NCBI GenBank assembly: GCA_041674105.1
Contig: JBAYWK010000001.1
Span: forward strand, 167,114 to 231,113
Source of the DNA: Minisyncoccota bacterium
GTDB lineage: Bacteria; Patescibacteriota; Minisyncoccia; Phycocordibacterales; DATDWN01
Reading direction: 5' to 3'
DNA length: 64,000 nt
Below are positions 1-64,000 of this stretch, piece after piece (position 1 is the stretch's first letter; each line of letters opens with the position of its first letter). A program made the translations under genes and the position numbers. The notes beneath the pieces were generated by a model, which did not search any database, was not told where the DNA came from, and saw nothing but the letters and a program-made list of their open reading frames with translations.

Positions 1-426
1 ACCCTTTCCTATTATTATATCCAGAGATCCTGATTCCATAGCAGGGTACAAAACTTCCTCAATTGTTTTATTTAGCCTATGTATTTCATCTATAAACAAT
101 ATATCTCCAGAAGAAAGGTTTGTTAGTATAGAAGCAAGATCACCAACTTTTTCTATAGCAGGACCAGATGTCACTTTCATTTGAGCCCCCATTTCTTTTG
201 CTATAAGATGTGCCAAAGTAGTCTTACCAAGTCCTGGTGGTCCGTAAAAGAGTATGTGCTCAGGAGGGTGATTTCTCTCTTTGGCTGCTGTCAGTAGTAT
301 GTGTAAGTTATTTTTTATTGGTTTTTGTCCTATATAATCGTCCCACCTAGAAGGACGCAGTGTTGTATCTAAAAATAATGCGTCTGATTCCTCTATGTTA
401 TTAGCCTTTTTTAGGTTACTTGACAT
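1..426 (-). CDS. ruvB: Holliday junction helicase RuvB, N-terminal part (gene continues past window start)
   Basis: Reverse-complement translation from the ATG at 424-426 reads [10 protein letters not shown]...[25 protein letters not shown]...[11 protein letters not shown]...[17 protein letters not shown]. Walker A and B motifs and the RuvB-specific motifs are present. It is absent from the ORF track because the window edge truncates it. Confidence 0.85.
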
Positions 427-785
427 AAAAAGTTTTTTATGCTAGACTTCCAATGAAGTTGAAAAAAGTGAGTTTTGGTATTATCATAAAGCTCCAAAAT
501 ATAAATCTCTAAGCAACTAAGCTTTTAGCTTAAGAGTGTCTCTACGAGGACATTCTGGTTATTACTTTGTGTAATTAGCTGGAATTATCCTTTGTGAAAT
601 ACTTAGCTTTTGGTATTGAGTATTGAAAGTGTTGCTTAGAGATTTATGTTTTGGAACAAATCTCTCATATCATATGGTATGAGAGATTTTTGTTCTCTCA
701 TATGTATTATTATTCACAACAAATAATGTTTCGCAAGACTTTTTTACATTACAACCTTAAAAATTTTATATGGCAATATATATTT

Positions 786-2459
786 TTAGGATTCTAGATC
801 GACCACTCTTTTTAATTCACTAAGTGTTGTAGTGCCACTCAAAACTTTCAAAATACCATCTTGTTTTATACTTGGAATTCCTTGGTCTTCTGCTGCTTTT
901 CTTATCTCTCTCTCGCTAGGATTTTCTTTGACTGCTTGTTCTATTTTTTCATTCATTAAAATTGCTTCATAAATACCTATTCTTCCTTTGTATCCTGTAA
1001 AATTACATTTTTCACAACCATCACTTTCCCATTTTAAGTTTGCATCCAATCCTTCAAGGTAAGATCTGTCTTTGAAGGTACTCAAAATTGAATCAACAAT
1101 TTCTTTATCTTTCCCTTCTAAAAGGACTTGTTTTTTACAATCAGGACAAAGTTTTCTAATAAGTCTTTGGGCCATAGCCATATTTACAGCTGAAGAAATT
1201 ATTTTTGGGTTAACTCCGAGATCAATTAGTCTTGGAAAAGTTCCAGCGGCATTATTTGTGTGAAGAGTAGAAAAAACAAGGTGACCAGTCAAAGCAGAGT
1301 TTATGGCAATTTCAGCTGTTTCGGAGTCTCTAATTTCACCAACCATTATTACATCAGGGTCTTGTCTTAAGGCACTACGCAAACCTTCACTAAAACCATA
1401 ACCTTTTGAATCATCTGTTTGGGTTTGAACAATACCAGGCAAGTGGTACTCAATAGGATTTTCTATTGTAATTATTTTAACCTCTTTTGTATGAACTTTT
1501 TTTAGGAAAGCATAAAGAGTGGTAGTTTTTCCAGAACCGGTTGGTCCGGTATTTAAAATCATTCCATTTGGTTTGCTGATTTCTCTCATTATGAGAGTTA
1601 GTAATTTTGGGTGAATACCTAAGTTTTCTAATGTGACAGAGATTGAGTTTGGGTTTAGAACTCTCATTACTACAGACTCATTGTAAGCTCCGGGAATAGA
1701 AGAGACTCTGATTTCTATTTCTGCATCATTTATTTTTATACTAAATCTACCGTCCTGAGCGCCTTTTACATTTAATTTAAGATTTGAAATAAGTTTTATA
1801 CGAGACAAAAGAAGTCTAAAGGTATTTAGATCAAATTCTACAATGTCAGTTAGTATTCCATCTAGTCTGTACCTTAGTCTGACATAGTTTTCCTCTGGTT
1901 CTAGGTGGATATCTGAAGCTTTTATGGATATGGCTCCAGCTAAAATTATTTCAAGTATACGAGAAATCCTGTAGCTTTTTTTCATATGCAAAATTTCACC
2001 AATCAAGTTTTGAACATCAGCAATACTCTGAACTTTTGAAAGGAATTCAGTTATTTGTTCATTGGAAATGTCTAAAGCACCTGACTTCGTCTCAAAAGAA
2101 TAAGATAGGTCTTTGTATCTATCCCAAACTTTATTTAGACTTGTACGAGAAACCATATATATCTCAAGAGAGTAACCTTTTTCTTTTAGGTTGTTTAGAA
2201 TCTCTACTGTTTTTGTGTTATTGGGAGACAATACTCCAATACTTACAATTTTGTTTACTTCATTAAAGACCGCCAGTTGTCCTTCGCGAGCTTCTATTTC
2301 TGAAATGATACGAAGAGAGTCAATGTTTACAGGAGTGACGGTGAGATCTAGGTAGGATACTCCGTATTTACTAGACAAGATTTGAGCTAGATCCTCCTCC
2401 TCTTTTTTACGAAGATCTTCAAGTCTTCTGTTTTGTTTGTCTTCATCAAAAATAACCAT
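786..2459 (-). CDS. pilB: type II/IV secretion system ATPase, PilB/GspE family (type IV pilus assembly ATPase)
   Basis: Walker A GPTGSGKTTT. C-terminal tetracysteine CPDC...CEKC. Overall GspE/PilB architecture; 557 aa. Confidence 0.85.
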   Translation of the reverse strand: MVIFDEDKQNRRLEDLRKKEEEDLAQILSSKYGVSYLDLTVTPVNIDSLRIISEIEAREGQLAVFNEVNKIVSIGVLSPNNTKTVEILNNLKEKGYSLEIYMVSRTSLNKVWDRYKDLSYSFETKSGALDISNEQITEFLSKVQSIADVQNLIGEILHMKKSYRISRILEIILAGAISIKASDIHLEPEENYVRLRYRLDGILTDIVEFDLNTFRLLLSRIKLISNLKLNVKGAQDGRFSIKINDAEIEIRVSSIPGAYNESVVMRVLNPNSISVTLENLGIHPKLLTLIMREISKPNGMILNTGPTGSGKTTTLYAFLKKVHTKEVKIITIENPIEYHLPGIVQTQTDDSKGYGFSEGLRSALRQDPDVIMVGEIRDSETAEIAINSALTGHLVFSTLHTNNAAGTFPRLIDLGVNPKIISSAVNMAMAQRLIRKLCPDCKKQVLLEGKDKEIVDSILSTFKDRSYLEGLDANLKWESDGCEKCNFTGYKGRIGIYEAILMNEKIEQAVKENPSEREIRKAAEDQGIPSIKQDGILKVLSGTTTLSELKRVVDLES

Positions 2460-2541
2460 AAAAATATTGTAACATATGAAACTGATTAATAACTGTGAAA
2501 AAATGGGGGATTTCCAACAAAAACCTTTGCTATTTTACCTA

Positions 2542-2571
2542 TTGACAAAATGACACCAAGTATGATATAAT
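2542..2571 (+). promoter_or_regulatory. consensus sigma70-type promoter TTGACA-N18-TATAAT upstream of the GC-rich secreted-protein gene
   Basis: TTGACA at 2542-2547 and TATAAT at 2566-2571. SD AGGAGGTG at 2578-2585, then ATG at 2590. Confidence 0.5.
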
Positions 2572-2589
2572 ATGGGTAGGAGGTGCAAG

Positions 2590-3375
2590 ATGCGCCAAGT
2601 TAATAGTTTTTTGATTTTGGTGCTCTTTTTGAGCACCACCATGATTTTTACAGTTTCGGCTCAGGAGAGCCGGGTTGGGGGCTGGAAGACTGTTCCAGCC
2701 AAGGCCGAGCCGTCTGAGCCGGCGGCAGAAGGTGCCGGGGAAACTCCTCAAGAGGGAGAAAAGTCAGAGGCTAAAAATGCTTCTGAGGCTGGAGTCTCCC
2801 CAGATCCTCTTTCCGAGCTGAAGGCTCATATCTCTGCCAGAGCTGAAGCTTTGGCAGAATTAGAAAAAAGAGAAAAAAATATCGATGAGCTTGAAAAATC
2901 TCTCACTCCTCTTGAGAGGAAAGCCTTCAGACAACTCAAAGAGGAAGCAGAAGCGAGGCGAAAAAGAGAGCTCAGAGACATGAGAGCTCGGATTGAGTCA
3001 AACCTTTCTGGGTGTGAAAAACCAGAAGAGGTCTGGGTCAATGATGACTTCGTTGCGGTTAGGACTTGGCGTGTAAACGCCAAGATTCTGATTCGCAACA
3101 CTAGTGGGGTTACCATTGATGAAATCGTCATCGGTGGGATACCAGCGGTCAAAAATCTGTGCCCCGGTGGGGCGCTTACCCTGACCAGGAAGCTCAATAC
3201 CTGGCAGGATGGTAATTCGCCGAGAATAATCTTCTCGGCCCAAGGAACTTTGGAGGATGGCACCGTCGCCACCTCCGAGAAACGGGTTTATCTTAGTGTT
3301 TGGCAGGCAGAGCAAGAGTTGTCCAAACAGGAGACTTGGGACATCTGTCTGCGCGGGAGCAGATGTCGTAACTAG
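2590..3375 (+). CDS. secreted hypothetical protein (signal peptide, E/A/P-rich linker, coiled coil, C-terminal beta-rich domain); gene is strikingly GC-rich relative to its flanks
   Basis: N-terminus MRQVNSFLILVLFLSTTMIFTVSAQE is a signal peptide. A coiled-coil segment AELEKREKNIDELEKSL...RKRELRDMRARIE follows. GC is visibly around 55% against AT-rich neighbours. Strong SD. Start moved from the track's 2572 to 2590. Confidence 0.6.
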   Translation: MRQVNSFLILVLFLSTTMIFTVSAQESRVGGWKTVPAKAEPSEPAAEGAGETPQEGEKSEAKNASEAGVSPDPLSELKAHISARAEALAELEKREKNIDELEKSLTPLERKAFRQLKEEAEARRKRELRDMRARIESNLSGCEKPEEVWVNDDFVAVRTWRVNAKILIRNTSGVTIDEIVIGGIPAVKNLCPGGALTLTRKLNTWQDGNSPRIIFSAQGTLEDGTVATSEKRVYLSVWQAEQELSKQETWDICLRGSRCRN

Positions 3376-3402
3376 TTTTTTTGTTCGCCCTCGCAAGGCA
3401 AG

Positions 3403-3436
3403 CCCCGATGCATTTTAGCATCGGGGCATTTTTTTG
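3403..3436 (+). terminator. rho-independent terminator (CCCCGATGC-loop-GCATCGGGG + T7)
   Basis: Perfect 9-bp stem followed by TTTTTTT. Confidence 0.6.
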
Positions 3437-3443
3437 TGTTAAA

Positions 3444-3887
3444 ATGCTTTTTATGAAATATAAAACAGGAAGCCTTGATGAAACTCAAAGTGTTGCATTG
3501 GATTTTATTTCTAAAATAAAAAAAACAGAAAATGATGCCACAGTTGTTGGTTTATATGGAGATCTTGGGGCAGGTAAAACTTCTTTTACTCAAGGTTTGG
3601 CCAAGTATTTAGGTATAAAAGAAAATGTTGTTAGCCCTACTTTTGTTATAGAAAAAATATATCATTTGGAAAATAATATTTTTAAACACCTTATACACAT
3701 AGATGCTTATAGAATAGAAAAGTCACAGGAGCTTTTAAGTTTAGGTTTTAAAAAAATAATATCTGACCCCGAAAATCTAATAGTCATTGAGTGGCCTGAA
3801 AGGATTTCTGACATAATGCCAGAACATATTCGTATAGATTTGAGACATATTTCTGAAAATAATAGAGAAATAGAAATCTCAAAATAG
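3444..3887 (+). CDS. tsaE: tRNA t6A37 threonylcarbamoyladenosine biosynthesis ATPase TsaE (YjeE)
   Basis: P-loop GDLGAGKTSFTQG. Downstream SPTF and HIDAYR motifs typical of TsaE. Start trimmed to the in-frame ATG at 3444. Confidence 0.7.
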   Translation: MLFMKYKTGSLDETQSVALDFISKIKKTENDATVVGLYGDLGAGKTSFTQGLAKYLGIKENVVSPTFVIEKIYHLENNIFKHLIHIDAYRIEKSQELLSLGFKKIISDPENLIVIEWPERISDIMPEHIRIDLRHISENNREIEISK

Positions 3888-3943
3888 GTGTTATAATGTA
3901 TATGTTTCCTGTAATTTTCTTAAAAATAGAGAAATTCCTTTTT

Positions 3944-6292
3944 ATGTCAAAAGAAAAAAATAAAAAAGTAGCCTTACTTGATGTTCACGCTATACTTCAC
4001 CGAGCTTATCACGCTTTACCTGACTTTGTTTCTAGTAAAGGTGAGCCAACAGGAGCTTTGTATGGTCTTTGCACATTTCTCATTAAGCTCATAAAAGATG
4101 TAAACCCAGATTATATTTTGGCTTGTTTTGATTTACCTGAACTTACAGAAAGACACGAGCTCTACAAAGAATACAAAGCTGGGAGAAAGAAAACTGACGA
4201 CGAGTTAATATTTCAACTTGAAAAATCCAAAGATGTTTTTACTGCTTTCAGTATCCCAATGTTTTCTTCCAAAGGTTTTGAAGCAGATGATATGCTTGGA
4301 ACAATTGTTGAACAATTGAAAGATAAAAATTACGACATAATAATTGCTTCTGGAGACATGGACACTATGCAACTTGTTTCTGGAAAAAAAGTTCAGGTTT
4401 ATACTTTGAAAAAAGGAATCAAAGATACAATTTTATACGATGAAGATGCTGTTTTTGAAAGATTTAGTTTTGACCCAAAATTTTTACCAGATTTCAAGGG
4501 TCTTAGAGGGGATCCATCGGACAATATAATCGGTATTGCTGGGATAGGAGAGAAAATAGCCACAGAACTTATTGTAAAATTTGGAAGTTTGGAAGATATC
4601 TATAAAAAATTAAAAAAGGACGAAGATAGTTTATTGAAAGCTGGTATCAAGAAAAGGGTGATTGAGCTTTTAAAAGATAACGAAGAGGAGGCTATGTTTT
4701 CTAAAATGCTAGCCACAATAAGGAGAGACGCTCCAATACATGTTTCTTTAAAAGAAAATGTTTGGAAAGAAGATGTTTCTATGAGCAAAGTTCATGATTT
4801 ATTTAGAGATTTAGAGTTTAGGACGCTGGGGGCAAAGTTTGCTGATTCTTTATCTATTCCTGTGGCTCAAAACACCGGTAAAGAAGAAAAACCAGAAGAT
4901 ATATACGAGGCAAGTCTTCTTTTGTGGGTAGTAGATTCAACTAAATCCAGTCCTAGTTTAGATGAAATTTTGTCTTTTACACACAGTCATACTTTGGGTG
5001 AAGCAAAAAAGGTTTTAGAAAAAATGATAAAAGACCAAAAACTTAGTTTTATTTTAGATGAGATAGAAAAACCTCTGATACCTATAATTAAAAAAATGAA
5101 AGAGGTTGGTATAAAAATAGACACAAAAAGACTAAAAGAATTGTCCAAAGAATATCATAAAAAATTAAACTCATTAGAAAAAGATATATGGAAAATAGCC
5201 GGAGAAGAATTTAATATAAATTCACCAAAACAGCTTGGAGAAATTTTGTTTGTTAAACTTGGCTTGAAAATAAAAAATCAAAAAAAGACTGCTGGAGGAG
5301 GTTTTTCTACTAAAGAATCTGAGCTGGAAAAATTAAAAAATGAATACAAAATCGCAAAATATATTTTGGAGTACAGAGAGTTGGCTAAGCTTTTAGGTAC
5401 TTATATAGACACTATTCCAACCCAAACAGATGAAAAAGACAGGCTTCATGCTGACTTTTTGCAAATGGGAGCTAGCACAGGGAGAATGGCTTCAGCAAAT
5501 CCAAATCTACAAAATATTCCAAATAAAACAGATCTTGGTAGGGAAATAAGAAAATCTTTTATAACAGAAAAAGGGTGGAAGCTTGTTTCTTTTGATTATT
5601 CTCAAATAGAGTTGCGTATTGCAGCTTTTCTTTCTGGTGATAAGAAACTAATAGAGATTTTTAATAATAAAGAAGATATCCATACTTCTGTAGCCAGTGA
5701 AGTTTTTGGTGTACCAAAAAATGAAGTAACAAAAGAAATGAGAGGGCACGCTAAAGTTATAAACTTTGGTGTTATGTATGGTATGGGTGTTTTAGCTTTG
5801 AAACAAAACCTCGGGACTTCTAAGGAGGAAGCTCAAGAATTTTTAGATGGTTATTTCAATAAATTTTCTGGCCTAGCAGAGTATTTGGAAAATGTTAAAA
5901 GAGAAACGGCTCAAAAAGGTTTTACTGAAACTTTCTTTGGTAGAAGAAGATATTTTCCAGACATTAGGTCCAAGCTTCCTTTTATGAGAGCTTCGGCCGA
6001 GAGAATGGCCATAAATGCTCCTATACAGGGCACAGAGGCTGATATTATAAAACTAGCTATGGTTAAGATAGAAGAGTTTTTAAAGACAAAAGGGCTGAGG
6101 GATGATGTTAAATTATTGCTTCAAGTCCATGATGAGCTTGTTTATGAAATAAAAGAAAACATAGTAGATTCTGTGGCTTTTGAAATAAAATCTATAATGG
6201 AAAGTGTTTTAGATTCTAAAAAAACAAGCGGGGTTATTTGTGTGGCCAACGCCTCTTTCGGAGATAATTGGGTAGAGATGAAAGAAATATGA
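3944..6292 (+). CDS. polA: DNA polymerase I (5'-3' exonuclease plus polymerase domains; 3'-5' exo region reduced)
   Basis: FEN-like N-terminus with GDPSDNIIGIAGIGEKIA. Pol A motifs DYSQIELRIAAFLSGD, RGHAKVINFGVMYGMG and QVHDELVYE. Start set to MSKEKNKK at 3944. Confidence 0.85.
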   Translation: MSKEKNKKVALLDVHAILHRAYHALPDFVSSKGEPTGALYGLCTFLIKLIKDVNPDYILACFDLPELTERHELYKEYKAGRKKTDDELIFQLEKSKDVFTAFSIPMFSSKGFEADDMLGTIVEQLKDKNYDIIIASGDMDTMQLVSGKKVQVYTLKKGIKDTILYDEDAVFERFSFDPKFLPDFKGLRGDPSDNIIGIAGIGEKIATELIVKFGSLEDIYKKLKKDEDSLLKAGIKKRVIELLKDNEEEAMFSKMLATIRRDAPIHVSLKENVWKEDVSMSKVHDLFRDLEFRTLGAKFADSLSIPVAQNTGKEEKPEDIYEASLLLWVVDSTKSSPSLDEILSFTHSHTLGEAKKVLEKMIKDQKLSFILDEIEKPLIPIIKKMKEVGIKIDTKRLKELSKEYHKKLNSLEKDIWKIAGEEFNINSPKQLGEILFVKLGLKIKNQKKTAGGGFSTKESELEKLKNEYKIAKYILEYRELAKLLGTYIDTIPTQTDEKDRLHADFLQMGASTGRMASANPNLQNIPNKTDLGREIRKSFITEKGWKLVSFDYSQIELRIAAFLSGDKKLIEIFNNKEDIHTSVASEVFGVPKNEVTKEMRGHAKVINFGVMYGMGVLALKQNLGTSKEEAQEFLDGYFNKFSGLAEYLENVKRETAQKGFTETFFGRRRYFPDIRSKLPFMRASAERMAINAPIQGTEADIIKLAMVKIEEFLKTKGLRDDVKLLLQVHDELVYEIKENIVDSVAFEIKSIMESVLDSKKTSGVICVANASFGDNWVEMKEI

Positions 6293-7011
6293 TTTATTTT
6301 TTGTATGGAACAGACATTTATACATCCAGAAAAAAAATGCACAGCATATTGGATGTCTTGTGTAAAAAAAGACCCGATTCGGAAATATTTAAAATAAATT
6401 CTGAAAGTTTTAATGAGGAAAGGTTTGATGAGCTTATATATTCACAGGGACTTTTTGATTCTAAATATATTGTTGTTCTGGATAATTTGTTGGAAGAAAA
6501 GAGCATTAAAGAATTTTTGGCAGAGAGATTTGTTGAAATGAAAGATTCTTTAAATGTTTTCGTTTGGCTAGAGAGCAAAGTAGACGCAAAAATTTTAAAA
6601 GAAATAGAAAAAAATTCTGAAAAGACACAGGAATTTACTAAAAGAGAAGACGGATTTGGGAAAAAGAAAGAGTTACCGGTTTTTGATATCACAGATGGTC
6701 TTTTGGAAAAAAATAAAAAAAGATTTTGGGTTTCTTATATAGATCTCATTTCAAAAGGAGCAGGTCCAGAAGAACTTCATGGTATTATTTTTTGGCAGGT
6801 AAAAAATATGGTCTTGGCTTCAAAAGCTGATAGTCAAAAAGATTCTGGTTTGGCACCATATCCTTATAAAAATGCACTGACTGGAAGTAGAAAATACAAA
6901 GAAAATGAGCTTGTTTCTATGATGTCGGATTTGGTTTCTATGACTCATAAAGTGAGGACAGGAGAAGGTGATTTGGATATTATGTTGGAAAAATGGATTT
7001 TGAGGCTATAA
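6289..7011 (+). CDS. holA: DNA polymerase III delta subunit (HolA-like)
   Basis: N-terminus MIYFLYGTDIY typical of HolA. The ATGA overlap with the polA stop is the usual polA-holA coupling. Confidence 0.55.
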   Translation: MIYFLYGTDIYTSRKKMHSILDVLCKKRPDSEIFKINSESFNEERFDELIYSQGLFDSKYIVVLDNLLEEKSIKEFLAERFVEMKDSLNVFVWLESKVDAKILKEIEKNSEKTQEFTKREDGFGKKKELPVFDITDGLLEKNKKRFWVSYIDLISKGAGPEELHGIIFWQVKNMVLASKADSQKDSGLAPYPYKNALTGSRKYKENELVSMMSDLVSMTHKVRTGEGDLDIMLEKWILRL

Positions 7012-7021
7012 AAAAGAGGCC

Positions 7022-7165
7022 CTAAATGGCCTCCTTCGGAACGAAATATTTAGTTAGTCTCTTATTGAGAATTGCCAAGTTAAATAATGTTAGATTTATG
7101 ATTATCATAAACCCCACCACAACGGTGAGGGCAATCATCACCAGAACGAACTTTACACTTTTCAT
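7022..7165 (-). CDS. small hydrophobic single-TM peptide (47 aa) MKSVKFVLVMIALTVVVGFMIIINLTLFNLAILNKRLTKYFVPKEAI
   Basis: Perfect SD AAGGAG 5 nt upstream of the ATG. Minus-strand terminator hairpin GAGGCC/GGCCTC + T6 lies at the stop. Not in the ORF track because it is under 60 aa. Confidence 0.4.
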   Translation of the reverse strand: MKSVKFVLVMIALTVVVGFMIIINLTLFNLAILNKRLTKYFVPKEAI

Positions 7166-7232
7166 CAGATCTCCTTTTTCTCCTGCTATTAAATCATATT
7201 TTTAATTAAAAGTAAAGCCAAGGTTAAAAATA

Positions 7233-7267
7233 ATAAAAAAAGCGGGTGGGACAAATGTGTCCCACCC
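7233..7267 (-). terminator. strong hairpin GGGTGGGACA-aatg-TGTCCCACCC followed, on the minus strand, by a T-run; lies in the leader upstream of the small peptide gene
   Basis: 10-bp perfect stem. The A9 run on the plus strand gives a T9 run on the minus strand. Confidence 0.45.
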
Positions 7268-7402
7268 ACCGTACAGCAACCATCCTTGCAATGAGCTACT
7301 GCAGGAATCATCCAATGCTTCATTTTTGTTCCCCTTTCCAAAATCAATATTAACTGAATAAAATTATATGTCAAATCTGATATATTGAGCTATAATATAT
7401 CT

Positions 7403-8527
7403 ATGTTTGAAAAGCCGGATAATTCAAGAAGGTCATTTGCTGGTCCTGAAGGTGAGGAAGATCTAAGAAAATTCTCTTCTCCTAGACCTAAAGAAGAAGT
7501 ACAGGATAATCGGACAGAATACAATGAGCTTTTTGCTGAAGTTCAAAAAAATCTGATAAGTGAGAAAAATTTTAAGCTATTTCTCAGGGCAGTTACAGAA
7601 AAAGAGACTATCGGTTCAAACGATTCTTTGTCTTTTTTACATAATCGTATTGTAGGAGAATGTGTTAATCTTTCTGAACACGATACTGAGCTTATTTTAG
7701 ATCAGTTTAATCGTTCTGTTCAAAAGTGGTTTGTTGATGAATACAGTCACGGCAGGCAAGTTGATCAAAGAGTTCGTGGTAGTATTACTTTGGGTAAATA
7801 TACTCATGGAGAAAAAAACATAGATATTAGAGGGGTTCAAAGTGTTATTTCTTTCCTAAGGGCAAGAGCTTTGCTTTTATCTAGTCAGCCTGCTCAGAAA
7901 CATTCTTTTTATTGGAATGATAAACTAGATGGTAGATACAGTATTGATGTTATAGAGGAAATAGATGGGGAGGACGGCCCAGCCATAAGTCTTGTTCAAA
8001 TAAAATCATCTAAACCGTCTGAAGAAGAAATAGAGCGTATACATGCAAACCACGCAAGATGGGCAAAGAAAGAGTGGCTTAATATTGAGGATTATGATAA
8101 TTCGTATATAGAAGAGGCTACCAAAGAGAAGCTTTTGGATTTTTTAATGGACAAACAAAAGGTAGAAGAAGCTCTTTTAGAGTTTTTGACTAGTCCGTCA
8201 GAACAAGGTTTAGATGATCTTACCTCTTTTCTCAATATGTCTGGTTTGGTTGATAGACAGAGGGCGTGGGTTCTATGGAAATATATAGATCTGATAAAAG
8301 ATTCTTTAGAAGAAGCTGTTTCTCTTGGAGATTTAGATAAAGAAACAAGAGATGAGGTATGGTTCTATTTAAACACTTTGAGAGAAAATCTTATTAATAA
8401 ATTTCATCTACCTAAATCCCAAACAGTAGTTAAAAATATAAAATCTATTGTATGTGTTGGCGCGAGGTCAGTTTCTGAGAGGGAAATAGAGACAGGGGCA
8501 AAGGGCAAAGTTTTAAATAGTAAATAA
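7403..8527 (+). CDS. hypothetical cytoplasmic protein (375 aa from the MFEKPDNS start), no recognisable domain
   Basis: Long ORF. A TATAAT box at 7391-7396 sits 6 nt before the ATG at 7403, suggesting a leaderless start. The track's start at 7385 is a TTG codon. Confidence 0.55.
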   Translation: MFEKPDNSRRSFAGPEGEEDLRKFSSPRPKEEVQDNRTEYNELFAEVQKNLISEKNFKLFLRAVTEKETIGSNDSLSFLHNRIVGECVNLSEHDTELILDQFNRSVQKWFVDEYSHGRQVDQRVRGSITLGKYTHGEKNIDIRGVQSVISFLRARALLLSSQPAQKHSFYWNDKLDGRYSIDVIEEIDGEDGPAISLVQIKSSKPSEEEIERIHANHARWAKKEWLNIEDYDNSYIEEATKEKLLDFLMDKQKVEEALLEFLTSPSEQGLDDLTSFLNMSGLVDRQRAWVLWKYIDLIKDSLEEAVSLGDLDKETRDEVWFYLNTLRENLINKFHLPKSQTVVKNIKSIVCVGARSVSEREIETGAKGKVLNSK

Positions 8528-8691
8528 TCTTGATATTTGACAAATAATTAATAATATTATATTATATAAAAGGAATGAATAAAAAAATTAAAGTTAAGGA
8601 TCGGACCATACCTGTCGATCCAAAAAAAATAGCTGAGGAGATGAGGAGAAAAGCCAAAGAGCTTGTCTCTAAACTTCCAGGAAAAAACAAA

Positions 8692-8812
8692 CGTCCGGCA
8701 TAGTCAAAATGACTGTGCTGGACGTTTCAAGAATCGCTCCGTCGTTCGATTCCTGCTCGCAAAGCAGTGCTTTGCTCGGGCACACAAAAATCCGCTTACG
8801 CGGATATTTTTG
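8692..8812 (-). repeat. tRNA-Lys 3' trailer: two terminator-like hairpins, an inverted copy of the tRNA's own T-arm (cgttcgattcctgc at 8743-8756) and an 8/9 direct copy of its 3' end (8692-8700)
   Basis: 13 of 14 nt match gcaggaatcgaac of the tRNA-Lys gene, in inverted orientation. The hairpin CCGCGTAAGCGG + T-run follows immediately after the tRNA. Confidence 0.4.
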
Positions 8813-8885
8813 TGCGCCCGGCAGGAATCGAACCTGCGACCATCTCCTTAAAAGGGAGCTGCTCTACCGACTGAGCTACGGGCGC
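8813..8885 (-). tRNA. tRNA-Lys(TTT)
   Basis: Cloverleaf checked by hand. Acceptor GCGCCCG/CGGGCGC, T-arm GCAGG-TTCGATT-CCTGC, anticodon loop CTTTTAA. 73 nt, no encoded CCA. Confidence 0.85.
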
Positions 8886-9035
8886 ATATGCTTGAGTAAT
8901 CAAACGATAAAAACAGTTGAAGCGGGGTCGTGGAAATTTTCGAGCGACAGCTGGAAAACTATCCCTGACCAAAATTACTACAAAATATTAACTCTTAGAA
9001 ATATACCAAATAAACTTAAAAAGTCCAACAACTTT

Positions 9036-9380
9036 TTAAAGAGGTAAGTCAAAAGCTAAAAATCCTGGACCTGTAAAAACAAGAGAAAGGAGAATTATTA
9101 TAACCACTATATGCATACCCATATCTGGTTTTTTGTCTGAATATTTTCTATCTAAATAGTAGTTTAACTTTGCCAGAGCAATTCCAAGGAGAGCAAATAT
9201 TTGTGTAAAAAGTCCGATAAATATAAAAAAACTAAATACTATATACAAAATAGAAAGCCATTTTAATGACTTGTTGTATCTTTTTATACCGTATTTTAAT
9301 CCTATAAGAGCAACGGTTATTCTAAGCAAAAAAGGCGAAATCAATCCAAATGATAATAAGAAAGGAAAAAGTGAAAGCAT
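9036..9380 (-). CDS. hypothetical polytopic membrane protein
   Basis: 114 aa, three to four hydrophobic helices. Confidence 0.45.
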   Translation of the reverse strand: MLSLFPFLLSFGLISPFLLRITVALIGLKYGIKRYNKSLKWLSILYIVFSFFIFIGLFTQIFALLGIALAKLNYYLDRKYSDKKPDMGMHIVVIIILLSLVFTGPGFLAFDLPL

Positions 9381-9410
9381 AGACTCTATTTTAGAAGTTT
9401 TTTTCTATAT

Positions 9411-9908
9411 ATGCAATATGGTATAGTCATTTCTATGAAAAAAGAGGTTTTTGTATTACTTCATAATATAAGAAGTATTCATAATGTTGGTTCTATATTT
9501 CGCACATCAAACGCTTTGGGTATAAATAAAATATACCTTTCGGGCTTTACTCCTACACCTTTGGACCGTTTCAATAAAAAAAGAAAAGATTTTGCAAAGG
9601 TTTCTCTCGGTTCTGAAAACGAAATAAATTGGGAGTATGTAGAAAAACCAACAAAGCTTTTAAAAGAACTAAAGAAACAAAATTTTCAGATAATAGGACT
9701 TGAGCAGTTTAAAAAGTCTAAAGACTATAAAAAAATAAAAACAAAATTTCCAGTAATTTTTTTGGTGGGTAATGAAGTAGAAGGGATAGATAAAAAAATG
9801 CTAGGCATTTGTGATGTTGTAGCTGAAATACCAATGAAAGGAAAGAAAGAATCACTCAATGTCTCAATTGCTTTTGGTGTAGGTCTATTTAGGATTTTGG
9901 AGATTTAG
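9411..9908 (+). CDS. SpoU/TrmH-family RNA 2'-O-methyltransferase
   Basis: SPOUT motifs LLHNIRSIHNVGSIFRTSNALG, GNEVEGI and ESLNVSIAFGVG. The real start may be MKKEV at 9435. Confidence 0.7.
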   Translation: MQYGIVISMKKEVFVLLHNIRSIHNVGSIFRTSNALGINKIYLSGFTPTPLDRFNKKRKDFAKVSLGSENEINWEYVEKPTKLLKELKKQNFQIIGLEQFKKSKDYKKIKTKFPVIFLVGNEVEGIDKKMLGICDVVAEIPMKGKKESLNVSIAFGVGLFRILEI

Positions 9909-10792
9909 TAGGTTAGACTGTGAACTATTTTTCCTTCATTATCATATAAAATAATATTTTCTTTTCTTTGTTTCCACAAAATATCGCTTCTTTTTAGGTA
10001 CACCCTCCATTCTTTTTTATAGAAATCAGGATCATTTTTGTATGTGTTTATGCAAGAATTGTAGTTTATTTTCTCATATATAAAGTTTTTACATTCATAA
10101 CTCCAGTTTAGAGGTAGTGTTTTTGTTTCTATCTTACAAGAGGGGAAGTATTCAATATAATCAAGGCAAGCATCATTTATTGTTAACTTTGGAATAGAGG
10201 ATAGATCCATTTCTCTAGGTCTAGGACAACTTGTGGTTAGGTAGGGTATGAATGTTTGAAATTGAGACAAGTACCCAGAACATTTATTCACCTTAAAACT
10301 TGCTCCATTTGGTGAAATACCTGTGACAATATAAACAGTTTCTCCTCCAGATAGAATTATGTTTTCTTCAGAATTTACTTGTCCAGCAAAAAACAAATAA
10401 GATGCTCTAGGTATTGTGATGGAGTTTCCTGAACTAGCACTTCTTATTGTCCAGCCGGTTATAGGTATGCTTGTTGTGGCTTTATTGTCTGTTTGAATTG
10501 TTATATATTCATTTCCCGGTTTTGTTGAACGGCTAACATATCTTATAAATACCAACCCTTTGTATTTTGATTCTGTTTTCTGAGCTTCTTTCTCGTCTAT
10601 TTGTTTTTGTATATCCAGGGCTTGTTTTTCTGCTTCGTTTAGTTGTTTTTGAATATCCACCCTTTGCTCTGCTTCTGTTTTTGGAGTGTTGTCTACAGGA
10701 GGACCAGTTAGGTTGTTTTTTGTACCACCGAAAAGAGCAATACCAATGATAAGAAGAAGAATACCTATTCCTGTATAGTCATCTTTACTCAT
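9905..10792 (-). CDS. membrane-anchored protein with lamin-tail-like (LTD) beta domain and Cys-rich C-terminal region
   Basis: N-terminal TM helix followed by a coiled coil. The segment EYITIQTDNKATTSIPITGWTIRSASSGNSITIPRASYLFFAGQ...ETVYIVTG matches the LTD pattern. Confidence 0.45.
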   Translation of the reverse strand: MSKDDYTGIGILLLIIGIALFGGTKNNLTGPPVDNTPKTEAEQRVDIQKQLNEAEKQALDIQKQIDEKEAQKTESKYKGLVFIRYVSRSTKPGNEYITIQTDNKATTSIPITGWTIRSASSGNSITIPRASYLFFAGQVNSEENIILSGGETVYIVTGISPNGASFKVNKCSGYLSQFQTFIPYLTTSCPRPREMDLSSIPKLTINDACLDYIEYFPSCKIETKTLPLNWSYECKNFIYEKINYNSCINTYKNDPDFYKKEWRVYLKRSDILWKQRKENIILYDNEGKIVHSLTY

Positions 10793-10801
10793 TTATATAT
10801 T

Positions 10802-11704
10802 CTACATCTTTTGGTGTTTATCACAAAAGTGTGTACTTCTTCCTCCGATAACAATTCTCTTTATTATCCCTCCACAACCTCTTTTAGAACAAATCTCTTT
10901 TGTTTTTCGGTATACTTTATGTGAATTTTGAAAGCCTCCTTTTTCTCCATTTATATTTCTATAATCAGACATTGAGTCTCCTCCCATAGAAATAGATTTT
11001 TTCAATATTTTTATCATTGAATTTAGTATTCTCTTGTACTGATTGTCGGAGATAGACAAAACTTTTTTTTCTGGGTGTATACACGACTCCCAAAGGATTT
11101 CATCAGAATAGATATTACCAATTCCAGCAATTAAGGATTGGTCCATAAGAGCAGTTTTTATTTTAAGTGTTGGTTTTTTTAATAGCTGAGATTTAAGTTT
11201 TTTAAATGATAAGTTGTTTAAAGGATCTACCCCAAGTTCTTTTAAGTGAATACTTTTATATACAAAATCTGTCTCAAAAAGCCTAACAGTCCCAAATTTT
11301 CTCATATCTGAAAAGGCTAAATTTTTACCGTTAGACAAGCTAATAACAAATCTCAAGTGACCATTGAAAGGGTCTTTTAGATTTTTTTCATCACTTTGCC
11401 ATTTTTTATTTTTAAAAATATATTTTCCGTAAAGAAAATGTCCAGTCATTTTCATATGGACTAGAATAGTTTTATTTTTGTTTAGATGTACCAGTATGTA
11501 TTTTCCTCTTCTTTCTACATCTTTAAATTTTGAACCGATTATTTCTTTTTTAAATTTTTTAAAATATTTTTTATTTTTAAGTGTATCTTTTTGTTTGTAT
11601 TTTGTTCCAATATAATAGTCTGTCCATACATCTTTTATGGAAAGGTTTGGCAAAACCTTTCTTAGTCCTTTTACTGTTGTTGTAACTTCTGGTAATTCAG
11701 GCAT
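10802..11704 (-). CDS. mutM: formamidopyrimidine-DNA glycosylase (Fpg/Nei family)
   Basis: Starts MPELPEV. C-terminal zinc finger CSKRGCGG...CDKHQ. Confidence 0.8.
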   Translation of the reverse strand: MPELPEVTTTVKGLRKVLPNLSIKDVWTDYYIGTKYKQKDTLKNKKYFKKFKKEIIGSKFKDVERRGKYILVHLNKNKTILVHMKMTGHFLYGKYIFKNKKWQSDEKNLKDPFNGHLRFVISLSNGKNLAFSDMRKFGTVRLFETDFVYKSIHLKELGVDPLNNLSFKKLKSQLLKKPTLKIKTALMDQSLIAGIGNIYSDEILWESCIHPEKKVLSISDNQYKRILNSMIKILKKSISMGGDSMSDYRNINGEKGGFQNSHKVYRKTKEICSKRGCGGIIKRIVIGGRSTHFCDKHQKM

Positions 11705-11708
11705 CTAT

Positions 11709-12284
11709 TTAAGAGAGTAGTTTAAGAGCTTTTTTAACTTTTTCACCAACATCCTCTATATCAGTAACTTTTTTTAGAGCTTCTCTGGAGTCCTTTTCGC
11801 TATAACCTAGAGAGGTTAGAGCCATAAGAGCATCGATATCTTGTGATAAAGAAGAATCTGTTTTATTCGAGAAGTTGGAGATCTTATCTTTTAATTCTAT
11901 TACGATTTTTTCTGCATTTTTTCTGCCAACCCCAGAAACCTTTATAAGATGACTAGTGTCTCCCATAGAAACTGCATGAACTAGGTTTGAGAGGGAGGCG
12001 ACTGATATAATACCCAAGGCGGATTTTGGACCTATACCTGAGACGGATAGGAGAAGCTCAAAAAAATCTAACTCTTCTTTTTGTAAAAAACCATATAGAT
12101 CTAAAGAATTTTCTCTAACCGCTAAATATGTCCAAAAAGAAGCCTTCTCTTTAATGTTAGAGGGTAAATACGCTATGTTAGTGTATATCTTGTAACCGAC
12201 TCCGGAGACATCCAGAATAATATACTTTGGGTCAGTGTGTAGTATTTCTCCACTAAGGTATCCTATCATAGGCATATTATACAT
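11709..12284 (-). CDS. ruvA: Holliday junction DNA helicase RuvA
   Basis: MIGYLSGEIL...ILDVSGVGYKI N-terminal OB domain. HhH GIGPKSA. Confidence 0.8.
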   Translation of the reverse strand: MYNMPMIGYLSGEILHTDPKYIILDVSGVGYKIYTNIAYLPSNIKEKASFWTYLAVRENSLDLYGFLQKEELDFFELLLSVSGIGPKSALGIISVASLSNLVHAVSMGDTSHLIKVSGVGRKNAEKIVIELKDKISNFSNKTDSSLSQDIDALMALTSLGYSEKDSREALKKVTDIEDVGEKVKKALKLLS

Positions 12285-12365
12285 AATAGGCTAAATAGAA
12301 GCTATTTTGGGTGAAGTTACTACGAGGTTGATTTATTTCTCCTTATGTTATACTCTATAGCTCAT

Positions 12366-12629
12366 ATGCCAATTATAAAATCAGCTAAAAAAGCGCTAAG
12401 AGGTTCTAAAAGAAAGAGGCTTTTTAACCTTAGAAAAAAAGAGCAAGTAAGTAAGACTATAAAACAAGTTAAGAAATTACTTGTTGAAAAAGATGTAAAG
12501 GGAGCGGAAGCTCTTATGTCAAAGGTTCAAAAAGTTTTGGACAAATCAGCAAAAACAGGACTTTTGAAGAAAAATACAGTTGCTAGAAAGAAAAGTAGAA
12601 TCTCAGCAATGATAAAGAAAGCTAAATAA
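12366..12629 (+). CDS. rpsT: 30S ribosomal protein S20
   Basis: MPIIKSAKKALRGSKRKRLFN...KTGLLKKNTVARKKSRISAMIKK. Start trimmed to 12366. Confidence 0.8.
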   Translation: MPIIKSAKKALRGSKRKRLFNLRKKEQVSKTIKQVKKLLVEKDVKGAEALMSKVQKVLDKSAKTGLLKKNTVARKKSRISAMIKKAK

Positions 12630-12632
12630 CAA

Positions 12633-12656
12633 AAAACCACCCGAGGTGGTTTTTTG
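12633..12656 (+). terminator. rho-independent terminator after rpsT
   Basis: AACCACCC-gag-GTGGTT followed by T5. Confidence 0.6.
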
Positions 12657-12702
12657 TTATTTGTATTGATATAATTGAGTTATTAAAATTAATATAAATA
12701 AT

Positions 12703-12936
12703 ATGGGATTTGGAGAAAGTTTTAAGAATTTTTTTGGGGGAGAAGCTAAGAAGGAAGTGACACAGGAAGAATCTTTGCGAGCAGAGCTGGTCACATTAGA
12801 GGAAAAAGTAGAGCAAGCTAAAAATGATCCTGAATATGGAGAAACACAAGATATGGTTCATATACAAAGAAGAATAAATGAAATAAAACAAGATTTAGGA
12901 TTGGAAGATGACCAGGCAAAAGAAGAAGTCGCATAA
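12703..12936 (+). CDS. small acidic hypothetical protein (77 aa)
   Basis: ORF with its own terminator at 12941-12966 (ACTACC-ttag-GGTAGT + T7). Confidence 0.4.
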   Translation: MGFGESFKNFFGGEAKKEVTQEESLRAELVTLEEKVEQAKNDPEYGETQDMVHIQRRINEIKQDLGLEDDQAKEEVA

Positions 12937-12965
12937 ATAAAAAACTACCTTAGGGTAGTTTTTTT

Positions 12966-13316
12966 GGTAGGAATCTCCCTCAAAAAATCATTTGCCGTCG
13001 CAAGTGATTTTTCTGGGCACCGGTTTGTCGACAAGCTCTGCCGATTTTGTAGACCTCAAATCTCTTCGATTCTGAAAGGGTGCTTTGGCAATGAAAATAC
13101 ATTAGATCCCTAACGAAAAATAGGCTAACGATTCTCAGTAGGAATCTTCCGCGAGTAAAATTTTGCCGTCGCAAAATTTTCTCGTGTCCGCAGCTCGCGA
13201 CCCATCGTGTTCGATGGGTACCCCGCTCCGCTTTTCGATTCCTAACGAAAAGCAATAACATTGCTTTTCTCCGGGAGCACAATATAAAAAACCCAGAGAT
13301 GGGTTTTTTTATATTG
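12966..13316 (-). repeat. tandem pair of GC-rich tRNA-trailer miniature elements downstream of tRNA-Arg(GCG). Each is bounded by a direct copy of the tRNA 3' end GGTAGGAATC: A1 at 12976-13147 and A2 at 13148-13316
   Basis: GGTAGGAATC occurs at 12966-12975, GTAGGAATC at 13139-13147, and again within the tRNA at 13324-13333. A1 carries the 65-nt conserved core at 12976-13043, shared with the elements at 22116 and 26050. A2 carries a degenerate copy. The track's 127-aa ORF at 12980..13363 is an artefact of this region. Confidence 0.6.
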
Positions 13317-13388
13317 TGCTCCCGGTAGGAATCGAACCTACATTTTAACTTCCGCAAAGTCATGTCCTATCCATTGAACGACGGGAGC
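13317..13388 (-). tRNA. tRNA-Arg(GCG)
   Basis: Hand-folded. Acceptor GCTCCCG/CGGGAGC, T-arm GTAGG-TTCGATT-CCTAC, anticodon loop TTGCGGA. The 3' end forms a roughly 25-bp perfect palindrome with the downstream sequence. Confidence 0.7.
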
Positions 13389-13415
13389 AAGTGGAAAAAG
13401 ATTATCACAAACAAA

Positions 13416-13871
13416 CTAAAAACCAAAATAAATCAAAAATTTTGTTAAAAAAGATTCAGTGTGAGTAACTTCTTCTAAATAATTGGATAGTAGATCCTTA
13501 ACATCTTCTGGCTCAACATCTTTTATTAATATAATTATATAAGAGGATACTGTTTTTTTTGGCAGGATTATTATCCTAGGGAATTTGTCTTTTGTTTCAA
13601 CCCAAAATGATTCTAAGTCGCTATAAGGGTAATATGTTTGTCCCATATTTATTCCTTTTTCATTTATCTTTATCTCAATATTTTCGGGTCTTCTTGATGC
13701 GTATAGGGTTAATATAGACATTGAGACAATTATCAAAATAGCAAAGATAATATTGTTTAAGATTATAGCTACTAAAGCTATAGACACTGTTATTATCCCA
13801 ACTATCCAATACCAATCAGAGTTTTTTTCTGAGTGTATATATTCAGGAGCAATCCAATTTATTTTTTCCAT
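13416..13871 (-). CDS. membrane protein with two N-terminal TM helices and a bacterial PH-like (YdbS-like) topology
   Basis: 151 aa. Hydrophobic hairpin followed by a soluble domain. Confidence 0.4.
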   Translation of the reverse strand: MEKINWIAPEYIHSEKNSDWYWIVGIITVSIALVAIILNNIIFAILIIVSMSILTLYASRRPENIEIKINEKGINMGQTYYPYSDLESFWVETKDKFPRIIILPKKTVSSYIIILIKDVEPEDVKDLLSNYLEEVTHTESFLTKFLIYFGF

Positions 13872-13875
13872 ATAT

Positions 13876-14322
13876 TTATTTTAGCACTTTTAAGGGTTTC
13901 ATGTGCGAAGCTATGCCTATGGCACAGGTTATAAGTGCAATATTTTTAATTATATATTGTCCCTCTAAAGTTGGAATCATAAAACGGCTCCATGATATTT
14001 GTTGTAAAAAGAATAGAGGCAAGGCGGTGGTTATCATATGTATAAAAAGTAGGGGAATTACAACTCTTTCTAACTTTGGAACCAAAAATAAAATACCTAT
14101 TAGCATTTCAAATAGGCCAAATAAAATAATAAATAGTTCAAAAGACATAAAAGGGAGTGTTTTTGACAATAAATCACTTACAAGAGGGTTTGCAGGACTT
14201 TGGTCTATTATTTTTAAGAACCCAAACCAGAAATATATTATAAATAAACTCAGTCTAGCCACGGGGACAGATATTTTTTTAAAGAAATTTATTAAATGTA
14301 TATCTAATAATTGTATGTTCAT
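13876..14322 (-). CDS. DUF417/YkgB-like small polytopic membrane protein
   Basis: 148 aa, four helices. LFIIYFWFGFLKI-type motif. Confidence 0.35.
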   Translation of the reverse strand: MNIQLLDIHLINFFKKISVPVARLSLFIIYFWFGFLKIIDQSPANPLVSDLLSKTLPFMSFELFIILFGLFEMLIGILFLVPKLERVVIPLLFIHMITTALPLFFLQQISWSRFMIPTLEGQYIIKNIALITCAIGIASHMKPLKVLK

Positions 14323-14323
14323 A

Positions 14324-15580
14324 TTATCTTATTTTTGTTATATCTCTCGGGTAAAAAATATCTAGTGTCCATTCAAAAGCAATATGTATTCTTTTTTCCC
14401 ACGACAAAAATTTGAACAAATAAACCGTTCTCCAGATCCACCATGCTATTTTTCCAGAAATCACAAAACTAAATATTTTTCCAGCGGCAAACCATTGTCC
14501 CAAAGAGACCAGTGTTCCTTTTGATTTATAAATAAATTTGGAAAGTTTTTTGTTTTTTATACTAGCTATTATGTTTCTGGCTACAATTTTAGCTTCACTA
14601 ACAGCTACTTGAGCAAGCATTGGTGGTGGAGGATTTCCATTTAGTTGAGTAACGCAGGCACTGTCTCCTAGGACAAAAATGTTTGGCATATCTATCATTC
14701 TCAAAAACTCATCTGTTTCAAGTCTTCCTCCAACGAATTTCGCATTATGCTCCATACATTTTGGAGTAGAGGGAGTAACTCCTGTTGCCCAAACTATAGT
14801 ATTGGCAGATAAAGTTGATTCATCTGAAAAGTGGATCGTTCCGGGAGATACAGATGAAACCATTTTGCTTAGAAGGAGAGTTACTCCCATTTCTTCCAAT
14901 CTCTTAGCAGCTATTTTTTGTATTTTTGGGTGAAAAGGTTTTAGTATTTCAGGTCCTGTATTTATAAGAGATATAGATATATCTTTAACATGATACTTTT
15001 TATCACCTTTGTAATATCTATTTTTTATTTCACAAGCAAATTCAGCTATTTCAGATACCGTTTCTACTCCAGTAGCACCTCCTCCAACAACCACAAAAGA
15101 TAAAAGTTTTTTCCTTTCATTCTCATCTTTGGTCAAAGTAGCTTTTTCAAAAGAATCAATAATAGATTGCCTAATGTTTACAGCATCCTCTAAGTTTTTT
15201 AGGCCGAGAGAGTTTTCTTTTGCTCCTGGAATGTTATAGTAGTTTGTTTCAGCTCCTGTAGCCAAAACAACATAGTCATAAGGTATCTCACAGTTTTCTG
15301 TCTGGATTACCTTTTTTGAAGTATTTATTGAAATAACAATATCTTGGTATATTGTTATACCTGTTTTTTTAAATATTTCTCTTAGAGCTTCTGAAATACT
15401 GGTTGGATGAAGTCCTCCTGTGGCTACCTCGTGAAGTAGTGGGGTGAATAAAAAATAATTTGTTTTATTTATTAAGGTTATGTCTAAAACACCTTTTTTA
15501 ACATAGGGAATAAGGTATTTTGCCGTATAAAGACCTCCAAAACCTGCCCCAACTATGACGATATGCGGTTTAGTAGACAT
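14324..15580 (-). CDS. ndh: type II NADH dehydrogenase (NDH-2) / FAD-dependent pyridine nucleotide-disulfide oxidoreductase
   Basis: Two Rossmann motifs, IVIVGAGFGGL and FVVVGGGATGVE. 418 aa. Confidence 0.75.
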   Translation of the reverse strand: MSTKPHIVIVGAGFGGLYTAKYLIPYVKKGVLDITLINKTNYFLFTPLLHEVATGGLHPTSISEALREIFKKTGITIYQDIVISINTSKKVIQTENCEIPYDYVVLATGAETNYYNIPGAKENSLGLKNLEDAVNIRQSIIDSFEKATLTKDENERKKLLSFVVVGGGATGVETVSEIAEFACEIKNRYYKGDKKYHVKDISISLINTGPEILKPFHPKIQKIAAKRLEEMGVTLLLSKMVSSVSPGTIHFSDESTLSANTIVWATGVTPSTPKCMEHNAKFVGGRLETDEFLRMIDMPNIFVLGDSACVTQLNGNPPPPMLAQVAVSEAKIVARNIIASIKNKKLSKFIYKSKGTLVSLGQWFAAGKIFSFVISGKIAWWIWRTVYLFKFLSWEKRIHIAFEWTLDIFYPRDITKIR

Positions 15581-15586
15581 AAAAAT

Positions 15587-15997
15587 TTAGGCGCCTAATT
15601 GGCGAATTAGAATATAAATATCCAAACTATAATAACCAGCTCCAACTAAAAATAGAACAGAAAGACCGGCCAATATTATTAAATCCATTTCCCACCCTCC
15701 TTTCTCAGAAAATTTTTTTCGCCATACTTTTATTTTAATATAGATTGCTCCCAGCATTATTATCATAAGACCTAAGGCAGCGTATTGAGTTAGAAAACCA
15801 ATCATTAAGGCAATAGCACCTAGAGGCTCAACAATAGACAGAAGTCTATTTATGTTTATCATAGATTTAGATATTTGCTCATCTGGCCTCATTTTCCACA
15901 TCCTAAGTTTTTGTATGCCGTGAACTAGAAAAGAAGCTCCTATAGCCAGTCTAAGAAAAATCAGACCGTAATCTATGTATAAATAAAGTGTTTCCAT
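15587..15997 (-). CDS. DoxX-family membrane protein
   Basis: RLAIGASFLVHGIQKL motif. 136 aa, four helices. Confidence 0.55.
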   Translation of the reverse strand: METLYLYIDYGLIFLRLAIGASFLVHGIQKLRMWKMRPDEQISKSMININRLLSIVEPLGAIALMIGFLTQYAALGLMIIMLGAIYIKIKVWRKKFSEKGGWEMDLIILAGLSVLFLVGAGYYSLDIYILIRQLGA

Positions 15998-16040
15998 ATT
16001 TTTTAGTTAAGTATAATTGAATAATTATACCTTAATTTTT

Positions 16041-16715
16041 CTATTTTTCTATATAGGATTTTGTATATTCGTAAAGAGATGACCAAAAAGCTCCAGCGAA
16101 AGAGGCTACAACTAATTCTTCTATTGGTACACCTAGTATAAATAAACCCGAGATATTTTCCAGGTTATAAGAATATTCTACTAAACCTTCAAAAATCAAA
16201 TTTATTAAAACAAAAACTAAAAAATAAAAACAACTAAAAACAACAGAGGTTACAAATATTTGCTTCCATAAGTCCCTACGATGATAAATTATAAATATAG
16301 ATCCTAACCCCGAGATGACTACTAGGCCGTAAATAGCTTTTGTGGGGTAAAAAATAGAAAAGATTATTATTGAAATAGCTGTAGTTAGTACAGGGTAGTA
16401 ATTTTTGGTAGCAGAGCGATTTATTTTTACTAATTTTTTCTTAAATAGGAATTCATAAATAACTGATGCTATACCAGCCATAAAGAAAAAGAATATGAAA
16501 CTTTCTATTCCAAAACCGTATTTTTCTATCAAACCAAAAAGGGAGTCGGGTTTCCAGTATTGTGGAACCAAAAAATAGTCAAAAAAGCCAAAAGGTAAGC
16601 CAATAAAACTTGCCCACAACATTTCTTTCCTCAAATCTTTTCTTTTTATATAAATGAATAGCCAAAAAAGCGAAAGAATAAAACAGCCTGTAATATATGC
16701 ATATGGATAAGACAT
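16041..16715 (-). CDS. polytopic membrane protein (possibly lycopene-cyclase-domain-like)
   Basis: 224 aa, about seven helices. LGVPIEEL motif. Confidence 0.35.
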   Translation of the reverse strand: MSYPYAYITGCFILSLFWLFIYIKRKDLRKEMLWASFIGLPFGFFDYFLVPQYWKPDSLFGLIEKYGFGIESFIFFFFMAGIASVIYEFLFKKKLVKINRSATKNYYPVLTTAISIIIFSIFYPTKAIYGLVVISGLGSIFIIYHRRDLWKQIFVTSVVFSCFYFLVFVLINLIFEGLVEYSYNLENISGLFILGVPIEELVVASFAGAFWSSLYEYTKSYIEK

Positions 16716-16872
16716 TTAAATAAGTATAATTTTTTTGTGGTATTCATTGTACAAAATTCGAATGTATTTTGAAAGTAACCCTGATGCCGACTAAACGACT
16801 TAGGATGCGGATTAATTCCGACAAAAAGTATTTTTGGTTTTTTGTATCTATAAAGGATTATGTGTGTCTTTG

Positions 16873-17214
16873 CTATTTCTCCAAAATGGTTTTTAGAGTC
16901 AATGCTTCGTTGTGCTCCATATCTTTCGCACCGTACACGAGCGTGACCATTCCTTTCTTGCCCAGGCGTTTGAGTTCCGCGAGCAGGTCGGTTTTTGACT
17001 TGAGTTCGCGCCTGTATTTCACTTGGAACGTCGTCCATCGCTTCGGATCGTGACCAAACCACTTCCGCAACTCGGTGCTCGGGCCGATATCTTTAAGCCA
17101 CATATCTATCGCTGCTTTTTGTTTCGTAAGGCCACGTGGCCAAAGCCTATCTACTAAAATTCTTCTGCCGTCGTTTTTTGTAGGCTTCTCGTATACGCGT
17201 TTAATTCTTATCAT
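16873..17214 (-). CDS. DUF488 family protein (YeaO-like)
   Basis: MIRIKRVYE...RILVDRLWPRG...WFGHDPKRW. GC-rich, around 50%. Start trimmed to avoid overlap with the next gene. Confidence 0.6.
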   Translation of the reverse strand: MIRIKRVYEKPTKNDGRRILVDRLWPRGLTKQKAAIDMWLKDIGPSTELRKWFGHDPKRWTTFQVKYRRELKSKTDLLAELKRLGKKGMVTLVYGAKDMEHNEALTLKTILEK

Positions 17215-17221
17215 AGTGTAA

Positions 17222-17935
17222 TTAATATCCGCTAAATTCTTCAGTCCTGATATTGTCTTCATTGGCGCCGGCTTTCATCAGCATCTCGCGCATTGCTTTG
17301 ACCATGCCGACAGGCCCGGACAAGTAATAGATCGGGATGGCGATGTCCAGTATGTACCGCTTTAACATGGCGTCGTCGATATACCCACTCTCTCCACTCC
17401 ATTCGGTTTCGGGAGTATCGGTATAGACGGGGATAAATATGAAATTCTGATTTTCTTTTGCAAAGCCTACCATGTCTGCCGTAAAGGCCGCGTCAGCTGG
17501 GGTTTTGTTAGAATACAAAAGTGTTATCTTGTGTGGCAGGTGGTCGTGCGATGCCTGCGCGATAATGCTTCGTACTGGCGTGATGCCGATGCCGCCAATC
17601 AGGAAGACGGCTGGCGTGGTCTCGTTCTTATGAAGTTTGAAATCTCCATACGGAGCGTCAAATTTTACTTCCGTACCAATGGGAAGATTTTTAAGTACAC
17701 GCTTAAAGGCGGTATCCCGCATACGCGTTGCTGTCACGATATTACTTTCGTATGGTGCGTGAGCGAGAGAAAAACCTCTTGTATTTCCTTCTTCATCGGT
17801 CTCGGGAGGATTGATCAAAGTAATATCGCAAAATTGTCCGGCGACAAATTCGAATCCGGCTGGCTTTTCCCAATAGAAAGCCATTGTACCGTTTGCAATT
17901 TCTTCTTTTTTTGTGAGCTTTATATTGTATATCAT
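17222..17935 (-). CDS. ferredoxin-NADP+ reductase-like FAD/NAD(P)-binding oxidoreductase
   Basis: RGFSLA FAD motif and GGIGITP NAD motif. GC-rich. Confidence 0.6.
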   Translation of the reverse strand: MIYNIKLTKKEEIANGTMAFYWEKPAGFEFVAGQFCDITLINPPETDEEGNTRGFSLAHAPYESNIVTATRMRDTAFKRVLKNLPIGTEVKFDAPYGDFKLHKNETTPAVFLIGGIGITPVRSIIAQASHDHLPHKITLLYSNKTPADAAFTADMVGFAKENQNFIFIPVYTDTPETEWSGESGYIDDAMLKRYILDIAIPIYYLSGPVGMVKAMREMLMKAGANEDNIRTEEFSGY

Positions 17936-17989
17936 GTTATTTTTATGGTTATTTTTTAAACTTCGTTTGAGAATATATAATTTGTCCAT

Positions 17990-18198
17990 TTCTTACTTTT
18001 AAAAAAGACGTGAGTCGATATCTTGTGGCAGAAGTGCAGTTCATGATGTCGTGCACAAGCCAACCCTTTGCGGAAATTTGAATTCCGATTTGTTGCGGTG
18101 ACGATTGCTGGAACTTTGAACCGATAATACGGCTTAGTTACAGCAATGTTGATAAAATTATACGAAAATTAAGGCGAATATACCAAGAAAAGCCGGAC
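17990..18198 (-). repeat. copy 1 of a roughly 200-bp paralogous leader/intergenic element (5' of the oxidoreductase gene, begins at the NUDIX stop)
   Basis: About 70% identical to 18796-19006. Shared blocks TTCTGAGCAAA, GATATC, TTTTATCAACA and ATCGTCACCGC. Confidence 0.5.
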
Positions 18199-18768
18199 TT
18201 ATTCGATATTCCTACTTTTGCTCAGAAGATTTACTAATTTCCTCAACCTCCTCGTCTCAGAAAGCTTGGATCCTGCAAGCCGGGTAGAGGCACCAGTGGA
18301 GGCTATAAGAGTGGCACGCTTGAGCTCCGTCAGTTGGAGTTTCGAAAGATAATCAGTGATCATCTTTCGCGCGGGCGGATTAAAACCACTATATGCTTCT
18401 CCGGCGATGTAGTCTTTTATCGGAACCCAACGCCATTCAGAAAATTTCTCCGGTTCCATGAGCTTGGCTTCTTGATCAGTTGTGCAGTAGAACATCAACA
18501 CCACATCTCCTTCTTTCGCTCCAGGAACTTCGCCAATAAAATCTAAAATTTTCAAATCTGTAATATTAACCTCTTCAGCCGTCTCTCGGCGAAGAGTTTG
18601 CTCGATGGTCTCTCCCAAATCTGATCTACCTCCTGGAATTGTCCAAACGGAAATTTTCTTCCACTTGTCGGGCGTATAGTGGCGATGTCCGGTTAACACT
18701 TTGCCGTCTTTTACAATGACCGCAATCGGACAGGTGATTTCATCTCCTTGTTTTGTAAGTTGTTCGTT
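18199..18768 (-). CDS. NUDIX hydrolase
   Basis: Nudix box GGRSDLGETIEQTLRRETAEEVNI. Start set to MNEQ; the track's start is GTG. Confidence 0.75.
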   Translation of the reverse strand, partial: NEQLTKQGDEITCPIAVIVKDGKVLTGHRHYTPDKWKKISVWTIPGGRSDLGETIEQTLRRETAEEVNITDLKILDFIGEVPGAKEGDVVLMFYCTTDQEAKLMEPEKFSEWRWVPIKDYIAGEAYSGFNPPARKMITDYLSKLQLTELKRATLIASTGASTRLAGSKLSETRRLRKLVNLLSKSRNIE

Positions 18769-18795
18769 CATAGTTCGAATCCCATCAGGGTTCAC

Positions 18796-19006
18796 TCATT
18801 TTATCACTTTTCGGTTTTGAAATGTAGCGCAAAATAAGGGAATTTTAATTGCCACTTTTCAAAACTACTGGCGGTGACGATGTCCCGAAGTTAGAACCAA
18901 TGAGAACGCTTCATTTCAGCCGTGTTGATAAAATTGTACGTGATTTACGGCAAATTTACAGAGAAAACCCAACCTGCTTTGATATCCCCGGATTTGCTCA
19001 GAAAAT
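18796..19006 (-). repeat. copy 2 of the roughly 200-bp paralogous leader element (5' of NUDIX, begins at the deacetylase stop)
   Basis: See copy 1. Confidence 0.5.
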
Positions 19007-19726
19007 CTATTGAGGACGAGCTTTCTGTAACAACTCGGACACTGTCACAAACGTATATCCTTCCTGCTTAAGCGCATCAATTATAAGCGGTAAAGCTTGG
19101 CGTTGTTCGCCACAGGTATCACACAGGGGGTGTAAAAGAATAATGGAACCAGGCCTTGTGTTCTCAATTGCATTGCTCACGAAGAATTCGGTGGTAGTGC
19201 CATAAGTGTCAGGCTCAACATCCCAAATAACCGTTGCTATATCGTGCTTATCCAGATACCACGGTAAGCCCAAGAGTTTCTTACTGTTTGGAGGACGGAA
19301 TGTAATCTTTCCCTCATATCCAGCCTGTCGAATAAGGCGATTTGTGGTTTGGATTTCATTATTTATGAAATCTTGCGATTTGAAGATTATTCTTTGGTGA
19401 GAATATGAATGGTTTCCAAGCTCGTTTCCGTTGGCAACTATCTTTTTTGTTAGATCGGGATATTTTTCGATTTGCTGACCAATTGCGTAAAACGTCGCGG
19501 TTACTTGTTTCTGTGCGAGCACATCAAGCACTTCATTCGTATAAGCAGTCGGCGCATCATCAAAGGTGAGTGCGACCACTTTTTCATCTGTGTCTACTCT
19601 TGTTATCAACACTCCAAAGACCTGATACGTCCTGGAATTCATGAGTTTGTAAGTGCCATACAAGACGACTATCACCGCAAGCAGTATCGCAATTACAATC
19701 AGAAATAGTTTAAAAAATTTATGCAT
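19007..19726 (-). CDS. polysaccharide deacetylase (NodB homology domain), N-terminal TM anchor
   Basis: VALTFDDAPTAYT...ATFYAIGQQ...GNHSYSHQ. Confidence 0.75.
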   Translation of the reverse strand: MHKFFKLFLIVIAILLAVIVVLYGTYKLMNSRTYQVFGVLITRVDTDEKVVALTFDDAPTAYTNEVLDVLAQKQVTATFYAIGQQIEKYPDLTKKIVANGNELGNHSYSHQRIIFKSQDFINNEIQTTNRLIRQAGYEGKITFRPPNSKKLLGLPWYLDKHDIATVIWDVEPDTYGTTTEFFVSNAIENTRPGSIILLHPLCDTCGEQRQALPLIIDALKQEGYTFVTVSELLQKARPQ

Positions 19727-19744
19727 AATTCTAATTTGCCCATT

Positions 19745-19834
19745 TGGCGGAGGAGGTGAGATTCGAACTCACGGTCCCCGTAAAGAGACTCCTGTTTTCA
19801 AGACAGGTGCAATCGGCCACTCTGCCACTCCTCC
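19745..19834 (-). tRNA. tRNA-Ser(TGA) copy 1, CCA encoded
   Basis: Class II tRNA. Anticodon loop CTTGAAA, long variable arm, T-arm GTGAG-TTCGAAT-CTCAC. Confidence 0.85.
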
Positions 19835-19868
19835 ATATTTTATATTATCTTTCCACTGTTTCTACTGT
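19747..19868 (-). repeat. 122-bp direct repeat copy 1 (tRNA-Ser plus 34 bp of its 5' flank), identical to 22277-22398
   Basis: Visible identity through ...ccatattttatattatctttccactgtttctactgt. Confidence 0.8.
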
Positions 19869-19872
19869 TATA

Positions 19873-20454
19873 TTATTTTCTCACAATAAAATGAAAAACA
19901 TGCCAGTGCTTCATATCTCCCTTTGCTGTTGGTCTGTCTGCTTCTTCTTCCTTAAAATCAATAATCTCTAAACCATTCAAAAACTTTTCTGCCTGTTCAC
20001 GAGTCTGAAAATTCATCTTGTGATCTGGAACATTCCACTCATCTTTTTCACCGAAAAATTGTCCGGTAAGTATTCCACCGGTTTTAAGTGAAGAAGTGAT
20101 TGATTTGAAAACTCTTTCAAAAGTGTTTTGTGGATTGAATGGTAAAGAGTATTGTGCATTTATGAGATCGTATTTGTCTTCAACAAAATCAAAATCCTCA
20201 AAAGTACTGATAACATATGAGACAATTTCTGGTGGAAAGTTTTGAATGATGTCTTGAGCAAGAGGTTTACTGTCTACAGCATTAATATGTTTAAAACCTT
20301 TTGAAACGAGGAACTTTACGTCATTCAATGCACCAGAGCCTAAATCCAATGCTTCATTTTTATCATTCACAAAATCCACCGCCTTAACGAGTAGAGGTCG
20401 TGGCTTTATGTCCTTTGTCCGTTCAAAGTATTCTTTCCAAGTATTTTCTGACAT
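19873..20454 (-). CDS. class I SAM-dependent methyltransferase
   Basis: Motif I LDLGSGALND. 193 aa. Confidence 0.6.
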   Translation of the reverse strand: MSENTWKEYFERTKDIKPRPLLVKAVDFVNDKNEALDLGSGALNDVKFLVSKGFKHINAVDSKPLAQDIIQNFPPEIVSYVISTFEDFDFVEDKYDLINAQYSLPFNPQNTFERVFKSITSSLKTGGILTGQFFGEKDEWNVPDHKMNFQTREQAEKFLNGLEIIDFKEEEADRPTAKGDMKHWHVFHFIVRK

Positions 20455-20543
20455 AGTTGCATATTAGCACATAGTTTTTGATAAAGAAAAAGTCCCACCG
20501 TTCGCATTTCGCTACTAGGTGGAACTTGATTCACGGCCGATCC

Positions 20544-21794
20544 TTACGGATGAGTAATGAAAGTGTACTGGCGTTCGGGACTGAGGAGAGCAACTACTTC
20601 CTCCATCTGCTCGAACGTAACCTTTTGCAGATTGTCCCAGACCTCCTGCATGGGAATGATTCGATGATGGTTAACCAATTCACCCGCACATTCTCCACAC
20701 AGACCTGCTCCAGAATGATCGATCATGAGACACTGCTTGATGCAGGACTCGAGCTTGCGATCAAAGAGATCACGCCGTGATGGAACCATTGAGATGCACT
20801 TGCGTACAAGCTCGTTGATATATGGCGTAGCTTCTGGACTGATCTGCCCCTCGATCCGATACTCGCAGACATCCTGTAAATCCTCGAAGTCGATACCGAT
20901 GCTGTATGCGAGTCCACGTTTTTCGCGAACTTCGTCAAACAGAATCTTTCCGAGAACATTGTTGAACACCCTGCGTGCTTGTCGAGGAAAATCTAACGGA
21001 AACGCCCACGTTGCTTTGTAGCCCGTCTGATCAACCTTGAAGTTGACGTGGTCGGACATCTTCACTGTGTGAGACTGTTCCATTGGGATTGCAAATTGAT
21101 TGAACATTGAAGGAATAGGATTTCTCCGTCCCTCCTTTTGCTTTCCAAACGGACTCCGTTCAAGCTCGGCGATTACTTCTTCGGTCGTGAGACCTCCGAG
21201 AATTACCAAGCTCATGTTGGCTGGCGTGTAGTGTTGGTCGTAGAAACCTTGCAGGTCAGCTTCCGTTGCCGAAAGAAAACCCTCAGGACGACCAAGTGGA
21301 CGATTGTACGTTTCGAGACGATGCCCTTTGAAAAGCGATCGTCGTATTGTCATATCCCATTCCAATTTTTCAAGGAATGGGTACCGCTGATTGAACTCGC
21401 GGTAGATGACTTTACGTTCTCTTTCAATATCCTTTTCGAGACGAGCTTCGAGAAGCATCGAACCGAAAATTGAAATTACTTCTCGAAATGTCGACAAATC
21501 TGCTGGAACAGCAAACTTGTATCGAGTTGAGAGGTAGTTGGTCCTACCATACTCCGCTCGACCACCAACGCTCTCGATAAACTGCTTCACCGAGTCGTGT
21601 GTACGATTCGGAATGTTTTGACTGACACAATGTTCAACGAAGTGAGCGACACCAGGCATCTTGACCTGATCTTCGCGTGCTCCGCTGTGAACGACGATCT
21701 CCATTCTAATCCAAGGACGATCCTGGGACATCGAATGAATTTCAAGACCGTTCGGAAGAGCACATTTGTTGAAACCTACATACGGATCGTACAT
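20544..21794 (-). CDS. M16-family zinc peptidase (pitrilysin-like)
   Basis: HFVEH zinc motif plus downstream ERERKVIYREF glutamates. GC around 48%, clearly above the genome background. Confidence 0.75.
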   Translation of the reverse strand: MYDPYVGFNKCALPNGLEIHSMSQDRPWIRMEIVVHSGAREDQVKMPGVAHFVEHCVSQNIPNRTHDSVKQFIESVGGRAEYGRTNYLSTRYKFAVPADLSTFREVISIFGSMLLEARLEKDIERERKVIYREFNQRYPFLEKLEWDMTIRRSLFKGHRLETYNRPLGRPEGFLSATEADLQGFYDQHYTPANMSLVILGGLTTEEVIAELERSPFGKQKEGRRNPIPSMFNQFAIPMEQSHTVKMSDHVNFKVDQTGYKATWAFPLDFPRQARRVFNNVLGKILFDEVREKRGLAYSIGIDFEDLQDVCEYRIEGQISPEATPYINELVRKCISMVPSRRDLFDRKLESCIKQCLMIDHSGAGLCGECAGELVNHHRIIPMQEVWDNLQKVTFEQMEEVVALLSPERQYTFITHP

Positions 21795-22095
21795 TTCTTC
21801 TCCTCTTTTTCGTGGTGAATTTGATGGTTACAAAGAATTTAGTCCATGCCTATTTTAGCACACTTAATGCCACTATGTCAATAGCACCCTTGTTTTTCCA
21901 TAAAGAGCGAGTACTGAAACTTGAACAGTTTTCTCTCTATGCTTCGGATTACGTTTCTTTATTCACTCGCATATATCAACTACTCGAAAAGTATCGGATG
22001 ACTGATGAGCTGACTGGAATAGGAATAGGTGTCAGGTACCGTTTTTTTACTTCAATCTCAAAAAATTAAAAACACCCCGAAGGGTGTCTTTAATT

Positions 22096-22277
22096 TGCGG
22101 AGGAGGTGAGAGTTTCTCCCTCGAAAAATCACTTGCCGTCGCAAGTGGTTTTTCTGGGCACCGGTTTGTCGACAAGCCCTGCTGGGCTCGTAGACCGACA
22201 AACCGTTCGAATCTCACCCGAAAAACTTTCAGTTTTTCTTCCACCCAAACAAAAAACACCTAACGGTGTTCTTGTTT
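22096..22277 (-). repeat. tRNA-trailer miniature element B downstream of tRNA-Ser copy 2, bounded by a 15-nt direct copy of the tRNA 3' end (gcggaggaggtgaga at 22096-22110)
   Basis: Conserved core tccctcgaaaaatcacttgccgtcgcaagtggtttttctgggcaccggtttgtcgacaagc at 22116-22176. Inverted copy of the Ser T-arm ccgttcgaatctcacc at 22201-22216. Confidence 0.6.
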
Positions 22278-22364
22278 GCGGAGGAGGTGAGATTCGAACT
22301 CACGGTCCCCGTAAAGAGACTCCTGTTTTCAAGACAGGTGCAATCGGCCACTCTGCCACTCCTC
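22278..22364 (-). tRNA. tRNA-Ser(TGA) copy 2 (identical body, CCA not encoded)
   Basis: Identical to copy 1. Confidence 0.85.
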
Positions 22365-22375
22365 CATATTTTATA

Positions 22376-22591
22376 TTATCTTTCCACTGTTTCTACTGTA
22401 TATTTTTTTGCCACAAAATATATATAAATAATATCCAATATGGCGAAAGTATTTATAATCAATAAAATAATGAACCATTTTTTCTGGGAAAGTTGCGCTG
22501 ATTTCCATAAAGCAAGCCCTTTCCAAGGTAATGTCCATACTAATACTGCTGCAATTAGCCAAGGATTTATTGTTAACATTTCTGTTGACAT
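22376..22591 (-). CDS. small two-helix membrane protein (about 72 aa)
   Basis: MSTEMLTINPWLIAAVLVWTLPWKGLALWK... Confidence 0.35.
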   Translation of the reverse strand: MSTEMLTINPWLIAAVLVWTLPWKGLALWKSAQLSQKKWFIILLIINTFAILDIIYIYFVAKKYTVETVER

Positions 22592-22655
22592 GCACACATA
22601 ATACCAGAAATAAGGCTTAATGCAATGTTTTAGTTTTTGGTATACAATGGCTTTT

Positions 22656-23048
22656 ATGAGGCATTTAGGCATAGATTTTGGGACAAAAAGGGTTGGGCTA
22701 TCTATATCAGATGATCAAGAGAACATAGCTTTTCCTCTTTCTGTTATAGAAAATTCAGATCATTTGGTAGATGATATTGTTTCAATTTGTTTAGAAAAAG
22801 AAGTCAGAGGTGTTGTGGTGGGGGATTCAAAGGATTTTTCTATGAAAGATAATCAGGTTATGAAATATGTAAATATTTTTGTTGCAGATTTCAGAGAAAA
22901 AATAAATATTCCAGTGTTTTTTCATCCAGAGTTTTTGACTTCTTTAGAGGCCAAGCAGATACAGGGTAAAAATGATATGTTAGATGCTTCGGCAGCAACG
23001 ATTATGTTACAAAGTTATTTAGACACACAAAAAAATGATATCAATTGA
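22656..23048 (+). CDS. ruvX: Holliday junction resolvase-like RuvX/YqgF
   Basis: MRHLGIDFGTKRVGLSISD. Confidence 0.75.
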   Translation: MRHLGIDFGTKRVGLSISDDQENIAFPLSVIENSDHLVDDIVSICLEKEVRGVVVGDSKDFSMKDNQVMKYVNIFVADFREKINIPVFFHPEFLTSLEAKQIQGKNDMLDASAATIMLQSYLDTQKNDIN

Positions 23049-23361
23049 TGATTTTAAAAAAATAGAAATAAAAATAGGACAAATATTGAGTGCGGAAAAA
23101 GTAGAAGATACAGACAAGTTGTTAAAATTGTCTGTTGATTTTGGGGAAGAAGCTCCTAGGCAAATAATTTCAGGAATATCTTCTTATTTTGAAGACACAA
23201 AAGATTTGGTTGGCAGAAAATGTGCATTTGCTACAAACTTAGAGCCACGCACTATAAAAGGGCTAGAAAGTCAGGGTATGATCCTAGCTGTTTCTGGAGA
23301 TAATTTTTTTTCATTGTTAGAAGTTTCGGTAAAAGTTTTACCGGGCAGTCCTATAAGATAA
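23035..23361 (+). CDS. stand-alone tRNA-binding protein (Trbp111/CsaA-like; homologous to the MetRS C-terminal domain)
   Basis: IDDFKKIEIKIGQILSAEKVEDTDKLLKLSVDFGEEAPRQIISGI. Confidence 0.7.
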   Translation: MISIDDFKKIEIKIGQILSAEKVEDTDKLLKLSVDFGEEAPRQIISGISSYFEDTKDLVGRKCAFATNLEPRTIKGLESQGMILAVSGDNFFSLLEVSVKVLPGSPIR

Positions 23362-23404
23362 AAATAAGTACACTTATTAAAAGTATTTTAGTATAATAAG
23401 GTTA

Positions 23405-24370
23405 ATGGTTTTTAAAAAAATTTTTGACACACTCCCTCCTCCAAAATTACTAAACATACCATATTTTGCGGTGTCTGTTTCTGATAAGAATATTCGTTGC
23501 ATATATCTTTCAAATCGAGGTCAAAAGATAGAACTTGTAAAATCCTCGGAGTACTCTATTCCAGAAGGAGTTATATCTGGAGGTCATATAGAAAATATGG
23601 ACGAGTTTTCCAATATATTGAAAAAAATAAAAAAAGAATTTGGTTTAAATTATGTAAGAATGTCTATTTCTGAAGAGAAGGCTTATCTTTTTAAAACTAA
23701 AATACCAATAGTGAAGAGAAAAGAGGTCCGTGATGCAATAGAGTCCACTCTAGAAGACAATGTCCCTGTGCCTGCAGAAGAGCTTGTCTTTGATTTTGTT
23801 GTAAATGACAAGACGGATTTAGATGATAGTTTAGATGTTGTTGTGGTAGCTCTTCCTGTAAAAATAGTTGACTCTTATGTAGAAGCTGTTTCTAAAGCCG
23901 GACTTTCAATGATTTCTTTGGAAATTGAATCACAAGCTATTTCGCAATCTCTTTTATCTCGTAATGATAGAAATACTAATATAATAATTTATCTTAATGA
24001 TGAAAAGATGTCTGTCTATGTTGTCAATAACTCTATAGTCCATTTTACCTCCACTACTTCTATAAAAGGGAATATAAAAGATAATGTCCCTTTTATTTCT
24101 CAAGAAGTAAGAAAGATTAGAACATATTGGAAATCCTTAGAGGGTAGTTCTTCTGAAGACAGTATAGAGGAGGTTATAATTTGTGGAGATTTTGTAGAAG
24201 AAGATGTCATATCACAGATATCGGTAAATATAAAAATGCCGGTAGTCCTTGGTAATGTGTGGACCAATGTATATAATTTAGATAAGTCTGTCCCAGATAT
24301 TTCTTTCAAGGATTCTTTAAAATTTGCTCCGGCTATAGGCTTGGCTTTGCCTGAAGATCTTTTAATTTAA
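23405..24370 (+). CDS. pilM: type IV pilus assembly protein PilM (actin-like ATPase fold)
   Basis: Size, position upstream of pilN/pilO, and PilM-like N-terminus. Confidence 0.6.
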   Translation: MVFKKIFDTLPPPKLLNIPYFAVSVSDKNIRCIYLSNRGQKIELVKSSEYSIPEGVISGGHIENMDEFSNILKKIKKEFGLNYVRMSISEEKAYLFKTKIPIVKRKEVRDAIESTLEDNVPVPAEELVFDFVVNDKTDLDDSLDVVVVALPVKIVDSYVEAVSKAGLSMISLEIESQAISQSLLSRNDRNTNIIIYLNDEKMSVYVVNNSIVHFTSTTSIKGNIKDNVPFISQEVRKIRTYWKSLEGSSSEDSIEEVIICGDFVEEDVISQISVNIKMPVVLGNVWTNVYNLDKSVPDISFKDSLKFAPAIGLALPEDLLI

Positions 24371-24376
24371 ATAAAA

Positions 24377-24916
24377 ATGTTTAATTTAATACCAAAATCA
24401 GCAAAAAAGATAATTTCAAAGGATTATAAAATAAGGAGATGGGTTGTTGTTTTAACTTTTGTAATATTTGTTCAGCTTTCTCTTATGGTTTTTTTGCTAC
24501 CATCTTTGGTTCTATCATATTTTAAAGACAAAGATCTTTCAGAAGAAGTTCAGTCTGCAAAAGAGTCAGTTTTATCTAAAGATGCCGCAGCTATCTCTAA
24601 AGTTATTACTTCTACAAATACAAGCTTAGATTTGTACGAAAATCTTTTTTCCTATCCTCAGGTGGTGCCCCAGATAAATAAAATAATTTCTTATAAAAAC
24701 CAGTCTTTAAAATTTACAGATTTTCTTTACCAGTCTACAGGTACTTCAACCTCTCTAATAACTGTGAGGGGGATAGCTAGTACCAGAGACTCTTTGGTTT
24801 TGCTTGTGAGAAATCTTGAAGAATCAGGAGTTTTTTATAATGTTGATTTGCCAGTGAGTAATTTAGCAAAAGATAGAAACATTGATTTTTCTGTGAGTCT
24901 TTATTTTAAAGAATAA
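24377..24916 (+). CDS. pilN: type IV pilus assembly protein PilN
   Basis: MFNLIP N-terminus (the NLLP motif), single TM. Confidence 0.6.
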   Translation: MFNLIPKSAKKIISKDYKIRRWVVVLTFVIFVQLSLMVFLLPSLVLSYFKDKDLSEEVQSAKESVLSKDAAAISKVITSTNTSLDLYENLFSYPQVVPQINKIISYKNQSLKFTDFLYQSTGTSTSLITVRGIASTRDSLVLLVRNLEESGVFYNVDLPVSNLAKDRNIDFSVSLYFKE

Positions 24917-24918
24917 AA

Positions 24919-25467
24919 ATGAATACTTATTTTTTCAAAAAAACAATAGCCATTTATTCTATAATAGTGATAGCTCTGTTGGGTTTACATATTTTTGTTT
25001 TTTTAAAAATAAAAAATTACAATCAAAGTATCGCTTCTTTTGAAAACGAACTAATCGTCCAGAAGGATAGGCAGGAAAAGATGTTTTATATGAATCAAAT
25101 TATTGATCAAAATAAAACTGAAATAGATTTAATAAAAAATTCTGTTGTATCAAAAAATGGTAATGTAGAGTTTATAGAAACAATGGAATCTCTGGCAAAA
25201 AATAATAATCTCTCAATAGAAATACAATCTTTGTCTTTTGAACCAGATCCGACTTTAAACAAAGATGAAATGGTTTTCTTTAAGATAAAGGCTTTGACTA
25301 AGGGTTCTTGGATCAATATATATACATTTTTATCCCAGATAGAAGCATTACCTTTTTCTATTAGAGTAGACAATATGGCTGCCGTATCTTCTTCTTCAGA
25401 TTCCCAAAATGGTATAAAGTCTGAGTGGCAAATGACTCTTGATATTAGAGTCTTAAAGTATAAATAA
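24919..25467 (+). CDS. pilO: type IV pilus assembly protein PilO-like
   Basis: Single TM, coiled coil. Gene order pilMNO. Confidence 0.45.
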   Translation: MNTYFFKKTIAIYSIIVIALLGLHIFVFLKIKNYNQSIASFENELIVQKDRQEKMFYMNQIIDQNKTEIDLIKNSVVSKNGNVEFIETMESLAKNNNLSIEIQSLSFEPDPTLNKDEMVFFKIKALTKGSWINIYTFLSQIEALPFSIRVDNMAAVSSSSDSQNGIKSEWQMTLDIRVLKYK

Positions 25468-25468
25468 T

Positions 25469-25795
25469 ATGGAAGATTTAATTAAAAAAATAAAGAGTTT
25501 TTATAGTTCAAATAAAAAAATTTCTTATGAGAAGAAGGGTATAAATCCTAAAAAAGATTGGATAGGTATTTTAAGCGTAGTTTTTATTGTTTTGGTTTTA
25601 GGAGGGATCTTTACTATTTATTTTTATATTCAAATAAACAATAGCTCTCTTTTTAAAGAAAATTACGAAGAATCTAGTGTTACTGTTTTAAATAATAAAG
25701 CTTTAGATAGGTTTGTAAAAAATATAAATGATAAAAAAGATGTTGTTCAAAGTATAAAAGACGGGAGAATGGCAATGTCTGACCCGTCAGAGTAA
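25469..25795 (+). CDS. small single-TM protein, last gene of the pilMNO cluster
   Basis: 108 aa. Translationally coupled to the upstream gene. Confidence 0.4.
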   Translation: MEDLIKKIKSFYSSNKKISYEKKGINPKKDWIGILSVVFIVLVLGGIFTIYFYIQINNSSLFKENYEESSVTVLNNKALDRFVKNINDKKDVVQSIKDGRMAMSDPSE

Positions 25796-25836
25796 TCTTT
25801 TCTGTTTTTTAAAAATATGTTAATCTGTCTATGTTT

Positions 25837-25908
25837 GCTCTCGTAGTTCAATGGATAGAACAGAGCTCTTCTAAGGCTTTGATGTAGGTTCGATTCCTGC
25901 CGAGAGCA
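25837..25908 (+). tRNA. tRNA-Arg(TCT)
   Basis: Acceptor GCTCTCG/CGAGAGC, T-arm GTAGG-TTCGATT-CCTGC, anticodon loop CTTCTAA. The 3' end lies within a 24-bp perfect palindrome at 25899-25952. Confidence 0.85.
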
Positions 25909-26066
25909 CAATTAAAAAAATCCCCTTGGGGATTTTTTTAATTGTGCTCTCGGAGAAATAGTCCGGGAGACTGTTTTGTCAGGAATCGAACGGTTTGTCG
26001 ACAAACCGGTACCCAGAAAAACACTTGGGGCGGCAAGTGTTTTTTCGAGGGAGATATCCTGCCGAG
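25909..26066 (+). repeat. tRNA-trailer miniature element C downstream of tRNA-Arg(TCT), ending in a direct copy of the tRNA 3' end (tcctgccgag at 26057-26066)
   Basis: Inverted T-arm copy caggaatcgaacgg at 25980-25993. Conserved core in reverse orientation at 25990-26055, with the GTCGAC palindrome and the AAAAACACTTGGGGCGGCAAGTGTTTTTT hairpin. Confidence 0.6.
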
Positions 26067-26180
26067 GACATGTTATTTTATGTTAAAATTATTAAACAGA
26101 TAATTTTTTGCTTGTTATGCTACTTACTTTAACGGTGCAAGAAATATTGTAAGAAATATCATAAAATTTAGTCTTGAAAT

Positions 26181-26693
26181 ATGAAAGACCTGGAGAAAAA
26201 AGAAAAAAACAATAATAAGGAAATTTTTGAAAGCTTATTTCAAGAGTATTCTTCTGTGGTCTATCGTCTTTGTTTGTATAAAACTAGCAAAGAAATAGTG
26301 GCACAGGATTTAACTCAAGAAACTTTTTTACGCTTGTGGAAGACAATGTCTTCTAGTAAAGAAATATTTAAACCAAAACAGTATATTTATCAAATCGCTA
26401 GGAATTTGATTGTAGATTATTATAAGTCAAATAAAACCATTTCTTTAGATGAATTGCAGGAAGAAGGTTTTGATCCGAAAATAGAACAAAGTTCACCAGA
26501 AATTTTGTCAGAGATTTCTCTTTTGAAAGAAGTCATTGAGAGTCTGGATACAGAATTTAGAGAAGTTATATATATGAGATTTGTAGAAGGTTTGGGAGTC
26601 TCAGAAATATCTGAAATATTAGATATTTCTGAGAATCTCGTCTCAGTCAGAATCAGTAGGGGTAAAGAAAAGTTGAAGGATAAATTTTTATAA
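26181..26693 (+). CDS. ECF-type RNA polymerase sigma factor (sigma-70 regions 2 and 4)
   Basis: Region 2 ...LTQETFLRLWK... Region 4 HTH EVIYMRFVEGLGVSEISEILDISENLVSVRISRG. Confidence 0.8.
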   Translation: MKDLEKKEKNNNKEIFESLFQEYSSVVYRLCLYKTSKEIVAQDLTQETFLRLWKTMSSSKEIFKPKQYIYQIARNLIVDYYKSNKTISLDELQEEGFDPKIEQSSPEILSEISLLKEVIESLDTEFREVIYMRFVEGLGVSEISEILDISENLVSVRISRGKEKLKDKFL

Positions 26694-26694
26694 T

Positions 26695-27492
26695 ATGAAA
26701 ATGACAGAAGAACAATTTAATGAAATTCAAAAAACTTTTTCTAAAAGGTCTCTTTCTGATGATCAAAAAAACATAATACTCTCGACTATTTATAGAGAAG
26801 TGGGGAAGACTGAATTTCAATCAATCCCGGGTTCTGTGGTGGATAGTCCTATAAATTACTATTTTTCTTTTTTTAAGCATAAAACTTTTGTTATTATGGC
26901 GAGCTTTTTATTGTTATTATCGGGCACAGCCTATGCTTCTGCCCAAAGTTTGCCAGGAGATTTACTTTATAGGATGAAGGTTAATATGATAGAGCCTACA
27001 GTACTTGCTTTTAAATTTAGTGAAGAGTCTAAAAATGAGTACAAGATAGAATTGCTTCAGAAACGAATCGAGGAATTAGAAAAACTAAATAGCAAGAGTG
27101 CATTAGATTTAAACTCGCAGAAAGAAAGTTTTAAAGCTACAGTAAAAAACATAAAAATTCTTGAAAAGAGTTCTATCTTCAACGAACAAGGTGAAAATCA
27201 AGGTGTTTCCGAGCAGATTAAAATTTATAATGGTCTAATGGGGGATGATTTGAAAGTGGACACAAAAATTGAGATTGAACTAGGTAGTGATTTAGAAGTA
27301 AAAAAAGATACAGGAGTAATTGATGGGAAAACAAATGATTTAAAAGATGTTACAAATAAGCCCGATAATGATAGTGGTAGTTTAAATATCAAGAATGATG
27401 TTATCGAAAAAGATGAAATTAAGGTTATTGATAATGTGATAAGGAATATTGAAGAAACTCAGGATATAGAACCTAAAATACCTCAATTGTAA
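26695..27492 (+). CDS. putative anti-sigma factor (single TM; LPGDLLYRMK motif as in DUF5667 proteins)
   Basis: The start overlaps the sigma stop. TM at residues about 65-85. LPGD.LY..K motif. Confidence 0.5.
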   Translation: MKMTEEQFNEIQKTFSKRSLSDDQKNIILSTIYREVGKTEFQSIPGSVVDSPINYYFSFFKHKTFVIMASFLLLLSGTAYASAQSLPGDLLYRMKVNMIEPTVLAFKFSEESKNEYKIELLQKRIEELEKLNSKSALDLNSQKESFKATVKNIKILEKSSIFNEQGENQGVSEQIKIYNGLMGDDLKVDTKIEIELGSDLEVKKDTGVIDGKTNDLKDVTNKPDNDSGSLNIKNDVIEKDEIKVIDNVIRNIEETQDIEPKIPQL

Positions 27493-27586
27493 GATTTTTT
27501 TAAAAATAAAGTCTTGGACCATGTACAATAAAAGTACAGTAGAATAAGTCGAAATTACTGATAAAACATAGATAAAATATAACTTT

Positions 27587-28318
27587 ATGAAAAATTTAAT
27601 GATAAAAGGGGTGAGTCTTTTAGCTTTATTAGCATTTGTATTTGCACCGATTGTTTCTAACGCCGAGTTAGATGCCAATGTCATAGGAAGTGTGGATTTA
27701 GTGTCAAAAACTAATGATAATGTATTAGATGTAAAAATTGATACTGACACAAATGTTGGCACATCTGTGGATACAGATAATGATGGAAAAGTAATGGTTG
27801 ATACAAGTTCAGGGAGTACTTCAAATCAAGTAAAAGCAGAATCAGATACAAATTCTGCTTTGAAAATTAATACTCTCGGTATTGCTATTACTTCATCTTC
27901 ACAAGTGAAGTCTGATGCTGATCTTGAGATATTTAGCTCAAATGTTTCTGTAGAGAAAGAAAAAGTTGATAAGGTAGAGATTAAGTCTGATGAGGATGGT
28001 GAATCAAAGGTGGAAGTGGTCTATAAACACAGAGGTAGATTATTAGGATTTATTCCAATAACTCTAAAATCAACTACAAGTGTTGAAGCAAACTCAGATT
28101 CAGAAATCGTGGTAAAGACAAGAATGCCTTGGTGGAGTTTCTTGGTGGGTAAGGTAGATTACTCAAAAACAGATATTGAGTCAAAAATAAAAAATAACGA
28201 AACTGTAAAGGCAAACGCCAAAGCAAATGCTTCTGCAGAATCCAAAGCAAAAGTAGTAGAAGCTGTTATTGCAGAAGTTCAAGCTGATGTTGATGCACAA
28301 GCTTCATTAAATAAATAA
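27587..28318 (+). CDS. secreted hypothetical protein (signal peptide), third gene of the ECF operon
   Basis: MKNLMIKGVSLLALLAFVFAPIVSNAE signal peptide. D/S/T-rich. Confidence 0.5.
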   Translation: MKNLMIKGVSLLALLAFVFAPIVSNAELDANVIGSVDLVSKTNDNVLDVKIDTDTNVGTSVDTDNDGKVMVDTSSGSTSNQVKAESDTNSALKINTLGIAITSSSQVKSDADLEIFSSNVSVEKEKVDKVEIKSDEDGESKVEVVYKHRGRLLGFIPITLKSTTSVEANSDSEIVVKTRMPWWSFLVGKVDYSKTDIESKIKNNETVKANAKANASAESKAKVVEAVIAEVQADVDAQASLNK

Positions 28319-28355
28319 GATGACTGTGAGTTTATAAACTGAAAACTTAAAACAA

Positions 28356-28388
28356 TAAAACTGCCATTTAGGCAGTTTTATTGTTTTG
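28356..28388 (+). terminator. rho-independent terminator (AAAACTGCC-attt-AGGCAGTTTT)
   Basis: Hairpin followed by a T-run. Confidence 0.6.
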
Positions 28389-28405
28389 CATACTAGAATC
28401 TATTC

Positions 28406-28481
28406 TGGTGCGCGATACAGGACTCGAACCTATGACCTTCCCGGTGTAAACGGGTTGCTCTACCAACTGAGCTAATCGCGC
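28406..28481 (-). tRNA. tRNA-Val(TAC), CCA encoded
   Basis: Acceptor GCGCGAT/ATCGCGC, anticodon loop TTTACAC, T-loop TTCGAGT. Confidence 0.85.
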
Positions 28482-28558
28482 GTATAGATATTTATACACT
28501 ATTACTATCTTTAATTCAAGATTTAATGTGGCATATTAGTGTGCTATATTAGAGCAGA

Positions 28559-29278
28559 ATGGACATAGAAATATTATACGAAGATAAAGATATCTTAGCC
28601 ATAAACAAGCCCTCAGGGTTGGTTGTTCATGGTGATGGGAGAACAGAAGAGAAGACTCTCGTGGACTGGTTTGTTTATAAATATCCAGAAAGTAAGGACA
28701 TCGGTGAGTCTTTGGTAGACAAGGATGGTAAAAAAATAGATAGGTCTGGCGTTGTACACAGACTAGATAGAGAAACCTCAGGCGTTTTACTTTTAGCTAA
28801 GACTCAGACGGGTTTTGATAATTTAAAATCTCAGTTTCAGACTCGTAATGTAGAAAAAGAATACCATGCTTTTGTTTATGGAAAAGTTAAATTGGATAAG
28901 GGTATTATAAATAGACCAATTGGCCGTAGCGGTAAAGATTTCAGAAAAAAGACAGCGCAGAGAGGATCTAGGGGACAGACTAGAGAAGCGGTTACAGAGT
29001 ATGAAACTATCCTTAGATCCAATAATTATTCTTTCCTTTATGTATTTCCTAAAACAGGTAGAACACACCAAATAAGAGTGCATTTTAAAGCTATAAACTA
29101 CCCTTTGGTTGCAGATAAACTGTATTCTGGAAGACAAGAAAATACTTTAGGTTTTGAAAGGTTGGCTTTGCACGCTTACTCCATAACTTTTGTAGATCTT
29201 CGGGGAGAGAAGATGTCCGCCACAGCTCCTTACCCAGCTGATTTTGAACTAGCCTTAGAAAAGTTGCAAAGTGAGTAG
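28559..29278 (+). CDS. RluA-family pseudouridine synthase
   Basis: HRLDRETSGVLLLAK catalytic-Asp motif. Confidence 0.75.
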   Translation: MDIEILYEDKDILAINKPSGLVVHGDGRTEEKTLVDWFVYKYPESKDIGESLVDKDGKKIDRSGVVHRLDRETSGVLLLAKTQTGFDNLKSQFQTRNVEKEYHAFVYGKVKLDKGIINRPIGRSGKDFRKKTAQRGSRGQTREAVTEYETILRSNNYSFLYVFPKTGRTHQIRVHFKAINYPLVADKLYSGRQENTLGFERLALHAYSITFVDLRGEKMSATAPYPADFELALEKLQSE

Positions 29279-29302
29279 TCTTATGTTAGATTTGTAGTCA
29301 CT

Positions 29303-29761
29303 ATGGAAAGAGCAGTGTTATCACCAGTAAATATATCTCAAAGAAAATCTTTGGACATTCGTTCAGGGGATACTGTTCGTATACAACAAAGAATTGTTGA
29401 GACAGATAAAAAAACAGGTAAACTAAAAACTCGACTCCAAGCTTTTGAAGGTTTAATTATCGCTGTAAAACACGGAAAAGAAGCCGGGGGGACTTTTACA
29501 GTTAGAAAGATTGCCTCAGGAGTTGGTGTAGAGAAAATATTTCCTATCTATTCTCCAATGATAGATTCTATTGAAGTAATAAAAAGATCAAAAGTGCGCA
29601 GAGCAAAGCTGTATCACATTAGAGATAAAGCAGCCAAGGAAATAAGAAGGCAGATGAGAAACACTAGAGAATTGCCAGATGTCGTTTCAGAGGAAGATGT
29701 GGTTTTGGAAGAAGAAGTTCCTGTTGAAATAGAAAAGACAGAAGAGGAAGTGAAAGAATAA
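29303..29761 (+). CDS. rplS: 50S ribosomal protein L19 with acidic C-terminal extension
   Basis: RSGDTVRI...FEGLIIA...FTVRK...[13 protein letters not shown]...RRAKLYHIR. Confidence 0.8.
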
Positions 29762-29763
29762 AC

Positions 29764-29789
29764 AAAAAATCCCGAGAGGGATTTTTTGT
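29764..29789 (+). terminator. rho-independent terminator after rplS
   Basis: AAAAAATCCCGAGAGGGATTTTTTG. Confidence 0.6.
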
Positions 29790-29826
29790 TGTAAAAAATT
29801 AAAGTTCAGAATATAATCACAGGATT

Positions 29827-29911
29827 GCCTAGGTGTTGAAATTGGTAGACAAGCACCCTTGAGGTGGGTGTGCCGAAAGGTGTGGAGGTTCGAGTCCTCT
29901 CCTAGGCACCA
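29827..29911 (+). tRNA. tRNA-Leu(GAG), class II, CCA encoded
   Basis: Anticodon loop TTGAGGT, long variable arm TGCCGAAAGGTGTG, T-loop TTCGAGT. Confidence 0.85.
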
Positions 29912-30066
29912 AATTTATGAAATAAATTTTGACTAGGAGGTCTAGGATTTTTTCAAAAATCCGTAAGACGGACTCGAAGCCCGATTGAGATGTTTTATGA
30001 GTTTGCGAAATAAAACAGCTAATTGGGATACTGAGTATGTAAGACTCGAGTCCTCTCCTAGGCACC
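29912..30066 (+). repeat. tRNA-Leu 3' trailer element: about 130 bp ending in a 22-nt direct repeat of the tRNA 3' end (TCGAGTCCTCTCCTAGGCACCA at 30045-30066), with an inverted T-loop copy GGACTCGAA at 30015-30023
   Basis: Exact 22-nt repeat visible. Integration-scar-like. The track's ORF at 29829..30065 is spurious. Confidence 0.65.
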
Positions 30067-30112
30067 AGAACAACCTTTCATAATTCGTTCTTATTTTATA
30101 TAATGAGACCTT

Positions 30113-30775
30113 ATGAATTCATTTCAGATTAAGGTCCTTGCTGTAGTTGCTATGATAGTGGACCATATTGGTTTTGTATTTTTTCCTCAAATCACAGTAC
30201 TTCGGATAATTGGCAGACTGGCGTTTCCTTTGTTTGCATTTCTTGTCAGCGAAGGTTTTATAAAAACAAGTAATAGGAGAAGATATTTTTTTAGGCTTAC
30301 TGCTTTTGCCATAATTTCTCATATCCCGTACATATATATGATACGTGCTGGGGGAGGAGAAGGAACTCAGTTAAATATTTTCTTTACCCTAAGTATAGGT
30401 CTTCTTTGTTTGATTTTGGTAGATAGATATAAAGACCTTTATCTGAGGACATTTATTGTGGGGGCTGTGCTTTTAGTAGCTATGCTTTTTAGGTTTGAGT
30501 ACGGAGCTTATGGAGTACTTCTTATTCTTTCTAGCTACTTGTTTATTAAATCTCATATAAAAGGTTTGGCTAGTATATTTTTTATAAGTATTTTTAATGT
30601 ATTCTATCGTATCGTGTATTTAGCGACACATCTACAGATATATGCTTTGGGAGCAATACCTTTTATGTATCTATATAATGGACAAAAAGGTCCAGATGGT
30701 TATAGAAATTGGTTTTATTATATTTATCCAGTTCATATGGTGGTTATTGCATTATTGGCTTATATAATAAAATAG
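30113..30775 (+). CDS. TraX-family membrane protein (F-pilin acetylase family)
   Basis: MIVDHIGFVF...RIIGRLAFPLFAFLVSEGF...SHIPY. Confidence 0.5.
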   Translation: MNSFQIKVLAVVAMIVDHIGFVFFPQITVLRIIGRLAFPLFAFLVSEGFIKTSNRRRYFFRLTAFAIISHIPYIYMIRAGGGEGTQLNIFFTLSIGLLCLILVDRYKDLYLRTFIVGAVLLVAMLFRFEYGAYGVLLILSSYLFIKSHIKGLASIFFISIFNVFYRIVYLATHLQIYALGAIPFMYLYNGQKGPDGYRNWFYYIYPVHMVVIALLAYIIK

Positions 30776-30918
30776 AAGTAAGGTGGATGATTTGTGGAAA
30801 AAAGAGCACGATAAAGAGGATTTTTTCAGGTATTTTGTGGGTACTAGCTAGACTTTTCAAGCGTTTATCTGGTATAAATGAAGAAGCCTTATATTTGTGT
30901 ATAAGGGCAAATAATAAT

Positions 30919-30993
30919 GGTGGCTATGGTGTAGCGGTAGCACGCGAGCTTGTGGAGCTCTCTGTCTGGGTTCAACTCCCAGTAGCCACCCCA
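30919..30993 (+). tRNA. tRNA-His(GTG) with encoded G-1 and CCA
   Basis: G-1 pairs with C73. Anticodon loop TTGTGGA. T-arm CTGGG-TTCAACT-CCCAG. Confidence 0.8.
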
Positions 30994-31060
30994 AAGTAAA
31001 TTAAGGAAGAAATACGAGTAGACTAATCTGTTTTATGATACGATTGATTATAAAGAATAT

Positions 31061-31438
31061 ATGAGAAATGAATACTTGTTTTCCGCTAATCTTATTTTCG
31101 TTGTACATTTTTTGCTGGTTTTAGTTGTTGCTTTTGGTTGGCTCATTCCCGGAAAATTCTTTTACGTTTTTTTGACTTTTTTTGTACTGACTTTTATTTC
31201 TGAAATTGCTTTCGGATATTGTGCTTTAACAAAAATAGAATTTGATCTTAGGAGAAGAATTGATCCAGATAAAAAATTTGATAAATCTTGTATCGCACAC
31301 TATATTCGTAGTTGGAGAGGTCTTCCTCCGAGAGAATCTTTTATTACTCAAAAAACTTTTTTGCAAAATAACTCTTTTATAATTTTAATGCTTGGTCTGC
31401 TTCTTGTAAGTCTATTATGGAGGATTTTTGTGTATTAA
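31061..31438 (+). CDS. DUF2784-like small membrane protein
   Basis: Three to four TM helices. GYCALTKIEFDLRRR motif. Confidence 0.35.
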   Translation: MRNEYLFSANLIFVVHFLLVLVVAFGWLIPGKFFYVFLTFFVLTFISEIAFGYCALTKIEFDLRRRIDPDKKFDKSCIAHYIRSWRGLPPRESFITQKTFLQNNSFIILMLGLLLVSLLWRIFVY

Positions 31439-31465
31439 AAAACAATCTACTGGTATAATTTTATT

Positions 31466-31978
31466 ATGAAAAAAGTAATAATATTTCTATTTATTTTAAT
31501 TATTTTAGTTTTAGCTTTTTGGTTTGGGCTAAGTTTTAACAATGAAAAACAATATGTTTCACCAGAGACTGTGGTTGTAATGTTTTTTAAAAATCTTTCA
31601 GATAAAAATTATGAGAAGGCTTTAGAATATTACGGAGGGAGCTTTGAAACTTTAGAGACATGGAATCCTGAAATATCTTCCCTAAATAAAATAGAGCTTA
31701 TAAAAACAGGATGTGAACAAAATGGTTTAAACTGTTTACCTGTTAGAAGTATTGTTGTTGACCCCTCTGTTTCAGTTGATGGTTTAAATAAAAATGGTTT
31801 ATATGACAGAATAGTTCCATACACAGTCACTTTTGAAAAAATAGGTGGAGGTCTTTTTGAAATAGGTCCTTGTTGCGGAGAAGAAGATAATGGTCAGAGA
31901 TTTAGTGAGTTCACTGTGTTTATAGCAGAAAAAAATGGAAGTTATTTGGTTTTGACTCTTCCTCCTTATACACCTTAA
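31466..31978 (+). CDS. membrane-anchored or secreted hypothetical protein
   Basis: N-terminal hydrophobic anchor. 170 aa. Confidence 0.4.
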   Translation: MKKVIIFLFILIILVLAFWFGLSFNNEKQYVSPETVVVMFFKNLSDKNYEKALEYYGGSFETLETWNPEISSLNKIELIKTGCEQNGLNCLPVRSIVVDPSVSVDGLNKNGLYDRIVPYTVTFEKIGGGLFEIGPCCGEEDNGQRFSEFTVFIAEKNGSYLVLTLPPYTP

Positions 31979-31979
31979 T

Positions 31980-32966
31980 TTAGTATTTTATCAATGTTGT
32001 AATAACAAATATTAAATATATTGCTATCAGGACATAGCTTTCTTTTCTAGTTATTTTTTCTTGTGTTCTTGTAAACATAAAAAAAGCTAATATTGCTATA
32101 ATTAGAAATATCCTGTTCATGAAAAAAGAACCGAGACCAGTTACATTTATTGGACTTATTAAAGTAACTATACCAAGAACAAGTGAAGCGGGAATGATAA
32201 CTGCACCCATTAGATTTCCAAGAATCATAAATGTTTCTTCTCTGCGAGCAGAATAAATAGCAAAATATACTTCGGGTAGAGCGCTGCCAAAAGCTATGAT
32301 CAAAGAACCTACTATGACTAAAGGCAGACCAAGGCTTGTGGCTAAAAAGGTAGATGATAAAACTATTCCTTGGGCGGCAATAAAAAGAAGACTAGTACCA
32401 AAAAAAATTTTAAAAGCATCCTTCAGTCCTTCTTTGGTCCCACTTATTGCATTGGGGTGAATATTTCCTTCAATAGCCTTTGAGAATCTTTCTTTCTTAG
32501 AAAATAACCAAAAAATGTAAATAAAAAAGAATGATATTAGGATAATACCATCTGCTCTAGAAAGGATTCCATCTACTATTAAAATAATAGGTAAGAGAGC
32601 TGCTCCAAGTGTAAACATAGAAGTTGATTGGATAGTCTTACTTTCGGCTGAGATTTCTTTTGTTGGTGAAAAGAGTACAGCCAGTCCTACAGCTATAGTC
32701 AGATCTATTAAGTTATTTCCCATAATATCACCAAGAGAAAGCTCGGGGATACCTTTCAAAGCTGAAGTTATACCTATAAGTAAGTTTGGTATAGATGAGG
32801 CAACCGCCATAACAAAAAACGCCACAACGAATTCTTTTAAACCGAAGTATTTGGATAATCTGACTAGACTGTTGACCATTATTTCTCCTGATATATAAAG
32901 TAGACCACAGGAGGAAACAAAGATTAGAATGTTTATTATTGGTGTCATTGTGTCTAATTGTAACAT
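31980..32966 (-). CDS. Ca2+/cation antiporter (CaCA family, YrbG-like)
   Basis: Alpha-repeat motifs ASSIPNL and AFGSALPE. About 10 TM helices. Confidence 0.6.
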   Translation of the reverse strand: MLQLDTMTPIINILIFVSSCGLLYISGEIMVNSLVRLSKYFGLKEFVVAFFVMAVASSIPNLLIGITSALKGIPELSLGDIMGNNLIDLTIAVGLAVLFSPTKEISAESKTIQSTSMFTLGAALLPIILIVDGILSRADGIILISFFFIYIFWLFSKKERFSKAIEGNIHPNAISGTKEGLKDAFKIFFGTSLLFIAAQGIVLSSTFLATSLGLPLVIVGSLIIAFGSALPEVYFAIYSARREETFMILGNLMGAVIIPASLVLGIVTLISPINVTGLGSFFMNRIFLIIAILAFFMFTRTQEKITRKESYVLIAIYLIFVITTLIKY

Positions 32967-33016
32967 TTCGGGATAACTTTAGGTGCAAATAAATTTTATT
33001 TGGTATAATAGACTAT

Positions 33017-33502
33017 ATGAAAAATTCAAAAAATATTATTATAGGTTTGGCTTCAGTTTTAGTTTTAGCCTTTATTATGTATGTGTATTTGGCTTATAGT
33101 GTAAACCAAAATGGTGGGGTATTAGATTTAAATGAAAACACTGATACAGAGGATGCTAATCAAAATACGACATCAAAAGATACAAATACAAAAAATACAG
33201 CTTCTCAGGACAAGGCTTATCTTGGTGTAGACGGTATTTATGTTGTGAAATATACAGATGAGGGTTTTGTACCAAGCAATCTACAAATACCTAGAGGTAA
33301 AAGTATTCGTTTTATAAATAATTCTTCTAAAGGAATGAGAGTTTCTTCAGATGAAAAAGCTTCTCCAACTTTTAGTGAATTAACTCAGTCTGAAACAGTA
33401 GGAAAGGGTTCAACCTATACATTTTCTTTTGTTAAAGAAGGTCTATGGGTTTATTACAACGGAGCAATTCCTTCACATAGAGGTTCAGTCGTTGTTTATT
33501 AA
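33017..33502 (+). CDS. membrane-anchored hypothetical protein with a C-terminal beta-sandwich-like domain
   Basis: N-terminal TM, N/T-rich linker. No copper-ligand pattern. Confidence 0.4.
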   Translation: MKNSKNIIIGLASVLVLAFIMYVYLAYSVNQNGGVLDLNENTDTEDANQNTTSKDTNTKNTASQDKAYLGVDGIYVVKYTDEGFVPSNLQIPRGKSIRFINNSSKGMRVSSDEKASPTFSELTQSETVGKGSTYTFSFVKEGLWVYYNGAIPSHRGSVVVY

Positions 33503-33507
33503 AAAAT

Positions 33508-34035
33508 ATGAGTGATTATTCCTCTTACTTAGAAACAAAAAAATACCAGACAAAGTATAGGGCTCATTTTATTACCATAACTCCAGATATAAATCAGGCT
33601 ATAAAAAAATCTGGTATAAAAAGAGGAACAGTAACCATCCAAACTCATCACACAACCTGTGGGGTATGGATAAATGAGGATGAAAAAAACTTAGTAGGGC
33701 CATCCGAGGAGCTCGGATATACAGCAGACTTAAGAAAGATACTAGATAATTTTGCTAGTCCAACTTTGGGGTATGGACATAATGATGTCTGTGATCCAAA
33801 AAATCCAGAAGGTAAAAGAAACACTCATTTGTGTGAGCCAGATGAAAATGGGGTTATTCACGAGTGTATAAATGGACACTCTCATGCTCAGGCCTTACTT
33901 ATTCATCCATCTCTCTCTTGTATAGTAGATGATGGTCAAATATTGAAAGGTAATTGGCAACAGATAATGTTAGTTGAGCTTGACCATGATAGGGAAAGAA
34001 CGGTATCTTTTCTAATACAAGGTATTAAGGAATAA
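33508..34035 (+). CDS. YjbQ/UPF0047-family protein with a Cys/His-rich insert
   Basis: ITITPDIN...TVTIQTHHTTCGVWINEDE...GNWQQIMLVELDHDRER fits the YjbQ fold. Confidence 0.6.
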   Translation: MSDYSSYLETKKYQTKYRAHFITITPDINQAIKKSGIKRGTVTIQTHHTTCGVWINEDEKNLVGPSEELGYTADLRKILDNFASPTLGYGHNDVCDPKNPEGKRNTHLCEPDENGVIHECINGHSHAQALLIHPSLSCIVDDGQILKGNWQQIMLVELDHDRERTVSFLIQGIKE

Positions 34036-34038
34036 GAT

Positions 34039-34896
34039 ATGTATACATTAAAACCATCAGAAGATTATAGTCTCCTAGATAGTGGAGAAGGATATAAGCT
34101 GGAAAAATTTGGCGCATTTTTGGTATCAAGACCAGACCCTCAAGCTATCTGGAAAAAAAAGCTGAAAGAAGAATGGTCTTTGGCGGATTTTGAGTTTATT
34201 CAGAAAGGACAAAATGGTAAATGGAGAAAAAATAAAGAAGTACCAAAAGATTGGGTTATGAGTCTAAGTGGAATTTTATTTAACCTAACAATGGGGAATT
34301 TTAAGCACTTAGGAATTTTTCCTGAACAGTCTGTGCATTTCAAGTGGCTTAAAGATAAAATAGAAGAAGGTATAAAAGAAAATGACACGGTTTCTGTTTT
34401 AAATTTATTTGGTTATACAGGCGGAGCATCTGTATTTTCCGCAAAATGTGGAGCAGAGGTTTGTCATGTAGATGCTTCAAGAGTATCAGTTGATACGGCT
34501 TTTAAAAATTGTGATTTAAATAATTTAGAGAAAGCACCAATAAAGTTTATTGTAGATGATGTTAAAAAATTTATAGAGAAAGAAATTCGTCGTGGAAAAA
34601 CTTACGACATTGTAATAATGGACCCACCTCTTTATGGAAGGGGAACAAAAAATGAAGTTTGGAATTTGAATACTGATTTACCAAAACTTCTTTCAAAAAT
34701 ACCCAAGCTTCTTTCAAAAAATAAATCAGCGGTTTTGTTAAATGGATACGCTTCAAACTACTCTCATATAACATATAAACAAGTTTTAGAATCAAACATG
34801 GCTTTAGAGGGAAAATACTCTTCTGATGAGATTTATATAGAGGAGACATCCGGAAGGCTTTTACCTGTCGGTATTTTTTCTAAGTGGGAGAAATAA
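34039..34896 (+). CDS. class I SAM-dependent RNA methyltransferase (RlmI/YccW-like, no PUA domain)
   Basis: NLFGYTGGASVFSAKCGAEVCHVDAS...IVIMDPP. Confidence 0.55.
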   Translation: MYTLKPSEDYSLLDSGEGYKLEKFGAFLVSRPDPQAIWKKKLKEEWSLADFEFIQKGQNGKWRKNKEVPKDWVMSLSGILFNLTMGNFKHLGIFPEQSVHFKWLKDKIEEGIKENDTVSVLNLFGYTGGASVFSAKCGAEVCHVDASRVSVDTAFKNCDLNNLEKAPIKFIVDDVKKFIEKEIRRGKTYDIVIMDPPLYGRGTKNEVWNLNTDLPKLLSKIPKLLSKNKSAVLLNGYASNYSHITYKQVLESNMALEGKYSSDEIYIEETSGRLLPVGIFSKWEK

Positions 34897-34933
34897 AAAA
34901 ATAGACAGTGGTATCAAACCACTGTCTTTATAA
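34896..34933. terminator. bidirectional rho-independent terminator (A7-AGACAGTGG-tatcaaa-CCACTGTCT-TTT)
   Basis: Serves the convergent genes on either side. Confidence 0.6.
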
Positions 34934-34951
34934 TGCCCAGTTCAGGGCGGT

Positions 34952-35107
34952 TTATTTGCTTTCCTTTGTACGAGACTCGGTCTTCTCGCTTCTGGGTTTC
35001 TCTGGACCCCTTCTTTTAATAGAAGGAAGGGGCCCCAGGATATTATCAACGTTATTTTCTGGTACTGGCGCGAGACGCGCTAGAAATTCATCTTCATGAA
35101 CTGACAT
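34952..35107 (-). CDS. small basic protein (51 aa) MSVHEDEFLARLAPVPENNVDNILGPLPSIKRRGPEKPRSEKTESRTKESK
   Basis: SD AAGGA 5 nt upstream. Terminator directly after the stop. GC-rich. Not in the track because it is under 60 aa. Confidence 0.35.
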   Translation of the reverse strand: MSVHEDEFLARLAPVPENNVDNILGPLPSIKRRGPEKPRSEKTESRTKESK

Positions 35108-35182
35108 AAATATCCTTTCTTTTTATAAATTATCATTGATTATTCTAGTTTGCAAGGTATAGTGTTATGATTATACAAACCT

Positions 35183-36007
35183 ATGATATTTTCTGGCACA
35201 CAAATTAGAGATGAAATAATACCTAAATTAAGACAGGGTTTTTCTTTGCTAGAGTATAAATCTCAGTTAGTTATAGTTCAAATAGGTGAAAACGAGGTTT
35301 CTTCTGTCTATATAAATCAAAAGAAGAAAATCGGGGATTCTTTAGGGGTAAAAGTTTTGAGTATAAATTTGTCTGAAGAAGTGGAAGAAAATGAAATACT
35401 GGATGTTATCTCTGGATATAATGATGATGAAGAAACTCTAGGAATAATTGTTCAACTACCAATTCCAGATAAATTTGATACTAGAAAGATTTTGGATTCT
35501 ATAAAACCCGAAAAGGATATAGATGGCCTTGGCTCTATTCAAACAGGATTTCTTTTAACCAAAAATCCAAAAGCTTTTGTGCCAGCTACCGCCAGAGGTG
35601 TTTTGTCTATTTTGGATTATTACAAAGTAGAATTAAGTGGTACGGATGTGGTAATTGTCGGTAGATCAAATCTAGTAGGGTTACCCACTGCTATTTCCTG
35701 TATACATAGAGATGCTACTGTAACTGTGTGTAATTCTCATACTAAAAACCTAGATCAAATAACAAGTAAGGCAGATATTCTAATTGTGGCTTGTGGTAAG
35801 CCAAAATTGATTACTGAAAACTTCATTAAAAAAGGAGCTATTGTGATAGATATTGGTATACATAAAATAGAAAAAGGTCTTTGTGGGGATGTTGATTTTG
35901 AAAAAGTTTCAGAAAAAGTTTCTGGTATAACACCGGTTCCAGGGGGAGTAGGGCCTTTGACCGTTATCTCTTTATTTCAAAATCTTCTGGATGCCTCAAA
36001 GAGGTAG
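35183..36007 (+). CDS. folD: bifunctional methylenetetrahydrofolate dehydrogenase/cyclohydrolase
   Basis: GRSNLVGLP...ATVTVCNSHT...PVPGGVGPLT. Confidence 0.85.
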   Translation: MIFSGTQIRDEIIPKLRQGFSLLEYKSQLVIVQIGENEVSSVYINQKKKIGDSLGVKVLSINLSEEVEENEILDVISGYNDDEETLGIIVQLPIPDKFDTRKILDSIKPEKDIDGLGSIQTGFLLTKNPKAFVPATARGVLSILDYYKVELSGTDVVIVGRSNLVGLPTAISCIHRDATVTVCNSHTKNLDQITSKADILIVACGKPKLITENFIKKGAIVIDIGIHKIEKGLCGDVDFEKVSEKVSGITPVPGGVGPLTVISLFQNLLDASKR

Positions 36008-36021
36008 ATATGGTATAATAG

Positions 36022-36855
36022 GTGGGTTATAAGGTAATAATTAATATCATGTATCAATTTTTAGACGATTCAAGGAAAAAACAATTTTTTAATATCATTA
36101 TTGCTATAGGTATACTTTTGTCTTTATTTCTAGCGGTCAAGGCTATAAATGCTGTAAAAGAATACTCTAATATAGGAAAAGGTATTTACCCTTCAAACAC
36201 TATATCAGTCTCTGGAACAGCTGAAGTTTTTGCTATACCAGATACAGCTTCTCTTTCTTTTTCTGTAGTTGAAGAAGGAAAAGATGTGGCAGAAGCACGA
36301 GATAAATCTGCCAAGAAAATTAATTCTATCATTGACTCTATAAAATCTATGGGGGTTGAGGATAAAGATATAAAAACAACAGGGTACAATGCCTATCCTA
36401 GATATGACTACACAAGGGTTCTTTGTAATGAATTTTCTTGCCCACCTAGTAAACAAGTCTTGATAGGTTATGAAGTTTCTCAGACAATCACTTTAAAAAT
36501 TAGAAAGACTGATAAAGCAGGAGAAATTTTGACAAAGGTTGGAGATCTAGGAGCTTCAAATATAAGTGGTTTAGACTTTGTTGTTGACGATATGGATGCT
36601 ATAAAAGCAGAAGCTAGAGAGAAAGCCATAGCTAATGCTAAAGATAAAGCAAAAGCTCTTTCAAAATCTCTCAATGTAAAACTTGTTGATATTGTAAGTT
36701 TTTATGAAATGGAACCTTCCGACATATACGGTAGAGGGATGGGAGGTCAAGCTTATGATGAAAAACTAATGTCAGCCTCTCCTGTCGTGCCACAACTACC
36801 CGTTGGTGAAAACAAATATGTTTCAAATGTCTCTATAACCTATGAGATAAGATAG
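36022..36855 (+). CDS. SIMPL-domain (DUF541) protein, membrane-anchored
   Basis: TM anchor. ISVSGTAEVFAIPDTASLSFSV...GY segments. Confidence 0.55.
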   Translation: MGYKVIINIMYQFLDDSRKKQFFNIIIAIGILLSLFLAVKAINAVKEYSNIGKGIYPSNTISVSGTAEVFAIPDTASLSFSVVEEGKDVAEARDKSAKKINSIIDSIKSMGVEDKDIKTTGYNAYPRYDYTRVLCNEFSCPPSKQVLIGYEVSQTITLKIRKTDKAGEILTKVGDLGASNISGLDFVVDDMDAIKAEAREKAIANAKDKAKALSKSLNVKLVDIVSFYEMEPSDIYGRGMGGQAYDEKLMSASPVVPQLPVGENKYVSNVSITYEIR

Positions 36856-36989
36856 AAAGACATCGTGTCTTTAAAATACAAAAAACCTCTATTTCTAGAG
36901 GTTTTTTGTTGTATTGACTATCCATTTATAATAGAGTACTATTATTTCATTGCCCCTCGGGGGTTTTTTACTAAACAAACATTACATTT

Positions 36990-37169
36990 ATGAGCATAAT
37001 AAATTATCTTAAAGACACACAAGGAGAGTTGAAGCATGTAAATTGGCCATCAAAAAAACAAGCTATAATATTTAGTATTGTGGTGGTACTTATTTCTGTA
37101 TTCACAGCCTTTTTCTTGGGTTTCTTTGATTATATATTTCAACTAATTCTTAATAAATTCGTTATTTAA
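36990..37169 (+). CDS. secE: preprotein translocase subunit SecE (59 aa)
   Basis: MSIINYLKDTQGELKHVNWPSKKQAIIFSIVVVLISVFTAFFLGFFDYIFQLI. Lies directly upstream of nusG-rplK. Absent from the track because it is under 60 aa. Confidence 0.6.
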   Translation: MSIINYLKDTQGELKHVNWPSKKQAIIFSIVVVLISVFTAFFLGFFDYIFQLILNKFVI

Positions 37170-37173
37170 AAAT

Positions 37174-37719
37174 ATGTCTAAACAACAAATATCAGAAGGT
37201 AGAAATTGGTATGTTATACATACATACGCTGGATATGAGAATGCTGTTATGAGAAATTTAAAACAGCGTATAGAGTCTTTGGGAATGAACGACAAGATTT
37301 TTAATGTTATTGTTCCAACAGAAAAGAAAATAAAAATAAAAGGTGGAAAAAGAGTAGAAGATGAAGAAAAAATATATCCAGGATATATTTTAGTGGATAT
37401 GGTGGTGACTGATGATTCTTGGTATGTTGTTAGAAATACTCCTCGTGTGACCGGGTTTGTTGGCTCTGGAGTCTACCCAGTACCGGTAGATAAAAAAGAA
37501 ATAGAAGATTTGTTTTCTAGAATGAATTCTCATACCTTAAAACACAAGATTGATTTGTCAGTGGATGACAATATTATGATAGTAGACGGACCATTTAAAG
37601 ATCTTGAGGGTAAAGTTTCAGAAGTGGACGAAGAAAGAGGAAAGATAAAGGTATTGGTGGCTATGTTTGGAAGAGAAACCCCTGTAGAGCTAGATTTTTT
37701 ACAGGTCAAAAAGGCTTGA
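37174..37719 (+). CDS. nusG: transcription termination/antitermination factor NusG
   Basis: NGN domain WYVIHTYAGYE. KOW motif at the C-terminus. Confidence 0.85.
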   Translation: MSKQQISEGRNWYVIHTYAGYENAVMRNLKQRIESLGMNDKIFNVIVPTEKKIKIKGGKRVEDEEKIYPGYILVDMVVTDDSWYVVRNTPRVTGFVGSGVYPVPVDKKEIEDLFSRMNSHTLKHKIDLSVDDNIMIVDGPFKDLEGKVSEVDEERGKIKVLVAMFGRETPVELDFLQVKKA

Positions 37720-37806
37720 TTGGGATGATGTTGAAAATATAAGATTATTAGTATATAGTTTGGCTTCCTGTGCTTCTCGGGAAAACATTAAATAAATATA
37801 AAAATC

Positions 37807-38229
37807 ATGGCAAAAAAGATTATTAAAAGACTAAAGCTGATCATAGAAGGGGGTAAAGCTACTCCCGCTGGAACAACAGGTCCAGCTCTAGGTCAAGCTG
37901 GTGTAAATATTGGTGAATTTGTAAAACAATTCAATGATGCTACCTCAAAACAAATGGGTGAGGTTATTCCTGTAGAAATCTCTGTTTATGAAGATAGGAC
38001 TTTCTCTTTTATTACTAAAACTTCTCCTGCGACAAACCTAATACTTAAGGCCTTAGGAAAAGATAAAGGTTCAGGAAAAGCAAACACTTCTAAAATAGGT
38101 TCAATAACAAAGGCTCAGTTGAAAGAAATTGCTGAGAAGAAGATGGCTGACTTGAATGCTAACGATATTGATGCAGCGATGAAAATAATTGCTGGTTCTG
38201 CTAGAAGCATGGGGGTTGATGTGAAATAG
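37807..38229 (+). CDS. rplK: 50S ribosomal protein L11
   Basis: [34 protein letters not shown]. Confidence 0.9.
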
Positions 38230-38233
38230 GTAA

Positions 38234-38356
38234 CATCAACCGATCTTTTGAGGTGTTTTGTTCGATTAGAAACAAAAGACCCAAAGGATGTACTGATCCT
38301 GTAAGGATTTGATGTGAATTAAAGAACATCAGCCGATCTTTTGAGGTGTGTTGTGG
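38234..38356 (+). repeat. two 29-nt direct repeats (acatcaRccgatcttttgaggtgtKttgt) 94 bp apart in the position where rplA normally sits
   Basis: Copies at 38234-38262 and 38328-38356 with 27 of 29 identical bases. Hairpins lie between them. Confidence 0.6.
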
Positions 38357-38528
38357 ATAATATACTTGACTTTTTACATCGATCTATATTATACTAATTA
38401 GACAAAAGGTGCCTTCGGGTACCTTTTGTATTTTTATATTAAAGAATAAATACTAATATTTGAAAAGTGTTTAATTGCATATTTATATGGTATGACTAGT
38501 TCAGATTCTGTTCATTGAGGAGGAAGAA

Positions 38529-39143
38529 ATGGCGACAGTCAAAGAAATTTTGAATGCAGGAAGTTCTGTACAAAGCAAGTACATGGCTTCATTCGAAGAA
38601 TTGGGTGGAGTAGTTTCTCTATTCAAAGCTTCTGGATACAAAATTGTCCTGACCCAAGGTGTGTATGACATGTTTCATGTTGGTCATGGAAGATACATAC
38701 TTGAAGCAGCTTCTCATGGCGATATTTTAATCATAGGAGTAGATTCTGACGAATTGACTAAGTCAATGAAAGGACCTGGTCGTCCTTTTGATGATTTCGA
38801 TCAGAGGATTGAAGTCCTAGCAATGCTCTCTGCGGTTAATATCATTGTAAAAAGAGATCTGGGTCAAGATAAGTATGATCTTATTAAACTTGTTAAACCA
38901 GACGTTTTGATTATGTCTCAAACAACTCGGTCTTTTGGAGAAGAAGACGTTGAAAATCTAAAAGACTTCTGTGGTAAAATAGAGTGGTTAGAGGCAAAAG
39001 CAGCACAAACAACCACAGCTAAACTCAGACGAATGGCTGATGAGCACGGTTTAGAAACAGCCAAGAGAATTGTTGAGGCTATGAACCCTGTTTTAGAGCC
39101 TCTTGGAGCAAAAATTCAAGTGGTTGTGAATGGAGGAAAATAA
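38529..39143 (+). CDS. cytidylyltransferase-family nucleotidyltransferase (HxGH; TagD/RfaE-domain-II-like)
   Basis: GVYDMFHVGHGRYL...IIGVDSDELTKSMKGPGRPFDDFDQRIEVLAML. Strong SD GAGGAGG. Confidence 0.6.
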   Translation: MATVKEILNAGSSVQSKYMASFEELGGVVSLFKASGYKIVLTQGVYDMFHVGHGRYILEAASHGDILIIGVDSDELTKSMKGPGRPFDDFDQRIEVLAMLSAVNIIVKRDLGQDKYDLIKLVKPDVLIMSQTTRSFGEEDVENLKDFCGKIEWLEAKAAQTTTAKLRRMADEHGLETAKRIVEAMNPVLEPLGAKIQVVVNGGK

Positions 39144-39144
39144 G

Positions 39145-39987
39145 ATGGCTAATCTTGTAGCTTATATTCCAGTCCTAAACTACCGGCACATAGAGTGGTT
39201 TAGAAAACATTCTAATAGCAGTCTCCATCTGATTTCGCAAGAAATGGCCGAAAGTCTCCTCCCAAGATTATCTAGGAACATGGTTGCTGTGCCCACGGGC
39301 ATTACGGCTAAATCAATTATTGCCAATGAACTTTGCAGAAGAGTCTGTGATTTTAACTCAAAAATAGGATTTTTTGCTGGACGGGAGTTCATTCTTCCAG
39401 ATGAGGATATTTCTCATCTAGTAGCAGAAAGATACCTATTAGATTCTATATCTCATTTTGAAAGGATTTGGTCTAGATGGGATATGACAGCGGTTAAAGC
39501 ATCTCAGCCAATTATTTCAGACTGTGAAATCAGTCTGGATGAAACTGATTTTTCTAGAATTTTTCAATCCAACCAGATTTCTCAAAGATCTCCGGATTGG
39601 TGGAGACAGGTTGGAATAATAGCGTTTAGAGAGGACAGACTGTTGGCTTGTGGTTGGAATGAACACTTTCCTACAGAGTATGAAACGGGCATTTTTGGAG
39701 ATCCTCGTCTAAATTTCGATGCAGGTGATCCTTCTGGCATGGATGCTTATGTTTCTCTTCATGCTGAAGAGTATCTAATTGCCTTCTGTTCTCGGGAAGG
39801 GATTTCACTTGAAGGAGCATCTCTATACATAAATACATTTCCTTGTGGCCGATGTGCAAGAGCACTATCTCTGACAGGCGTCAAAGAACTTTTTTTTGGA
39901 GAAGGATATAGCTTCCTTAAAGGGTTCGATGTCCTTTCCAGTAAAGGTATAAGGATTGTGCATGTAAAAGACCCCAGATCAGCCTAA
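39145..39987 (+). CDS. dCMP/cytidine deaminase-family zinc enzyme with an N-terminal extension of about 150 aa of unknown function
   Basis: C-terminal HAEEYLI...TFPCGRCA zinc motif. SD GGAGGA 7 nt before the ATG at 39145. The track's start at 39130 overlaps the upstream gene. Confidence 0.55.
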   Translation: MANLVAYIPVLNYRHIEWFRKHSNSSLHLISQEMAESLLPRLSRNMVAVPTGITAKSIIANELCRRVCDFNSKIGFFAGREFILPDEDISHLVAERYLLDSISHFERIWSRWDMTAVKASQPIISDCEISLDETDFSRIFQSNQISQRSPDWWRQVGIIAFREDRLLACGWNEHFPTEYETGIFGDPRLNFDAGDPSGMDAYVSLHAEEYLIAFCSREGISLEGASLYINTFPCGRCARALSLTGVKELFFGEGYSFLKGFDVLSSKGIRIVHVKDPRSA

Positions 39988-40010
39988 GGCTGACTGGGGT
40001 CTATTTTTTG
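39971..40010 (+). terminator. terminator: palindrome GACCCCAGATCAGCC-taa-GGCTGACTGGGGTC followed by a T-run
   Basis: 14-bp stem and T6. Confidence 0.6.
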
Positions 40011-40453
40011 TGCCCAAGGGTAACAAGTAATCTATTTTCTTGGTTCATTTTTTTTGTTTTCTTTTTCCCAACTAAAAAATGAAAATGTAGATGATCCAAA
40101 GTTGCGCCTGTGTAAGCCATATCTCCAGATCTTATAAAAACTGAATAGCCTTTTACTTTTAATTTATTTTTTAACCATTTTATTGATTTAAAAAAATCTA
40201 ATCCAGATTTATCACTGATTTCTTCGGTATCTTTTATATGTTTTTTACTTACTATTAAGTAATGGTGTTCTGCTCCCTGATAAGGGAAATCATTGGCTGT
40301 TATAAACCAGTATTTGTTGCTATGTATTATTGGAGAGGAGTGAGTTAATTTAAATCCATTTTTACAAAAATGACATTCATTATTTTTTTTAAGTTCCTGC
40401 ATTTTACGAGTCTGTTCAGGATGTCTACTGTTATCTAAGTTCATTTTTATCAT
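40001..40453 (-). CDS. HIT-superfamily protein, GalT/Apa2-like branch (CxFC zinc motif plus HxHxH)
   Basis: CHFCK and LDHLHFHFLVG. Confidence 0.5.
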   Translation of the reverse strand: MIKMNLDNSRHPEQTRKMQELKKNNECHFCKNGFKLTHSSPIIHSNKYWFITANDFPYQGAEHHYLIVSKKHIKDTEEISDKSGLDFFKSIKWLKNKLKVKGYSVFIRSGDMAYTGATLDHLHFHFLVGKKKTKKMNQENRLLVTLGHKK

Positions 40454-40527
40454 AAGTAATCATATTTTATCATTTTTATTAAAAAAGCAAGTCGCCTCGG
40501 CTTACGCCTCGGCGACTTGTGTTATTT

Positions 40528-41487
40528 TTAGACCACAGCATCTGCCAGTTTCATTGCCGGATGATACTTGTAGTCTTTTAGGTCGAAATGAGTAGAACGA
40601 AAATCAAGGATGTTTTTTATTCTTTTTCCCTCTTCTGTTAGATGCATACTAGGAAAGGGAAATGATGTTCGGTTGATTATTTCATCGACCTCTCCCATAT
40701 GCCGTTCGTATATCTGACAATCATGCGGAGCATGGATAAACAGACCCGGTTCGTGACCAGTAATATTACATATTGCAAGCATCAGTGCTGCATATTGAAT
40801 CATATTTGAAGGAACTCCAATTGGGAAATCAGCAGACCTTTGATCCATCCGTAGATTAAGTTTGTCATTTAGGATGGTGATTTGTATATCACCATGACAT
40901 GGGGCCACCACAACCTTTCTAACCATTTCTTCGTGCTGAAGACAGTATTGAGGTATCCATGTACTTACCTTGTGAGTTCTTATTTCTGGATACTTTTTAA
41001 TCTGTTTTATCAAATTAACTATTTGGTTAAATGGTTTTGGTATCCACTTACCTCCATCTGGATATCCCAGAATGTTTTGCCAATCAAAATGGGGGAAAGA
41101 TGCAAATGCTGGACCATAAGATCCTGGACCCATATCGTATGGTTCAAGACCAAATTGGGCACATTTTTCAGGTGTCGCCCAACTTTTTTGCCACCAGTCA
41201 ACACCCCAATCTTCTGCTAGTATTCTGGCATCTCTTACGCCGTTTATAAATGCAAACAGTTCAGAGATAGGCTTTCTCCAAAAACCAATTTTTCTTTCAG
41301 TCAGTATAGGGAAGCCGTTACAGAGATCAAATTCCATAGGAGGAACAGTTAAAGAAGTATATGTTCCGTCTGTTTGGAACCTGCTTTTTGTAAAAACTCC
41401 AGTTTCTTTTATCATTCTAAGACGGTTTTTGTATTGTGTGTCAGGCACCCTCTTGTTTAAGGGTAAATAATTCGGTTCCATTTTCAT
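40528..41487 (-). CDS. thyA: thymidylate synthase ThyA-type (divergent)
   Basis: FDLCNGFPILTERK, catalytic APCH, DQRSADFPIGVPSNMIQYA (Asn of dUMP specificity). The second Arg of the RR pair is replaced (EIRTHK). Confidence 0.65.
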   Translation of the reverse strand: MKMEPNYLPLNKRVPDTQYKNRLRMIKETGVFTKSRFQTDGTYTSLTVPPMEFDLCNGFPILTERKIGFWRKPISELFAFINGVRDARILAEDWGVDWWQKSWATPEKCAQFGLEPYDMGPGSYGPAFASFPHFDWQNILGYPDGGKWIPKPFNQIVNLIKQIKKYPEIRTHKVSTWIPQYCLQHEEMVRKVVVAPCHGDIQITILNDKLNLRMDQRSADFPIGVPSNMIQYAALMLAICNITGHEPGLFIHAPHDCQIYERHMGEVDEIINRTSFPFPSMHLTEEGKRIKNILDFRSTHFDLKDYKYHPAMKLADAVV

Positions 41488-41554
41488 CTCCTTTCAAAGA
41501 TCGACTCTAGCGAGATACGATCATTTATTTGTTTTTAGTCAAAAAGAAAGCGCT

Positions 41555-42133
41555 TTATGGGCGCTTTTTGTAAGTAACAAATTTGTAAGACATCCCTGTT
41601 TTGGAAAGATGTTCTTCGGATGAATCAACCCGCCATTCTTTTCCGAGTTCGGGGAAATAGGCTGTTCCATCTATATCTGTATTTATGTGGGTTGCAATAA
41701 CCCTATCTGCAAAAGGAAGAAAAATTTTGTAGACATCTTCTCCTCCACAGATAAAGATCTTTTGTCCATATTTTTGGATTTTACGTGCTTTAGCAAGTGC
41801 TTCGCGCACGCTGTGTACAATAAAGACATTATCGTAATCACATTTCCATTCTTTGTTTTTTGTTAAGACTATAGAAATTCTTCCCGGGAGGGGTTTTCCT
41901 AAGATCTCCAAAATATTTTGGAAAGTTGATCTTCCAAAGATACAAATATTTTCAAAAGTGGTTTTTTTGAAGTGTTGCATATCTTCTGGTAGGTGCCAGA
42001 GCATACCCTCAACACCTTTGTTTCCAATAACATTTCTTTTTGCCATGGCTACAATTATTGTGAGTTTGGATGTCTTAATATTGTTTAAATCTTCATAATG
42101 AACAGTTTTTCTTTTTCTCGTTGCCGGGGTCAT
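41555..42133 (-). CDS. folA: dihydrofolate reductase
   Basis: IIVAMAKRNVIG...LWHLPEDMQHFKKTT...GRSTF...PLPGRISIVLT...GGEDVY. Confidence 0.75.
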   Translation of the reverse strand: MTPATRKRKTVHYEDLNNIKTSKLTIIVAMAKRNVIGNKGVEGMLWHLPEDMQHFKKTTFENICIFGRSTFQNILEILGKPLPGRISIVLTKNKEWKCDYDNVFIVHSVREALAKARKIQKYGQKIFICGGEDVYKIFLPFADRVIATHINTDIDGTAYFPELGKEWRVDSSEEHLSKTGMSYKFVTYKKRP

Positions 42134-42203
42134 TTCTTTATTCCTTTCTTCTGATCCGAATGCTATCCTTTATAAAAATCAAAGTCAATGATATTATGGC
42201 TTT

Positions 42204-42626
42204 ATGATTTTAAAGGTTAAAAAACTTGATTCAGAAGCAATTTTGCCAAATTATGCGCATAGTTGGGATGCTGGGATAGATATGTTTTCAGTTGAAGATG
42301 TTACACTAGTTCCTGGTCAAATAGGTAAAATAAAAAGTGGTATAGCCGTAGAGATTCCAGAAGGTTTTGTTGGTCTTTGTTGGGATAAAAGTGGTTTATC
42401 TATGAACCATTCAATAAAAGTTATGGGTGGGGTGATAGATTCTGGGTTTAGAGGAGAGATTATTTTTGGAGTAATTAACCTAGGAAAAGAAAATTATACT
42501 TTTAAAAAAGGGGACAAGGTTTTACAGATGCTTATTCAGAAGGTTGAAAAAGTAGAGGTTGTGGAATTTAAAGAACTTTCTTTCACAGATAGAGGAGAAA
42601 AAGGTTTTGGAAGTACGGGAAAATAA
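42204..42626 (+). CDS. dut: dUTP diphosphatase
   Basis: AGIDMF and SGLSMN motifs. 140 aa. Confidence 0.8.
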   Translation: MILKVKKLDSEAILPNYAHSWDAGIDMFSVEDVTLVPGQIGKIKSGIAVEIPEGFVGLCWDKSGLSMNHSIKVMGGVIDSGFRGEIIFGVINLGKENYTFKKGDKVLQMLIQKVEKVEVVEFKELSFTDRGEKGFGSTGK

Positions 42627-42630
42627 TAAA

Positions 42631-44385
42631 ATGACAATACATCATAAGATAAAAAAATGGATAGAAGAAACATTAAAAGTTGATAAAGACTTTGTTTTGG
42701 AATATCCAGCAGATCCATCGCATGGTGATTTTGCTACAAACGTAGCTATGGTTGAATATAGAAAAATCTCAAAAATCCTTGATTCTAATGTTCCAGAGGG
42801 AAAACATAAAGAAGATGGATTAAGGTGGGTAGGTGAAGCAAATAATCCAAGAGAATTAGCAGAGAAGTATAAACAAATATTAGAAGAAAATAAAATAGAT
42901 GAGGTTTCCGGAGTTTTTGTAGCTGGTCCTGGGTTTATAAATATAACAATAGACCCAAAACTTTTTGCTTTGGCTATAGAAAAGATAGATAAAGTAGGGG
43001 AAACTTTTGGTGAAAATAAGCACTATGCAGGTTCTAGGTTTTTGATTGAATATGCCCAACCAAATCCTTTCAAAGAATTTCATATTGGTCATATGATGAA
43101 TAATGTCATAGGGGAGTCTGTAGCTAAACTTATTGAAAGCCAAGGAAATGAAGTTGTTAGATTTTCATATCATGGAGATGTTGGTCTTCATGTGGCTAAA
43201 ACTATTTGGGGAGTAATAAATCTAGGTGTTGGTACAAATTTAAATATAAAAACTTTGGGTCAAGCTTATGCTCTTGGAGCAAAATTTTATGAAGATGATG
43301 ATGTTGTTAAAAAAGAAATAATTGAAATAAATAAAAAAATTTACGATAAATCTGATCAAGAGATAAATATTTTGTATGATAAAGGTCGTCAAATTTCTTT
43401 GGATGATTTTGAAAAAATCTATGAAAGATTGGGTAGTCATTTTGATCATCACTTTTATGAAAGTGAATCAGCTCCAGTTGGTAAAAAATTGGTAGAGGAA
43501 TTTTTAGAGAAAGGTGTTTTTGAAAAAAGTGAAGGAGCTATTATTTTTAAAGGAGAAAAAGTTGGACTTCATACAAGAGTTTTTTTAAATTCTGATGGTT
43601 TGCCCACATATGAAGCAAAGGAAATTGGTTTGATGTATATAAAAAAAGAAAAATATTCTCCGTTTGATATTTCTATTACTGTTACGGCAAACGAACAAGA
43701 CGCATTTTTCAAGGTAGTAGAAAAAGCCCTAGAAGAAGTTTTTCCTGAATTAAATGGAAAGTTACTTCACTTGTCTCATGGTCTGATAAAACTTCCTTCT
43801 GGAAAGATGTCTTCTAGAACAGGAGATGTCTTAACAGCAGAGTGGATTATAGATACCCTTAAAGAGGGATCAATAAATAAAATACGTGAACCACTTATAT
43901 CTCCAGAAGAAAAGGAGATTATAGCTGAGATGGTCGCTTTAGGTGCTTTGAAATTTTCTATATTGCGCCAAGCTATAGGAGGAGATATTGTTTTTGATAT
44001 AAATAAAGCATTGTCTTTGGATGGAGACTCGGGACCATACTTACAATATTCAGTGGTTAGAGCCGAAGCTCTTTTGAGAAAGTCTAGAGGTCAGATAGAA
44101 ATATCGGGAAAACAACCCGAAGGTTGGAAGGTTACTCTTTTGGAGCGATTACTTGAAAGATTTCCATCTATCTTGGAGAGATCAACAAATGAATATGCTC
44201 CACATCATTTGGTTACTTATCTGACAGCTTTATCTTCAGAATTTAATTCTTTCTATTCAGTAGAAAAAATAATTGATAATGAAAATGTAAATTCATCTTA
44301 TAAACTAGCTATAGTTAAAGCTTTTATTTATGTTATGACTTCTGGTTTAAATATTTTAGGTATTAAAATTCCTGAAAGAATGTAG
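42631..44385 (+). CDS. argS: arginyl-tRNA synthetase
   Basis: DPSHGDFATNVAM. Class I HIGH-like motif. DALR C-terminal domain. Start set to MTIHHK at 42631, after the dut stop. Confidence 0.85.
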   Translation: MTIHHKIKKWIEETLKVDKDFVLEYPADPSHGDFATNVAMVEYRKISKILDSNVPEGKHKEDGLRWVGEANNPRELAEKYKQILEENKIDEVSGVFVAGPGFINITIDPKLFALAIEKIDKVGETFGENKHYAGSRFLIEYAQPNPFKEFHIGHMMNNVIGESVAKLIESQGNEVVRFSYHGDVGLHVAKTIWGVINLGVGTNLNIKTLGQAYALGAKFYEDDDVVKKEIIEINKKIYDKSDQEINILYDKGRQISLDDFEKIYERLGSHFDHHFYESESAPVGKKLVEEFLEKGVFEKSEGAIIFKGEKVGLHTRVFLNSDGLPTYEAKEIGLMYIKKEKYSPFDISITVTANEQDAFFKVVEKALEEVFPELNGKLLHLSHGLIKLPSGKMSSRTGDVLTAEWIIDTLKEGSINKIREPLISPEEKEIIAEMVALGALKFSILRQAIGGDIVFDINKALSLDGDSGPYLQYSVVRAEALLRKSRGQIEISGKQPEGWKVTLLERLLERFPSILERSTNEYAPHHLVTYLTALSSEFNSFYSVEKIIDNENVNSSYKLAIVKAFIYVMTSGLNILGIKIPERM

Positions 44386-44423
44386 TTTTTGAAAAAATAC
44401 CCTAAGGTGCTAGTATTATATTT

Positions 44424-47400
44424 ATGAAAGAAGAAGAGTCTAATAAAAGTGAAGTTGTCCAAAAAGAAGAAAAAATACTAGATTTTTGGCAAAAAAACAA
44501 AATTTTTGAAAAAACTTTGGAAAAAGAAAATCCAGAAGGCAATTTTGTTTTTTTCGATGGGCCACCTTTTGCAACTGGACTCCCTCATTACGGGCATATT
44601 TTGCCTGGAACAGTAAAAGATTTAATACCGAGGTATCAGACAATGAAAGGGAAGAAGGTCTTGCGTCGTTGGGGCTGGGATTGTCATGGATTACCAATAG
44701 AAAACTTGATAGAAAAAGAACTCGGTCTTTCTAGTAAAAGAGACATAGAAAAATATGGAGTAGAAAAATTTAACTTGGCTGCCAGAAATGCTGTGTTTAG
44801 ATACAGGGATGAATGGAAAAAAATAATTCCACGCTCTGGTAGATGGGTTGATATGGAAAATGATTACCGAACAATGGATTCAACTTATACTGAGTCTGTC
44901 TGGTGGTCTTTTAAAAATCTTTATGATAAAAAACTAATTTATAAAGATTTCAAAACAATGCATATTTGTCCGCATTGTGAGACAACTCTTTCAAATTTAG
45001 AGGTCAGTCAAGGTTACAAAGACATAACAGATATTTCTGTATACGTAAAAGTAAAACTTTTAGACGAAGAAAATACATTTGCTTTGATATGGACAACAAC
45101 TCCTTGGACTCTTCCTGGAAATGTAGCTTTGGCTGTAAATCCAGATTTTGATTATGTAAAAGCGAAAAAAGGTGATGTTTTTTTTATCTTATTAAAAGAT
45201 CTTGCTCTAAAAGTTTTGAAAGACAACTATGAAATCGTAGATGAATTTAAGGGAAAGAAGCTTGTAGGTAAATCATATGAGCCAATTTTCTCGTATTATA
45301 AAAATTCAAACTTGGATAATTTAGAAAATGCTTGGAAAATATATGATGCGGATTTTGTTGATGTAGAAACAGGAACAGGAATTGTTCATATCGCTAGTGC
45401 TTTTGGTGAAGATGATATGAATTTGGGTAAAAAAAATGAATTACCTTTTATTCAACATGTTGGTATGGATGGAACTTTTAAAGAGGAGGTTTCTTTTTTA
45501 GCTGGGCAAAAAGTTAAACCCATAGAGGATCATCAAAAATCAGATGTGGAAATAATAAAATATCTAGCGAAAGAAGGAAGTTTGTTTGCTAAAGAAAAAA
45601 TAATTCACTCTTATCCTCATTGCTGGAGATGTGCTACACCTCTTTTGAATTACGCTACCTCTTCTTGGTTTGTTAAGGTTACTCTCTTGAAAGATAAGAT
45701 GATAGATTTAAATAATAAAATAAACTGGAAGCCGGCTTTTATTGGGGAAGGTAGATTTGGTAATTGGTTGGAGGGAGCAAGAGATTGGAGTATTTCTCGG
45801 GGAAGGTTTTGGGGAGCACCTCTTCCTGTATGGGAAAATGAATCTGAAGAAAGATTTGTTATAGGTTCAGTAGAAGACCTAAAAAATTATATAGGAAGAA
45901 AAAACAAATATTTTCTAATGAGACATGCTGAGTCAGAAGACAATGCCCATGGCAACCTAATTAATTCTAAAGATACGACCATAAATCCTCTTACCGAAGA
46001 AGGTATTTCGCAAGCTAAAGCCTCTGTCAAAAATCTAAAAGATAAAAAAATAGATCTAATAATTCATTCTCCTTTTCTTCGCACAAAACAAACAAGTCAA
46101 ATAATTGCCGAAGAATTGGGTATACCCAAAGAATCTGTCTTGGAAGAAGAAAAAATAGTGGAATTACAAGCGGGGGAATATGATAGGAAATCATGGGAAG
46201 AGTTTATAGAAAACTTTTCTTCTATAAAAGAGAAGTTTGAAAAGAACATTGGGGAAGCTGAATCATGGGAAGATGTGAGAAAAAGATCAATGAGCTTTAT
46301 TTATGATATAGATTCAAAATATGAAGGTAAAAATATCTTGATCGTAAGTCACGGAGCTCCTCTAAATCTTATAATGATGGGGTCTAGAGGTTTTTCTACA
46401 AATCAGATGATTAAGTATTTTCATAGCGATATCTTTAGTAATGCTGAAATAAAAGAATGTGATTTTGTCTCTCTCCCTCATAATGAAAAATATGAAATAG
46501 ATTTGCATAGACCTTATATAGATGATGTCGTTCTTAAGGATAAAAAAGGGAATCTTTTGAAAAGAGTTCCAGAGGTTTTTGATACTTGGTATGACTCTGG
46601 ATCTATGTCTTTTGCTCAACAACATTATCCTTTTGAAAATAAAGAGTTATTTGAGTCTAAAAATAATTCTCTATTTCCAGCGGATTTTATAGCTGAAGGA
46701 TTGGACCAGACTAGAGGTTGGTTTTATACACTACTTGTTTTGGGCACAGGTCTATTTAATAAATCTCCATACAATAGTGTGATTGTGAACGGTTTGGTTT
46801 TGGCTGAGGACGGTAGAAAAATGTCAAAGAGTTTGAAAAACTATCCAGATCCGATGGATATAATAAATAAATATGGAGCAGATGCTTTAAGGTATTACCT
46901 CATGTCTTCTTCTGTTGTTAGAACTGAAGATCTAAATTTTTCGGAAAAAGGTGTAGACGAGATATATAAAAAACTTATACAAAAGATTTATAACGTCCTA
47001 TCTTTTTATCAGATGTATTCTACAGATTATGTTTCTGTATATGAAAAAAGTTCAAATGTACTGGACCAATGGATTGTTTATAGGTTAAAAGAGTTGTTGG
47101 ACACAGTTACTAAACATTTAGATAGTTACGAAATAGAGAAAGCAGCAAGACCTATAATGGATTTTGTTGAAGATTTATCTACTTGGTATATAAGGAGATC
47201 TAGGGAAAGATTTAAATCAGATAACTTTCAAGATAGAAAAGATGTTTCTGATACGACATCATATATTTTAAAAGAATTATCAAAAATAATGGCTCCCATA
47301 ACACCTTTTATTGCTGAAGAGGTTTATTTGGAAATAACAAAAGGTTTAAAAAAGGAAAGTGTTCATTTAGAAAAGTGGCCAAATTTGAAAGAAATAGTTA

Positions 47401-47867
47401 TTGACCAAAATGTTTTAGATAATATGTCCAAAACTAGAGAAATTGTTTCAAAAGCTTTAGATCTGAGACAAGCTTCAGGTATAAAAGTAAGACAACCATT
47501 AGCATCTTTGATTGTAGAGGATAATTTATCAGAAGAATTTTTTAATATAATTGCTGATGAGGTTAATGTTAAGAAGGTCAGCCCTTCTCCAAGCCCGTCT
47601 CAGGAAAATTTTGAAATGTTTTTAGATACAAATATAACAGACGATCTTTTTGAAGAAGGCTTAGCTAGAGAGATAATAAGAGAGATTCAGGATTTAAGGA
47701 AAAAGGAAAATTTTGACCCAAATCAAAAAGTAAAAATAAAATTACTATCTGATAAAAAAACAAAAAATATCTTTGATAAATATCTTGAGATGATATCTAA
47801 AGTAACCCTGGTTTCAGAAGTTGAATATGAAGAAAGTGACGAAAGGTCTATTTCTGTCATAGTTTAA
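44424..47867 (+). CDS. ileS: isoleucyl-tRNA synthetase (type 2) with an inserted histidine-phosphatase (PGAM-like) domain of about 205 aa
   Basis: HYGH, WTTTPWTLPGN, KMSKS. The insert at roughly nt 45885-46500 contains LMRHAESEDN and LIVSHGAPL, placed between ...PVWENESEERFVIGSVEDL and DLHRPYIDDV. Confidence 0.85.
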   Translation: MKEEESNKSEVVQKEEKILDFWQKNKIFEKTLEKENPEGNFVFFDGPPFATGLPHYGHILPGTVKDLIPRYQTMKGKKVLRRWGWDCHGLPIENLIEKELGLSSKRDIEKYGVEKFNLAARNAVFRYRDEWKKIIPRSGRWVDMENDYRTMDSTYTESVWWSFKNLYDKKLIYKDFKTMHICPHCETTLSNLEVSQGYKDITDISVYVKVKLLDEENTFALIWTTTPWTLPGNVALAVNPDFDYVKAKKGDVFFILLKDLALKVLKDNYEIVDEFKGKKLVGKSYEPIFSYYKNSNLDNLENAWKIYDADFVDVETGTGIVHIASAFGEDDMNLGKKNELPFIQHVGMDGTFKEEVSFLAGQKVKPIEDHQKSDVEIIKYLAKEGSLFAKEKIIHSYPHCWRCATPLLNYATSSWFVKVTLLKDKMIDLNNKINWKPAFIGEGRFGNWLEGARDWSISRGRFWGAPLPVWENESEERFVIGSVEDLKNYIGRKNKYFLMRHAESEDNAHGNLINSKDTTINPLTEEGISQAKASVKNLKDKKIDLIIHSPFLRTKQTSQIIAEELGIPKESVLEEEKIVELQAGEYDRKSWEEFIENFSSIKEKFEKNIGEAESWEDVRKRSMSFIYDIDSKYEGKNILIVSHGAPLNLIMMGSRGFSTNQMIKYFHSDIFSNAEIKECDFVSLPHNEKYEIDLHRPYIDDVVLKDKKGNLLKRVPEVFDTWYDSGSMSFAQQHYPFENKELFESKNNSLFPADFIAEGLDQTRGWFYTLLVLGTGLFNKSPYNSVIVNGLVLAEDGRKMSKSLKNYPDPMDIINKYGADALRYYLMSSSVVRTEDLNFSEKGVDEIYKKLIQKIYNVLSFYQMYSTDYVSVYEKSSNVLDQWIVYRLKELLDTVTKHLDSYEIEKAARPIMDFVEDLSTWYIRRSRERFKSDNFQDRKDVSDTTSYILKELSKIMAPITPFIAEEVYLEITKGLKKESVHLEKWPNLKEIVIDQNVLDNMSKTREIVSKALDLRQASGIKVRQPLASLIVEDNLSEEFFNIIADEVNVKKVSPSPSPSQENFEMFLDTNITDDLFEEGLAREIIREIQDLRKKENFDPNQKVKIKLLSDKKTKNIFDKYLEMISKVTLVSEVEYEESDERSISVIV

Positions 47868-48451
47868 TGTCTTATCATATATATACAACAGCTGGTATAG
47901 TTTTGAAAAAGAATCATTTTAATGAGGCTAATTCTTTGTTCTATATCTTAACAGAAGATTTGGGACTAATAATTGCTTCTGCTCAAGGGGTTAGACTCCA
48001 GTCTTCAAAGTTAGGTAGTTCTTTGCAGGAATTTTCTTTAGTAACCCTTTCTTGTGTTAAAGGTAAAGGGGGTTGGAAAATAACAAACTCTATAGCCAGA
48101 GAAAATTTTTTCTTTGATAAACCTATTTATGTTCAGAAATTCATTACGAATTTGTCTAGAGTTTTAATTCGTATGATGCCAGGAGAAGAAAATAACCAAG
48201 ATATTTTTTATTTAGTTGAAGGATCTTTTTCTTGGTTAAAGAATTTGAGCAAGGAAAGTATAGATTCGTTTGAGATACTTTGCAATTTAAGGGTTTTACA
48301 TAACCTGGGGTATGTGGATAGAAACCCTGGTACAGAAGTATTTTTGGGATCTTCGGATAAATGGGACGAGCTATTACTCTGCAAGGTTTTAAAAAATAAA
48401 AATCTCCTGTTGGGCTATATAAATAAAGGTTTGAAAGAAAGCCATTTGTGA
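47867..48451 (+). CDS. recO: DNA repair protein RecO-like (short form)
   Basis: TTAGIVLKKNHFNEANSLFYILTEDLGLIIASAQGVR fits the N-terminal OB fold. Confidence 0.45.
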   Translation: MSYHIYTTAGIVLKKNHFNEANSLFYILTEDLGLIIASAQGVRLQSSKLGSSLQEFSLVTLSCVKGKGGWKITNSIARENFFFDKPIYVQKFITNLSRVLIRMMPGEENNQDIFYLVEGSFSWLKNLSKESIDSFEILCNLRVLHNLGYVDRNPGTEVFLGSSDKWDELLLCKVLKNKNLLLGYINKGLKESHL

Positions 48452-48456
48452 TATAA

Positions 48457-50358
48457 TTGTTGAGTATGGAATTTGATAAAAGTCGTATAGAAAGATTAAA
48501 AAGATCTCTTTATTCAAGAGACGAATCCTTGGTCCCAAAAGAAAAACGCACTCCAGTTAGAGAAGAAGAATTTTCTGCGCCGAAAAATTGGGGAGATGAT
48601 CGTTCTTTTGAATTTTCAACAGAAGAAATGTCTAAAAAAAATAACTCTTTTTTCAACAAATTTTTTGCCTTCTCTCTTCTATTTTTTGTTATATCAATTG
48701 GGTTGGCTGGTTTTATATTTTTTGGAGGATTAAATCTCATTTCTTCAAACAATGTTGATATAAAAGTCGTTGGTCCTAGTACGGTTGCATCTGGGGAAGA
48801 ACTAGATTTTGTGGTATCTGTAGTAAATCAAAATAGAACTGATTTGGATGAAGTTACACTATCTTTGGAATATCCAGAAGGGACTCGTTTAGCCGGAGAT
48901 AATGGAGAACCTATTGTCAGAGATAAGATAGATTTGGGAACTTTAGAAAAAGGAAAAACAAAAGATTCGTCTTTCAGGGTCTCTGTATTTGGTGAAAAGG
49001 ATTCTATAAGACCTATAGTGATGAAAGTTAATTACCGCGTTTCTGGTTCAAATGCTGTGTTCTCTAAAGAGAAAACATATGAAATTGTCATAAACTCTTC
49101 TCCTATTCTCTTAAAAGTAAATTACCCTAAAGAAGTAAATTCTGGGCAGCCTATTACTCTTTCATTGGACGTAACTTCAAATTCAATTGTGCCGGTTGAA
49201 AATACTTTACTAAAAATAGAGTATCCTTATGGTTTTTCTTATAAAGAGTCTAGTTTAAAACCAGTTAGAGATGATTCGGTTTGGAATTTGGGAACAATGA
49301 AAGATGGAGATAAGAAGACTTTGAAAGTGACCGGTGTTTTGATAGGACAAGATTTAGAAGACCGGTCTTTTAGAATATCAGTTGGAAGTCAGAATAACTC
49401 AGTCGGAGAATTTGATACAGATTTAGCTGTGGAACAGGCTACTGTCGGTATCAGAAAATCTTTTTTTAACCTTGGTATAAAATCAACTAGCGAATTTTAT
49501 AATGTAGGGGAGACTGCATTTATGGATGTATCTTGGCAAAATACTTTACCAGAGAAATTATCAAACAATCGTATAGAGATAGTTTTGTCTGGAAATGCGT
49601 TTGACCGCAACGGTGTTTCTGCTGTAACAGGTGGTTATTATAGGTCATTGGATAGCAGTATTATATGGGATAAAAATACTACGCCACTTTTTGGTGAGTT
49701 AGTCTCAGGTAGTTCTGGTAAGGTATCTTTTTCTGTTAAACCTTTATCTGATATTTCCAATATAAGAAATATTAAAAATCCACATATAGATATGAAAGTT
49801 ACTATGCTCGGAGATAGGTCTAACAGTGGAGAAACAATCTCTTCGACAGAAGATGTCTCTGTTAAATTTTCTACTTTATTAAATTTAACTTCTAGAGTGT
49901 ACAGGTCTTTTACTGGTATGCAGAACAGTGGGCCTATTCCTCCCAAGGCTGATGTTGAATCAACATATACTATTTCTTGGACACTAACCAATACTGTTAA
50001 TGATACTTCAGATGTTTCTATTTCAGCTCAATTACCAGTATATGTTTCTTGGAAAGGGGAAACTTCTCCAAATACAGAGAGTATAAGTTATGATCCAAGT
50101 ACCCGTAAGGTTATATGGAATGTTGGAAATGTCTCTTTTGGAACAGGTTTTGTATACTCTCCAAAGCAAGTCTCTTTTAAGGTCGGATTAATTCCAAGCG
50201 TTAACCAGGTTGGATCTAGTCCTGAGATCCTTTTCCCTTCGACGATTTCTGGTAAAGATTTGTATACAGGTAAAAACCTATCAGGCAGCACTTCTTCTGT
50301 GAACACCTTTTTCTCTGACTTAAGCTTTAAGCCAGGAGATGAAAAGGTTGTTAATTAG
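48457..50358 (+). CDS. large membrane-anchored surface protein with repeated beta-rich (CARDB/DUF11-like) domains
   Basis: Cytoplasmic N-terminus, a single TM at about residues 65-88, then about 540 aa of extracellular S/T/V-rich repeats. Confidence 0.45.
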   Translation: MLSMEFDKSRIERLKRSLYSRDESLVPKEKRTPVREEEFSAPKNWGDDRSFEFSTEEMSKKNNSFFNKFFAFSLLFFVISIGLAGFIFFGGLNLISSNNVDIKVVGPSTVASGEELDFVVSVVNQNRTDLDEVTLSLEYPEGTRLAGDNGEPIVRDKIDLGTLEKGKTKDSSFRVSVFGEKDSIRPIVMKVNYRVSGSNAVFSKEKTYEIVINSSPILLKVNYPKEVNSGQPITLSLDVTSNSIVPVENTLLKIEYPYGFSYKESSLKPVRDDSVWNLGTMKDGDKKTLKVTGVLIGQDLEDRSFRISVGSQNNSVGEFDTDLAVEQATVGIRKSFFNLGIKSTSEFYNVGETAFMDVSWQNTLPEKLSNNRIEIVLSGNAFDRNGVSAVTGGYYRSLDSSIIWDKNTTPLFGELVSGSSGKVSFSVKPLSDISNIRNIKNPHIDMKVTMLGDRSNSGETISSTEDVSVKFSTLLNLTSRVYRSFTGMQNSGPIPPKADVESTYTISWTLTNTVNDTSDVSISAQLPVYVSWKGETSPNTESISYDPSTRKVIWNVGNVSFGTGFVYSPKQVSFKVGLIPSVNQVGSSPEILFPSTISGKDLYTGKNLSGSTSSVNTFFSDLSFKPGDEKVVN

Positions 50359-50390
50359 GGTAGTTTTGAGGTAGTATACTGTCTATAAAT

Positions 50391-51719
50391 ATGGCAAAAG
50401 AAAATAAAAATGAATTAATGGAGAAGATTGTATCTCTTTGCAAAAGGAGAGGATTTATATTCCAAGGATCAGAAATATATGGTGGCTTGGCCGGCACATG
50501 GGACTATGGTCCTTATGGAGCTTCTCTTTCTTATAATATAAAGGAATTGTGGTGGAAACATTTTGTTAGTGAACAGGAAAATATTTTTGGAATCTCAACG
50601 CCTACAATAATGCCAGAAGCTGTTTGGAGAGCCAGCGGACATCTTTCTGGATTTACAGACCCAATGATAGAGTGTAAAAAATGTCACCATCGTTTTAGAG
50701 CGGACCATCTAGATAAAAAAAATCTTGAATCAAAAAAATGTCCTGATTGTGGTGGAGAATTGGGAGAAGAAAAGGCTTTCAATTTAATGTTCCCTTTGAA
50801 TATGGGGAGTAGTTCAGATAGTATCGCTTATTTGCGTGGAGAGATCGCTCCTGGAATGTTTGTTAATTTTAAAAATATATTAGACACAATGCGTCCAAGT
50901 CTTCCTTTTGGTATTGCTCAAATAGGTAAGGCTTATAGAAATGAAATAGCTCCAAGAGATTTTCTCTTTAGGGTTCGCGAGTTTGATCTTATGGAATTTG
51001 AATTCTTTTTAAAGGAAGAGGATTGGGAAAAGTATTTTGAGTTTTGGAGAAGTGAAATGTGGAGATGGGTAGAAAGAGTGGGAATAAATAAAGAAATGGT
51101 CTATGAGTTGGAGGTTTCTTCTGAGGATAGAGCTCATTATTCAAAGCGTACAATCGATTTTGAGTTTGAGTGGCCATTTGGAAGAAAGGAATTGTATGGA
51201 CTAGCGTATAGAACAGATCATGATTTGAAAAGTCATTCAGCTGGATCTGGTACAGATTTAAGTTACTTTGATGAGAGCACAAAAGAAAAATTTATTCCTC
51301 ATGTTGTGGAACCATCAATGGGTCATGGCAGAACAATGCTTGCTGTTCTCGTTTCGTCATACAGAGAAGATGAGATGAACGGAGAGGTAAGAAGTTATTT
51401 AGCTTTTAAACCATCCATTGCTCCTATCAAAGTAGCTGTTTTTCCACTTCTTAAAAATAAACCAGAGCTTGTAGAGAAGGCTCGTGAAATTTATAAAATT
51501 CTAAAAAAAGAATTCAGTTCAGTTGAGTTTGATGATAATGGTAATATTGGTAAGAGATACAGAAGACAAGACGAGATAGGAACTCCTTTTTGTGTAACTA
51601 TCGATTTTGAAACAATTGAAAAAGATAATGCAATAACTGTTAGGGATAGAGATACGGGTGTGCAGACGAGGGTGGGTACTTCAGAGCTTATAGCCTATAT
51701 AAAAGAAAGAATGGTTTAA
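50391..51719 (+). CDS. glyQS: glycyl-tRNA synthetase (class II, alpha2 type)
   Basis: GSEIYGGLAGTWDYGPYG. Zinc ribbon CKKCHH...CPDCGG. Confidence 0.8.
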   Translation: MAKENKNELMEKIVSLCKRRGFIFQGSEIYGGLAGTWDYGPYGASLSYNIKELWWKHFVSEQENIFGISTPTIMPEAVWRASGHLSGFTDPMIECKKCHHRFRADHLDKKNLESKKCPDCGGELGEEKAFNLMFPLNMGSSSDSIAYLRGEIAPGMFVNFKNILDTMRPSLPFGIAQIGKAYRNEIAPRDFLFRVREFDLMEFEFFLKEEDWEKYFEFWRSEMWRWVERVGINKEMVYELEVSSEDRAHYSKRTIDFEFEWPFGRKELYGLAYRTDHDLKSHSAGSGTDLSYFDESTKEKFIPHVVEPSMGHGRTMLAVLVSSYREDEMNGEVRSYLAFKPSIAPIKVAVFPLLKNKPELVEKAREIYKILKKEFSSVEFDDNGNIGKRYRRQDEIGTPFCVTIDFETIEKDNAITVRDRDTGVQTRVGTSELIAYIKERMV

Positions 51720-51839
51720 CCTTGACATAATCTCTGTTTGGTAGTATAATATATCTTAACTTTTTTATTTTTTAAATTGTGGTATATTCACTTGGTATAG
51801 TCATGTGTCTATAAAAACGGCTTAAAATAAAGGTATTAT

Positions 51840-53108
51840 ATGAATTATAACCAAAAAGTGCTTAAAAATGGCTTAACAGTCATCACATCTCCTATGAAAG
51901 ATAGTCCATCTGTGACTGTTTTAGTTATGGTATCTGCTGGCTCTAAATATGAAGATAGAAGTATAAATGGAATATCTCATTTTTTGGAACACATGTGTTT
52001 TAAAGGAACACATAAGAGGCCTACAGCTTTTCATATTTCTAGAGAATTAGATAGCATAGGATCTCAAAATAACGCTTTCACTGCTCAAGAATTTACAGGA
52101 TATTATGCTAAAGCTCATCCACAATATTTAGAATCTATTATGGATGTGGTTTCCGATATATATTTAAATCCCACTTTTGATCCTGCTGAGATAGAAAGAG
52201 AAAGAGGAGTAATAATAGAGGAAATGAATATGTACGAAGATATGCCTCATAGATTGGTCCAAGAAGTTTTTATGGAAACTTTGTATAAAGATCAACCTGC
52301 TGGTTACTGGGTGATTGGAACAAAAGAAAATATTCTAAAAATTACTAGGGAAGATTTTTTAGCTTATAGAAAAAAACATTATGTGGCAGAGGGTACGACT
52401 GTTTTTGTTTCTGGAGATATAGACGAAGAAAAAGTTCTTGCTCTAGTTGAAAATTATTTTAGTAGTATTCCAGTATCTCCAAAAGAGGCACCTAAAAAAG
52501 TTGTGGAGAGTCAAACAAAACCAGAACTAAACATAAGAGATAAAGATACAGATCAAACTCATCTTGTCTTAGGAGTTAAAACATTTGGTGGGGATGATAA
52601 GAGAAATAGTACCTTAAGTGTACTAAACTCTATTTTGGGTGGAGGTATGAGCTCTAGACTTTTTCAAAAACTCAGAGAGGAAATGGGAGTAGGGTATTAT
52701 GTTAGATCTGAAACAGACGAATATATTGATCATGGATATTTAGCTATATCTACTGGTGTGGATACAAGTCGAGTTGTAGAAGTGGTAAAAGCAATCATTT
52801 TTGAATTAAAAAGATTTGTAGTCGAACCTGTTTTAGAGGCGGAGCTCAAGAAAGCTAAAGACTATCTGGTTGGTAGTACTTTTTTAGGACTTGAATCTTC
52901 TGATTCTGTTGCAGAGTACTATGCTATGCAAAAAATTGTTTCATCTAAACTTGTAACCCCTTCCGAATTGGCTTCAGAGATTCAGTCTGTAACAGCCGAG
53001 GAGGTTATGGAATTGGCAAAAGAGATAATGATTGACTCTCGTTTAAATATGGCTATTGTAGGAAATATAAAAAATAGAGAAGAGATTGAAGCAGAACTGC
53101 ATTTTTAG
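51840..53108 (+). CDS. M16-family zinc peptidase
   Basis: HFLEHMCFKGT plus EIERERGVIIEE. Confidence 0.75.
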   Translation: MNYNQKVLKNGLTVITSPMKDSPSVTVLVMVSAGSKYEDRSINGISHFLEHMCFKGTHKRPTAFHISRELDSIGSQNNAFTAQEFTGYYAKAHPQYLESIMDVVSDIYLNPTFDPAEIERERGVIIEEMNMYEDMPHRLVQEVFMETLYKDQPAGYWVIGTKENILKITREDFLAYRKKHYVAEGTTVFVSGDIDEEKVLALVENYFSSIPVSPKEAPKKVVESQTKPELNIRDKDTDQTHLVLGVKTFGGDDKRNSTLSVLNSILGGGMSSRLFQKLREEMGVGYYVRSETDEYIDHGYLAISTGVDTSRVVEVVKAIIFELKRFVVEPVLEAELKKAKDYLVGSTFLGLESSDSVAEYYAMQKIVSSKLVTPSELASEIQSVTAEEVMELAKEIMIDSRLNMAIVGNIKNREEIEAELHF

Positions 53109-53149
53109 TTTTTTACAAATGGTGGACTCGGTGTTATTATATTAGTAAT

Positions 53150-54208
53150 ATGCAATCTAATAAACAAACATTAGAAATAAGCTCCGGTACAATAATTAGA
53201 TTTATATTAATTTGTATTGTTTTTTTTGTACTTTTCTTAGTTAAAGATCTAATATTGGTTGTTTTGATGGCTATACTTGTAGCTTCTGCTGTAGAACCAG
53301 CTACTCAATGGTTTGTAAAAAGGAAAGCTCCTAGATTATTAGCCGTCATACTTGTTTATTTGATGATAGCTTCTGTTATAATAAGCATCGTTTATTTTCT
53401 AATTTTACCTCTTTTAACAGACTCAACTAATTTTTTAAAAAACCTTCCTTCATACTTTAATGAAAAAACATTAAACGATATAAGCCAAAATGATTTACTC
53501 CAACCATTTTCCAGTCTAAAAGATACTATAAATGTTGGGGATGTTGTTAAAAATATGAATAGTTTTATTAGTAGCTTGTCTTCCAGTACTTTCAGTACGG
53601 TGTCTTCTATCTTTGGCGGTATATTGAGTTTTATTTTGATTATTGTTTTATCATTTTACCTTTCTGTTGACGAAAATGGTGTGGCTAAATTTTTAAGAAT
53701 GGTTACCCCATTAAAGCACGAAAAATATGTCATAAATTTATGGAATAGGTCTCAAAGAAAAATAGGACTTTGGATGCAAGGCCAGTTAGTTTTGGCTGTT
53801 ATAGTTGGTATGTTGGTTTATTTAGGACTGACTCTTCTTGGTGTTGAAAATGCGCTTCTTTTAGCATTTTTAGCGGCAGCCTTCGAAATAATTCCTCTGT
53901 TTGGACCTGTTCTGTCTGCAATACCGGCTATTGCTTTGGCTTTTGTAGATGGAGGAATAACTTTAGCTATTTTAGTAATGGGCTGGTATCTTATAGTTCA
54001 ACAATTTGAGAATCATCTTATATATCCTTTGGTTGTAAAAAATGTTGTAGGAGTGTCACCTATAGTTTCAATTCTTTCTCTTGTTATTGGTTATACCTTG
54101 GCAGGATTTCTGGGTCTTATCCTTTCTGTACCCATAGCCGCAGCTTTGATTGAATATTTTGATGATTTGGAAAAAGATAAACTCTCCAAATCTAAAGAAG
54201 AGATTTAG
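53150..54208 (+). CDS. AI-2E family transporter (PerM/YdiK-like)
   Basis: Eight TM helices. UPF0118-like layout. Confidence 0.65.
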   Translation: MQSNKQTLEISSGTIIRFILICIVFFVLFLVKDLILVVLMAILVASAVEPATQWFVKRKAPRLLAVILVYLMIASVIISIVYFLILPLLTDSTNFLKNLPSYFNEKTLNDISQNDLLQPFSSLKDTINVGDVVKNMNSFISSLSSSTFSTVSSIFGGILSFILIIVLSFYLSVDENGVAKFLRMVTPLKHEKYVINLWNRSQRKIGLWMQGQLVLAVIVGMLVYLGLTLLGVENALLLAFLAAAFEIIPLFGPVLSAIPAIALAFVDGGITLAILVMGWYLIVQQFENHLIYPLVVKNVVGVSPIVSILSLVIGYTLAGFLGLILSVPIAAALIEYFDDLEKDKLSKSKEEI

Positions 54209-54211
54209 ATT

Positions 54212-55639
54212 ATGATTAAAACCTTTTATATAACCACTCCAATATTTTACCCAAATGCGAATTTACATATGGGTCATGCATACACAGTAACTGTCTGTGA
54301 TATTTTAACTAGGTACCACAAACTTGTAGGAGAAGAAACTTATTTTTTAACTGGTTCAGATGAAAACACGGGAAAGATTTTGAAAGCAGTAGAAGAAAGA
54401 GGTGAGAAAGTTTCAGATTATTTAGATGCAATATCAGAAAATTTTAAAAATTTATATAAAAGTTTGGACATTTCTTATGACCAGTTCATAAGAACGAGTG
54501 ATAAAAAAAATCATTGGCCTGGAGCTTTGGCTATGTGGGAGAGGCTTGTTTCTTCTGGTGATATATACAAAGCTACTTACAAGGGTTTATATTGTGTCGG
54601 TTGTGAGACTTTTTATAAAGAGAAAGATTTGGTGGATGGTAAATGCCCAATTCATCAGACAATTCCAGAAGAAATAGAAGAAGATAATTATTTTTTTAGA
54701 CTTTCAAAATATTCTGTTAAGATAAAAGAAAAAATAAGAAACGAGGAAATAAAAATTGTTCCAACATCAAGAAAAAATGAAATTCTTGCTCTACTCGATA
54801 GAGGACTTGAAGATGTTAGTTTTTCTCGTCCTATAAAAAATGTTCCACACGGAATACCTGTACCAAATGATCCAGAACAGGTTATTTATGTTTGGTGTGA
54901 TGCTTTAGTTAACTATATTTCTGCCTTAGGTTTTGGTAGAGATGATGATTTGTTTAAGAAATTTTGGCCAGCTGATGTGCATGTAATAGGTAAAGATATA
55001 CTTCGTTTTCACACTGCTATATGGCCGGCAATGCTTATGTCAGCCAACCTTCCTCTTCCAAAATCAGTCTTTGTTCATGGTCTTATAACTTCTGGTGGAG
55101 TAAAAATGTCAAAAACTTTGGGTAATGTTGTTGATCCTTATGATTTAATAAATCAGTATGGTAGAGATGCTGTTAGGTATTATTTTGCTAGAGAAATTTC
55201 ACCATTTGAAGATGGAGATTTAACTGTTGAGAGATTTAAAGAAAGCTACAATGCAAATTTAGCAAATGGCGTTGGTAATTTGGTTTCCAGAATAATGAAA
55301 ATGTCAGAAGATAATCTAGACAAGCCCATAGAAATACCAGAGTTTAAATTATCTGATGAATACAAAAAATATTTAGAAAATTTTGAAATAAATAAGGCCT
55401 GTGATCTTGTTTGGCAAGAAATAGGAGATATAGATAAGTACATTCAAGATAATAAACCATTTAAGATTGTTAAAGAAAACAAAGAAGAGGGAGTAAAGAT
55501 GATAAAAGAGCTTGTGTCTAAACTTTATATGGTGGCAACTCTTTTAGAGCCGATTATGCCAGAAACATCAGGAAAAATAAAAGGACTTGTAAAATTAAAT
55601 AAATCTCCAGAAAAGCCTCTGTTTTTAAGAAAGGAGTAA
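54212..55639 (+). CDS. metG: methionyl-tRNA synthetase, short form lacking the C-terminal tRNA-binding domain
   Basis: PNANLHMGHAYT, zinc knuckle CVGCE...CPIH, KMSKT. Confidence 0.85.
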   Translation: MIKTFYITTPIFYPNANLHMGHAYTVTVCDILTRYHKLVGEETYFLTGSDENTGKILKAVEERGEKVSDYLDAISENFKNLYKSLDISYDQFIRTSDKKNHWPGALAMWERLVSSGDIYKATYKGLYCVGCETFYKEKDLVDGKCPIHQTIPEEIEEDNYFFRLSKYSVKIKEKIRNEEIKIVPTSRKNEILALLDRGLEDVSFSRPIKNVPHGIPVPNDPEQVIYVWCDALVNYISALGFGRDDDLFKKFWPADVHVIGKDILRFHTAIWPAMLMSANLPLPKSVFVHGLITSGGVKMSKTLGNVVDPYDLINQYGRDAVRYYFAREISPFEDGDLTVERFKESYNANLANGVGNLVSRIMKMSEDNLDKPIEIPEFKLSDEYKKYLENFEINKACDLVWQEIGDIDKYIQDNKPFKIVKENKEEGVKMIKELVSKLYMVATLLEPIMPETSGKIKGLVKLNKSPEKPLFLRKE

Positions 55640-55736
55640 CTCAGTATTGTCTTTTAAAAAACGGATAAATTTTTGCTAAAATTTTCCTCGTGTTCGCGCC
55701 GTTGCACTCGCAATGTTTTTAAAAAACAATACTGAG
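55640..55736 (+). repeat. 22-bp inverted repeat (CTCAGTATTGTCTTTTAAAAAAC ... GTTTTTAAAAAACAATACTGAG) enclosing a 52-nt GC-rich loop, between the metG stop and the tatD promoter
   Basis: 21 of 22 bases complementary. TTATAAT follows directly. Confidence 0.6.
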
Positions 55737-55780
55737 TTATAATATGAGTACTTATTAAATAGTAGTGTTAATATTATTTT

Positions 55781-56584
55781 ATGGATTTTGAATATATAGA
55801 TATACATTCTCATCTCTATTTTCCAGATTATGAGCCTGATAGAGAAAGACAAATAGAAGAAATGAAGAAGGCTAAAATAGCTACGATTTCTATTGGCACA
55901 AATTTTGAGACTTCCAAAATGTGTATAGACCTTGCAGAGAAAAATCAAAACATCTTTGCTTGCGTGGGTCAGCATCCGGGTGATTTAAATACTGCATCTA
56001 TTTTTGATAGAGATATAATTCAGCTGACCAAAAACAAGAGAGTTGTTTCTATTGGTGAGTGTGGTCTGGATTATTTTAGACTTCCTGTAGATAATAAAAT
56101 TTTGAAAGAAATACAGAAAAGTATTTTTATTGATCATATAAATCTTTCGGTTGAGACTGGTAAACCTTTAATGCTTCATATAAGACCAAGTCCAAAAAGT
56201 TTTGATGCTTATTTAGAAGCCCTAGAGATTTTAGAGAGTAAATTCAAAGAAGTTGGAGATAAACTAAAAGGCAACGCACATTTTTTTGCTGGTGATATGG
56301 ATATTCTTAAAAGATTTTTGAATATTGGTTTTACAGCATCTTTTACAGGGGTTATTACTTTTGTAAAAGATTATGATGAATTTATAAAATATATTCCAAA
56401 TGAAAAGATAATGTCAGAAACAGATTCTCCTTTTGTGGCCCCAAATCCTTACAGAGGGCAGAGAAATTCTCCTTTATATATACCAGAGGTAGTAAAGAGA
56501 ATAGCCGAGATAAAAAGTGAGCCATTGGAAAAGGTAAAAAAAGCCTTAGTAGATACCGCTATTTCCTCTTTTGGTCTTATTTAG
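55781..56584 (+). CDS. tatD: TatD-family metal-dependent deoxyribonuclease
   Basis: IDIHSHL...CVGQHPGD...GECGLDY. Confidence 0.75.
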   Translation: MDFEYIDIHSHLYFPDYEPDRERQIEEMKKAKIATISIGTNFETSKMCIDLAEKNQNIFACVGQHPGDLNTASIFDRDIIQLTKNKRVVSIGECGLDYFRLPVDNKILKEIQKSIFIDHINLSVETGKPLMLHIRPSPKSFDAYLEALEILESKFKEVGDKLKGNAHFFAGDMDILKRFLNIGFTASFTGVITFVKDYDEFIKYIPNEKIMSETDSPFVAPNPYRGQRNSPLYIPEVVKRIAEIKSEPLEKVKKALVDTAISSFGLI

Positions 56585-56675
56585 GTCAAAAAATTTATAT
56601 TTGCCATAGAAGGACTTTTATGATAGTCTAACCGGTATGGAAAAAGAAGAAAAAACCAAAGAGAAAGGTAGTGAT

Positions 56676-57158
56676 ATGACCGTTTACGAAGTGTCATATT
56701 TGCTTCTTCCGTCCCTTGCTTTAGAGCAAGTTCCTGCTGTTGTTGGGGAAATCAAAAACTCAATAAATACAGCAGGCGGTGAGGTTGTTTCAGGCGAAGA
56801 TCCGATTTTGATTGATCTCGCTTATACAATGACAAAAATTGTTCAGACCCAAAGATACAAGTGTGATTCAGGTTACTTTGGCTGGACAAAATTTGAACTA
56901 ACTGCGGATGGTATGGAGGCGGTGAAAAAGGCACTAGACGCAAATGATAATATCCTGCGATATTTATTAGTAAAGACAGTAAAAGAAAATACTCTTTTGC
57001 AAGGTAAAATGATGCTTAAGAAGGAAGATGTAAAGAGGGAATATTCAGAAGAAACTATTGAAGACTCTGATGAGGTTTCAGAATCAGAACCAGAATCAGA
57101 TAAGGTTTCAGAAGAGGGGGATATAGACAAAAGTATAGATGATCTTGTTATTAATTAA
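56676..57158 (+). CDS. rpsF: 30S ribosomal protein S6 with acidic tail
   Basis: MTVYEVSYLLLP. Followed by ssb and rpsR. Confidence 0.8.
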   Translation: MTVYEVSYLLLPSLALEQVPAVVGEIKNSINTAGGEVVSGEDPILIDLAYTMTKIVQTQRYKCDSGYFGWTKFELTADGMEAVKKALDANDNILRYLLVKTVKENTLLQGKMMLKKEDVKREYSEETIEDSDEVSESEPESDKVSEEGDIDKSIDDLVIN

Positions 57159-57169
57159 TAAAAAAGATT

Positions 57170-57613
57170 ATGTACTTAAACAAAGCACTTATTATAGGTA
57201 ATTTAACTAGAGATCCTGAATTAAAGTCTTTGCCGTCTGGTATTAGAGTGGCTAGTTTTTCTGTGGCCACAAATAGAGTTTGGAAAAATAAAGATGGAGC
57301 AAAACAAGAAAGTGTTGACTACCACAATGTTGTTGTCTTCGGTAGACAAGCTGATATTGTGGGACAATATCTTAAGAAAGGAGGATCAGTTTTAGTTGAA
57401 GGCAGAATGCAGACTAGAAGCTGGGATGATGCTTCAGGAACAAAAAAATACAGAACAGAGATTATTGCAGATAGGGTACAGTTTGGTCCTAGAAGGGAAG
57501 GAGGTTCACCTAGCTATGATGCTGGAAGTAGTTCTCAAGATGAAGAAAAGAAAGCATTGGATACTATAGAGTATCCAGAAGAAGAGATTAACCCAGAAGA
57601 CATACCCTTCTAA
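57170..57613 (+). CDS. ssb: single-stranded DNA-binding protein
   Basis: OB fold. C-terminal DIPF. Confidence 0.85.
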   Translation: MYLNKALIIGNLTRDPELKSLPSGIRVASFSVATNRVWKNKDGAKQESVDYHNVVVFGRQADIVGQYLKKGGSVLVEGRMQTRSWDDASGTKKYRTEIIADRVQFGPRREGGSPSYDAGSSSQDEEKKALDTIEYPEEEINPEDIPF

Positions 57614-57779
57614 ATTTCCAAATCTGGCGAACTCCTTTGTTGGACTTCGGTAAAATAATTTTCACTTTATACTTATAAAGCTCAAATTATTTTCCTTGTC
57701 CGCCTCGGATTTCATCCAGATTATGAAAATTAGAACCTAAGTGAAAATTAAAATAAATTAATAAAATTATAAAAGAAAT

Positions 57780-57980
57780 ATGAAACAGTGCTATTTTACT
57801 CAAAATAATATAAAACACATAGACTACAAAGATGTAGATATGTTGAAGAAATTCCTAAACCCACACGCTAGGATCCTTTCAAGAAAGAAGACGGGAGTGG
57901 CCACAAAGAATCAAAGAAAGCTAGCTTTGGCAGTCAAAAGAGCTCGTTTTATGGGTCTCGTACCATTTGTATCTAGATAG
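57780..57980 (+). CDS. rpsR: 30S ribosomal protein S18
   Basis: [33 protein letters not shown]. Confidence 0.8.
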
Positions 57981-57991
57981 AGAAAAACCCG

Positions 57992-58294
57992 CTACTTGGC
58001 GAGTTTTTCGATGGGCTTAACGGACGATGAGGAGATAACTTTAGATTCTCCCATTAAAGCTATATTTGTACGATTTAATGCTCCTGTATCGTTGGGGTTT
58101 ATACTTTTTATTAGTGCAAAGAAGGTTTTGAGTGGGCAGACAAACACTCCTCCACCACTTCCAACTTTCTTATAAAGTACCGGAGCGCCCGCTTGGATTT
58201 CTCCATGCCCATTGTAAACAATATGGACAAGGAGTTTTCCCAGTGACCACCCCAAAAGAAGTGCCATCCGTTCAACTTCTGTATTTGTGTCCAA
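57992..58294 (-). CDS. hypothetical protein (100 aa), TTG start preceded by SD AGGAGGTG
   Basis: Strong SD with a 6-nt spacer. No recognised domain. Confidence 0.4.
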   Translation of the reverse strand: MDTNTEVERMALLLGWSLGKLLVHIVYNGHGEIQAGAPVLYKKVGSGGGVFVCPLKTFFALIKSINPNDTGALNRTNIALMGESKVISSSSVKPIEKLAK

Positions 58295-58340
58295 AGAACA
58301 CCTCCTAAGGTAGGATATTATTTTATTGTAGGTTAGTCAA

Positions 58341-58919
58341 TTAAAAACTATTTCCAATTCTTTCGGTGTATTCTCCTGTTTCTGTATTTATTCTAACGAT
58401 TTCACCTTCTTTTATAAACATAGGAACATTTATCATGATTCCTGTTTCAACTTTTACTTGTTTTGTGGCGCCAGAAGAAGTATTTCCTCTTACGGCTTCA
58501 TGAGCTTCTGTAACTTTTAAATCTACTTTTATAGGGAATTTGATGCCTATGACTTTCTCATCAAACTCTAGGGCCGTAAGAGTATCATTCTCTTTTATAA
58601 ATTTTATTTGATTTCCCAGTGTATTTTCGTCGATTTTGAATCGGTTTTTCGGGTCTTCTGGGTCGCAGAACCAGTATTCACCTTTATTATTATATAAATA
58701 TTTTATTTCTCTATTTTCTATCTGAGCTTCTTCAACTTTTTCGGACACATGAAAAGACCTTTCAGTCACTTTCCCTGTGATCATATTTTTTAGTTTTGTG
58801 GCATTAACAGGTTTTCTCTGTTGTTTTCTAAATACATGAGATGATATAACCTCATAAGGGTCACCATCTAAAATGATAACTTTTCTTTCTACTATTTCGC
58901 TGTATTCTAGCATTGCCAT
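58341..58919 (-). CDS. efp: elongation factor P with a non-canonical modification loop
   Basis: ILDGDPYEVISSHVFRKQQRKPVNATKLKNMITG aligns to the EF-P KPGKGQAF loop region. Confidence 0.7.
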   Translation of the reverse strand: MAMLEYSEIVERKVIILDGDPYEVISSHVFRKQQRKPVNATKLKNMITGKVTERSFHVSEKVEEAQIENREIKYLYNNKGEYWFCDPEDPKNRFKIDENTLGNQIKFIKENDTLTALEFDEKVIGIKFPIKVDLKVTEAHEAVRGNTSSGATKQVKVETGIMINVPMFIKEGEIVRINTETGEYTERIGNSF

Positions 58920-59022
58920 ATTTTTTCTAGTTAAGTTTAAATACTAGGGCAGTATAGCGGAAAAACCTAAGTTTTTCAACCTTTAAGGTTTATTTTTTAT
59001 ATAAAGTAGTTTAAATGAATTC

Positions 59023-60111
59023 TTACTCACCACTCTCCTCACTCTCACCGGTAGGAGTAGGAGATACAGAACCTCCATTTTTATGTAGCTCATCTTTAAT
59101 TTTCTTCAAGATTTCACTTGATACTTTTTTATCTTCTTTTAGAAATTGTCTTGTAGAGTCATAACCTCGTCCAAGTTTTATATCACCATAAGAGTAAGAA
59201 GATCCAGATTTTTGGATTATTTTCATTTTTTCACCTAAGGCGATTATTTCTCCTTCTCTTGAGATTCCTTCGTTGTACATTAGATCAAATTCTGTTTGTT
59301 TAAACGGAGCTGCTACTTTATTTTTTACTACTTTTACTCTTATTCTACCTCCCATAACTTCTTCACCTTTTTTTATTTGAGCGATACGACGAATATCTAT
59401 TCTAACAGATGTATAAAATTTCAAAGCTTTTCCTCCTGGAGTAGTTTCTGGATTTCCAAACATCACACCTATTTGCATACGGATTTGGTTTATAAAGATA
59501 ACAACAGTTTTAGATTTTGCTACTATGGCTGTGAGTTTTCTAAGAGCTTGGGACATAAGGCGAGCTTGTTTTCCAACATGATGAGCTCCCATATCTCCCT
59601 CTATTTCATCTTTTGGTGTAAGAGCTGCCACTGAGTCTATTACAATAACATCCAATTTTCCTGATCTAACAAGGGATTCCACTATTTCCAAAGCTTGTTC
59701 TCCTGTATCTGGTTGAGAAATAAGTAATTCTTGTATTTTTACACCGAGTCTTTTTGAATATTCAGGATCCATAGCGTGTTCAGCGTCTATGAAAGCACAT
59801 ATACCTCCTTTTTTCTGAGCTTCAGCTATGACGTGTAGTGATAGGGTAGTCTTTCCTGATGATTCCGGGCCAAAGATTTCTATTATCCTTCCTCTAGGTA
59901 GACCTCCGACTCCTAGAGCAGCATCTAGACCAATGGAACCAGTAGAGATGGCGTTTACATCTACATGGGGTTTATCTCCGAGCATCATTATAGAGTCGTC
60001 TCCAAATTTTGTTTTTATTTCTCTTAAAGTATCTTCTATTTCTGATGTGCCAACTTTATCCTTATCTTTCTTTGGTGTTTTTGTTTTTTTCATAATTTTC
60101 CAAATAAGCAA
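59023..60111 (-). CDS. recA: recombinase RecA with a short C-terminal extension
   Basis: [26 protein letters not shown]...FIDAEHA. Confidence 0.9.
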
Positions 60112-60148
60112 GACTGATGTTTTAAGAAAGTCTTGTTTTTAATTATTG

Positions 60149-60514
60149 TTAATATTCTTTCAGTACAAGCTTCAGTTGTTTTTCCGTATAGGAGCCAAAC
60201 TTGTCGGAAGCATCTAGCTTAATTATATTATAGCCTGTAGATAGGAGCAATTCCTCTTCAAAATAGCCATTTGTGTCCGTGTATATTTTTCTATCATTTA
60301 GGTTTATATAAGCAATATTTTTAGCTCTTCCTGATATTTGGACTAATGTGGAATGGATAGTACTACCGTTTTTTGGGAATTCTATTTCTATGACCGGCCC
60401 CCTTATTATTTTATTTGCTTGAAAAGCTGTGTATCCGAATAAAACAAGTCCAAAAAGAGATAATATACCAATTCTTAATATTGATGAGGCATTTCTATTC
60501 ATGATTTTCTTCAC
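60149..60514 (-). CDS. membrane-anchored hypothetical protein with an Ig-like beta domain
   Basis: TM, then GPVIEIEFPKNGSTIHSTLVQISGRAKN. Confidence 0.4.
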   Translation of the reverse strand: MKKIMNRNASSILRIGILSLFGLVLFGYTAFQANKIIRGPVIEIEFPKNGSTIHSTLVQISGRAKNIAYINLNDRKIYTDTNGYFEEELLLSTGYNIIKLDASDKFGSYTEKQLKLVLKEY

Positions 60515-62684
60515 TAGACTCTGTCTTTTCTAGTATTTCTCTTGGTTTAGCACCAGAACCCGGTCCAATAACACCTCTTTCCTCTAACATATCTATGAGT
60601 CTTGCGGCTCTAGCATAGCCAACACCAAGTTTTCTTTGTAGATATGATGTGGAAGCTTTACCGGCTTCTAAGACCGTCATACGGGCATCCTCGTATAAAT
60701 CATCTTCATCTGCAATAGACCTTTCCTCTCCTAGGGTTGCTTCAAAAATAGAGTTTTTATTATTTGCTCCAGTTAGATCTATTTCATCAGGCATATCACT
60801 TTCGTAACTTTGAGCAAGATATTTCGCAACTGCTTTCACTTCACTTTCAGAAATATATGCAGATTGTATACGCTGAGGTTGAGACATTTCACCTGAGAGG
60901 TAGAGCATATCACCAGCACCTAGTAGTTTTTCAGCTCCACCCATATCCAAGATAGTTCTTGAATCTATTTGAGAAGAAACCTGCAAGGCTATTCTAGAAG
61001 GGATGTTTGCTTTTATAAGACCTGTAATGACATTTACAGAAGGTCTTTGTGTGGATAGTATCAAGTGTATACCGACCGCACGAGACATTTGAGCTAGTCT
61101 GACAATAGCGGATTCTAATTCTCTAGGGTAAGCCTGCATAATATCAGCTAGTTCATCTATAACTATAATGATGTAAGGCATTGTTTCTATTCGTTTTTCC
61201 TCATCGGTAGCAGATCTATCTTTTACTTTCTTTATCTGAGGTTCAACAATATTTTTATGATATGATTCAACGTTTTGTAAGGATTCTGCTTGGAGAACAT
61301 CATATCTTCTATCCATTTCTTTGGCAGCCCATTTTAGAGATAGAATAGCTTTTTTTGCATCAGTTATGACAGGAGTTAGTAGGTGAGGTATTTTGTTGTA
61401 CAAAGTCAGTTCAACTCTCTTTGGGTCAACCATAATAAATTTTAAATTGTCCGGTGAGTTTCTAAAAAGAAGAGAGTTTATAATTGCGTGTATTGTTACA
61501 GATTTACCTGAGCCAGTTGCTCCAGCAATAAGTAGGTGAGGGGATTTAGCTAAGTTTGCAAAATAAGACATTCCAGAGATTCCTTTACCAAGTGACATAA
61601 GTAAAGCTTTGTCTGAGTTTTGAAACTCTGGTGACGAAAGGAGTGTTCCAAGTCCAACAGTTGTTTTTGTACTATTTGGTATTTCTATACCAACCAAAGA
61701 TTTTCCAGGAATAGGAGCTTCTATACGTATTGGGTGAGCAGCTAAAGCAAGAGACAGATCATTTTGAAGACCGACAATTCTAGATAGCTTTACTCCCTCC
61801 GCAGGTTTTAGAGCATATCTAGTAATAGATGGTCCTATAGATATTTCATCCATTTCTACACTGATTCCAAAGTTTGCCAGAGTCCTTTTTATTATATTTG
61901 AGTTTGCCTTTATATCTCCAACTCCAGGTTTACCTTTGTCTTTCTCTAGAAGTGAAAGAGGGGGAGGAGTAAATTCTCTACCGTTAAATGTTATGCCATT
62001 CATAAAGAAACCATCATCTTTTTTATCGGAAGGTTTTGGTGGCTCTGGAGCTTTGGTTGTAGCTTTTTCTGCTTCTGCCATTGCTACAGCTTTTTGTGAT
62101 TCTGGGGAGAGAATAATCTCTGGATCTTCATCATCTAAATCATCCGAAGTCTCTTCTTTTTTGCTTCCAAAAAAAGTAGGAAAGGAAGAGAGTTTTAGTG
62201 GAGTATCAAACATCACCAAAAATGAGATTATTATAAAACCAAAAAGCAAAATAATACTGACATAAATATCAAACATTCCTAAAAGTGGTTCGGAAATGAA
62301 CCCTCCCAATATTCCTCCTTTGTTTGGGAAAGTAATATTTATTACAGCTAGTGAAGATATAAAAAAAAGTAAGCCACCTATAGTATGAGTCATAGCTAGC
62401 TTGTTTTTTAGAGTTTTAAAAAAAGATACTCCTAAAATAAAAAATAGGATTGGTATTATATAGTACCCAGTTCCAAATAAATATGAGAAGAGTTTAAAAG
62501 TTCCTTTTCCAACAGGACCTCCTATATTGAAAGCGGCAAGTAGAAAAAAAATGGAGATTAAAAAAAATAAAATAGCCAAAACTCCTTGGAAAGTTTCTGT
62601 TTTCAAATAAGTAATAACAACGGAATCAGAATTATTGTTTTTATCCTTCTTTACTTTAGAGTTCTTTTTATTCTTGCGTGACAT
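60495..62684 (-). CDS. ftsK: DNA translocase FtsK/SpoIIIE
   Basis: N-terminal TM helices, linker, motor domain with GATGSGKS, C-terminal gamma wHTH. Confidence 0.85.
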   Translation of the reverse strand: MSRKNKKNSKVKKDKNNNSDSVVITYLKTETFQGVLAILFFLISIFFLLAAFNIGGPVGKGTFKLFSYLFGTGYYIIPILFFILGVSFFKTLKNKLAMTHTIGGLLFFISSLAVINITFPNKGGILGGFISEPLLGMFDIYVSIILLFGFIIISFLVMFDTPLKLSSFPTFFGSKKEETSDDLDDEDPEIILSPESQKAVAMAEAEKATTKAPEPPKPSDKKDDGFFMNGITFNGREFTPPPLSLLEKDKGKPGVGDIKANSNIIKRTLANFGISVEMDEISIGPSITRYALKPAEGVKLSRIVGLQNDLSLALAAHPIRIEAPIPGKSLVGIEIPNSTKTTVGLGTLLSSPEFQNSDKALLMSLGKGISGMSYFANLAKSPHLLIAGATGSGKSVTIHAIINSLLFRNSPDNLKFIMVDPKRVELTLYNKIPHLLTPVITDAKKAILSLKWAAKEMDRRYDVLQAESLQNVESYHKNIVEPQIKKVKDRSATDEEKRIETMPYIIIVIDELADIMQAYPRELESAIVRLAQMSRAVGIHLILSTQRPSVNVITGLIKANIPSRIALQVSSQIDSRTILDMGGAEKLLGAGDMLYLSGEMSQPQRIQSAYISESEVKAVAKYLAQSYESDMPDEIDLTGANNKNSIFEATLGEERSIADEDDLYEDARMTVLEAGKASTSYLQRKLGVGYARAARLIDMLEERGVIGPGSGAKPREILEKTESSEENHE

Positions 62685-62735
62685 ATGATTTCATTTTAAC
62701 AAATATGCAGACATAAAGAAAACTAGCCATGAGAC

Positions 62736-63641
62736 TTGCGAAGATGTCTTTTAATGGAGTATAATAGACATACTCTAGTTTTACTGCTAAAAGACAAAAT
62801 TAACTTAAAGGACAGAAAAGGACATTATCAAAATTATAAAAGTCATATTATGGATATAGAAAAAGACAAGAATATAAAAGACAATATCTCCAAAAATGCA
62901 AATTTGTCTAATAATAATATAGACCCTATATCATTTTTTCAGAAAGATGAGACTTTTGTTTTTCTATACAAAAAGACAGAAAAGTTAACGACAGCGATGT
63001 ATATGATAACAAATCTATTCTCGGACAGTGAGCCGATGAAATGGACATTGCGTAAAAAAATGTCCGACCTTTTGTCTTTTACTTTGGACTACAAAGATTT
63101 ACCTCAATCTCATTATTATGATTTTGTGCACAATATAAAAACAAAGATTTTAGAAATAGTTTCTTTGCTTGAAGTTTCATCTAGGTCAGGTCTTGTGTCT
63201 CCTATGAATTTCTCTATCTTAAAACAAGAATTTTCAAAACTTGTATCGACTTTGGATCAAGCTGAAGGTACTCATAATGAATATGCAAATAAGAGTGTTT
63301 TGACTGATAACTTTTTCAATGTTTACGGTAGTTCAAGTGGAAGCAATAAAGAAGCTTTAAACTCAAATACAAATACTGGAGAGAAAGTACAGATTTCTCA
63401 AGGACATAATGTAAAGGACACAAAATCCGTATCAGACAACGCTGTAGTAAAGAGGAATTATCGTCAGAATGTTATTGTTGATTTACTAAAGAAAAAGAAG
63501 GAAATAGACATAAAAGACATAACACAAGTCATTAGAGATTGTAGTGAGAAAACTATACAAAGAGAGCTAATATCTCTTATCAATTCTGGTGTTTTGAAGA
63601 AGACTGGACAAAGGAGATGGAGTAAATACTCACTTGCCTAA
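62736..63641 (+). CDS. hypothetical protein with a C-terminal DeoR-like winged-HTH domain
   Basis: C-terminus VIVDLLKKKKEIDIKDITQVIRDCSEKTIQRELISLINSGVLKK. Confidence 0.4.
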   Translation: MRRCLLMEYNRHTLVLLLKDKINLKDRKGHYQNYKSHIMDIEKDKNIKDNISKNANLSNNNIDPISFFQKDETFVFLYKKTEKLTTAMYMITNLFSDSEPMKWTLRKKMSDLLSFTLDYKDLPQSHYYDFVHNIKTKILEIVSLLEVSSRSGLVSPMNFSILKQEFSKLVSTLDQAEGTHNEYANKSVLTDNFFNVYGSSSGSNKEALNSNTNTGEKVQISQGHNVKDTKSVSDNAVVKRNYRQNVIVDLLKKKKEIDIKDITQVIRDCSEKTIQRELISLINSGVLKKTGQRRWSKYSLA

Positions 63642-63760
63642 AGGTCATTTATTTTTATTTTTGAATACACAAAAATTTTAAATTCAATTTAACTAAGTTA
63701 GATTGAATTAATCCTTTGTAGAGGTTGACTTTTTGGCCTATTTTATGAAATAATAGACCT

Positions 63761-63820
63761 TGTGGATATTTCTGTTAAAAACCTGTTAAAACAGCGTTTT
63801 TATATGCAGAGTTATCCACA
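63761..63820 (+). promoter_or_regulatory. two DnaA-box-like 9-mers in an AT-rich tract (tgtggatat = ATATCCACA reversed, and TTATCCACA)
   Basis: A perfect TTATCCACA at 63812-63820 and an 8/9 match at 63761-63769. Confidence 0.3.
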
Positions 63821-64000
63821 TCATAATTTGGAAGTCTCACAGAGAGAAGATATAATTGCTTTAATAAATGTGTTTAAAACACATTTATTAAAGACAGAAT
63901 ATTACTTCTAAATTTTCAGTAAGAATAAGTACCTTGACAATTAAATATGGATTTATTTTTCCGAAAGACTAGTTCTGCTTTTGACTGCTTCATCTAGAAA

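Follow-up and report, generated by a model that had tools for sequence, protein, structure and literature searches.

Ethanolamine-phosphate cytidylyltransferase (ECT) is composed of two cytidylyltransferase domains in one unit. An extra domain has also been described in the deaminase CDADC1, whose N-terminal domain is inactive and serves an architectural role beside an active DCTD-like domain, and in which canonical allosteric regulation has become obsolete (PMC12088426). The same study defines the G(Y/W)N(A/G) motif that is the classical allosteric signature of dCMP deaminases. In human cells, one report places DCTPP1 upstream of DCTD, so that the conversion of dCTP to dCMP is a supply step before the dCMP deaminase (PMC7162842). 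For thymidylate synthase (TS), the enzyme of the Vibrio VAAP clade carries a natural R127' to Gly replacement and retains activity at a higher Km for dUMP, and R179' of the L. casei enzyme has been reported to be non-essential (PMC6005164).

The locus described here lies in a window of 64,000 nucleotides (the whole stretch of DNA that was analysed) from a Minisyncoccota bacterium. Its extended deaminase shares 100% identity with a protein annotated from a MAG of Candidatus Paceibacterota, which places the window in that group. The six genes reported in the first-pass annotation were all recovered at the same coordinates and in the same families by Pfam/NCBIfam profile matches. The features of the locus are as follows:

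35183 to 36007, plus strand: FolD (methylene-THF dehydrogenase/cyclohydrolase; PF00763 and PF02882), a folate-cycle context gene
38366 to 38395, plus strand: candidate promoter TTGACT-18-TATACT in the rplK-NTase spacer (consensus scan)
38402 to 38437, plus strand: 12-bp hairpin and T-run 3' of the candidate promoter, in the same spacer (read from the sequence)
38529 to 39143, plus strand: nucleotidyltransferase (NTase), 204 aa; PF01467 (CTP_transf_like), E 1.6e-12
39132 to 39147, plus strand: NTase/deaminase coupling junction, with SD GGAGGA at 39132-39137, TAA at 39141-39143 and ATG at 39145
39145 to 39510, plus strand: predicted N-terminal pseudo-NTase domain of the deaminase, aa 1-122; motifs AYIPVLNYRH, PDEDISH and RWD
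39526 to 39987, plus strand: dCMP-deaminase-type zinc domain, aa ~128-280; PF00383 and a family profile against dCMP deaminases
40001 to 40453, minus strand: HIT-superfamily protein, 150 aa; PF01230, 32.7 bits against a cut-off of 21.5
40528 to 41487, minus strand: thymidylate synthase ThyA, 319 aa, R127 to T; PF00303, E 3.7e-52; TIGR03284, 129 bits against a cut-off of 108
41555 to 42133, minus strand: dihydrofolate reductase (DHFR), 192 aa; PF00186, E 8e-43, the Pfam match beginning at aa 24
42134 to 42203, no strand assigned: divergent DHFR/dut spacer, 70 bp, with promoter-like hexamers on both strands (consensus scan)
42204 to 42626, plus strand: dUTPase, 140 aa; TIGR00576, 133.7 bits against a cut-off of 102.55

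Here 1 nt lies between the NTase and deaminase genes, which in relatives share 4-8 nt; the Shine-Dalgarno sequence and adjoining stop and start described earlier stand, while the gap is one base and not two. The deaminase start was fixed at 39145 because homologues begin M-x-N-L-I-A-Y. The deaminase and HIT genes are convergent with their stops 13 bp apart, and HIT is the last gene of a DHFR-ThyA-HIT unit. The argS ATG is at 42628, 1 nt past the dUTPase stop, and the argS domains begin at aa 3 of that frame. The candidate promoter at 38366-38395 scores 10/12 and is the top promoter-like site of the region by consensus scan only; by the same kind of scan, the hexamers of the DHFR/dut spacer are not above chance for the whole region. 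FolD occupies the same position in two related loci (L001 and L002).

Relatives of the deaminase are found in at least 490 species genomes, and gene neighbourhoods were counted in the 80 best-scoring loci of these, which are not a random sample. All of these best 80 have the NTase immediately 5' of the deaminase and in the same orientation. In 76 of them the next gene after the deaminase is HIT, which converges with it, and about 75 have ThyA next to HIT. Gene order thus defines a fixed four-gene core, in which ThyA and the deaminase are accompanied by the HxGH NTase, translationally coupled to the deaminase, and by the HIT protein, co-transcribed with ThyA and DHFR. Every related locus that was examined had this core (NTase and deaminase facing HIT and ThyA), even where deaminase identity fell to ~30%, and the core is also found with unrelated flanking genes in relatives. 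The dUTPase gene (dut) is outside the invariant core of the 80 best loci; it lies within 7 kb in 27 of them and adjoins the cluster here. SHMT is located within the cluster in relatives. Next to thymidylate synthase, hundreds of related genomes retain an unusual fused deaminase and two nucleotide-transfer enzymes that are uncharacterised.

Phages commonly carry members of the ThyA, DHFR, dCMP deaminase and dUTPase families, and it had been proposed that the block was gained horizontally or from a phage, as an accessory module for thymidylate. All four families match PHROG, and four of the six genes have a G+C content about one standard deviation above the window mean. The excess in G+C is real, but it is modest and uneven: the values from the NTase to the dUTPase are 0.39, 0.40, 0.285, 0.39, 0.36 and 0.34, against a window ORF mean of 0.344 (sd 0.046), and the GC3 of the cluster (0.21-0.31) is inside the range of the window (0.264, sd 0.074). 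The true compositional island of the window is elsewhere, at 17222-21794 between duplicated tRNA-Ser genes, and no integrase, repeat or tRNA boundary was found at the block. Each cluster gene is present in a single copy in the window, with neither ThyX nor a second copy of any of them found there. The block is syntenic in the distant Paceibacteria lineages Zambryskibacteria and Vogelbacteria, where it sits at the same nusG-rplK ... argS-ileS position, and its core is present in all examined loci. A foreign, accessory origin is contradicted by these observations and is highly improbable. The block is probably a native, vertically inherited housekeeping cluster for dTMP synthesis in a tiny symbiotic bacterium of the Patescibacteria (CPR; Paceibacteria), in which the NTase would pair with the pseudo-NTase domain and the HIT protein would supply or process pyrimidine deoxynucleotides.

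In the extended deaminase, the dCMP_cyt_deam_1 model matches aa 150-252 only, and the first ~120 aa and the linker gave no match to a Pfam family, an NCBIfam family or a PDB sequence. The model of the N-terminal domain is confident (pLDDT 92), and the predicted structure indicates a degenerate cytidylyltransferase fold (a pseudo-NTase) and not a RibD reductase or another routine partner. At the HxGH position most relatives have H-x-G-[YH], canonical HKGH included. The domain was not found outside its fusion to this deaminase. In the full-length model the placement of the domains is uncertain (pTM 0.68; linker pLDDT 61-75). No fusion of the NTase to the deaminase was found among homologues, and the physical association of the two is therefore inferred from gene order and coupling only. 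The zinc domain contains SPDWWRQ, NxHxP, GDPR, HAE and PCxxC, of which the first three are family-specific. The family profile matches the dCMP deaminases 4p9c (3e-21), 2hvv, 1vq2 and 2w4l in the PDB. Among 84 members of the deaminase family, none has the G(Y/W)N(A/G) motif and the Cys pair for a second zinc is absent.

The substrate of the deaminase could also be dCTP, with the cytidylyltransferase-like domain or the NTase binding the triphosphate and the dUTP product passing to dUTPase, as a zinc-enzyme counterpart of the Dcd route. CDADC1 acts on dCTP, and deaminases of PBCV-1 and XP-12 are cited as active on triphosphates (PMC12088426). A triphosphate-binding lysine cluster has been described for CDADC1. 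Models of anti-phage dCTP deaminases match weakly and locally, cytidylyltransferase folds bind CTP, and dut is nearby in the 27 loci noted above and adjacent here. On the other hand, the top full-domain matches are dCMP deaminases, dut is not part of the invariant core, and the HIT protein would be left without a role. We consider a dCTP deaminase unlikely, if still worth bearing in mind. The related suggestion that the NTase and deaminase deplete nucleotides as an anti-phage pair deserves almost no credence. The zinc core does locally resemble the NCBIfam model NF041025 for anti-phage dCTP deaminase (50 bits) and PADLOC dCTPase (E 7e-14, 62 residues), but these matches span ~60 of 437-630 model positions, the 50 bits compare with a cut-off of 400, and the kinase-like N-terminal domain of those systems is absent here. 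PADLOC gave no match for the NTase, HIT or the other genes of the cluster, housekeeping genes surround the pair, and its fixed partners are ThyA, DHFR and HIT and not defence genes. Throughout the lineage the block is conserved and keeps its synteny. This context already contradicts a role in defence.

The first-pass annotation regarded the NTase and N-extended deaminase as an unusual, uncharacterised pair, and we agree. The NTase has the motifs TQGVYDMFHVGHGRY, MKGPGRPF and TTTAK, with HxGH reading FHVGH, and its nearest PDB entries by sequence are HldC 5x9q, ECT 3elb and TagD 2b7l. It is called rfaE domain II in public annotations. That name and the nearest curated models, HldE domain II and TagD, would suit a routine envelope-glycan enzyme that transfers a nucleotide to a sugar or polyol phosphate (ADP-heptose or CDP-glycerol type) and whose adjacency to the deaminase is meaningless. 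The scores are far below the equivalog cut-offs (90 bits against 181.5 and 36 against 165, respectively), the neighbourhood has no genes for heptose or glycerol phosphate and none for glycosyltransferases, and the coupling to the deaminase persists among varied flanks throughout the 80 best loci, all of which makes such an enzyme very improbable. HxGH, KGxxRP and the S/T-T-T motif are intact in 81/84 orthologues, and such conservation would be expected of a working enzyme at least as much as of a purely regulatory protein. One Zambryskibacteria lineage retains the cluster with a coupled NTase that has lost both HxGH and the STT motif, which suggests that the pairing serves structure or regulation.

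The HIT protein has CxFC as C27-H-F-C30, a WPY-type loop and HLHFHF. It had been described as a GalT/Apa2-like HIT protein with a CxFC motif; the superfamily and motif hold, while the nearest solved relatives are small Hint-type hydrolases (profile E 6e-8 for Hint-like HITs, 7e-5 for Fhit, 8e-4 for GalT and 3e-3 for Ap4A phosphorylase). The family is divergent, with many members lacking a precomputed Pfam assignment. C27, C30, W49, H72, R108, G110, H121 and H123 are invariant, and the third residue of the triad varies among H, Q, N and S. DHFR-HIT fusions of 311-366 aa occur in at least six loci. No association of a HIT protein with ThyA or DHFR was found in the literature searched.

In ThyA, the motif EIRTHKVSTW replaces the DDRRIIMCAW of other enzymes, which places Thr at the position of E. 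coli R127, so the second Arg of the phosphate-binding RR pair is indeed replaced. C146, H147, E58, W80, Y94, R166, S167, D169 and N177 are conserved. R127 is lost in 77/78 relatives (Thr in 71/78), and the R21 column is non-Arg in 76/78, with I, P, T or Q in 73/78. As judged from the alignment, the dUMP-phosphate site appears to be remodelled, with one Arg lost family-wide and a second lost in most members.

With less positive charge, the phosphate pocket would better accommodate a phosphate that bears a substituent, and a carrier-bound pathway can be drawn in which the NTase converts dCTP to dCDP-X, the N-terminal domain holds it, the deaminase forms dUDP-X, ThyA methylates the ester and HIT releases dTMP or, in a variant, passes the nucleotidyl moiety to Pi or PPi, yielding dTDP or dTTP. 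Two nucleotidyl-transfer enzymes fixed beside the deaminase and ThyA, the kept catalytic motifs of the NTase, the two depleted Arg columns, the lack of classical dCMP-deaminase features and the frequent Gln at the third HIT triad position, as in the transferase GalT, are consistent with this pathway. However, losing only R127' need not prevent the normal use of dUMP, as in the Vibrio and L. casei cases (PMC6005164). Neither an acceptor X nor a gene to make it was found within the cluster, one lineage keeps the cluster with a motif-less NTase, and dUTPase and dCMP-type deaminase chemistry already explain the dUMP supply. No ThyA is known to use an esterified nucleotide, and the carrier-bound pathway, its variant included, is improbable.

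Within the cluster, family membership indicates that the zinc deaminase converts a deoxycytidine to a deoxyuridine nucleotide and dUTPase converts dUTP to dUMP, while ThyA methylates dUMP and DHFR recycles dihydrofolate. For the NTase and HIT we infer the chemistry. The N-terminal domain of the deaminase may be a decayed copy of a cytidylyltransferase fold that forms a pseudo-heterodimer with the upstream NTase, modelled on the tandem domains of ECT, and such pairing would give a 1:1 NTase-deaminase complex. This nucleotide-binding module would bind, and possibly process, (d)CTP and could replace the lost dCTP/dTTP allosteric site of dCMP deaminases. The HIT enzyme, acting through a nucleotidyl-histidine intermediate, may act on the di- or triphosphate of a pyrimidine deoxynucleoside, or on an NDP-X compound, to form the monophosphate for the deaminase and ThyA.

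The NTase resembles ECT (3elb/4xsv), TagD, CCT and HldC by sequence, and the N-terminal domain resembles them by predicted fold. In ECT both modules are in one unit, whereas here they are on separate, translationally coupled polypeptides with the degenerate one fused to a deaminase, and no phospho-alcohol or sugar-phosphate pathway genes are near the NTase. Like dCMP deaminases (DCTD, ComEB and T4 Cd), the deaminase has C-terminal HAE and PCxxC motifs (whole-domain profile E 3e-21 to 8e-16) and lies beside ThyA, as expected of a dUMP supplier. It differs from them in its ~120-aa cytidylyltransferase-fold domain, seen in no other architecture, and in having neither the allosteric motif nor the second-zinc cysteines, and it scores 39 bits against the ComEB equivalog cut-off of 219. 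CDADC1 (9hfq, E 6e-9 to the family profile) similarly has an extra N-terminal domain on a DCTD-like domain, but that domain is an inactivated second deaminase domain and not a nucleotidyltransferase fold, GYNA is kept, and there is no NTase or HIT partner. The HIT protein shares HxHxH, CxFC and a single ~150-aa HIT domain with Hint, Fhit, GalT and Ap4A phosphorylase, and is set apart from known HIT hydrolases and transferases by its fixed place beside ThyA, its fusion to DHFR in several genomes and its variable third triad residue. ThyA lacks the same one of the four phosphate-binding arginines as the VAAP-clade enzyme; it has Thr in place of Gly, R21 is also absent in most relatives, and it carries an insertion (WIPQY..H) after the RT motif and lies within the NTase/deaminase/HIT core.

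The block between 38529 and 42626 consists of six genes, and both the boundaries and the families named in the first-pass annotation were borne out by open reading frame and family-model checks:

38529-39143, plus strand: nucleotidyltransferase (NTase), a cytidylyltransferase-like HxGH protein (PF01467, E 1.6e-12)
39145-39987, plus strand: N-extended deaminase, with the cytidine/dCMP deaminase zinc domain matched in residues 150-252 only
40001-40453, minus strand: HIT family protein
40528-41487, minus strand: thymidylate synthase (ThyA)
41555-42133, minus strand: DHFR (PF00186, 146 bits)
42204-42626, plus strand: dUTPase (dut; TIGR00576, 133.7 bits against a cut-off of 102.55)

The family models are exceeded for both DHFR and dUTPase, and the cluster encodes enzymes for the conversion of dUTP to dUMP, dUMP to dTMP and DHF to THF, as well as an enzyme that converts a deoxycytidine nucleotide to a deoxyuridine nucleotide. 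The NTase/deaminase junction reads GGAGGA-AAA-TAA-G-ATG, so that the strong Shine-Dalgarno sequence on which translational coupling was proposed is present, but stop and start are separated by 1 base rather than 2 nt. The deaminase start at 39145 is confirmed because homologues open with M-x-N-L-I-A-Y. DHFR and dut point away from each other across a spacer of 70 bp (42134-42203). Only 1 nt separates the dut stop (42626) from the argS ATG (42628), and dut, argS and ileS therefore look co-transcribed; the TTG at 42559 that the ORF finder lists is unlikely to be the true argS start. The ileS product (44424-47867, 1147 aa) contains an inserted His_Phos_1 domain (histidine phosphatase, phosphoglycerate-mutase-like; aa 497-667, E 1.8e-32) with an RHAES motif, an insertion that is also annotated in the orthologue from Vogelbacteria (loci L003/L004). 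On the other side of the block, rplA does not come after rplK in the window. In the spacer between rplK and the NTase gene, about 40 nt from the rplK 3' end and just downstream (38215-38255) are repeated at 38300-38350, followed by a promoter-like site (TTGACT-18-TATACT, 38366-38395) and, immediately after it, a 12-bp hairpin with a T-run (38402-38437).

The deaminase of the window has 100% identity to a protein annotated from a Candidatus Paceibacterota MAG. All homologues of the deaminase are from Patescibacteria, and when one genome per species was scanned, at least 490 genomes proved to encode a relative. Neighbours were counted by tblastn on the best 80 of these loci. The NTase gene lies directly upstream of the deaminase on the same strand in 80/80, which answers in the affirmative the earlier question of whether the pair co-occurs elsewhere. 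Downstream, the HIT gene follows immediately and in convergent orientation in 76 of the 80; in two of the four remaining loci the sequence ends less than ~200 bp from the deaminase, and the other two have 1.9-3.6 kb of downstream sequence without HIT or ThyA. ThyA adjoins HIT in ~75 of these 80 loci, DHFR is near the core on a varying side, and SHMT and dut are frequent near it without being fixed. Neither ThyX nor SHMT is present within the 64-kb window, to which this search was confined. In one Zambryskibacteria genome and one Vogelbacteria genome the order nusG-rplK-NTase-deaminase-HIT-DHFR-ThyA-SHMT-(dut)-argS-ileS matches the context in the window, and the core, NTase and deaminase facing (DHFR/HIT) and ThyA, is kept in three further genomes with unrelated flanks (superoxide dismutase and BacA; MBOAT and the S6-SSB-S18 genes; topA and NAD synthase). 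The horizontal or phage origin suggested at first is contradicted by this conserved and syntenic core; the G+C excess is only +1 sd and no mobile-element boundary features were found at the block. PHROG returned matches for all six families and is uninformative on origin. A phage-derived module is thus extremely improbable in view of the synteny and the absence of boundary features at the block, and the dTMP cluster is native and conserved.

The description of the block as visibly rich in G+C holds for most of its genes and fails for HIT and dut. In gene order the values are 0.39, 0.40, 0.285, 0.39, 0.36 and 0.34, against a mean of 0.344 (sd 0.046) for 64 long ORFs in the window, an excess of ~1 sd. 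GC3 is ordinary (0.21-0.31, window 0.264, sd 0.074), which places most of the excess at the first and second codon positions. The genuine compositional island lies outside the six-gene block, at 17222-22365. Four of the five genes in 17222-21794 (NAD-binding oxidoreductase, NUDIX hydrolase, polysaccharide deacetylase and M16 peptidase) have a G+C of 0.42-0.48 and a GC3 of 0.42-0.49, whereas GC3 is 0.2-0.3 in most of the remaining ORFs of the window; the methyltransferase gene that makes up the five is ordinary in composition. Two tRNA-Ser(UGA) genes (19745-19834 and 22278-22365), identical over the tRNA and ~55 nt upstream, bracket the right-hand part of the island with the methyltransferase and the peptidase, and the arrangement suggests an insertion or duplication at a tRNA gene. 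Two further ORFs lack a Pfam match. One (2572-3375, 267 aa) has a G+C of 0.50 and a GC3 of 0.51, far over the window mean. The other (12980-13363, minus strand, 127 aa, G+C 0.435) overlaps tRNA-Arg(GCG) at 13316-13388; an Rfam search at a permissive threshold gave no credible RNA family besides the tRNA. The ORF may be spurious, or the stretch may encode an RNA that annotation has missed.

The NTase scores 48.2 bits against PF01467 (cut-off 21) and 51.7 against TIGR00125 (cut-off 27.7). It carries FHVGH after strand 1 and a C-terminal QTTTAK of the (R)xxGxSTT type, and 81 of 84 orthologues retain the HxGH, KGxxRP and S/T-T-T motifs, a pattern consistent with nucleotide binding and probably with catalysis. 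The closest curated model is HldE domain II (TIGR02199), which is matched at 90 bits against a cut-off of 181.5, while the TagD model (TIGR01518) is matched at 36 bits against 165; assignment as an equivalog of either was rejected. That the protein is an unrelated envelope NTase is highly improbable, since both cut-offs are missed by far. One Zambryskibacteria contig (MHWB01000003.1; L001/L002/L012) encodes an NTase (L001:5355-6008) in which HxGH reads LSDAH and STT reads PEHTSDEF. The gene is still kept, overlapping the deaminase start by 8 nt. Its retained role there is therefore not nucleotidyl transfer, and the protein looks like a pseudo-enzyme partner. No natural NTase-deaminase fusion was present among the best 120 matches of either homologue search.

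The N-terminal domain of the deaminase (39145-39510) has no sequence match in Pfam, NCBIfam or the PDB, and a profile search of the PDB with the deaminase family gave nothing before profile position 128. When 1.84 billion representative proteins were searched with phmmer, the domain turned up solely as the N-terminus of ~280-aa deaminases or of fragments of them; the lone exception, a 403-aa protein (P0256), is a repetitive false positive. An AlphaFold2 model built with 69 homologues has a pLDDT of 92. In most relatives the residues directly after strand 1 read P-[VA]-[LI]-H-x-G-[YH], with HKGH in four, which corresponds in place and form to the HxGH signature and agrees with assignment to the cytidylyltransferase fold. 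In the clade of the window this position has decayed to L-N-x-R-H (LNYRH in the window itself). An arginine, R111 ("RWD"), is invariant, and by our own reading of the secondary structure of the model it would lie after strand 5, where the RTxGISTT arginine lies. Foldseek of the model against the PDB gave only generic Rossmann-like matches (E >= 0.15, none significant), and hhalign of the domain against the NTase family gave a non-significant probability of 0.3% in which the sole aligned piece is the HxGH position. The N-domain of the window shows neither a sequence-profile match to the cytidylyltransferase (HUP) fold nor an intact HxGH, which is degenerate in this genome. We assign it as a degenerate cytidylyltransferase (HUP) fold with moderate confidence, because neither the Foldseek nor the profile-profile comparison is significant. 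In the full-length model both domains are confident and the linker between them is of low confidence, and the relative domain orientation is thus not fixed by the model.

The HIT protein has an HLHFHF triad, exceeds the Pfam HIT cut-off (32.7 against 21.5 bits), and its gene comes last in the DHFR-ThyA-HIT unit. C27, C30, W49, H72, R108, G110, H121 and H123 are invariant across 57 orthologues, in which the third triad residue varies (H, Q, N or S) and an HxHxQ variant occurs in relatives. GalT/Apa2-like, the initial label, is not the best description, as the family profile is closest to the small Hint-like HIT hydrolases (6e-8), followed by Fhit (7e-5), GalT (8e-4) and Ap4A phosphorylase (3e-3), and Ap4A_phos_N matches only 1 of the 57. 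Some public pipelines label members of the family "ATP adenylyltransferase". At least six loci in Patescibacteria genomes encode DHFR-HIT fusions of 311-366 aa with DHFR N-terminal and HIT C-terminal (L005/L006:6858-7793, L016:5335-6267, L047:7893-8990, L053:7830-8768, L063:7791-8729 and L076:4211-5149), and HIT is therefore independently tied to the thymidylate cycle.

ThyA matches TIGR03284 at 129 bits (cut-off 108). In E. coli numbering, C146, H147, E58, W80, Y94, Q165 and D169 are kept in 78/78 cluster-linked enzymes, R166, S167 and N177 in 77/78, and Y209 in 74/78 with Phe in the remaining four; Cys146, E58, W80, Y94, H147, R166, S167, D169 and N177 are all present in the window. N177 is presumably a marker of uracil specificity. 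DHFR is nearly always near the cluster-linked ThyA. Judged by its residues, the cluster ThyA is a genuine dUMP-type thymidylate synthase that would yield dihydrofolate. As had been noticed, the second arginine of the phosphate-binding pair is replaced, with "RT" in the window where other enzymes read "RR", and an insertion (WIPQY..H) follows this motif. R127 is Thr in the window and in 71 of 78 relatives, with Arg in one only. The R21 column is non-Arg in 76/78 (I, P, T or Q in 73/78) with Arg in the window, a call that is less certain than that for R127 as this region of the alignment contains indels. The set of four phosphate-binding arginines (R21, R126', R127' and R166) is thus incomplete in the window and in nearly all relatives, and it is notable that one arginine is lost family-wide and that most members lack a second.

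In the zinc domain of the deaminase, H206-A-E208 and P233-C-x-x-C237 are invariant (PF00383, 41.3 bits, cut-off 25), and over the whole domain the family profile matches dCMP deaminases, namely those of cyanophage S-TIM5 (4p9c, 3e-21), S. mutans (2hvv), T4 (1vq2) and human (2w4l). The motif G(Y/W)N(A/G), which binds allosteric dCTP/dTTP in dCMP deaminases (PMC12088426), is found in 0 of 84 family members and reads GWNE in the window. The second, structural zinc of dCMP deaminases is held in an insert after strand 2 by two Cys and one His (PMC3239186); this insert has 0-1 Cys in all 84 members, and the cysteines of the site are absent. In place of these hallmarks are the family-specific SPDWWRQ, NxHxP and GDPR. 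A deaminase acting on dCTP, with the dUTPase completing the route, is unlikely. A nucleotide-depleting role for the NTase and deaminase, as once proposed, finds little in the defence models, which cover only ~60 residues of the zinc core: NF041025 (anti-phage dCTP deaminase) is matched at 50 bits against 400 over model positions 337-394 of 437, and the PADLOC dCTPase model over positions 438-499 of 630. Assignment as an anti-phage dCTP deaminase was rejected, as the match is not full-length and leaves out the N-terminal kinase-like domain. With matches to the zinc core only and far under the cut-off, a defence pair is hardly credible.

The reading that we favour, at somewhat better than even probability, is a native dTMP cluster in which an NTase/N-domain unit serves the deaminase and HIT handles a monophosphate; each specific sub-step is less probable than the whole. 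Invariant adjacency, translational coupling and a shared fold suggest that the NTase would form a heteromeric unit with the pseudo-NTase domain, comparable to dimeric or tandem cytidylyltransferases. This unit would make up for what the deaminase domain has lost, by sensing nucleotides or handling (d)CTP, and HIT would supply or process the monophosphate substrate. Alternatively, Patescibacteria might make thymidylate on an activated, phosphate-substituted nucleotide (dCDP-X/dUDP-X) and not on free monophosphates. The NTase may put the deoxycytidylyl group of dCTP on a phosphate acceptor, the pseudo-NTase domain may present dCDP-X to the fused deaminase, the arginine-depleted ThyA may methylate the esterified deoxyuridylyl group, and HIT may free dTMP via a nucleotidyl-histidine intermediate or pass it on to Pi or PPi, yielding dTDP or dTTP. 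We consider this very unlikely. The R127' substitution by itself is compatible with a ThyA that uses dUMP: mutagenesis found R127' permissive and dispensable, and the thymidylate synthase of the Vibrio VAAP clade, a natural precedent with Gly at R127' where the window has Thr, is active and has a raised Km for dUMP (PMC6005164), so that the substitution alone implies no new substrate. The carrier-bound scheme would account at once for the two fixed nucleotidyl-transfer enzymes, the lost allosteric site, the DHFR-HIT fusions and the remodelled phosphate pocket of ThyA.

Patescibacteria (CPR) make up a large share of bacterial diversity; most of them are uncultured, and they live on nucleotides that they scavenge. 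To our knowledge, their DNA-precursor balance is poorly understood. In their genomes a four-gene unit firmly ties the thymidylate synthase and the dCMP-type deaminase to an NTase and a HIT protein, which gives a tractable entry to an undescribed step, or mode of regulation, of dTMP synthesis, and the four small soluble proteins of the core can be expressed and assayed. Public annotations of the NTase as an ADP-heptose enzyme and of the deaminase as an ordinary dCMP deaminase are corrected. Full-text literature searching gave no relevant report of this gene association; as far as it shows, the invariant four-gene core, the pseudo-NTase-deaminase fusion, the DHFR-HIT fusions and the arginine-poor ThyA subfamily are new. 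The component families are known and the general purpose of the cluster is ordinary. The deaminase shares its zinc motifs with the dCMP deaminases DCTD and ComEB but is without their allosteric motif and second-zinc cysteines, and the classical allosteric site appears to have been traded for a decayed nucleotidyltransferase domain, a fold assigned at moderate confidence. A parallel is found in CDADC1, in which an extra, inactive N-terminal domain is likewise fused to a DCTD-like domain and has made classical allostery obsolete (PMC12088426).

Follow-up and report, generated by a model that had tools for sequence, protein, structure and literature searches.

A histidine phosphatase domain within the isoleucyl-tRNA synthetase of a Minisyncoccota bacterium and its ties to ileS among relatives

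The isoleucyl-tRNA synthetase (IleRS) encoded in the window, by which we mean the whole analysed stretch of 64,000 nucleotides, carries a histidine phosphatase domain inside its body. The domain belongs to a phosphatase subfamily whose members are linked to ileS and occur in either of two interchangeable forms, one inserted in the synthetase and one encoded by a separate gene. We consider it somewhat probable that an active phosphatase has been selected to be held on IleRS, as a dedicated partner in cis or in trans.

The ileS gene and its embedded phosphatase domain

The open reading frame at 44424..47867 is a complete type-2 IleRS. It scores 882.7 bits against the isoleucyl-tRNA synthetase equivalog TIGR00392 (cut-off 621.4), and its best solved relatives are the IleRS2 structures 8c8v/8c8u (778 bits, versus 306 bits for IleRS1 8c9e/1ffy). 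PF19302, which indicates membership in type-2 IleRS, is present at the C-terminal end. The product is identical to a public protein (P0077) that is labelled only "class I tRNA ligase family protein". The features of the gene and its surroundings are as follows (all on the + strand).

42559..44385, +, argS, upstream neighbour of ileS (Pfam tRNA-synt_1d, DALR_1, Arg_tRNA_synt_N)
44424..47867, +, ileS, type-2 isoleucyl-tRNA synthetase with embedded phosphatase domain, 1147 aa (the end coordinate counts the TAA stop)
44586..44597, +, HIGH signature of the synthetic site, HYGH, aa 55-58 (from the translation)
45090..45110, +, threonine-rich motif of the editing domain, WTTTPWT, aa 223-229 (from the translation)
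45831..45863, +, first half of the CP3 zinc knuckle, WENESEERFVI, aa 470-480, cysteines lost (CxxC in relatives)
45864..45902, +, CP3 helix and short N-side linker, GSVEDLKNYIGRK, aa 481-493 (from model and alignment)
45903..46481, +, histidine phosphatase (branch 1) domain, aa 494-686, ~195 aa (Pfam match aa 497-667, nt 45912-46424)
45921..45944, +, catalytic motif RHAESEDN with R500, nucleophile H501 and N507 (from the translation)
46080..46082, +, R553, second phosphate-binding arginine (coordinate checked)
46161..46163, +, E580, putative proton donor (from alignment)
46347..46355, +, SHG motif with the second catalytic histidine, H643 (coordinate checked)
46467..46499, +, C-side linker specific to the insert, VSLPHNEKYEI, aa 682-692 (residues 682-686 also count as phosphatase domain)
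46500..46559, +, IleRS resumes (DLHRPYID...), with the second half of the knuckle, VLKDKKGNLL, aa 703-712, cysteines lost (from alignment)
46818..46832, +, KMSKS loop, aa 799-803 (from the translation)
47867..48451, +, recO-like gene, downstream neighbour of ileS (RecO_N E=3.5e-10)

The HYGH, WTTTPWT and KMSKS motifs are all intact. Across 110 homologues H55 and G57 are invariant and H58 nearly so, W223, T224-T226, P227 and W228 are invariant and T229 nearly so, and K799 and K802 are invariant. The GC content is even along the whole gene, and the full-length model has a pLDDT of 90.9 and a pTM of 0.84. The gene is present in a single copy within the window, where we found no second ileS and no second His_Phos gene; the sole other class I hit is weak and lies at 54209-55636. 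This is most likely the cell's only, essential isoleucyl-tRNA synthetase. The ileS stop and the ATG of the recO-like gene overlap (TAATG). The order of ileS and recO is the same in two relatives (L005 and L010), where a separate phosphatase gene sits between argS and ileS.

Residues 497-667 of the synthetase match Pfam His_Phos_1 (PF00300) with 113 bits (E=1.8e-32; cut-off 21.7); when the segment is excised and searched by itself, the score is 117.9 bits (E=5.8e-34). The domain model has a pLDDT of 92.4 and the alpha/beta fold of the histidine phosphatase family. A Foldseek search of the PDB gave 263 matches at E<=0.001, headed by the phosphoserine phosphatase 4ij5/4ij6 (TM 0.81) and followed by PhoE, HFP, Rv2419c and CobC. 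As modelled, the fold matches that of compact phosphomonoesterases (phosphoserine phosphatase, PhoE, CobC), and long dPGM/BPGM structures fit worse (TM normalised to target 0.55-0.64).

All the marks of the superfamily are present: the RHG motif, the second Arg, the acidic proton donor and the second His. R500, H501, R553 and H643 are kept in 120 of 120 fusions and N507 in 119. Position 580 is E in 119 of the 120 and D in the remaining one; most free-standing relatives have D there. The motif position held by A502 in the window protein is G in 117 of 120 homologues. Conservation is 44% for the whole phosphatase domain versus 65-75% for the catalytic core. The domain is acidic, with a median pI of 5.7, a charge that gives no support for RNA binding.

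Several curated families were considered as names for the domain and rejected, every one of their cut-offs being missed. The best NCBIfam matches are dPGM_arch, CobC and PspA. For cofactor-dependent phosphoglycerate mutase the domain falls short on two profiles (NF038349 dPGM_arch, 92 vs 225 bits; TIGR01258, 30.6 vs 81.7). Alpha-ribazole phosphatase CobC (TIGR03162) reaches 80.1 bits for a cut-off of 162.9. Phosphoserine phosphatase PspA (NF045917) reaches 72.8 bits for 350, though it is the best structural neighbour. Phosphohistidine phosphatase SixA (TIGR00249) reaches 34.8 bits for 74.5, with a match confined to the N-terminal half. A search of the PADLOC defence profiles with the insert and with two free-standing relatives gave no family at E<=0.01.

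In the alignment with 8c8v, query residues 10-488 correspond to chain residues 9-476 and query 686-1055 to chain 480-850, and ~197 residues stand in place of ~3. The phosphatase does not take the place of the CP3 zinc knuckle but sits within the loop that joins its two halves. In the model, a helix spans residues 483-490 and the first phosphatase strand begins at 495; the sequence of the CP3 helix and N-side linker is common to un-inserted IleRS. The loop is 22-32 residues long in un-inserted relatives and 209-232 with the insert. The pattern CxxC...[domain]...CxC is retained in 46 of 120 fusions; the zinc cysteines are lost in 73 and a single Cys is kept in one more, compared with losses in 0 of 33 un-inserted IleRS examined. 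Once inserted, the folded domain may clamp both knuckle halves together, and the zinc ligands would be dispensable because the domain holds the halves in place. The loss of zinc ligands after insertion would then show neatly, in nature, how a folded domain can stand in for a metal clamp.

The initial annotation of this DNA had read an IleS of 1147 aa with a histidine phosphatase domain at 45885-46500 (residues 488-692) and had quoted the RHAESEDN and SHG motifs; the length, the domain, the interval and both motifs all stand. It had also placed the insertion where other IleRS carry a zinc knuckle, and here the site was right but the domain lies in the knuckle loop and does not replace the knuckle. 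It had proposed four checks, namely a His_Phos_1 search, an alignment with other IleRS, a structure model and a survey of relatives. The first three, given above, bear the reading out, as does the survey that follows.

Inserted and separate forms among relatives

The PF00300 insert is carried by all 120 of the best IleRS homologues (54-100% identity), and 492 clusters (50% identity) score at E<=1e-30. Chance is excluded because of the profile E-values and because the 120 homologues share the architecture.

We surveyed 80 species-representative loci, of which 78 were informative and two were cut by contig ends. The phosphatase is inserted in IleRS in 40 loci, encoded directly upstream of ileS in 29, upstream with a spacer in eight, and unlinked in one. 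Thus a separate phosphatase gene lies upstream of an un-inserted ileS in 37 of the 78. The sample was drawn with a motif from this subfamily, and the linkage (77 of 78) holds for the subfamily and not for all His_Phos genes. In 22 of 27 adjacent loci the phosphatase stop lies -4 to +15 nt from the ileS start, and JGI gene calls give a 4-nt overlap of the two genes in two loci (L002 and L006). The two forms are mutually exclusive: none of the 40 inserted loci has the separate gene, and none of the 37 loci with the gene has the insert. In one locus (L082) a candidate second tandem ileS was rejected, as the upstream gene is valS.

As to whether the CP3 insert arose once or several times, the lines of evidence diverge. 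A neighbour-joining tree on the IleRS backbone needs 5-6 changes of insert state in 200 of 200 bootstraps, and the tree of the domain likewise interleaves inserted and separate forms. However, the C-side linker (hydrophobic-P-x-N/D-x3-E/D-hydrophobic) is common to nearly all CP3 inserts and is found in neither parent, being absent from the loops of un-inserted IleRS and from free-standing phosphatases.

Some IleRS carry 2-4 phosphatase copies, spread across four different surface loops. The insertion sites include CP3, which is the dominant one, the loop before the anticodon-binding helices, and a site after HYPFENK. Two copies from a single protein mostly share only 23-45% identity, yet the core catalytic residues are retained in nearly every complete copy (among the few exceptions is the third copy of P0197, with RHAREEH). 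Among 150 representatives there is no end-to-end fusion of IleRS and phosphatase, although such a fusion is mutationally easy. Nor is the phosphatase fused to ArgRS in any of them, even though in some loci the gene has argS on its other side.

The same phosphatase domain is also fused to TsaC. In these bacteria TsaC is joined to many unrelated partners (Ogt, TruB, NUDIX and others), and we downgraded the TsaC fusion as a clue to function.

Possible roles of the phosphatase

Under the partnership that we favour, a complete and predicted catalytically competent histidine phosphatase has been built into the CP3 surface loop of the IleRS body, and the Patescibacteria subfamily to which it belongs would be a dedicated partner of IleRS. 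Some lineages would make the partner as a separate protein of ~190 aa, encoded by a gene whose end touches or overlaps the start codon of ileS; others would carry the same protein inserted once to four times in surface loops through short linkers, and the two forms would substitute for each other. The domain probably acts as a phosphomonoesterase through a phospho-histidine on H501, with R500, R553 and H643 holding the phosphate and E580 protonating the leaving group. Selection would keep the phosphatase physically on IleRS to act on a phosphorylated molecule met there. Our guesses at this molecule are, in descending order, a phosphate on the tRNA acceptor end, a small phospho-metabolite or inhibitor, and a phosphate on IleRS itself. 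The initial annotation had guessed at editing or at (p)ppGpp- or Ap4A-like chemistry. Counting against the partnership, the canonical aminoacylation cycle is not known to contain a phosphomonoester.

A more far-reaching proposal, which we put forward tentatively and regard as unlikely, is that the IleRS-bound phosphatase represents a new class of synthetase accessory enzyme that erases a phosphate blocking isoleucine charging. By analogy, its logic could be comparable to that of editing domains and trans-editing factors. The blocking phosphate could be on the acceptor end of tRNA-Ile (a toxin-added 3'-(pyro)phosphate, or a 3'- or cyclic phosphate left by a nuclease), on IleRS itself, or on a phosphorylated inhibitor directed at IleRS, and selection could have repeatedly pulled the phosphatase onto the synthetase in cis.

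It is somewhat unlikely, in our judgement, that the domain is a housekeeping small-molecule phosphatase (phosphoserine-phosphatase-like or short mutase-like) that became fused through genome streamlining and is uncoupled from aminoacylation, with the operon with ileS shared by descent only. Such a role would suit the nearest structures, which are all small-molecule phosphomonoesterases, and the top NCBIfam matches, but not the failure to reach any curated equivalog cut-off. The acidic domain and the varying insertion site also fit it. Fusions in patescibacterial genomes can join unrelated functions, as the TsaC-Ogt, TruB and NUDIX proteins illustrate; those of IleRS, however, are all internal, lie in an essential enzyme at four loops, and have been retained for long in 2-4 copies, and an end-to-end fusion was never seen. 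The synteny of argS, ileS and recO is conserved as well, recO has no link to IleRS, and the gene order may be partly inherited, which counts for descent and against a partnership. Against this stand the strict exclusivity of the two forms, the linkage to ileS in 77 of 78 loci, and the lack of an ArgRS fusion in loci where argS adjoins the gene. The use of several insertion sites speaks against one precise channelling geometry.

The partnership also has a specific version, which we think quite unlikely, in which the domain is a tethered phosphatase of tRNA ends or tRNA marks that strips a 3'- or 2'-phosphate, a cyclic phosphate or a toxin-added pyrophosphate from tRNA-Ile for charging. In agreement with it, the insertion sites fall within surface loops of the body that binds tRNA. 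The domain is also fused to TsaC, another tRNA enzyme, whose product t6A37 is an identity element for IleRS; the promiscuity of TsaC as a fusion partner takes weight from this argument. The acidity of the domain counts against a role directed at RNA, no His_Phos enzyme is known to us to work on RNA ends, and a PADLOC match is lacking. In its favour, tRNA-species-specific pyrophosphorylation of the 3'-CCA end by toxSAS enzymes is documented (PMC11559606). There is no evident reason for tRNA-Ile alone to need such a service.

We consider it very unlikely that the role is mainly structural or regulatory (replacement of the zinc knuckle, dimerisation, or sensing of a phospho-metabolite) with catalysis incidental. 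The loss of zinc ligands only where the domain is present, the short and rigid linkers, and the conserved linker motif that they share would agree with such a role. Dimers are the working form of relatives such as iPSP1, and tandem pairs could likewise make up a dimer inside one protein. Without chemistry it is hard to see why the catalytic residues should be conserved nearly completely when overall identity is about 40%, and this applies to almost all extra copies as well; the invariance in 120 homologues also disfavours the degenerate structural insert that the initial annotation had allowed for. Lineages with the separate gene retain an intact zinc knuckle, and therefore the domain is not needed to stabilise CP3.

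An artefact or selfish element (an assembly chimera, an intein or a mobile insertion) is effectively refuted. Repeated insertion at several sites and in tandem superficially resembles mobile DNA, but the reading frame is intact, the GC content is uniform across the gene, and the architecture is common to 120 homologues from many samples. The low identity between most copies of a protein (23-45%, as above) also speaks against it. The rejection of an intein, already made in the initial annotation, is upheld: no Hint or endonuclease profile matches, and the junction residues are wrong for splicing (GRKN|KYF on the N side; PHN followed by E on the C side, not HN-C/S/T).

Comparison with known systems

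Aminoacyl-tRNA synthetases are among the best-studied enzymes, and extra domains in them usually indicate extra chemistry (editing, signalling, resistance). The INS domain of ProRS and free-standing YbaK/ProXp, and the editing domain of AlaRS and AlaX, are accessory hydrolases that work in cis and in trans. All of these are aminoacyl-tRNA deacylases; their folds are different and their substrate is known. The IleRS phosphatase resembles them in that a hydrolytic module occurs in or on the synthetase or as a separate protein, depending on the lineage, and in its case the cis and trans states are mutually exclusive. It differs in its histidine phosphatase fold and in that no phosphate ester is known to us in the IleRS cycle; IleRS, moreover, comes with a CP1 editing domain of its own, and that domain is intact in the window protein.

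In fold (TM 0.74-0.82), size and catalytic residues, the domain is like iPSP1 of H. thermophilus (4ij5), PhoE (1h2e), CobC (6nru, 6e4b), HFP (9mmh) and Rv2419c. Unlike these, it shares only 16-26% identity with them, scores below the curated cut-offs, is tied to ileS, and is embedded in another enzyme. The bifunctional RNase H/acid phosphatase profile NF005567 (Rv2228c type) matches the insert with 65.6 bits for a cut-off of 326, and there too a CobC-like histidine phosphatase is coupled to a nucleic-acid enzyme. The Rv2228c type is a simple end-to-end fusion, whereas the IleRS phosphatase is internal.

The host enzyme type and subdomain are those of the Thermus-type CP3 zinc knuckle of type-2 IleRS (PMC7191050; PDB 1ile, 8c8v). 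Some relatives keep the four cysteines round the insert, unlike the window protein, which has no zinc ligands, and the inserted loop is far longer (209-232 residues).

The curated architecture ileS_w_GNAT (NF040702) is a catalogued IleRS that hosts a foreign catalytic domain, in that case a GNAT acetyltransferase in place of a histidine phosphatase. The window protein was rejected as a member (324.8 bits, cut-off 1999), and a full-text search of the literature found no paper on this architecture.

As the initial annotation had supposed for a synthetase-phosphatase fusion of this kind, full-text searches of the literature found no published description or explanation of the pairing of IleRS and histidine phosphatase. 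Nor did one turn up in a 2026 study that gathered 96,219 IleRS sequences into a database and annotated their domain architectures. If the partnership is true, the obligate pairing of IleRS with a conserved phosphatase that is predicted to be active would point to a step round isoleucine charging that depends on phosphate and is absent from the textbook cycle. The pairing spans a large bacterial lineage, in trans or in cis and in up to four copies, and the cis/trans pair offers a ready experimental handle.

The insert breaks the IleRS profile match into two stretches, and NCBI gives these proteins in general the same label as P0077. Because of the split profile and the vague naming, surveys of pathways or completeness in Patescibacteria could miscount ileS; they could also count a "phosphoglycerate mutase family" match that lies inside the synthetase.

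Histidine phosphatase domain within isoleucyl-tRNA synthetase

The window encodes isoleucyl-tRNA synthetase (IleRS) in a single long ORF.

44424-47867, + strand: ileS, 1147 aa, isoleucyl-tRNA synthetase

The ORF scores 882.7 bits against TIGR00392 (cut-off 621.4) and contains complete HYGH, KMSKS and editing WTTTPWT motifs. Among solved structures, it matches P. megaterium IleRS2 (8c8v) at 778 bits versus about 306 bits for IleRS1, and is thus a type-2 enzyme. The initial annotation had predicted an embedded histidine phosphatase domain, and the profile matches and structure alignment bear this out. Residues 497-667 match Pfam His_Phos_1 (E=1.8e-32), as does the segment at nt 45885-46500 searched alone (E=5.8e-34). 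Alignment to 8c8v pairs residues 10-488 with chain residues 9-476 and residues 686-1055 with 480-850, and about 197 residues replace about 3. GC content is even along the gene. The insert was also said not to be intein-like, and a profile search of the window IleRS found no intein-type match.

AlphaFold models are confident for the full-length protein (pLDDT 90.9, pTM 0.84; 87-97 in 10-residue blocks over the insert) and for the domain alone (pLDDT 92.4). Of the putative catalytic residues, R500, H501, R553 and H643 are invariant in 120/120 full-length fusion proteins (54-100% overall identity); N507 is retained in 119, as is E580. Pairwise conservation is 44% for the phosphatase domain, similar for the C-terminal domain, and 65-75% for the catalytic core, a sequence pattern that would be expected for a working active site in an otherwise drifting domain. 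The nearest Foldseek matches are compact phosphomonoesterases of about 200 aa, led by H. thermophilus phosphoserine phosphatase (TM 0.81) and including PhoE, HFP of the riboflavin pathway, Rv2419c and CobC; fits to the longer dPGM/BPGM mutases are poorer. Curated functional families were ruled out, with every score below cut-off.

Table. Scores of the phosphatase domain against curated families
dPGM_arch: 92, cut-off 225
CobC: 80, cut-off 163
PspA: 73, cut-off 350
SixA: 35, cut-off 75

The window protein is already public as P0077 (NCBI: MAG, Candidatus Paceibacterota, the phylum Minisyncoccota in current taxonomy). It and its relatives are named just "class I tRNA ligase family protein" despite the high TIGR00392 score. 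A survey of its 120 best homologues found the insert in all, with PF00133 and PF00300 together (named sources: Paceibacterota, Zambryskibacteria, Minisyncoccia and the Parcubacteria/Patescibacteria group), and an exhaustive profile search gave 492 clusters at 50% identity (E<=1e-30). Because the insert splits the IleRS profile match into two stretches, automated surveys may miss ileS.

Three loci labeled Pacearchaeota archaeon (L040, L082) or Humimicrobiaceae (L056) carry an insert-bearing ileS of the typical patescibacterial kind. The IleRS tree places the first two directly among the Patescibacteria and joins L056 to locus L091; the labels probably reflect mistakes in binning or naming. In locus L001 (4419-6672, P0003), an insert-bearing ileS is broken into three ORFs and the phosphatase has Tyr at the second catalytic histidine (IVTYEG); either the copy is decaying or the sequence contains errors. 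Genes for a PemK toxin and a Pif1-type helicase lie on the same contig.

Insertion sites and multiple copies

The insert lies in the CP3 subdomain, the segment from CP2 to the second Rossmann-fold half, which in Thermus IleRS carries a zinc-binding motif and whose topology differs among all solved IleRS (Chung et al. 2020, PMC7191050). The initial annotation placed it where other IleRS carry a zinc knuckle; the location holds, but the implied replacement does not. Relatives have the arrangement CxxC...IGSxxELK-(phosphatase)-...DLHRPYID...CxC, so the domain interrupts the loop that joins the knuckle halves. All four knuckle cysteines are gone from the window protein (WENESEERFVI and VLKDKKGNLL); 73/120 fusion proteins have none of the four and one has a single cysteine, whereas all 33 un-inserted IleRS examined keep them, with a loop of 22-32 residues. 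Loss of the zinc ligands is confined to insert-bearing enzymes, which suggests that clamping passed to the folded domain. Lineages with a separate phosphatase gene keep zinc, and therefore stabilization cannot be the primary function of the phosphatase.

The insert corresponds to a full-length free-standing protein with both termini: the free-standing N-terminus (M..NKYFLLRHG) aligns from window residue 494 on and the C-terminus (..GEIREL) to residues 673-681. C-terminal to it is an extra linker, VSLPHNEKYEI, whose pattern (hydrophobic-P-x-N/D-x3-E/D-hydrophobic) is common to nearly all CP3 inserts and was not found in un-inserted IleRS loops or free-standing phosphatases. In relatives there are also Lys/Ser/Asn-rich low-complexity insertions, one in L034 (...SLRTIGPSLKIKNQKSKIKNQKP...) between the two cysteines of the first knuckle half and others in the CP2 region of L066 and L087, so the region tolerates length variation.

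Table. Phosphatase domains in the 150 best representatives
Single free-standing phosphatase: 67 in the first tally, including at least 7 fragments of IleRS fusions, plus the TsaC fusion P0250
One domain in IleRS: 64
Two domains in IleRS: 9
Two domains, IleRS part not detectable: 9
Four domains: 1 (P0197, truncated)

At least four sites carry insertions, and these positions are surface loops in the AlphaFold model of the window protein. CP3 dominates (flanks at about 470-490 and 690-710). A second copy occurs at about 866-877, in the loop preceding the anticodon-binding helices, in P0214 (a complete ORF of 1419 aa on its own contig), P0262 and P0285, and after HYPFENK (about residue 740) in P0226. 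P0197 has one copy upstream of the RDWxISR motif and three downstream. Copies in the same protein mostly share 23-45% identity, with maxima of 52% in P0197 and 71% in P0335. In tandem pairs, a first copy clusters with other first copies (52-57%) and a second copy with other second copies (42-46%), which means that the multi-copy states are old and inherited and do not come from assembly artefacts. Every complete copy listed from multi-copy proteins retains the core residues R, H, R, E and H. At seven tracked positions, inserted copies mostly read R-H-N-R-E-E-H and free-standing ones R-H-Q-R-D-E-H. The inserted P0220, P0259 and P0301 have the free-standing-type Asp at the proton-donor position, and the first two also Gln, which suggests that they were captured later and separately.

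The phosphatase as a separate gene

Used alone as a query, the insert retrieved three fragments of fusion proteins and some 70 proteins about 190 aa long. Four of the five free-standing phosphatases placed on contigs are encoded directly 5' of an un-inserted ileS (931-963 aa), two overlapping it by 4 nt. The gene order is that of the window (argS, phosphatase, ileS, a recO-like gene, a large surface protein), and the order without the phosphatase is kept in related loci with or without the insert. In the window, the ileS stop overlaps the recO-like start (TAATG, 47865-47869). The fifth and most distant protein, P0066 (L008, 3520-6737), is a 179-aa relative outside the ileS-linked subfamily. 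Its gene begins at the final base of the gene for a 493-aa class II synthetase (tRNA-synt_2) that resembles LysRS in size, a further synthetase-phosphatase adjacency, and is followed 3' by an acetate kinase gene.

We scanned one genome per species and classified 80 loci by tblastn with the N-part, insert and C-part of the window protein. The scan motif was drawn from this subfamily, so the counts describe it and not histidine phosphatases in general.

Table. Locus classes
Inserted in ileS: 40, two cut by contig ends
Gene directly 5' of ileS: 29
Gene upstream, one or two genes between: 8
Uninformative (contig ends): 2
Unlinked: 1 (L081)

The two forms are mutually exclusive per locus (40/40 inserted and 37/37 separate-gene loci). 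The phosphatase stop lies -4 to +15 nt from the ileS start in 22/27 adjacent-class loci, a spacing that leaves no room for a promoter and is typical of translational coupling. No end-to-end fusion (phosphatase, then full IleRS) was found; a one-base slip in the 4-nt overlap would suffice for one. There was no ArgRS fusion among the proteins checked, and argS is the gene's other neighbor in some loci (L005, L010).

A neighbor-joining tree built from 108 IleRS backbone sequences over 905 columns requires 6 changes of state (5-6 in 200/200 bootstraps; about 28 with permuted states). The domain tree likewise interleaves the forms, and mean domain identity is 37% between forms versus 39% within the inserted form. 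The shared linker, in contrast, points to a single event behind most CP3 inserts. CP3 may have one to few origins, or the separate-gene state may have been regained, or the trees may be in error. Tandem duplication of the phosphatase plus the IleRS N-part, with two deletions, could interconvert the arrangements.

Possible roles and related systems

The evidence shows an intact histidine phosphatase active site selected to stay with IleRS, attached in cis or co-produced in trans, and internal placement favored over easy terminal fusion. We predict a phosphomonoesterase that would act via phospho-H501 on a putative substrate encountered at IleRS. One idea is that this substrate is tRNA. The insertion sites are surface loops of the tRNA-binding body, and the same domain is fused, rarely but really, to TsaC/Sua5/YrdC, the threonylcarbamoyl-AMP synthase of t6A37 tRNA modification (P0250, P0345-P0347; four clusters, 52-65% identity). 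Also on record is the tRNA-specific pyrophosphorylation of 3' ends by toxSAS enzymes (PMC11559606). However, the domain is acidic (median pI 5.7), TsaC fuses promiscuously, and a defense-system profile search on the domain found no match. Nor is this fold known to act on RNA ends. The chief alternative is that a housekeeping small-molecule phosphatase became fused without mechanistic coupling; the structural neighbors fit this and fusions are loose in these genomes, but the pattern is solely internal, multi-site, multi-copy and IleRS-specific.

In the TsaC fusions the phosphatase is C-terminal (P0250 at L093, 977-2140, and likewise P0345, P0346 and P0347), and the 3.7-kb L093 contig has no ileS. 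Other patescibacterial TsaC proteins (P0348-P0461) have many partners, most commonly a methylguanine-DNA methyltransferase domain (PF01035), and also TruB, a 2H/LigT-type phosphoesterase, NUDIX, DNA glycosylase and GNAT, which calls for caution in inferring function from fusions in these genomes.

The closest systems in logic are editing modules paired in cis and trans (ProRS INS and YbaK, AlaRS and AlaX), and in fold iPSP1, PhoE and CobC. NCBIfam has entries for an IleRS with a GNAT domain and for an RNase H/acid-phosphatase fusion. The initial annotation knew of no synthetase-phosphatase fusion of this kind; full-text and in-paper literature searches, which also covered a 2026 study annotating domain architectures of 96,219 IleRS sequences, likewise found no description of the IleRS-phosphatase pairing. 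Already known are the sequences, public under a generic name, and synthetases with an accessory catalytic domain; we rate as new the predicted activity of this accessory domain, together with its occurrence in several copies, at several sites and in cis or trans. The pairing would surprise a specialist, and the system is open to direct testing.

The 64-kb window has eight tRNA genes, none for tRNA-Ile. Two tRNA-Ser(UGA) genes lie 2.5 kb apart, and a further ORF weakly matches the IleRS backbone (E=4e-13).

19745-19834, - strand: tRNA-Ser(UGA)
22278-22365, - strand: tRNA-Ser(UGA)
54209-55636, + strand: class I synthetase-like ORF, about 476 aa
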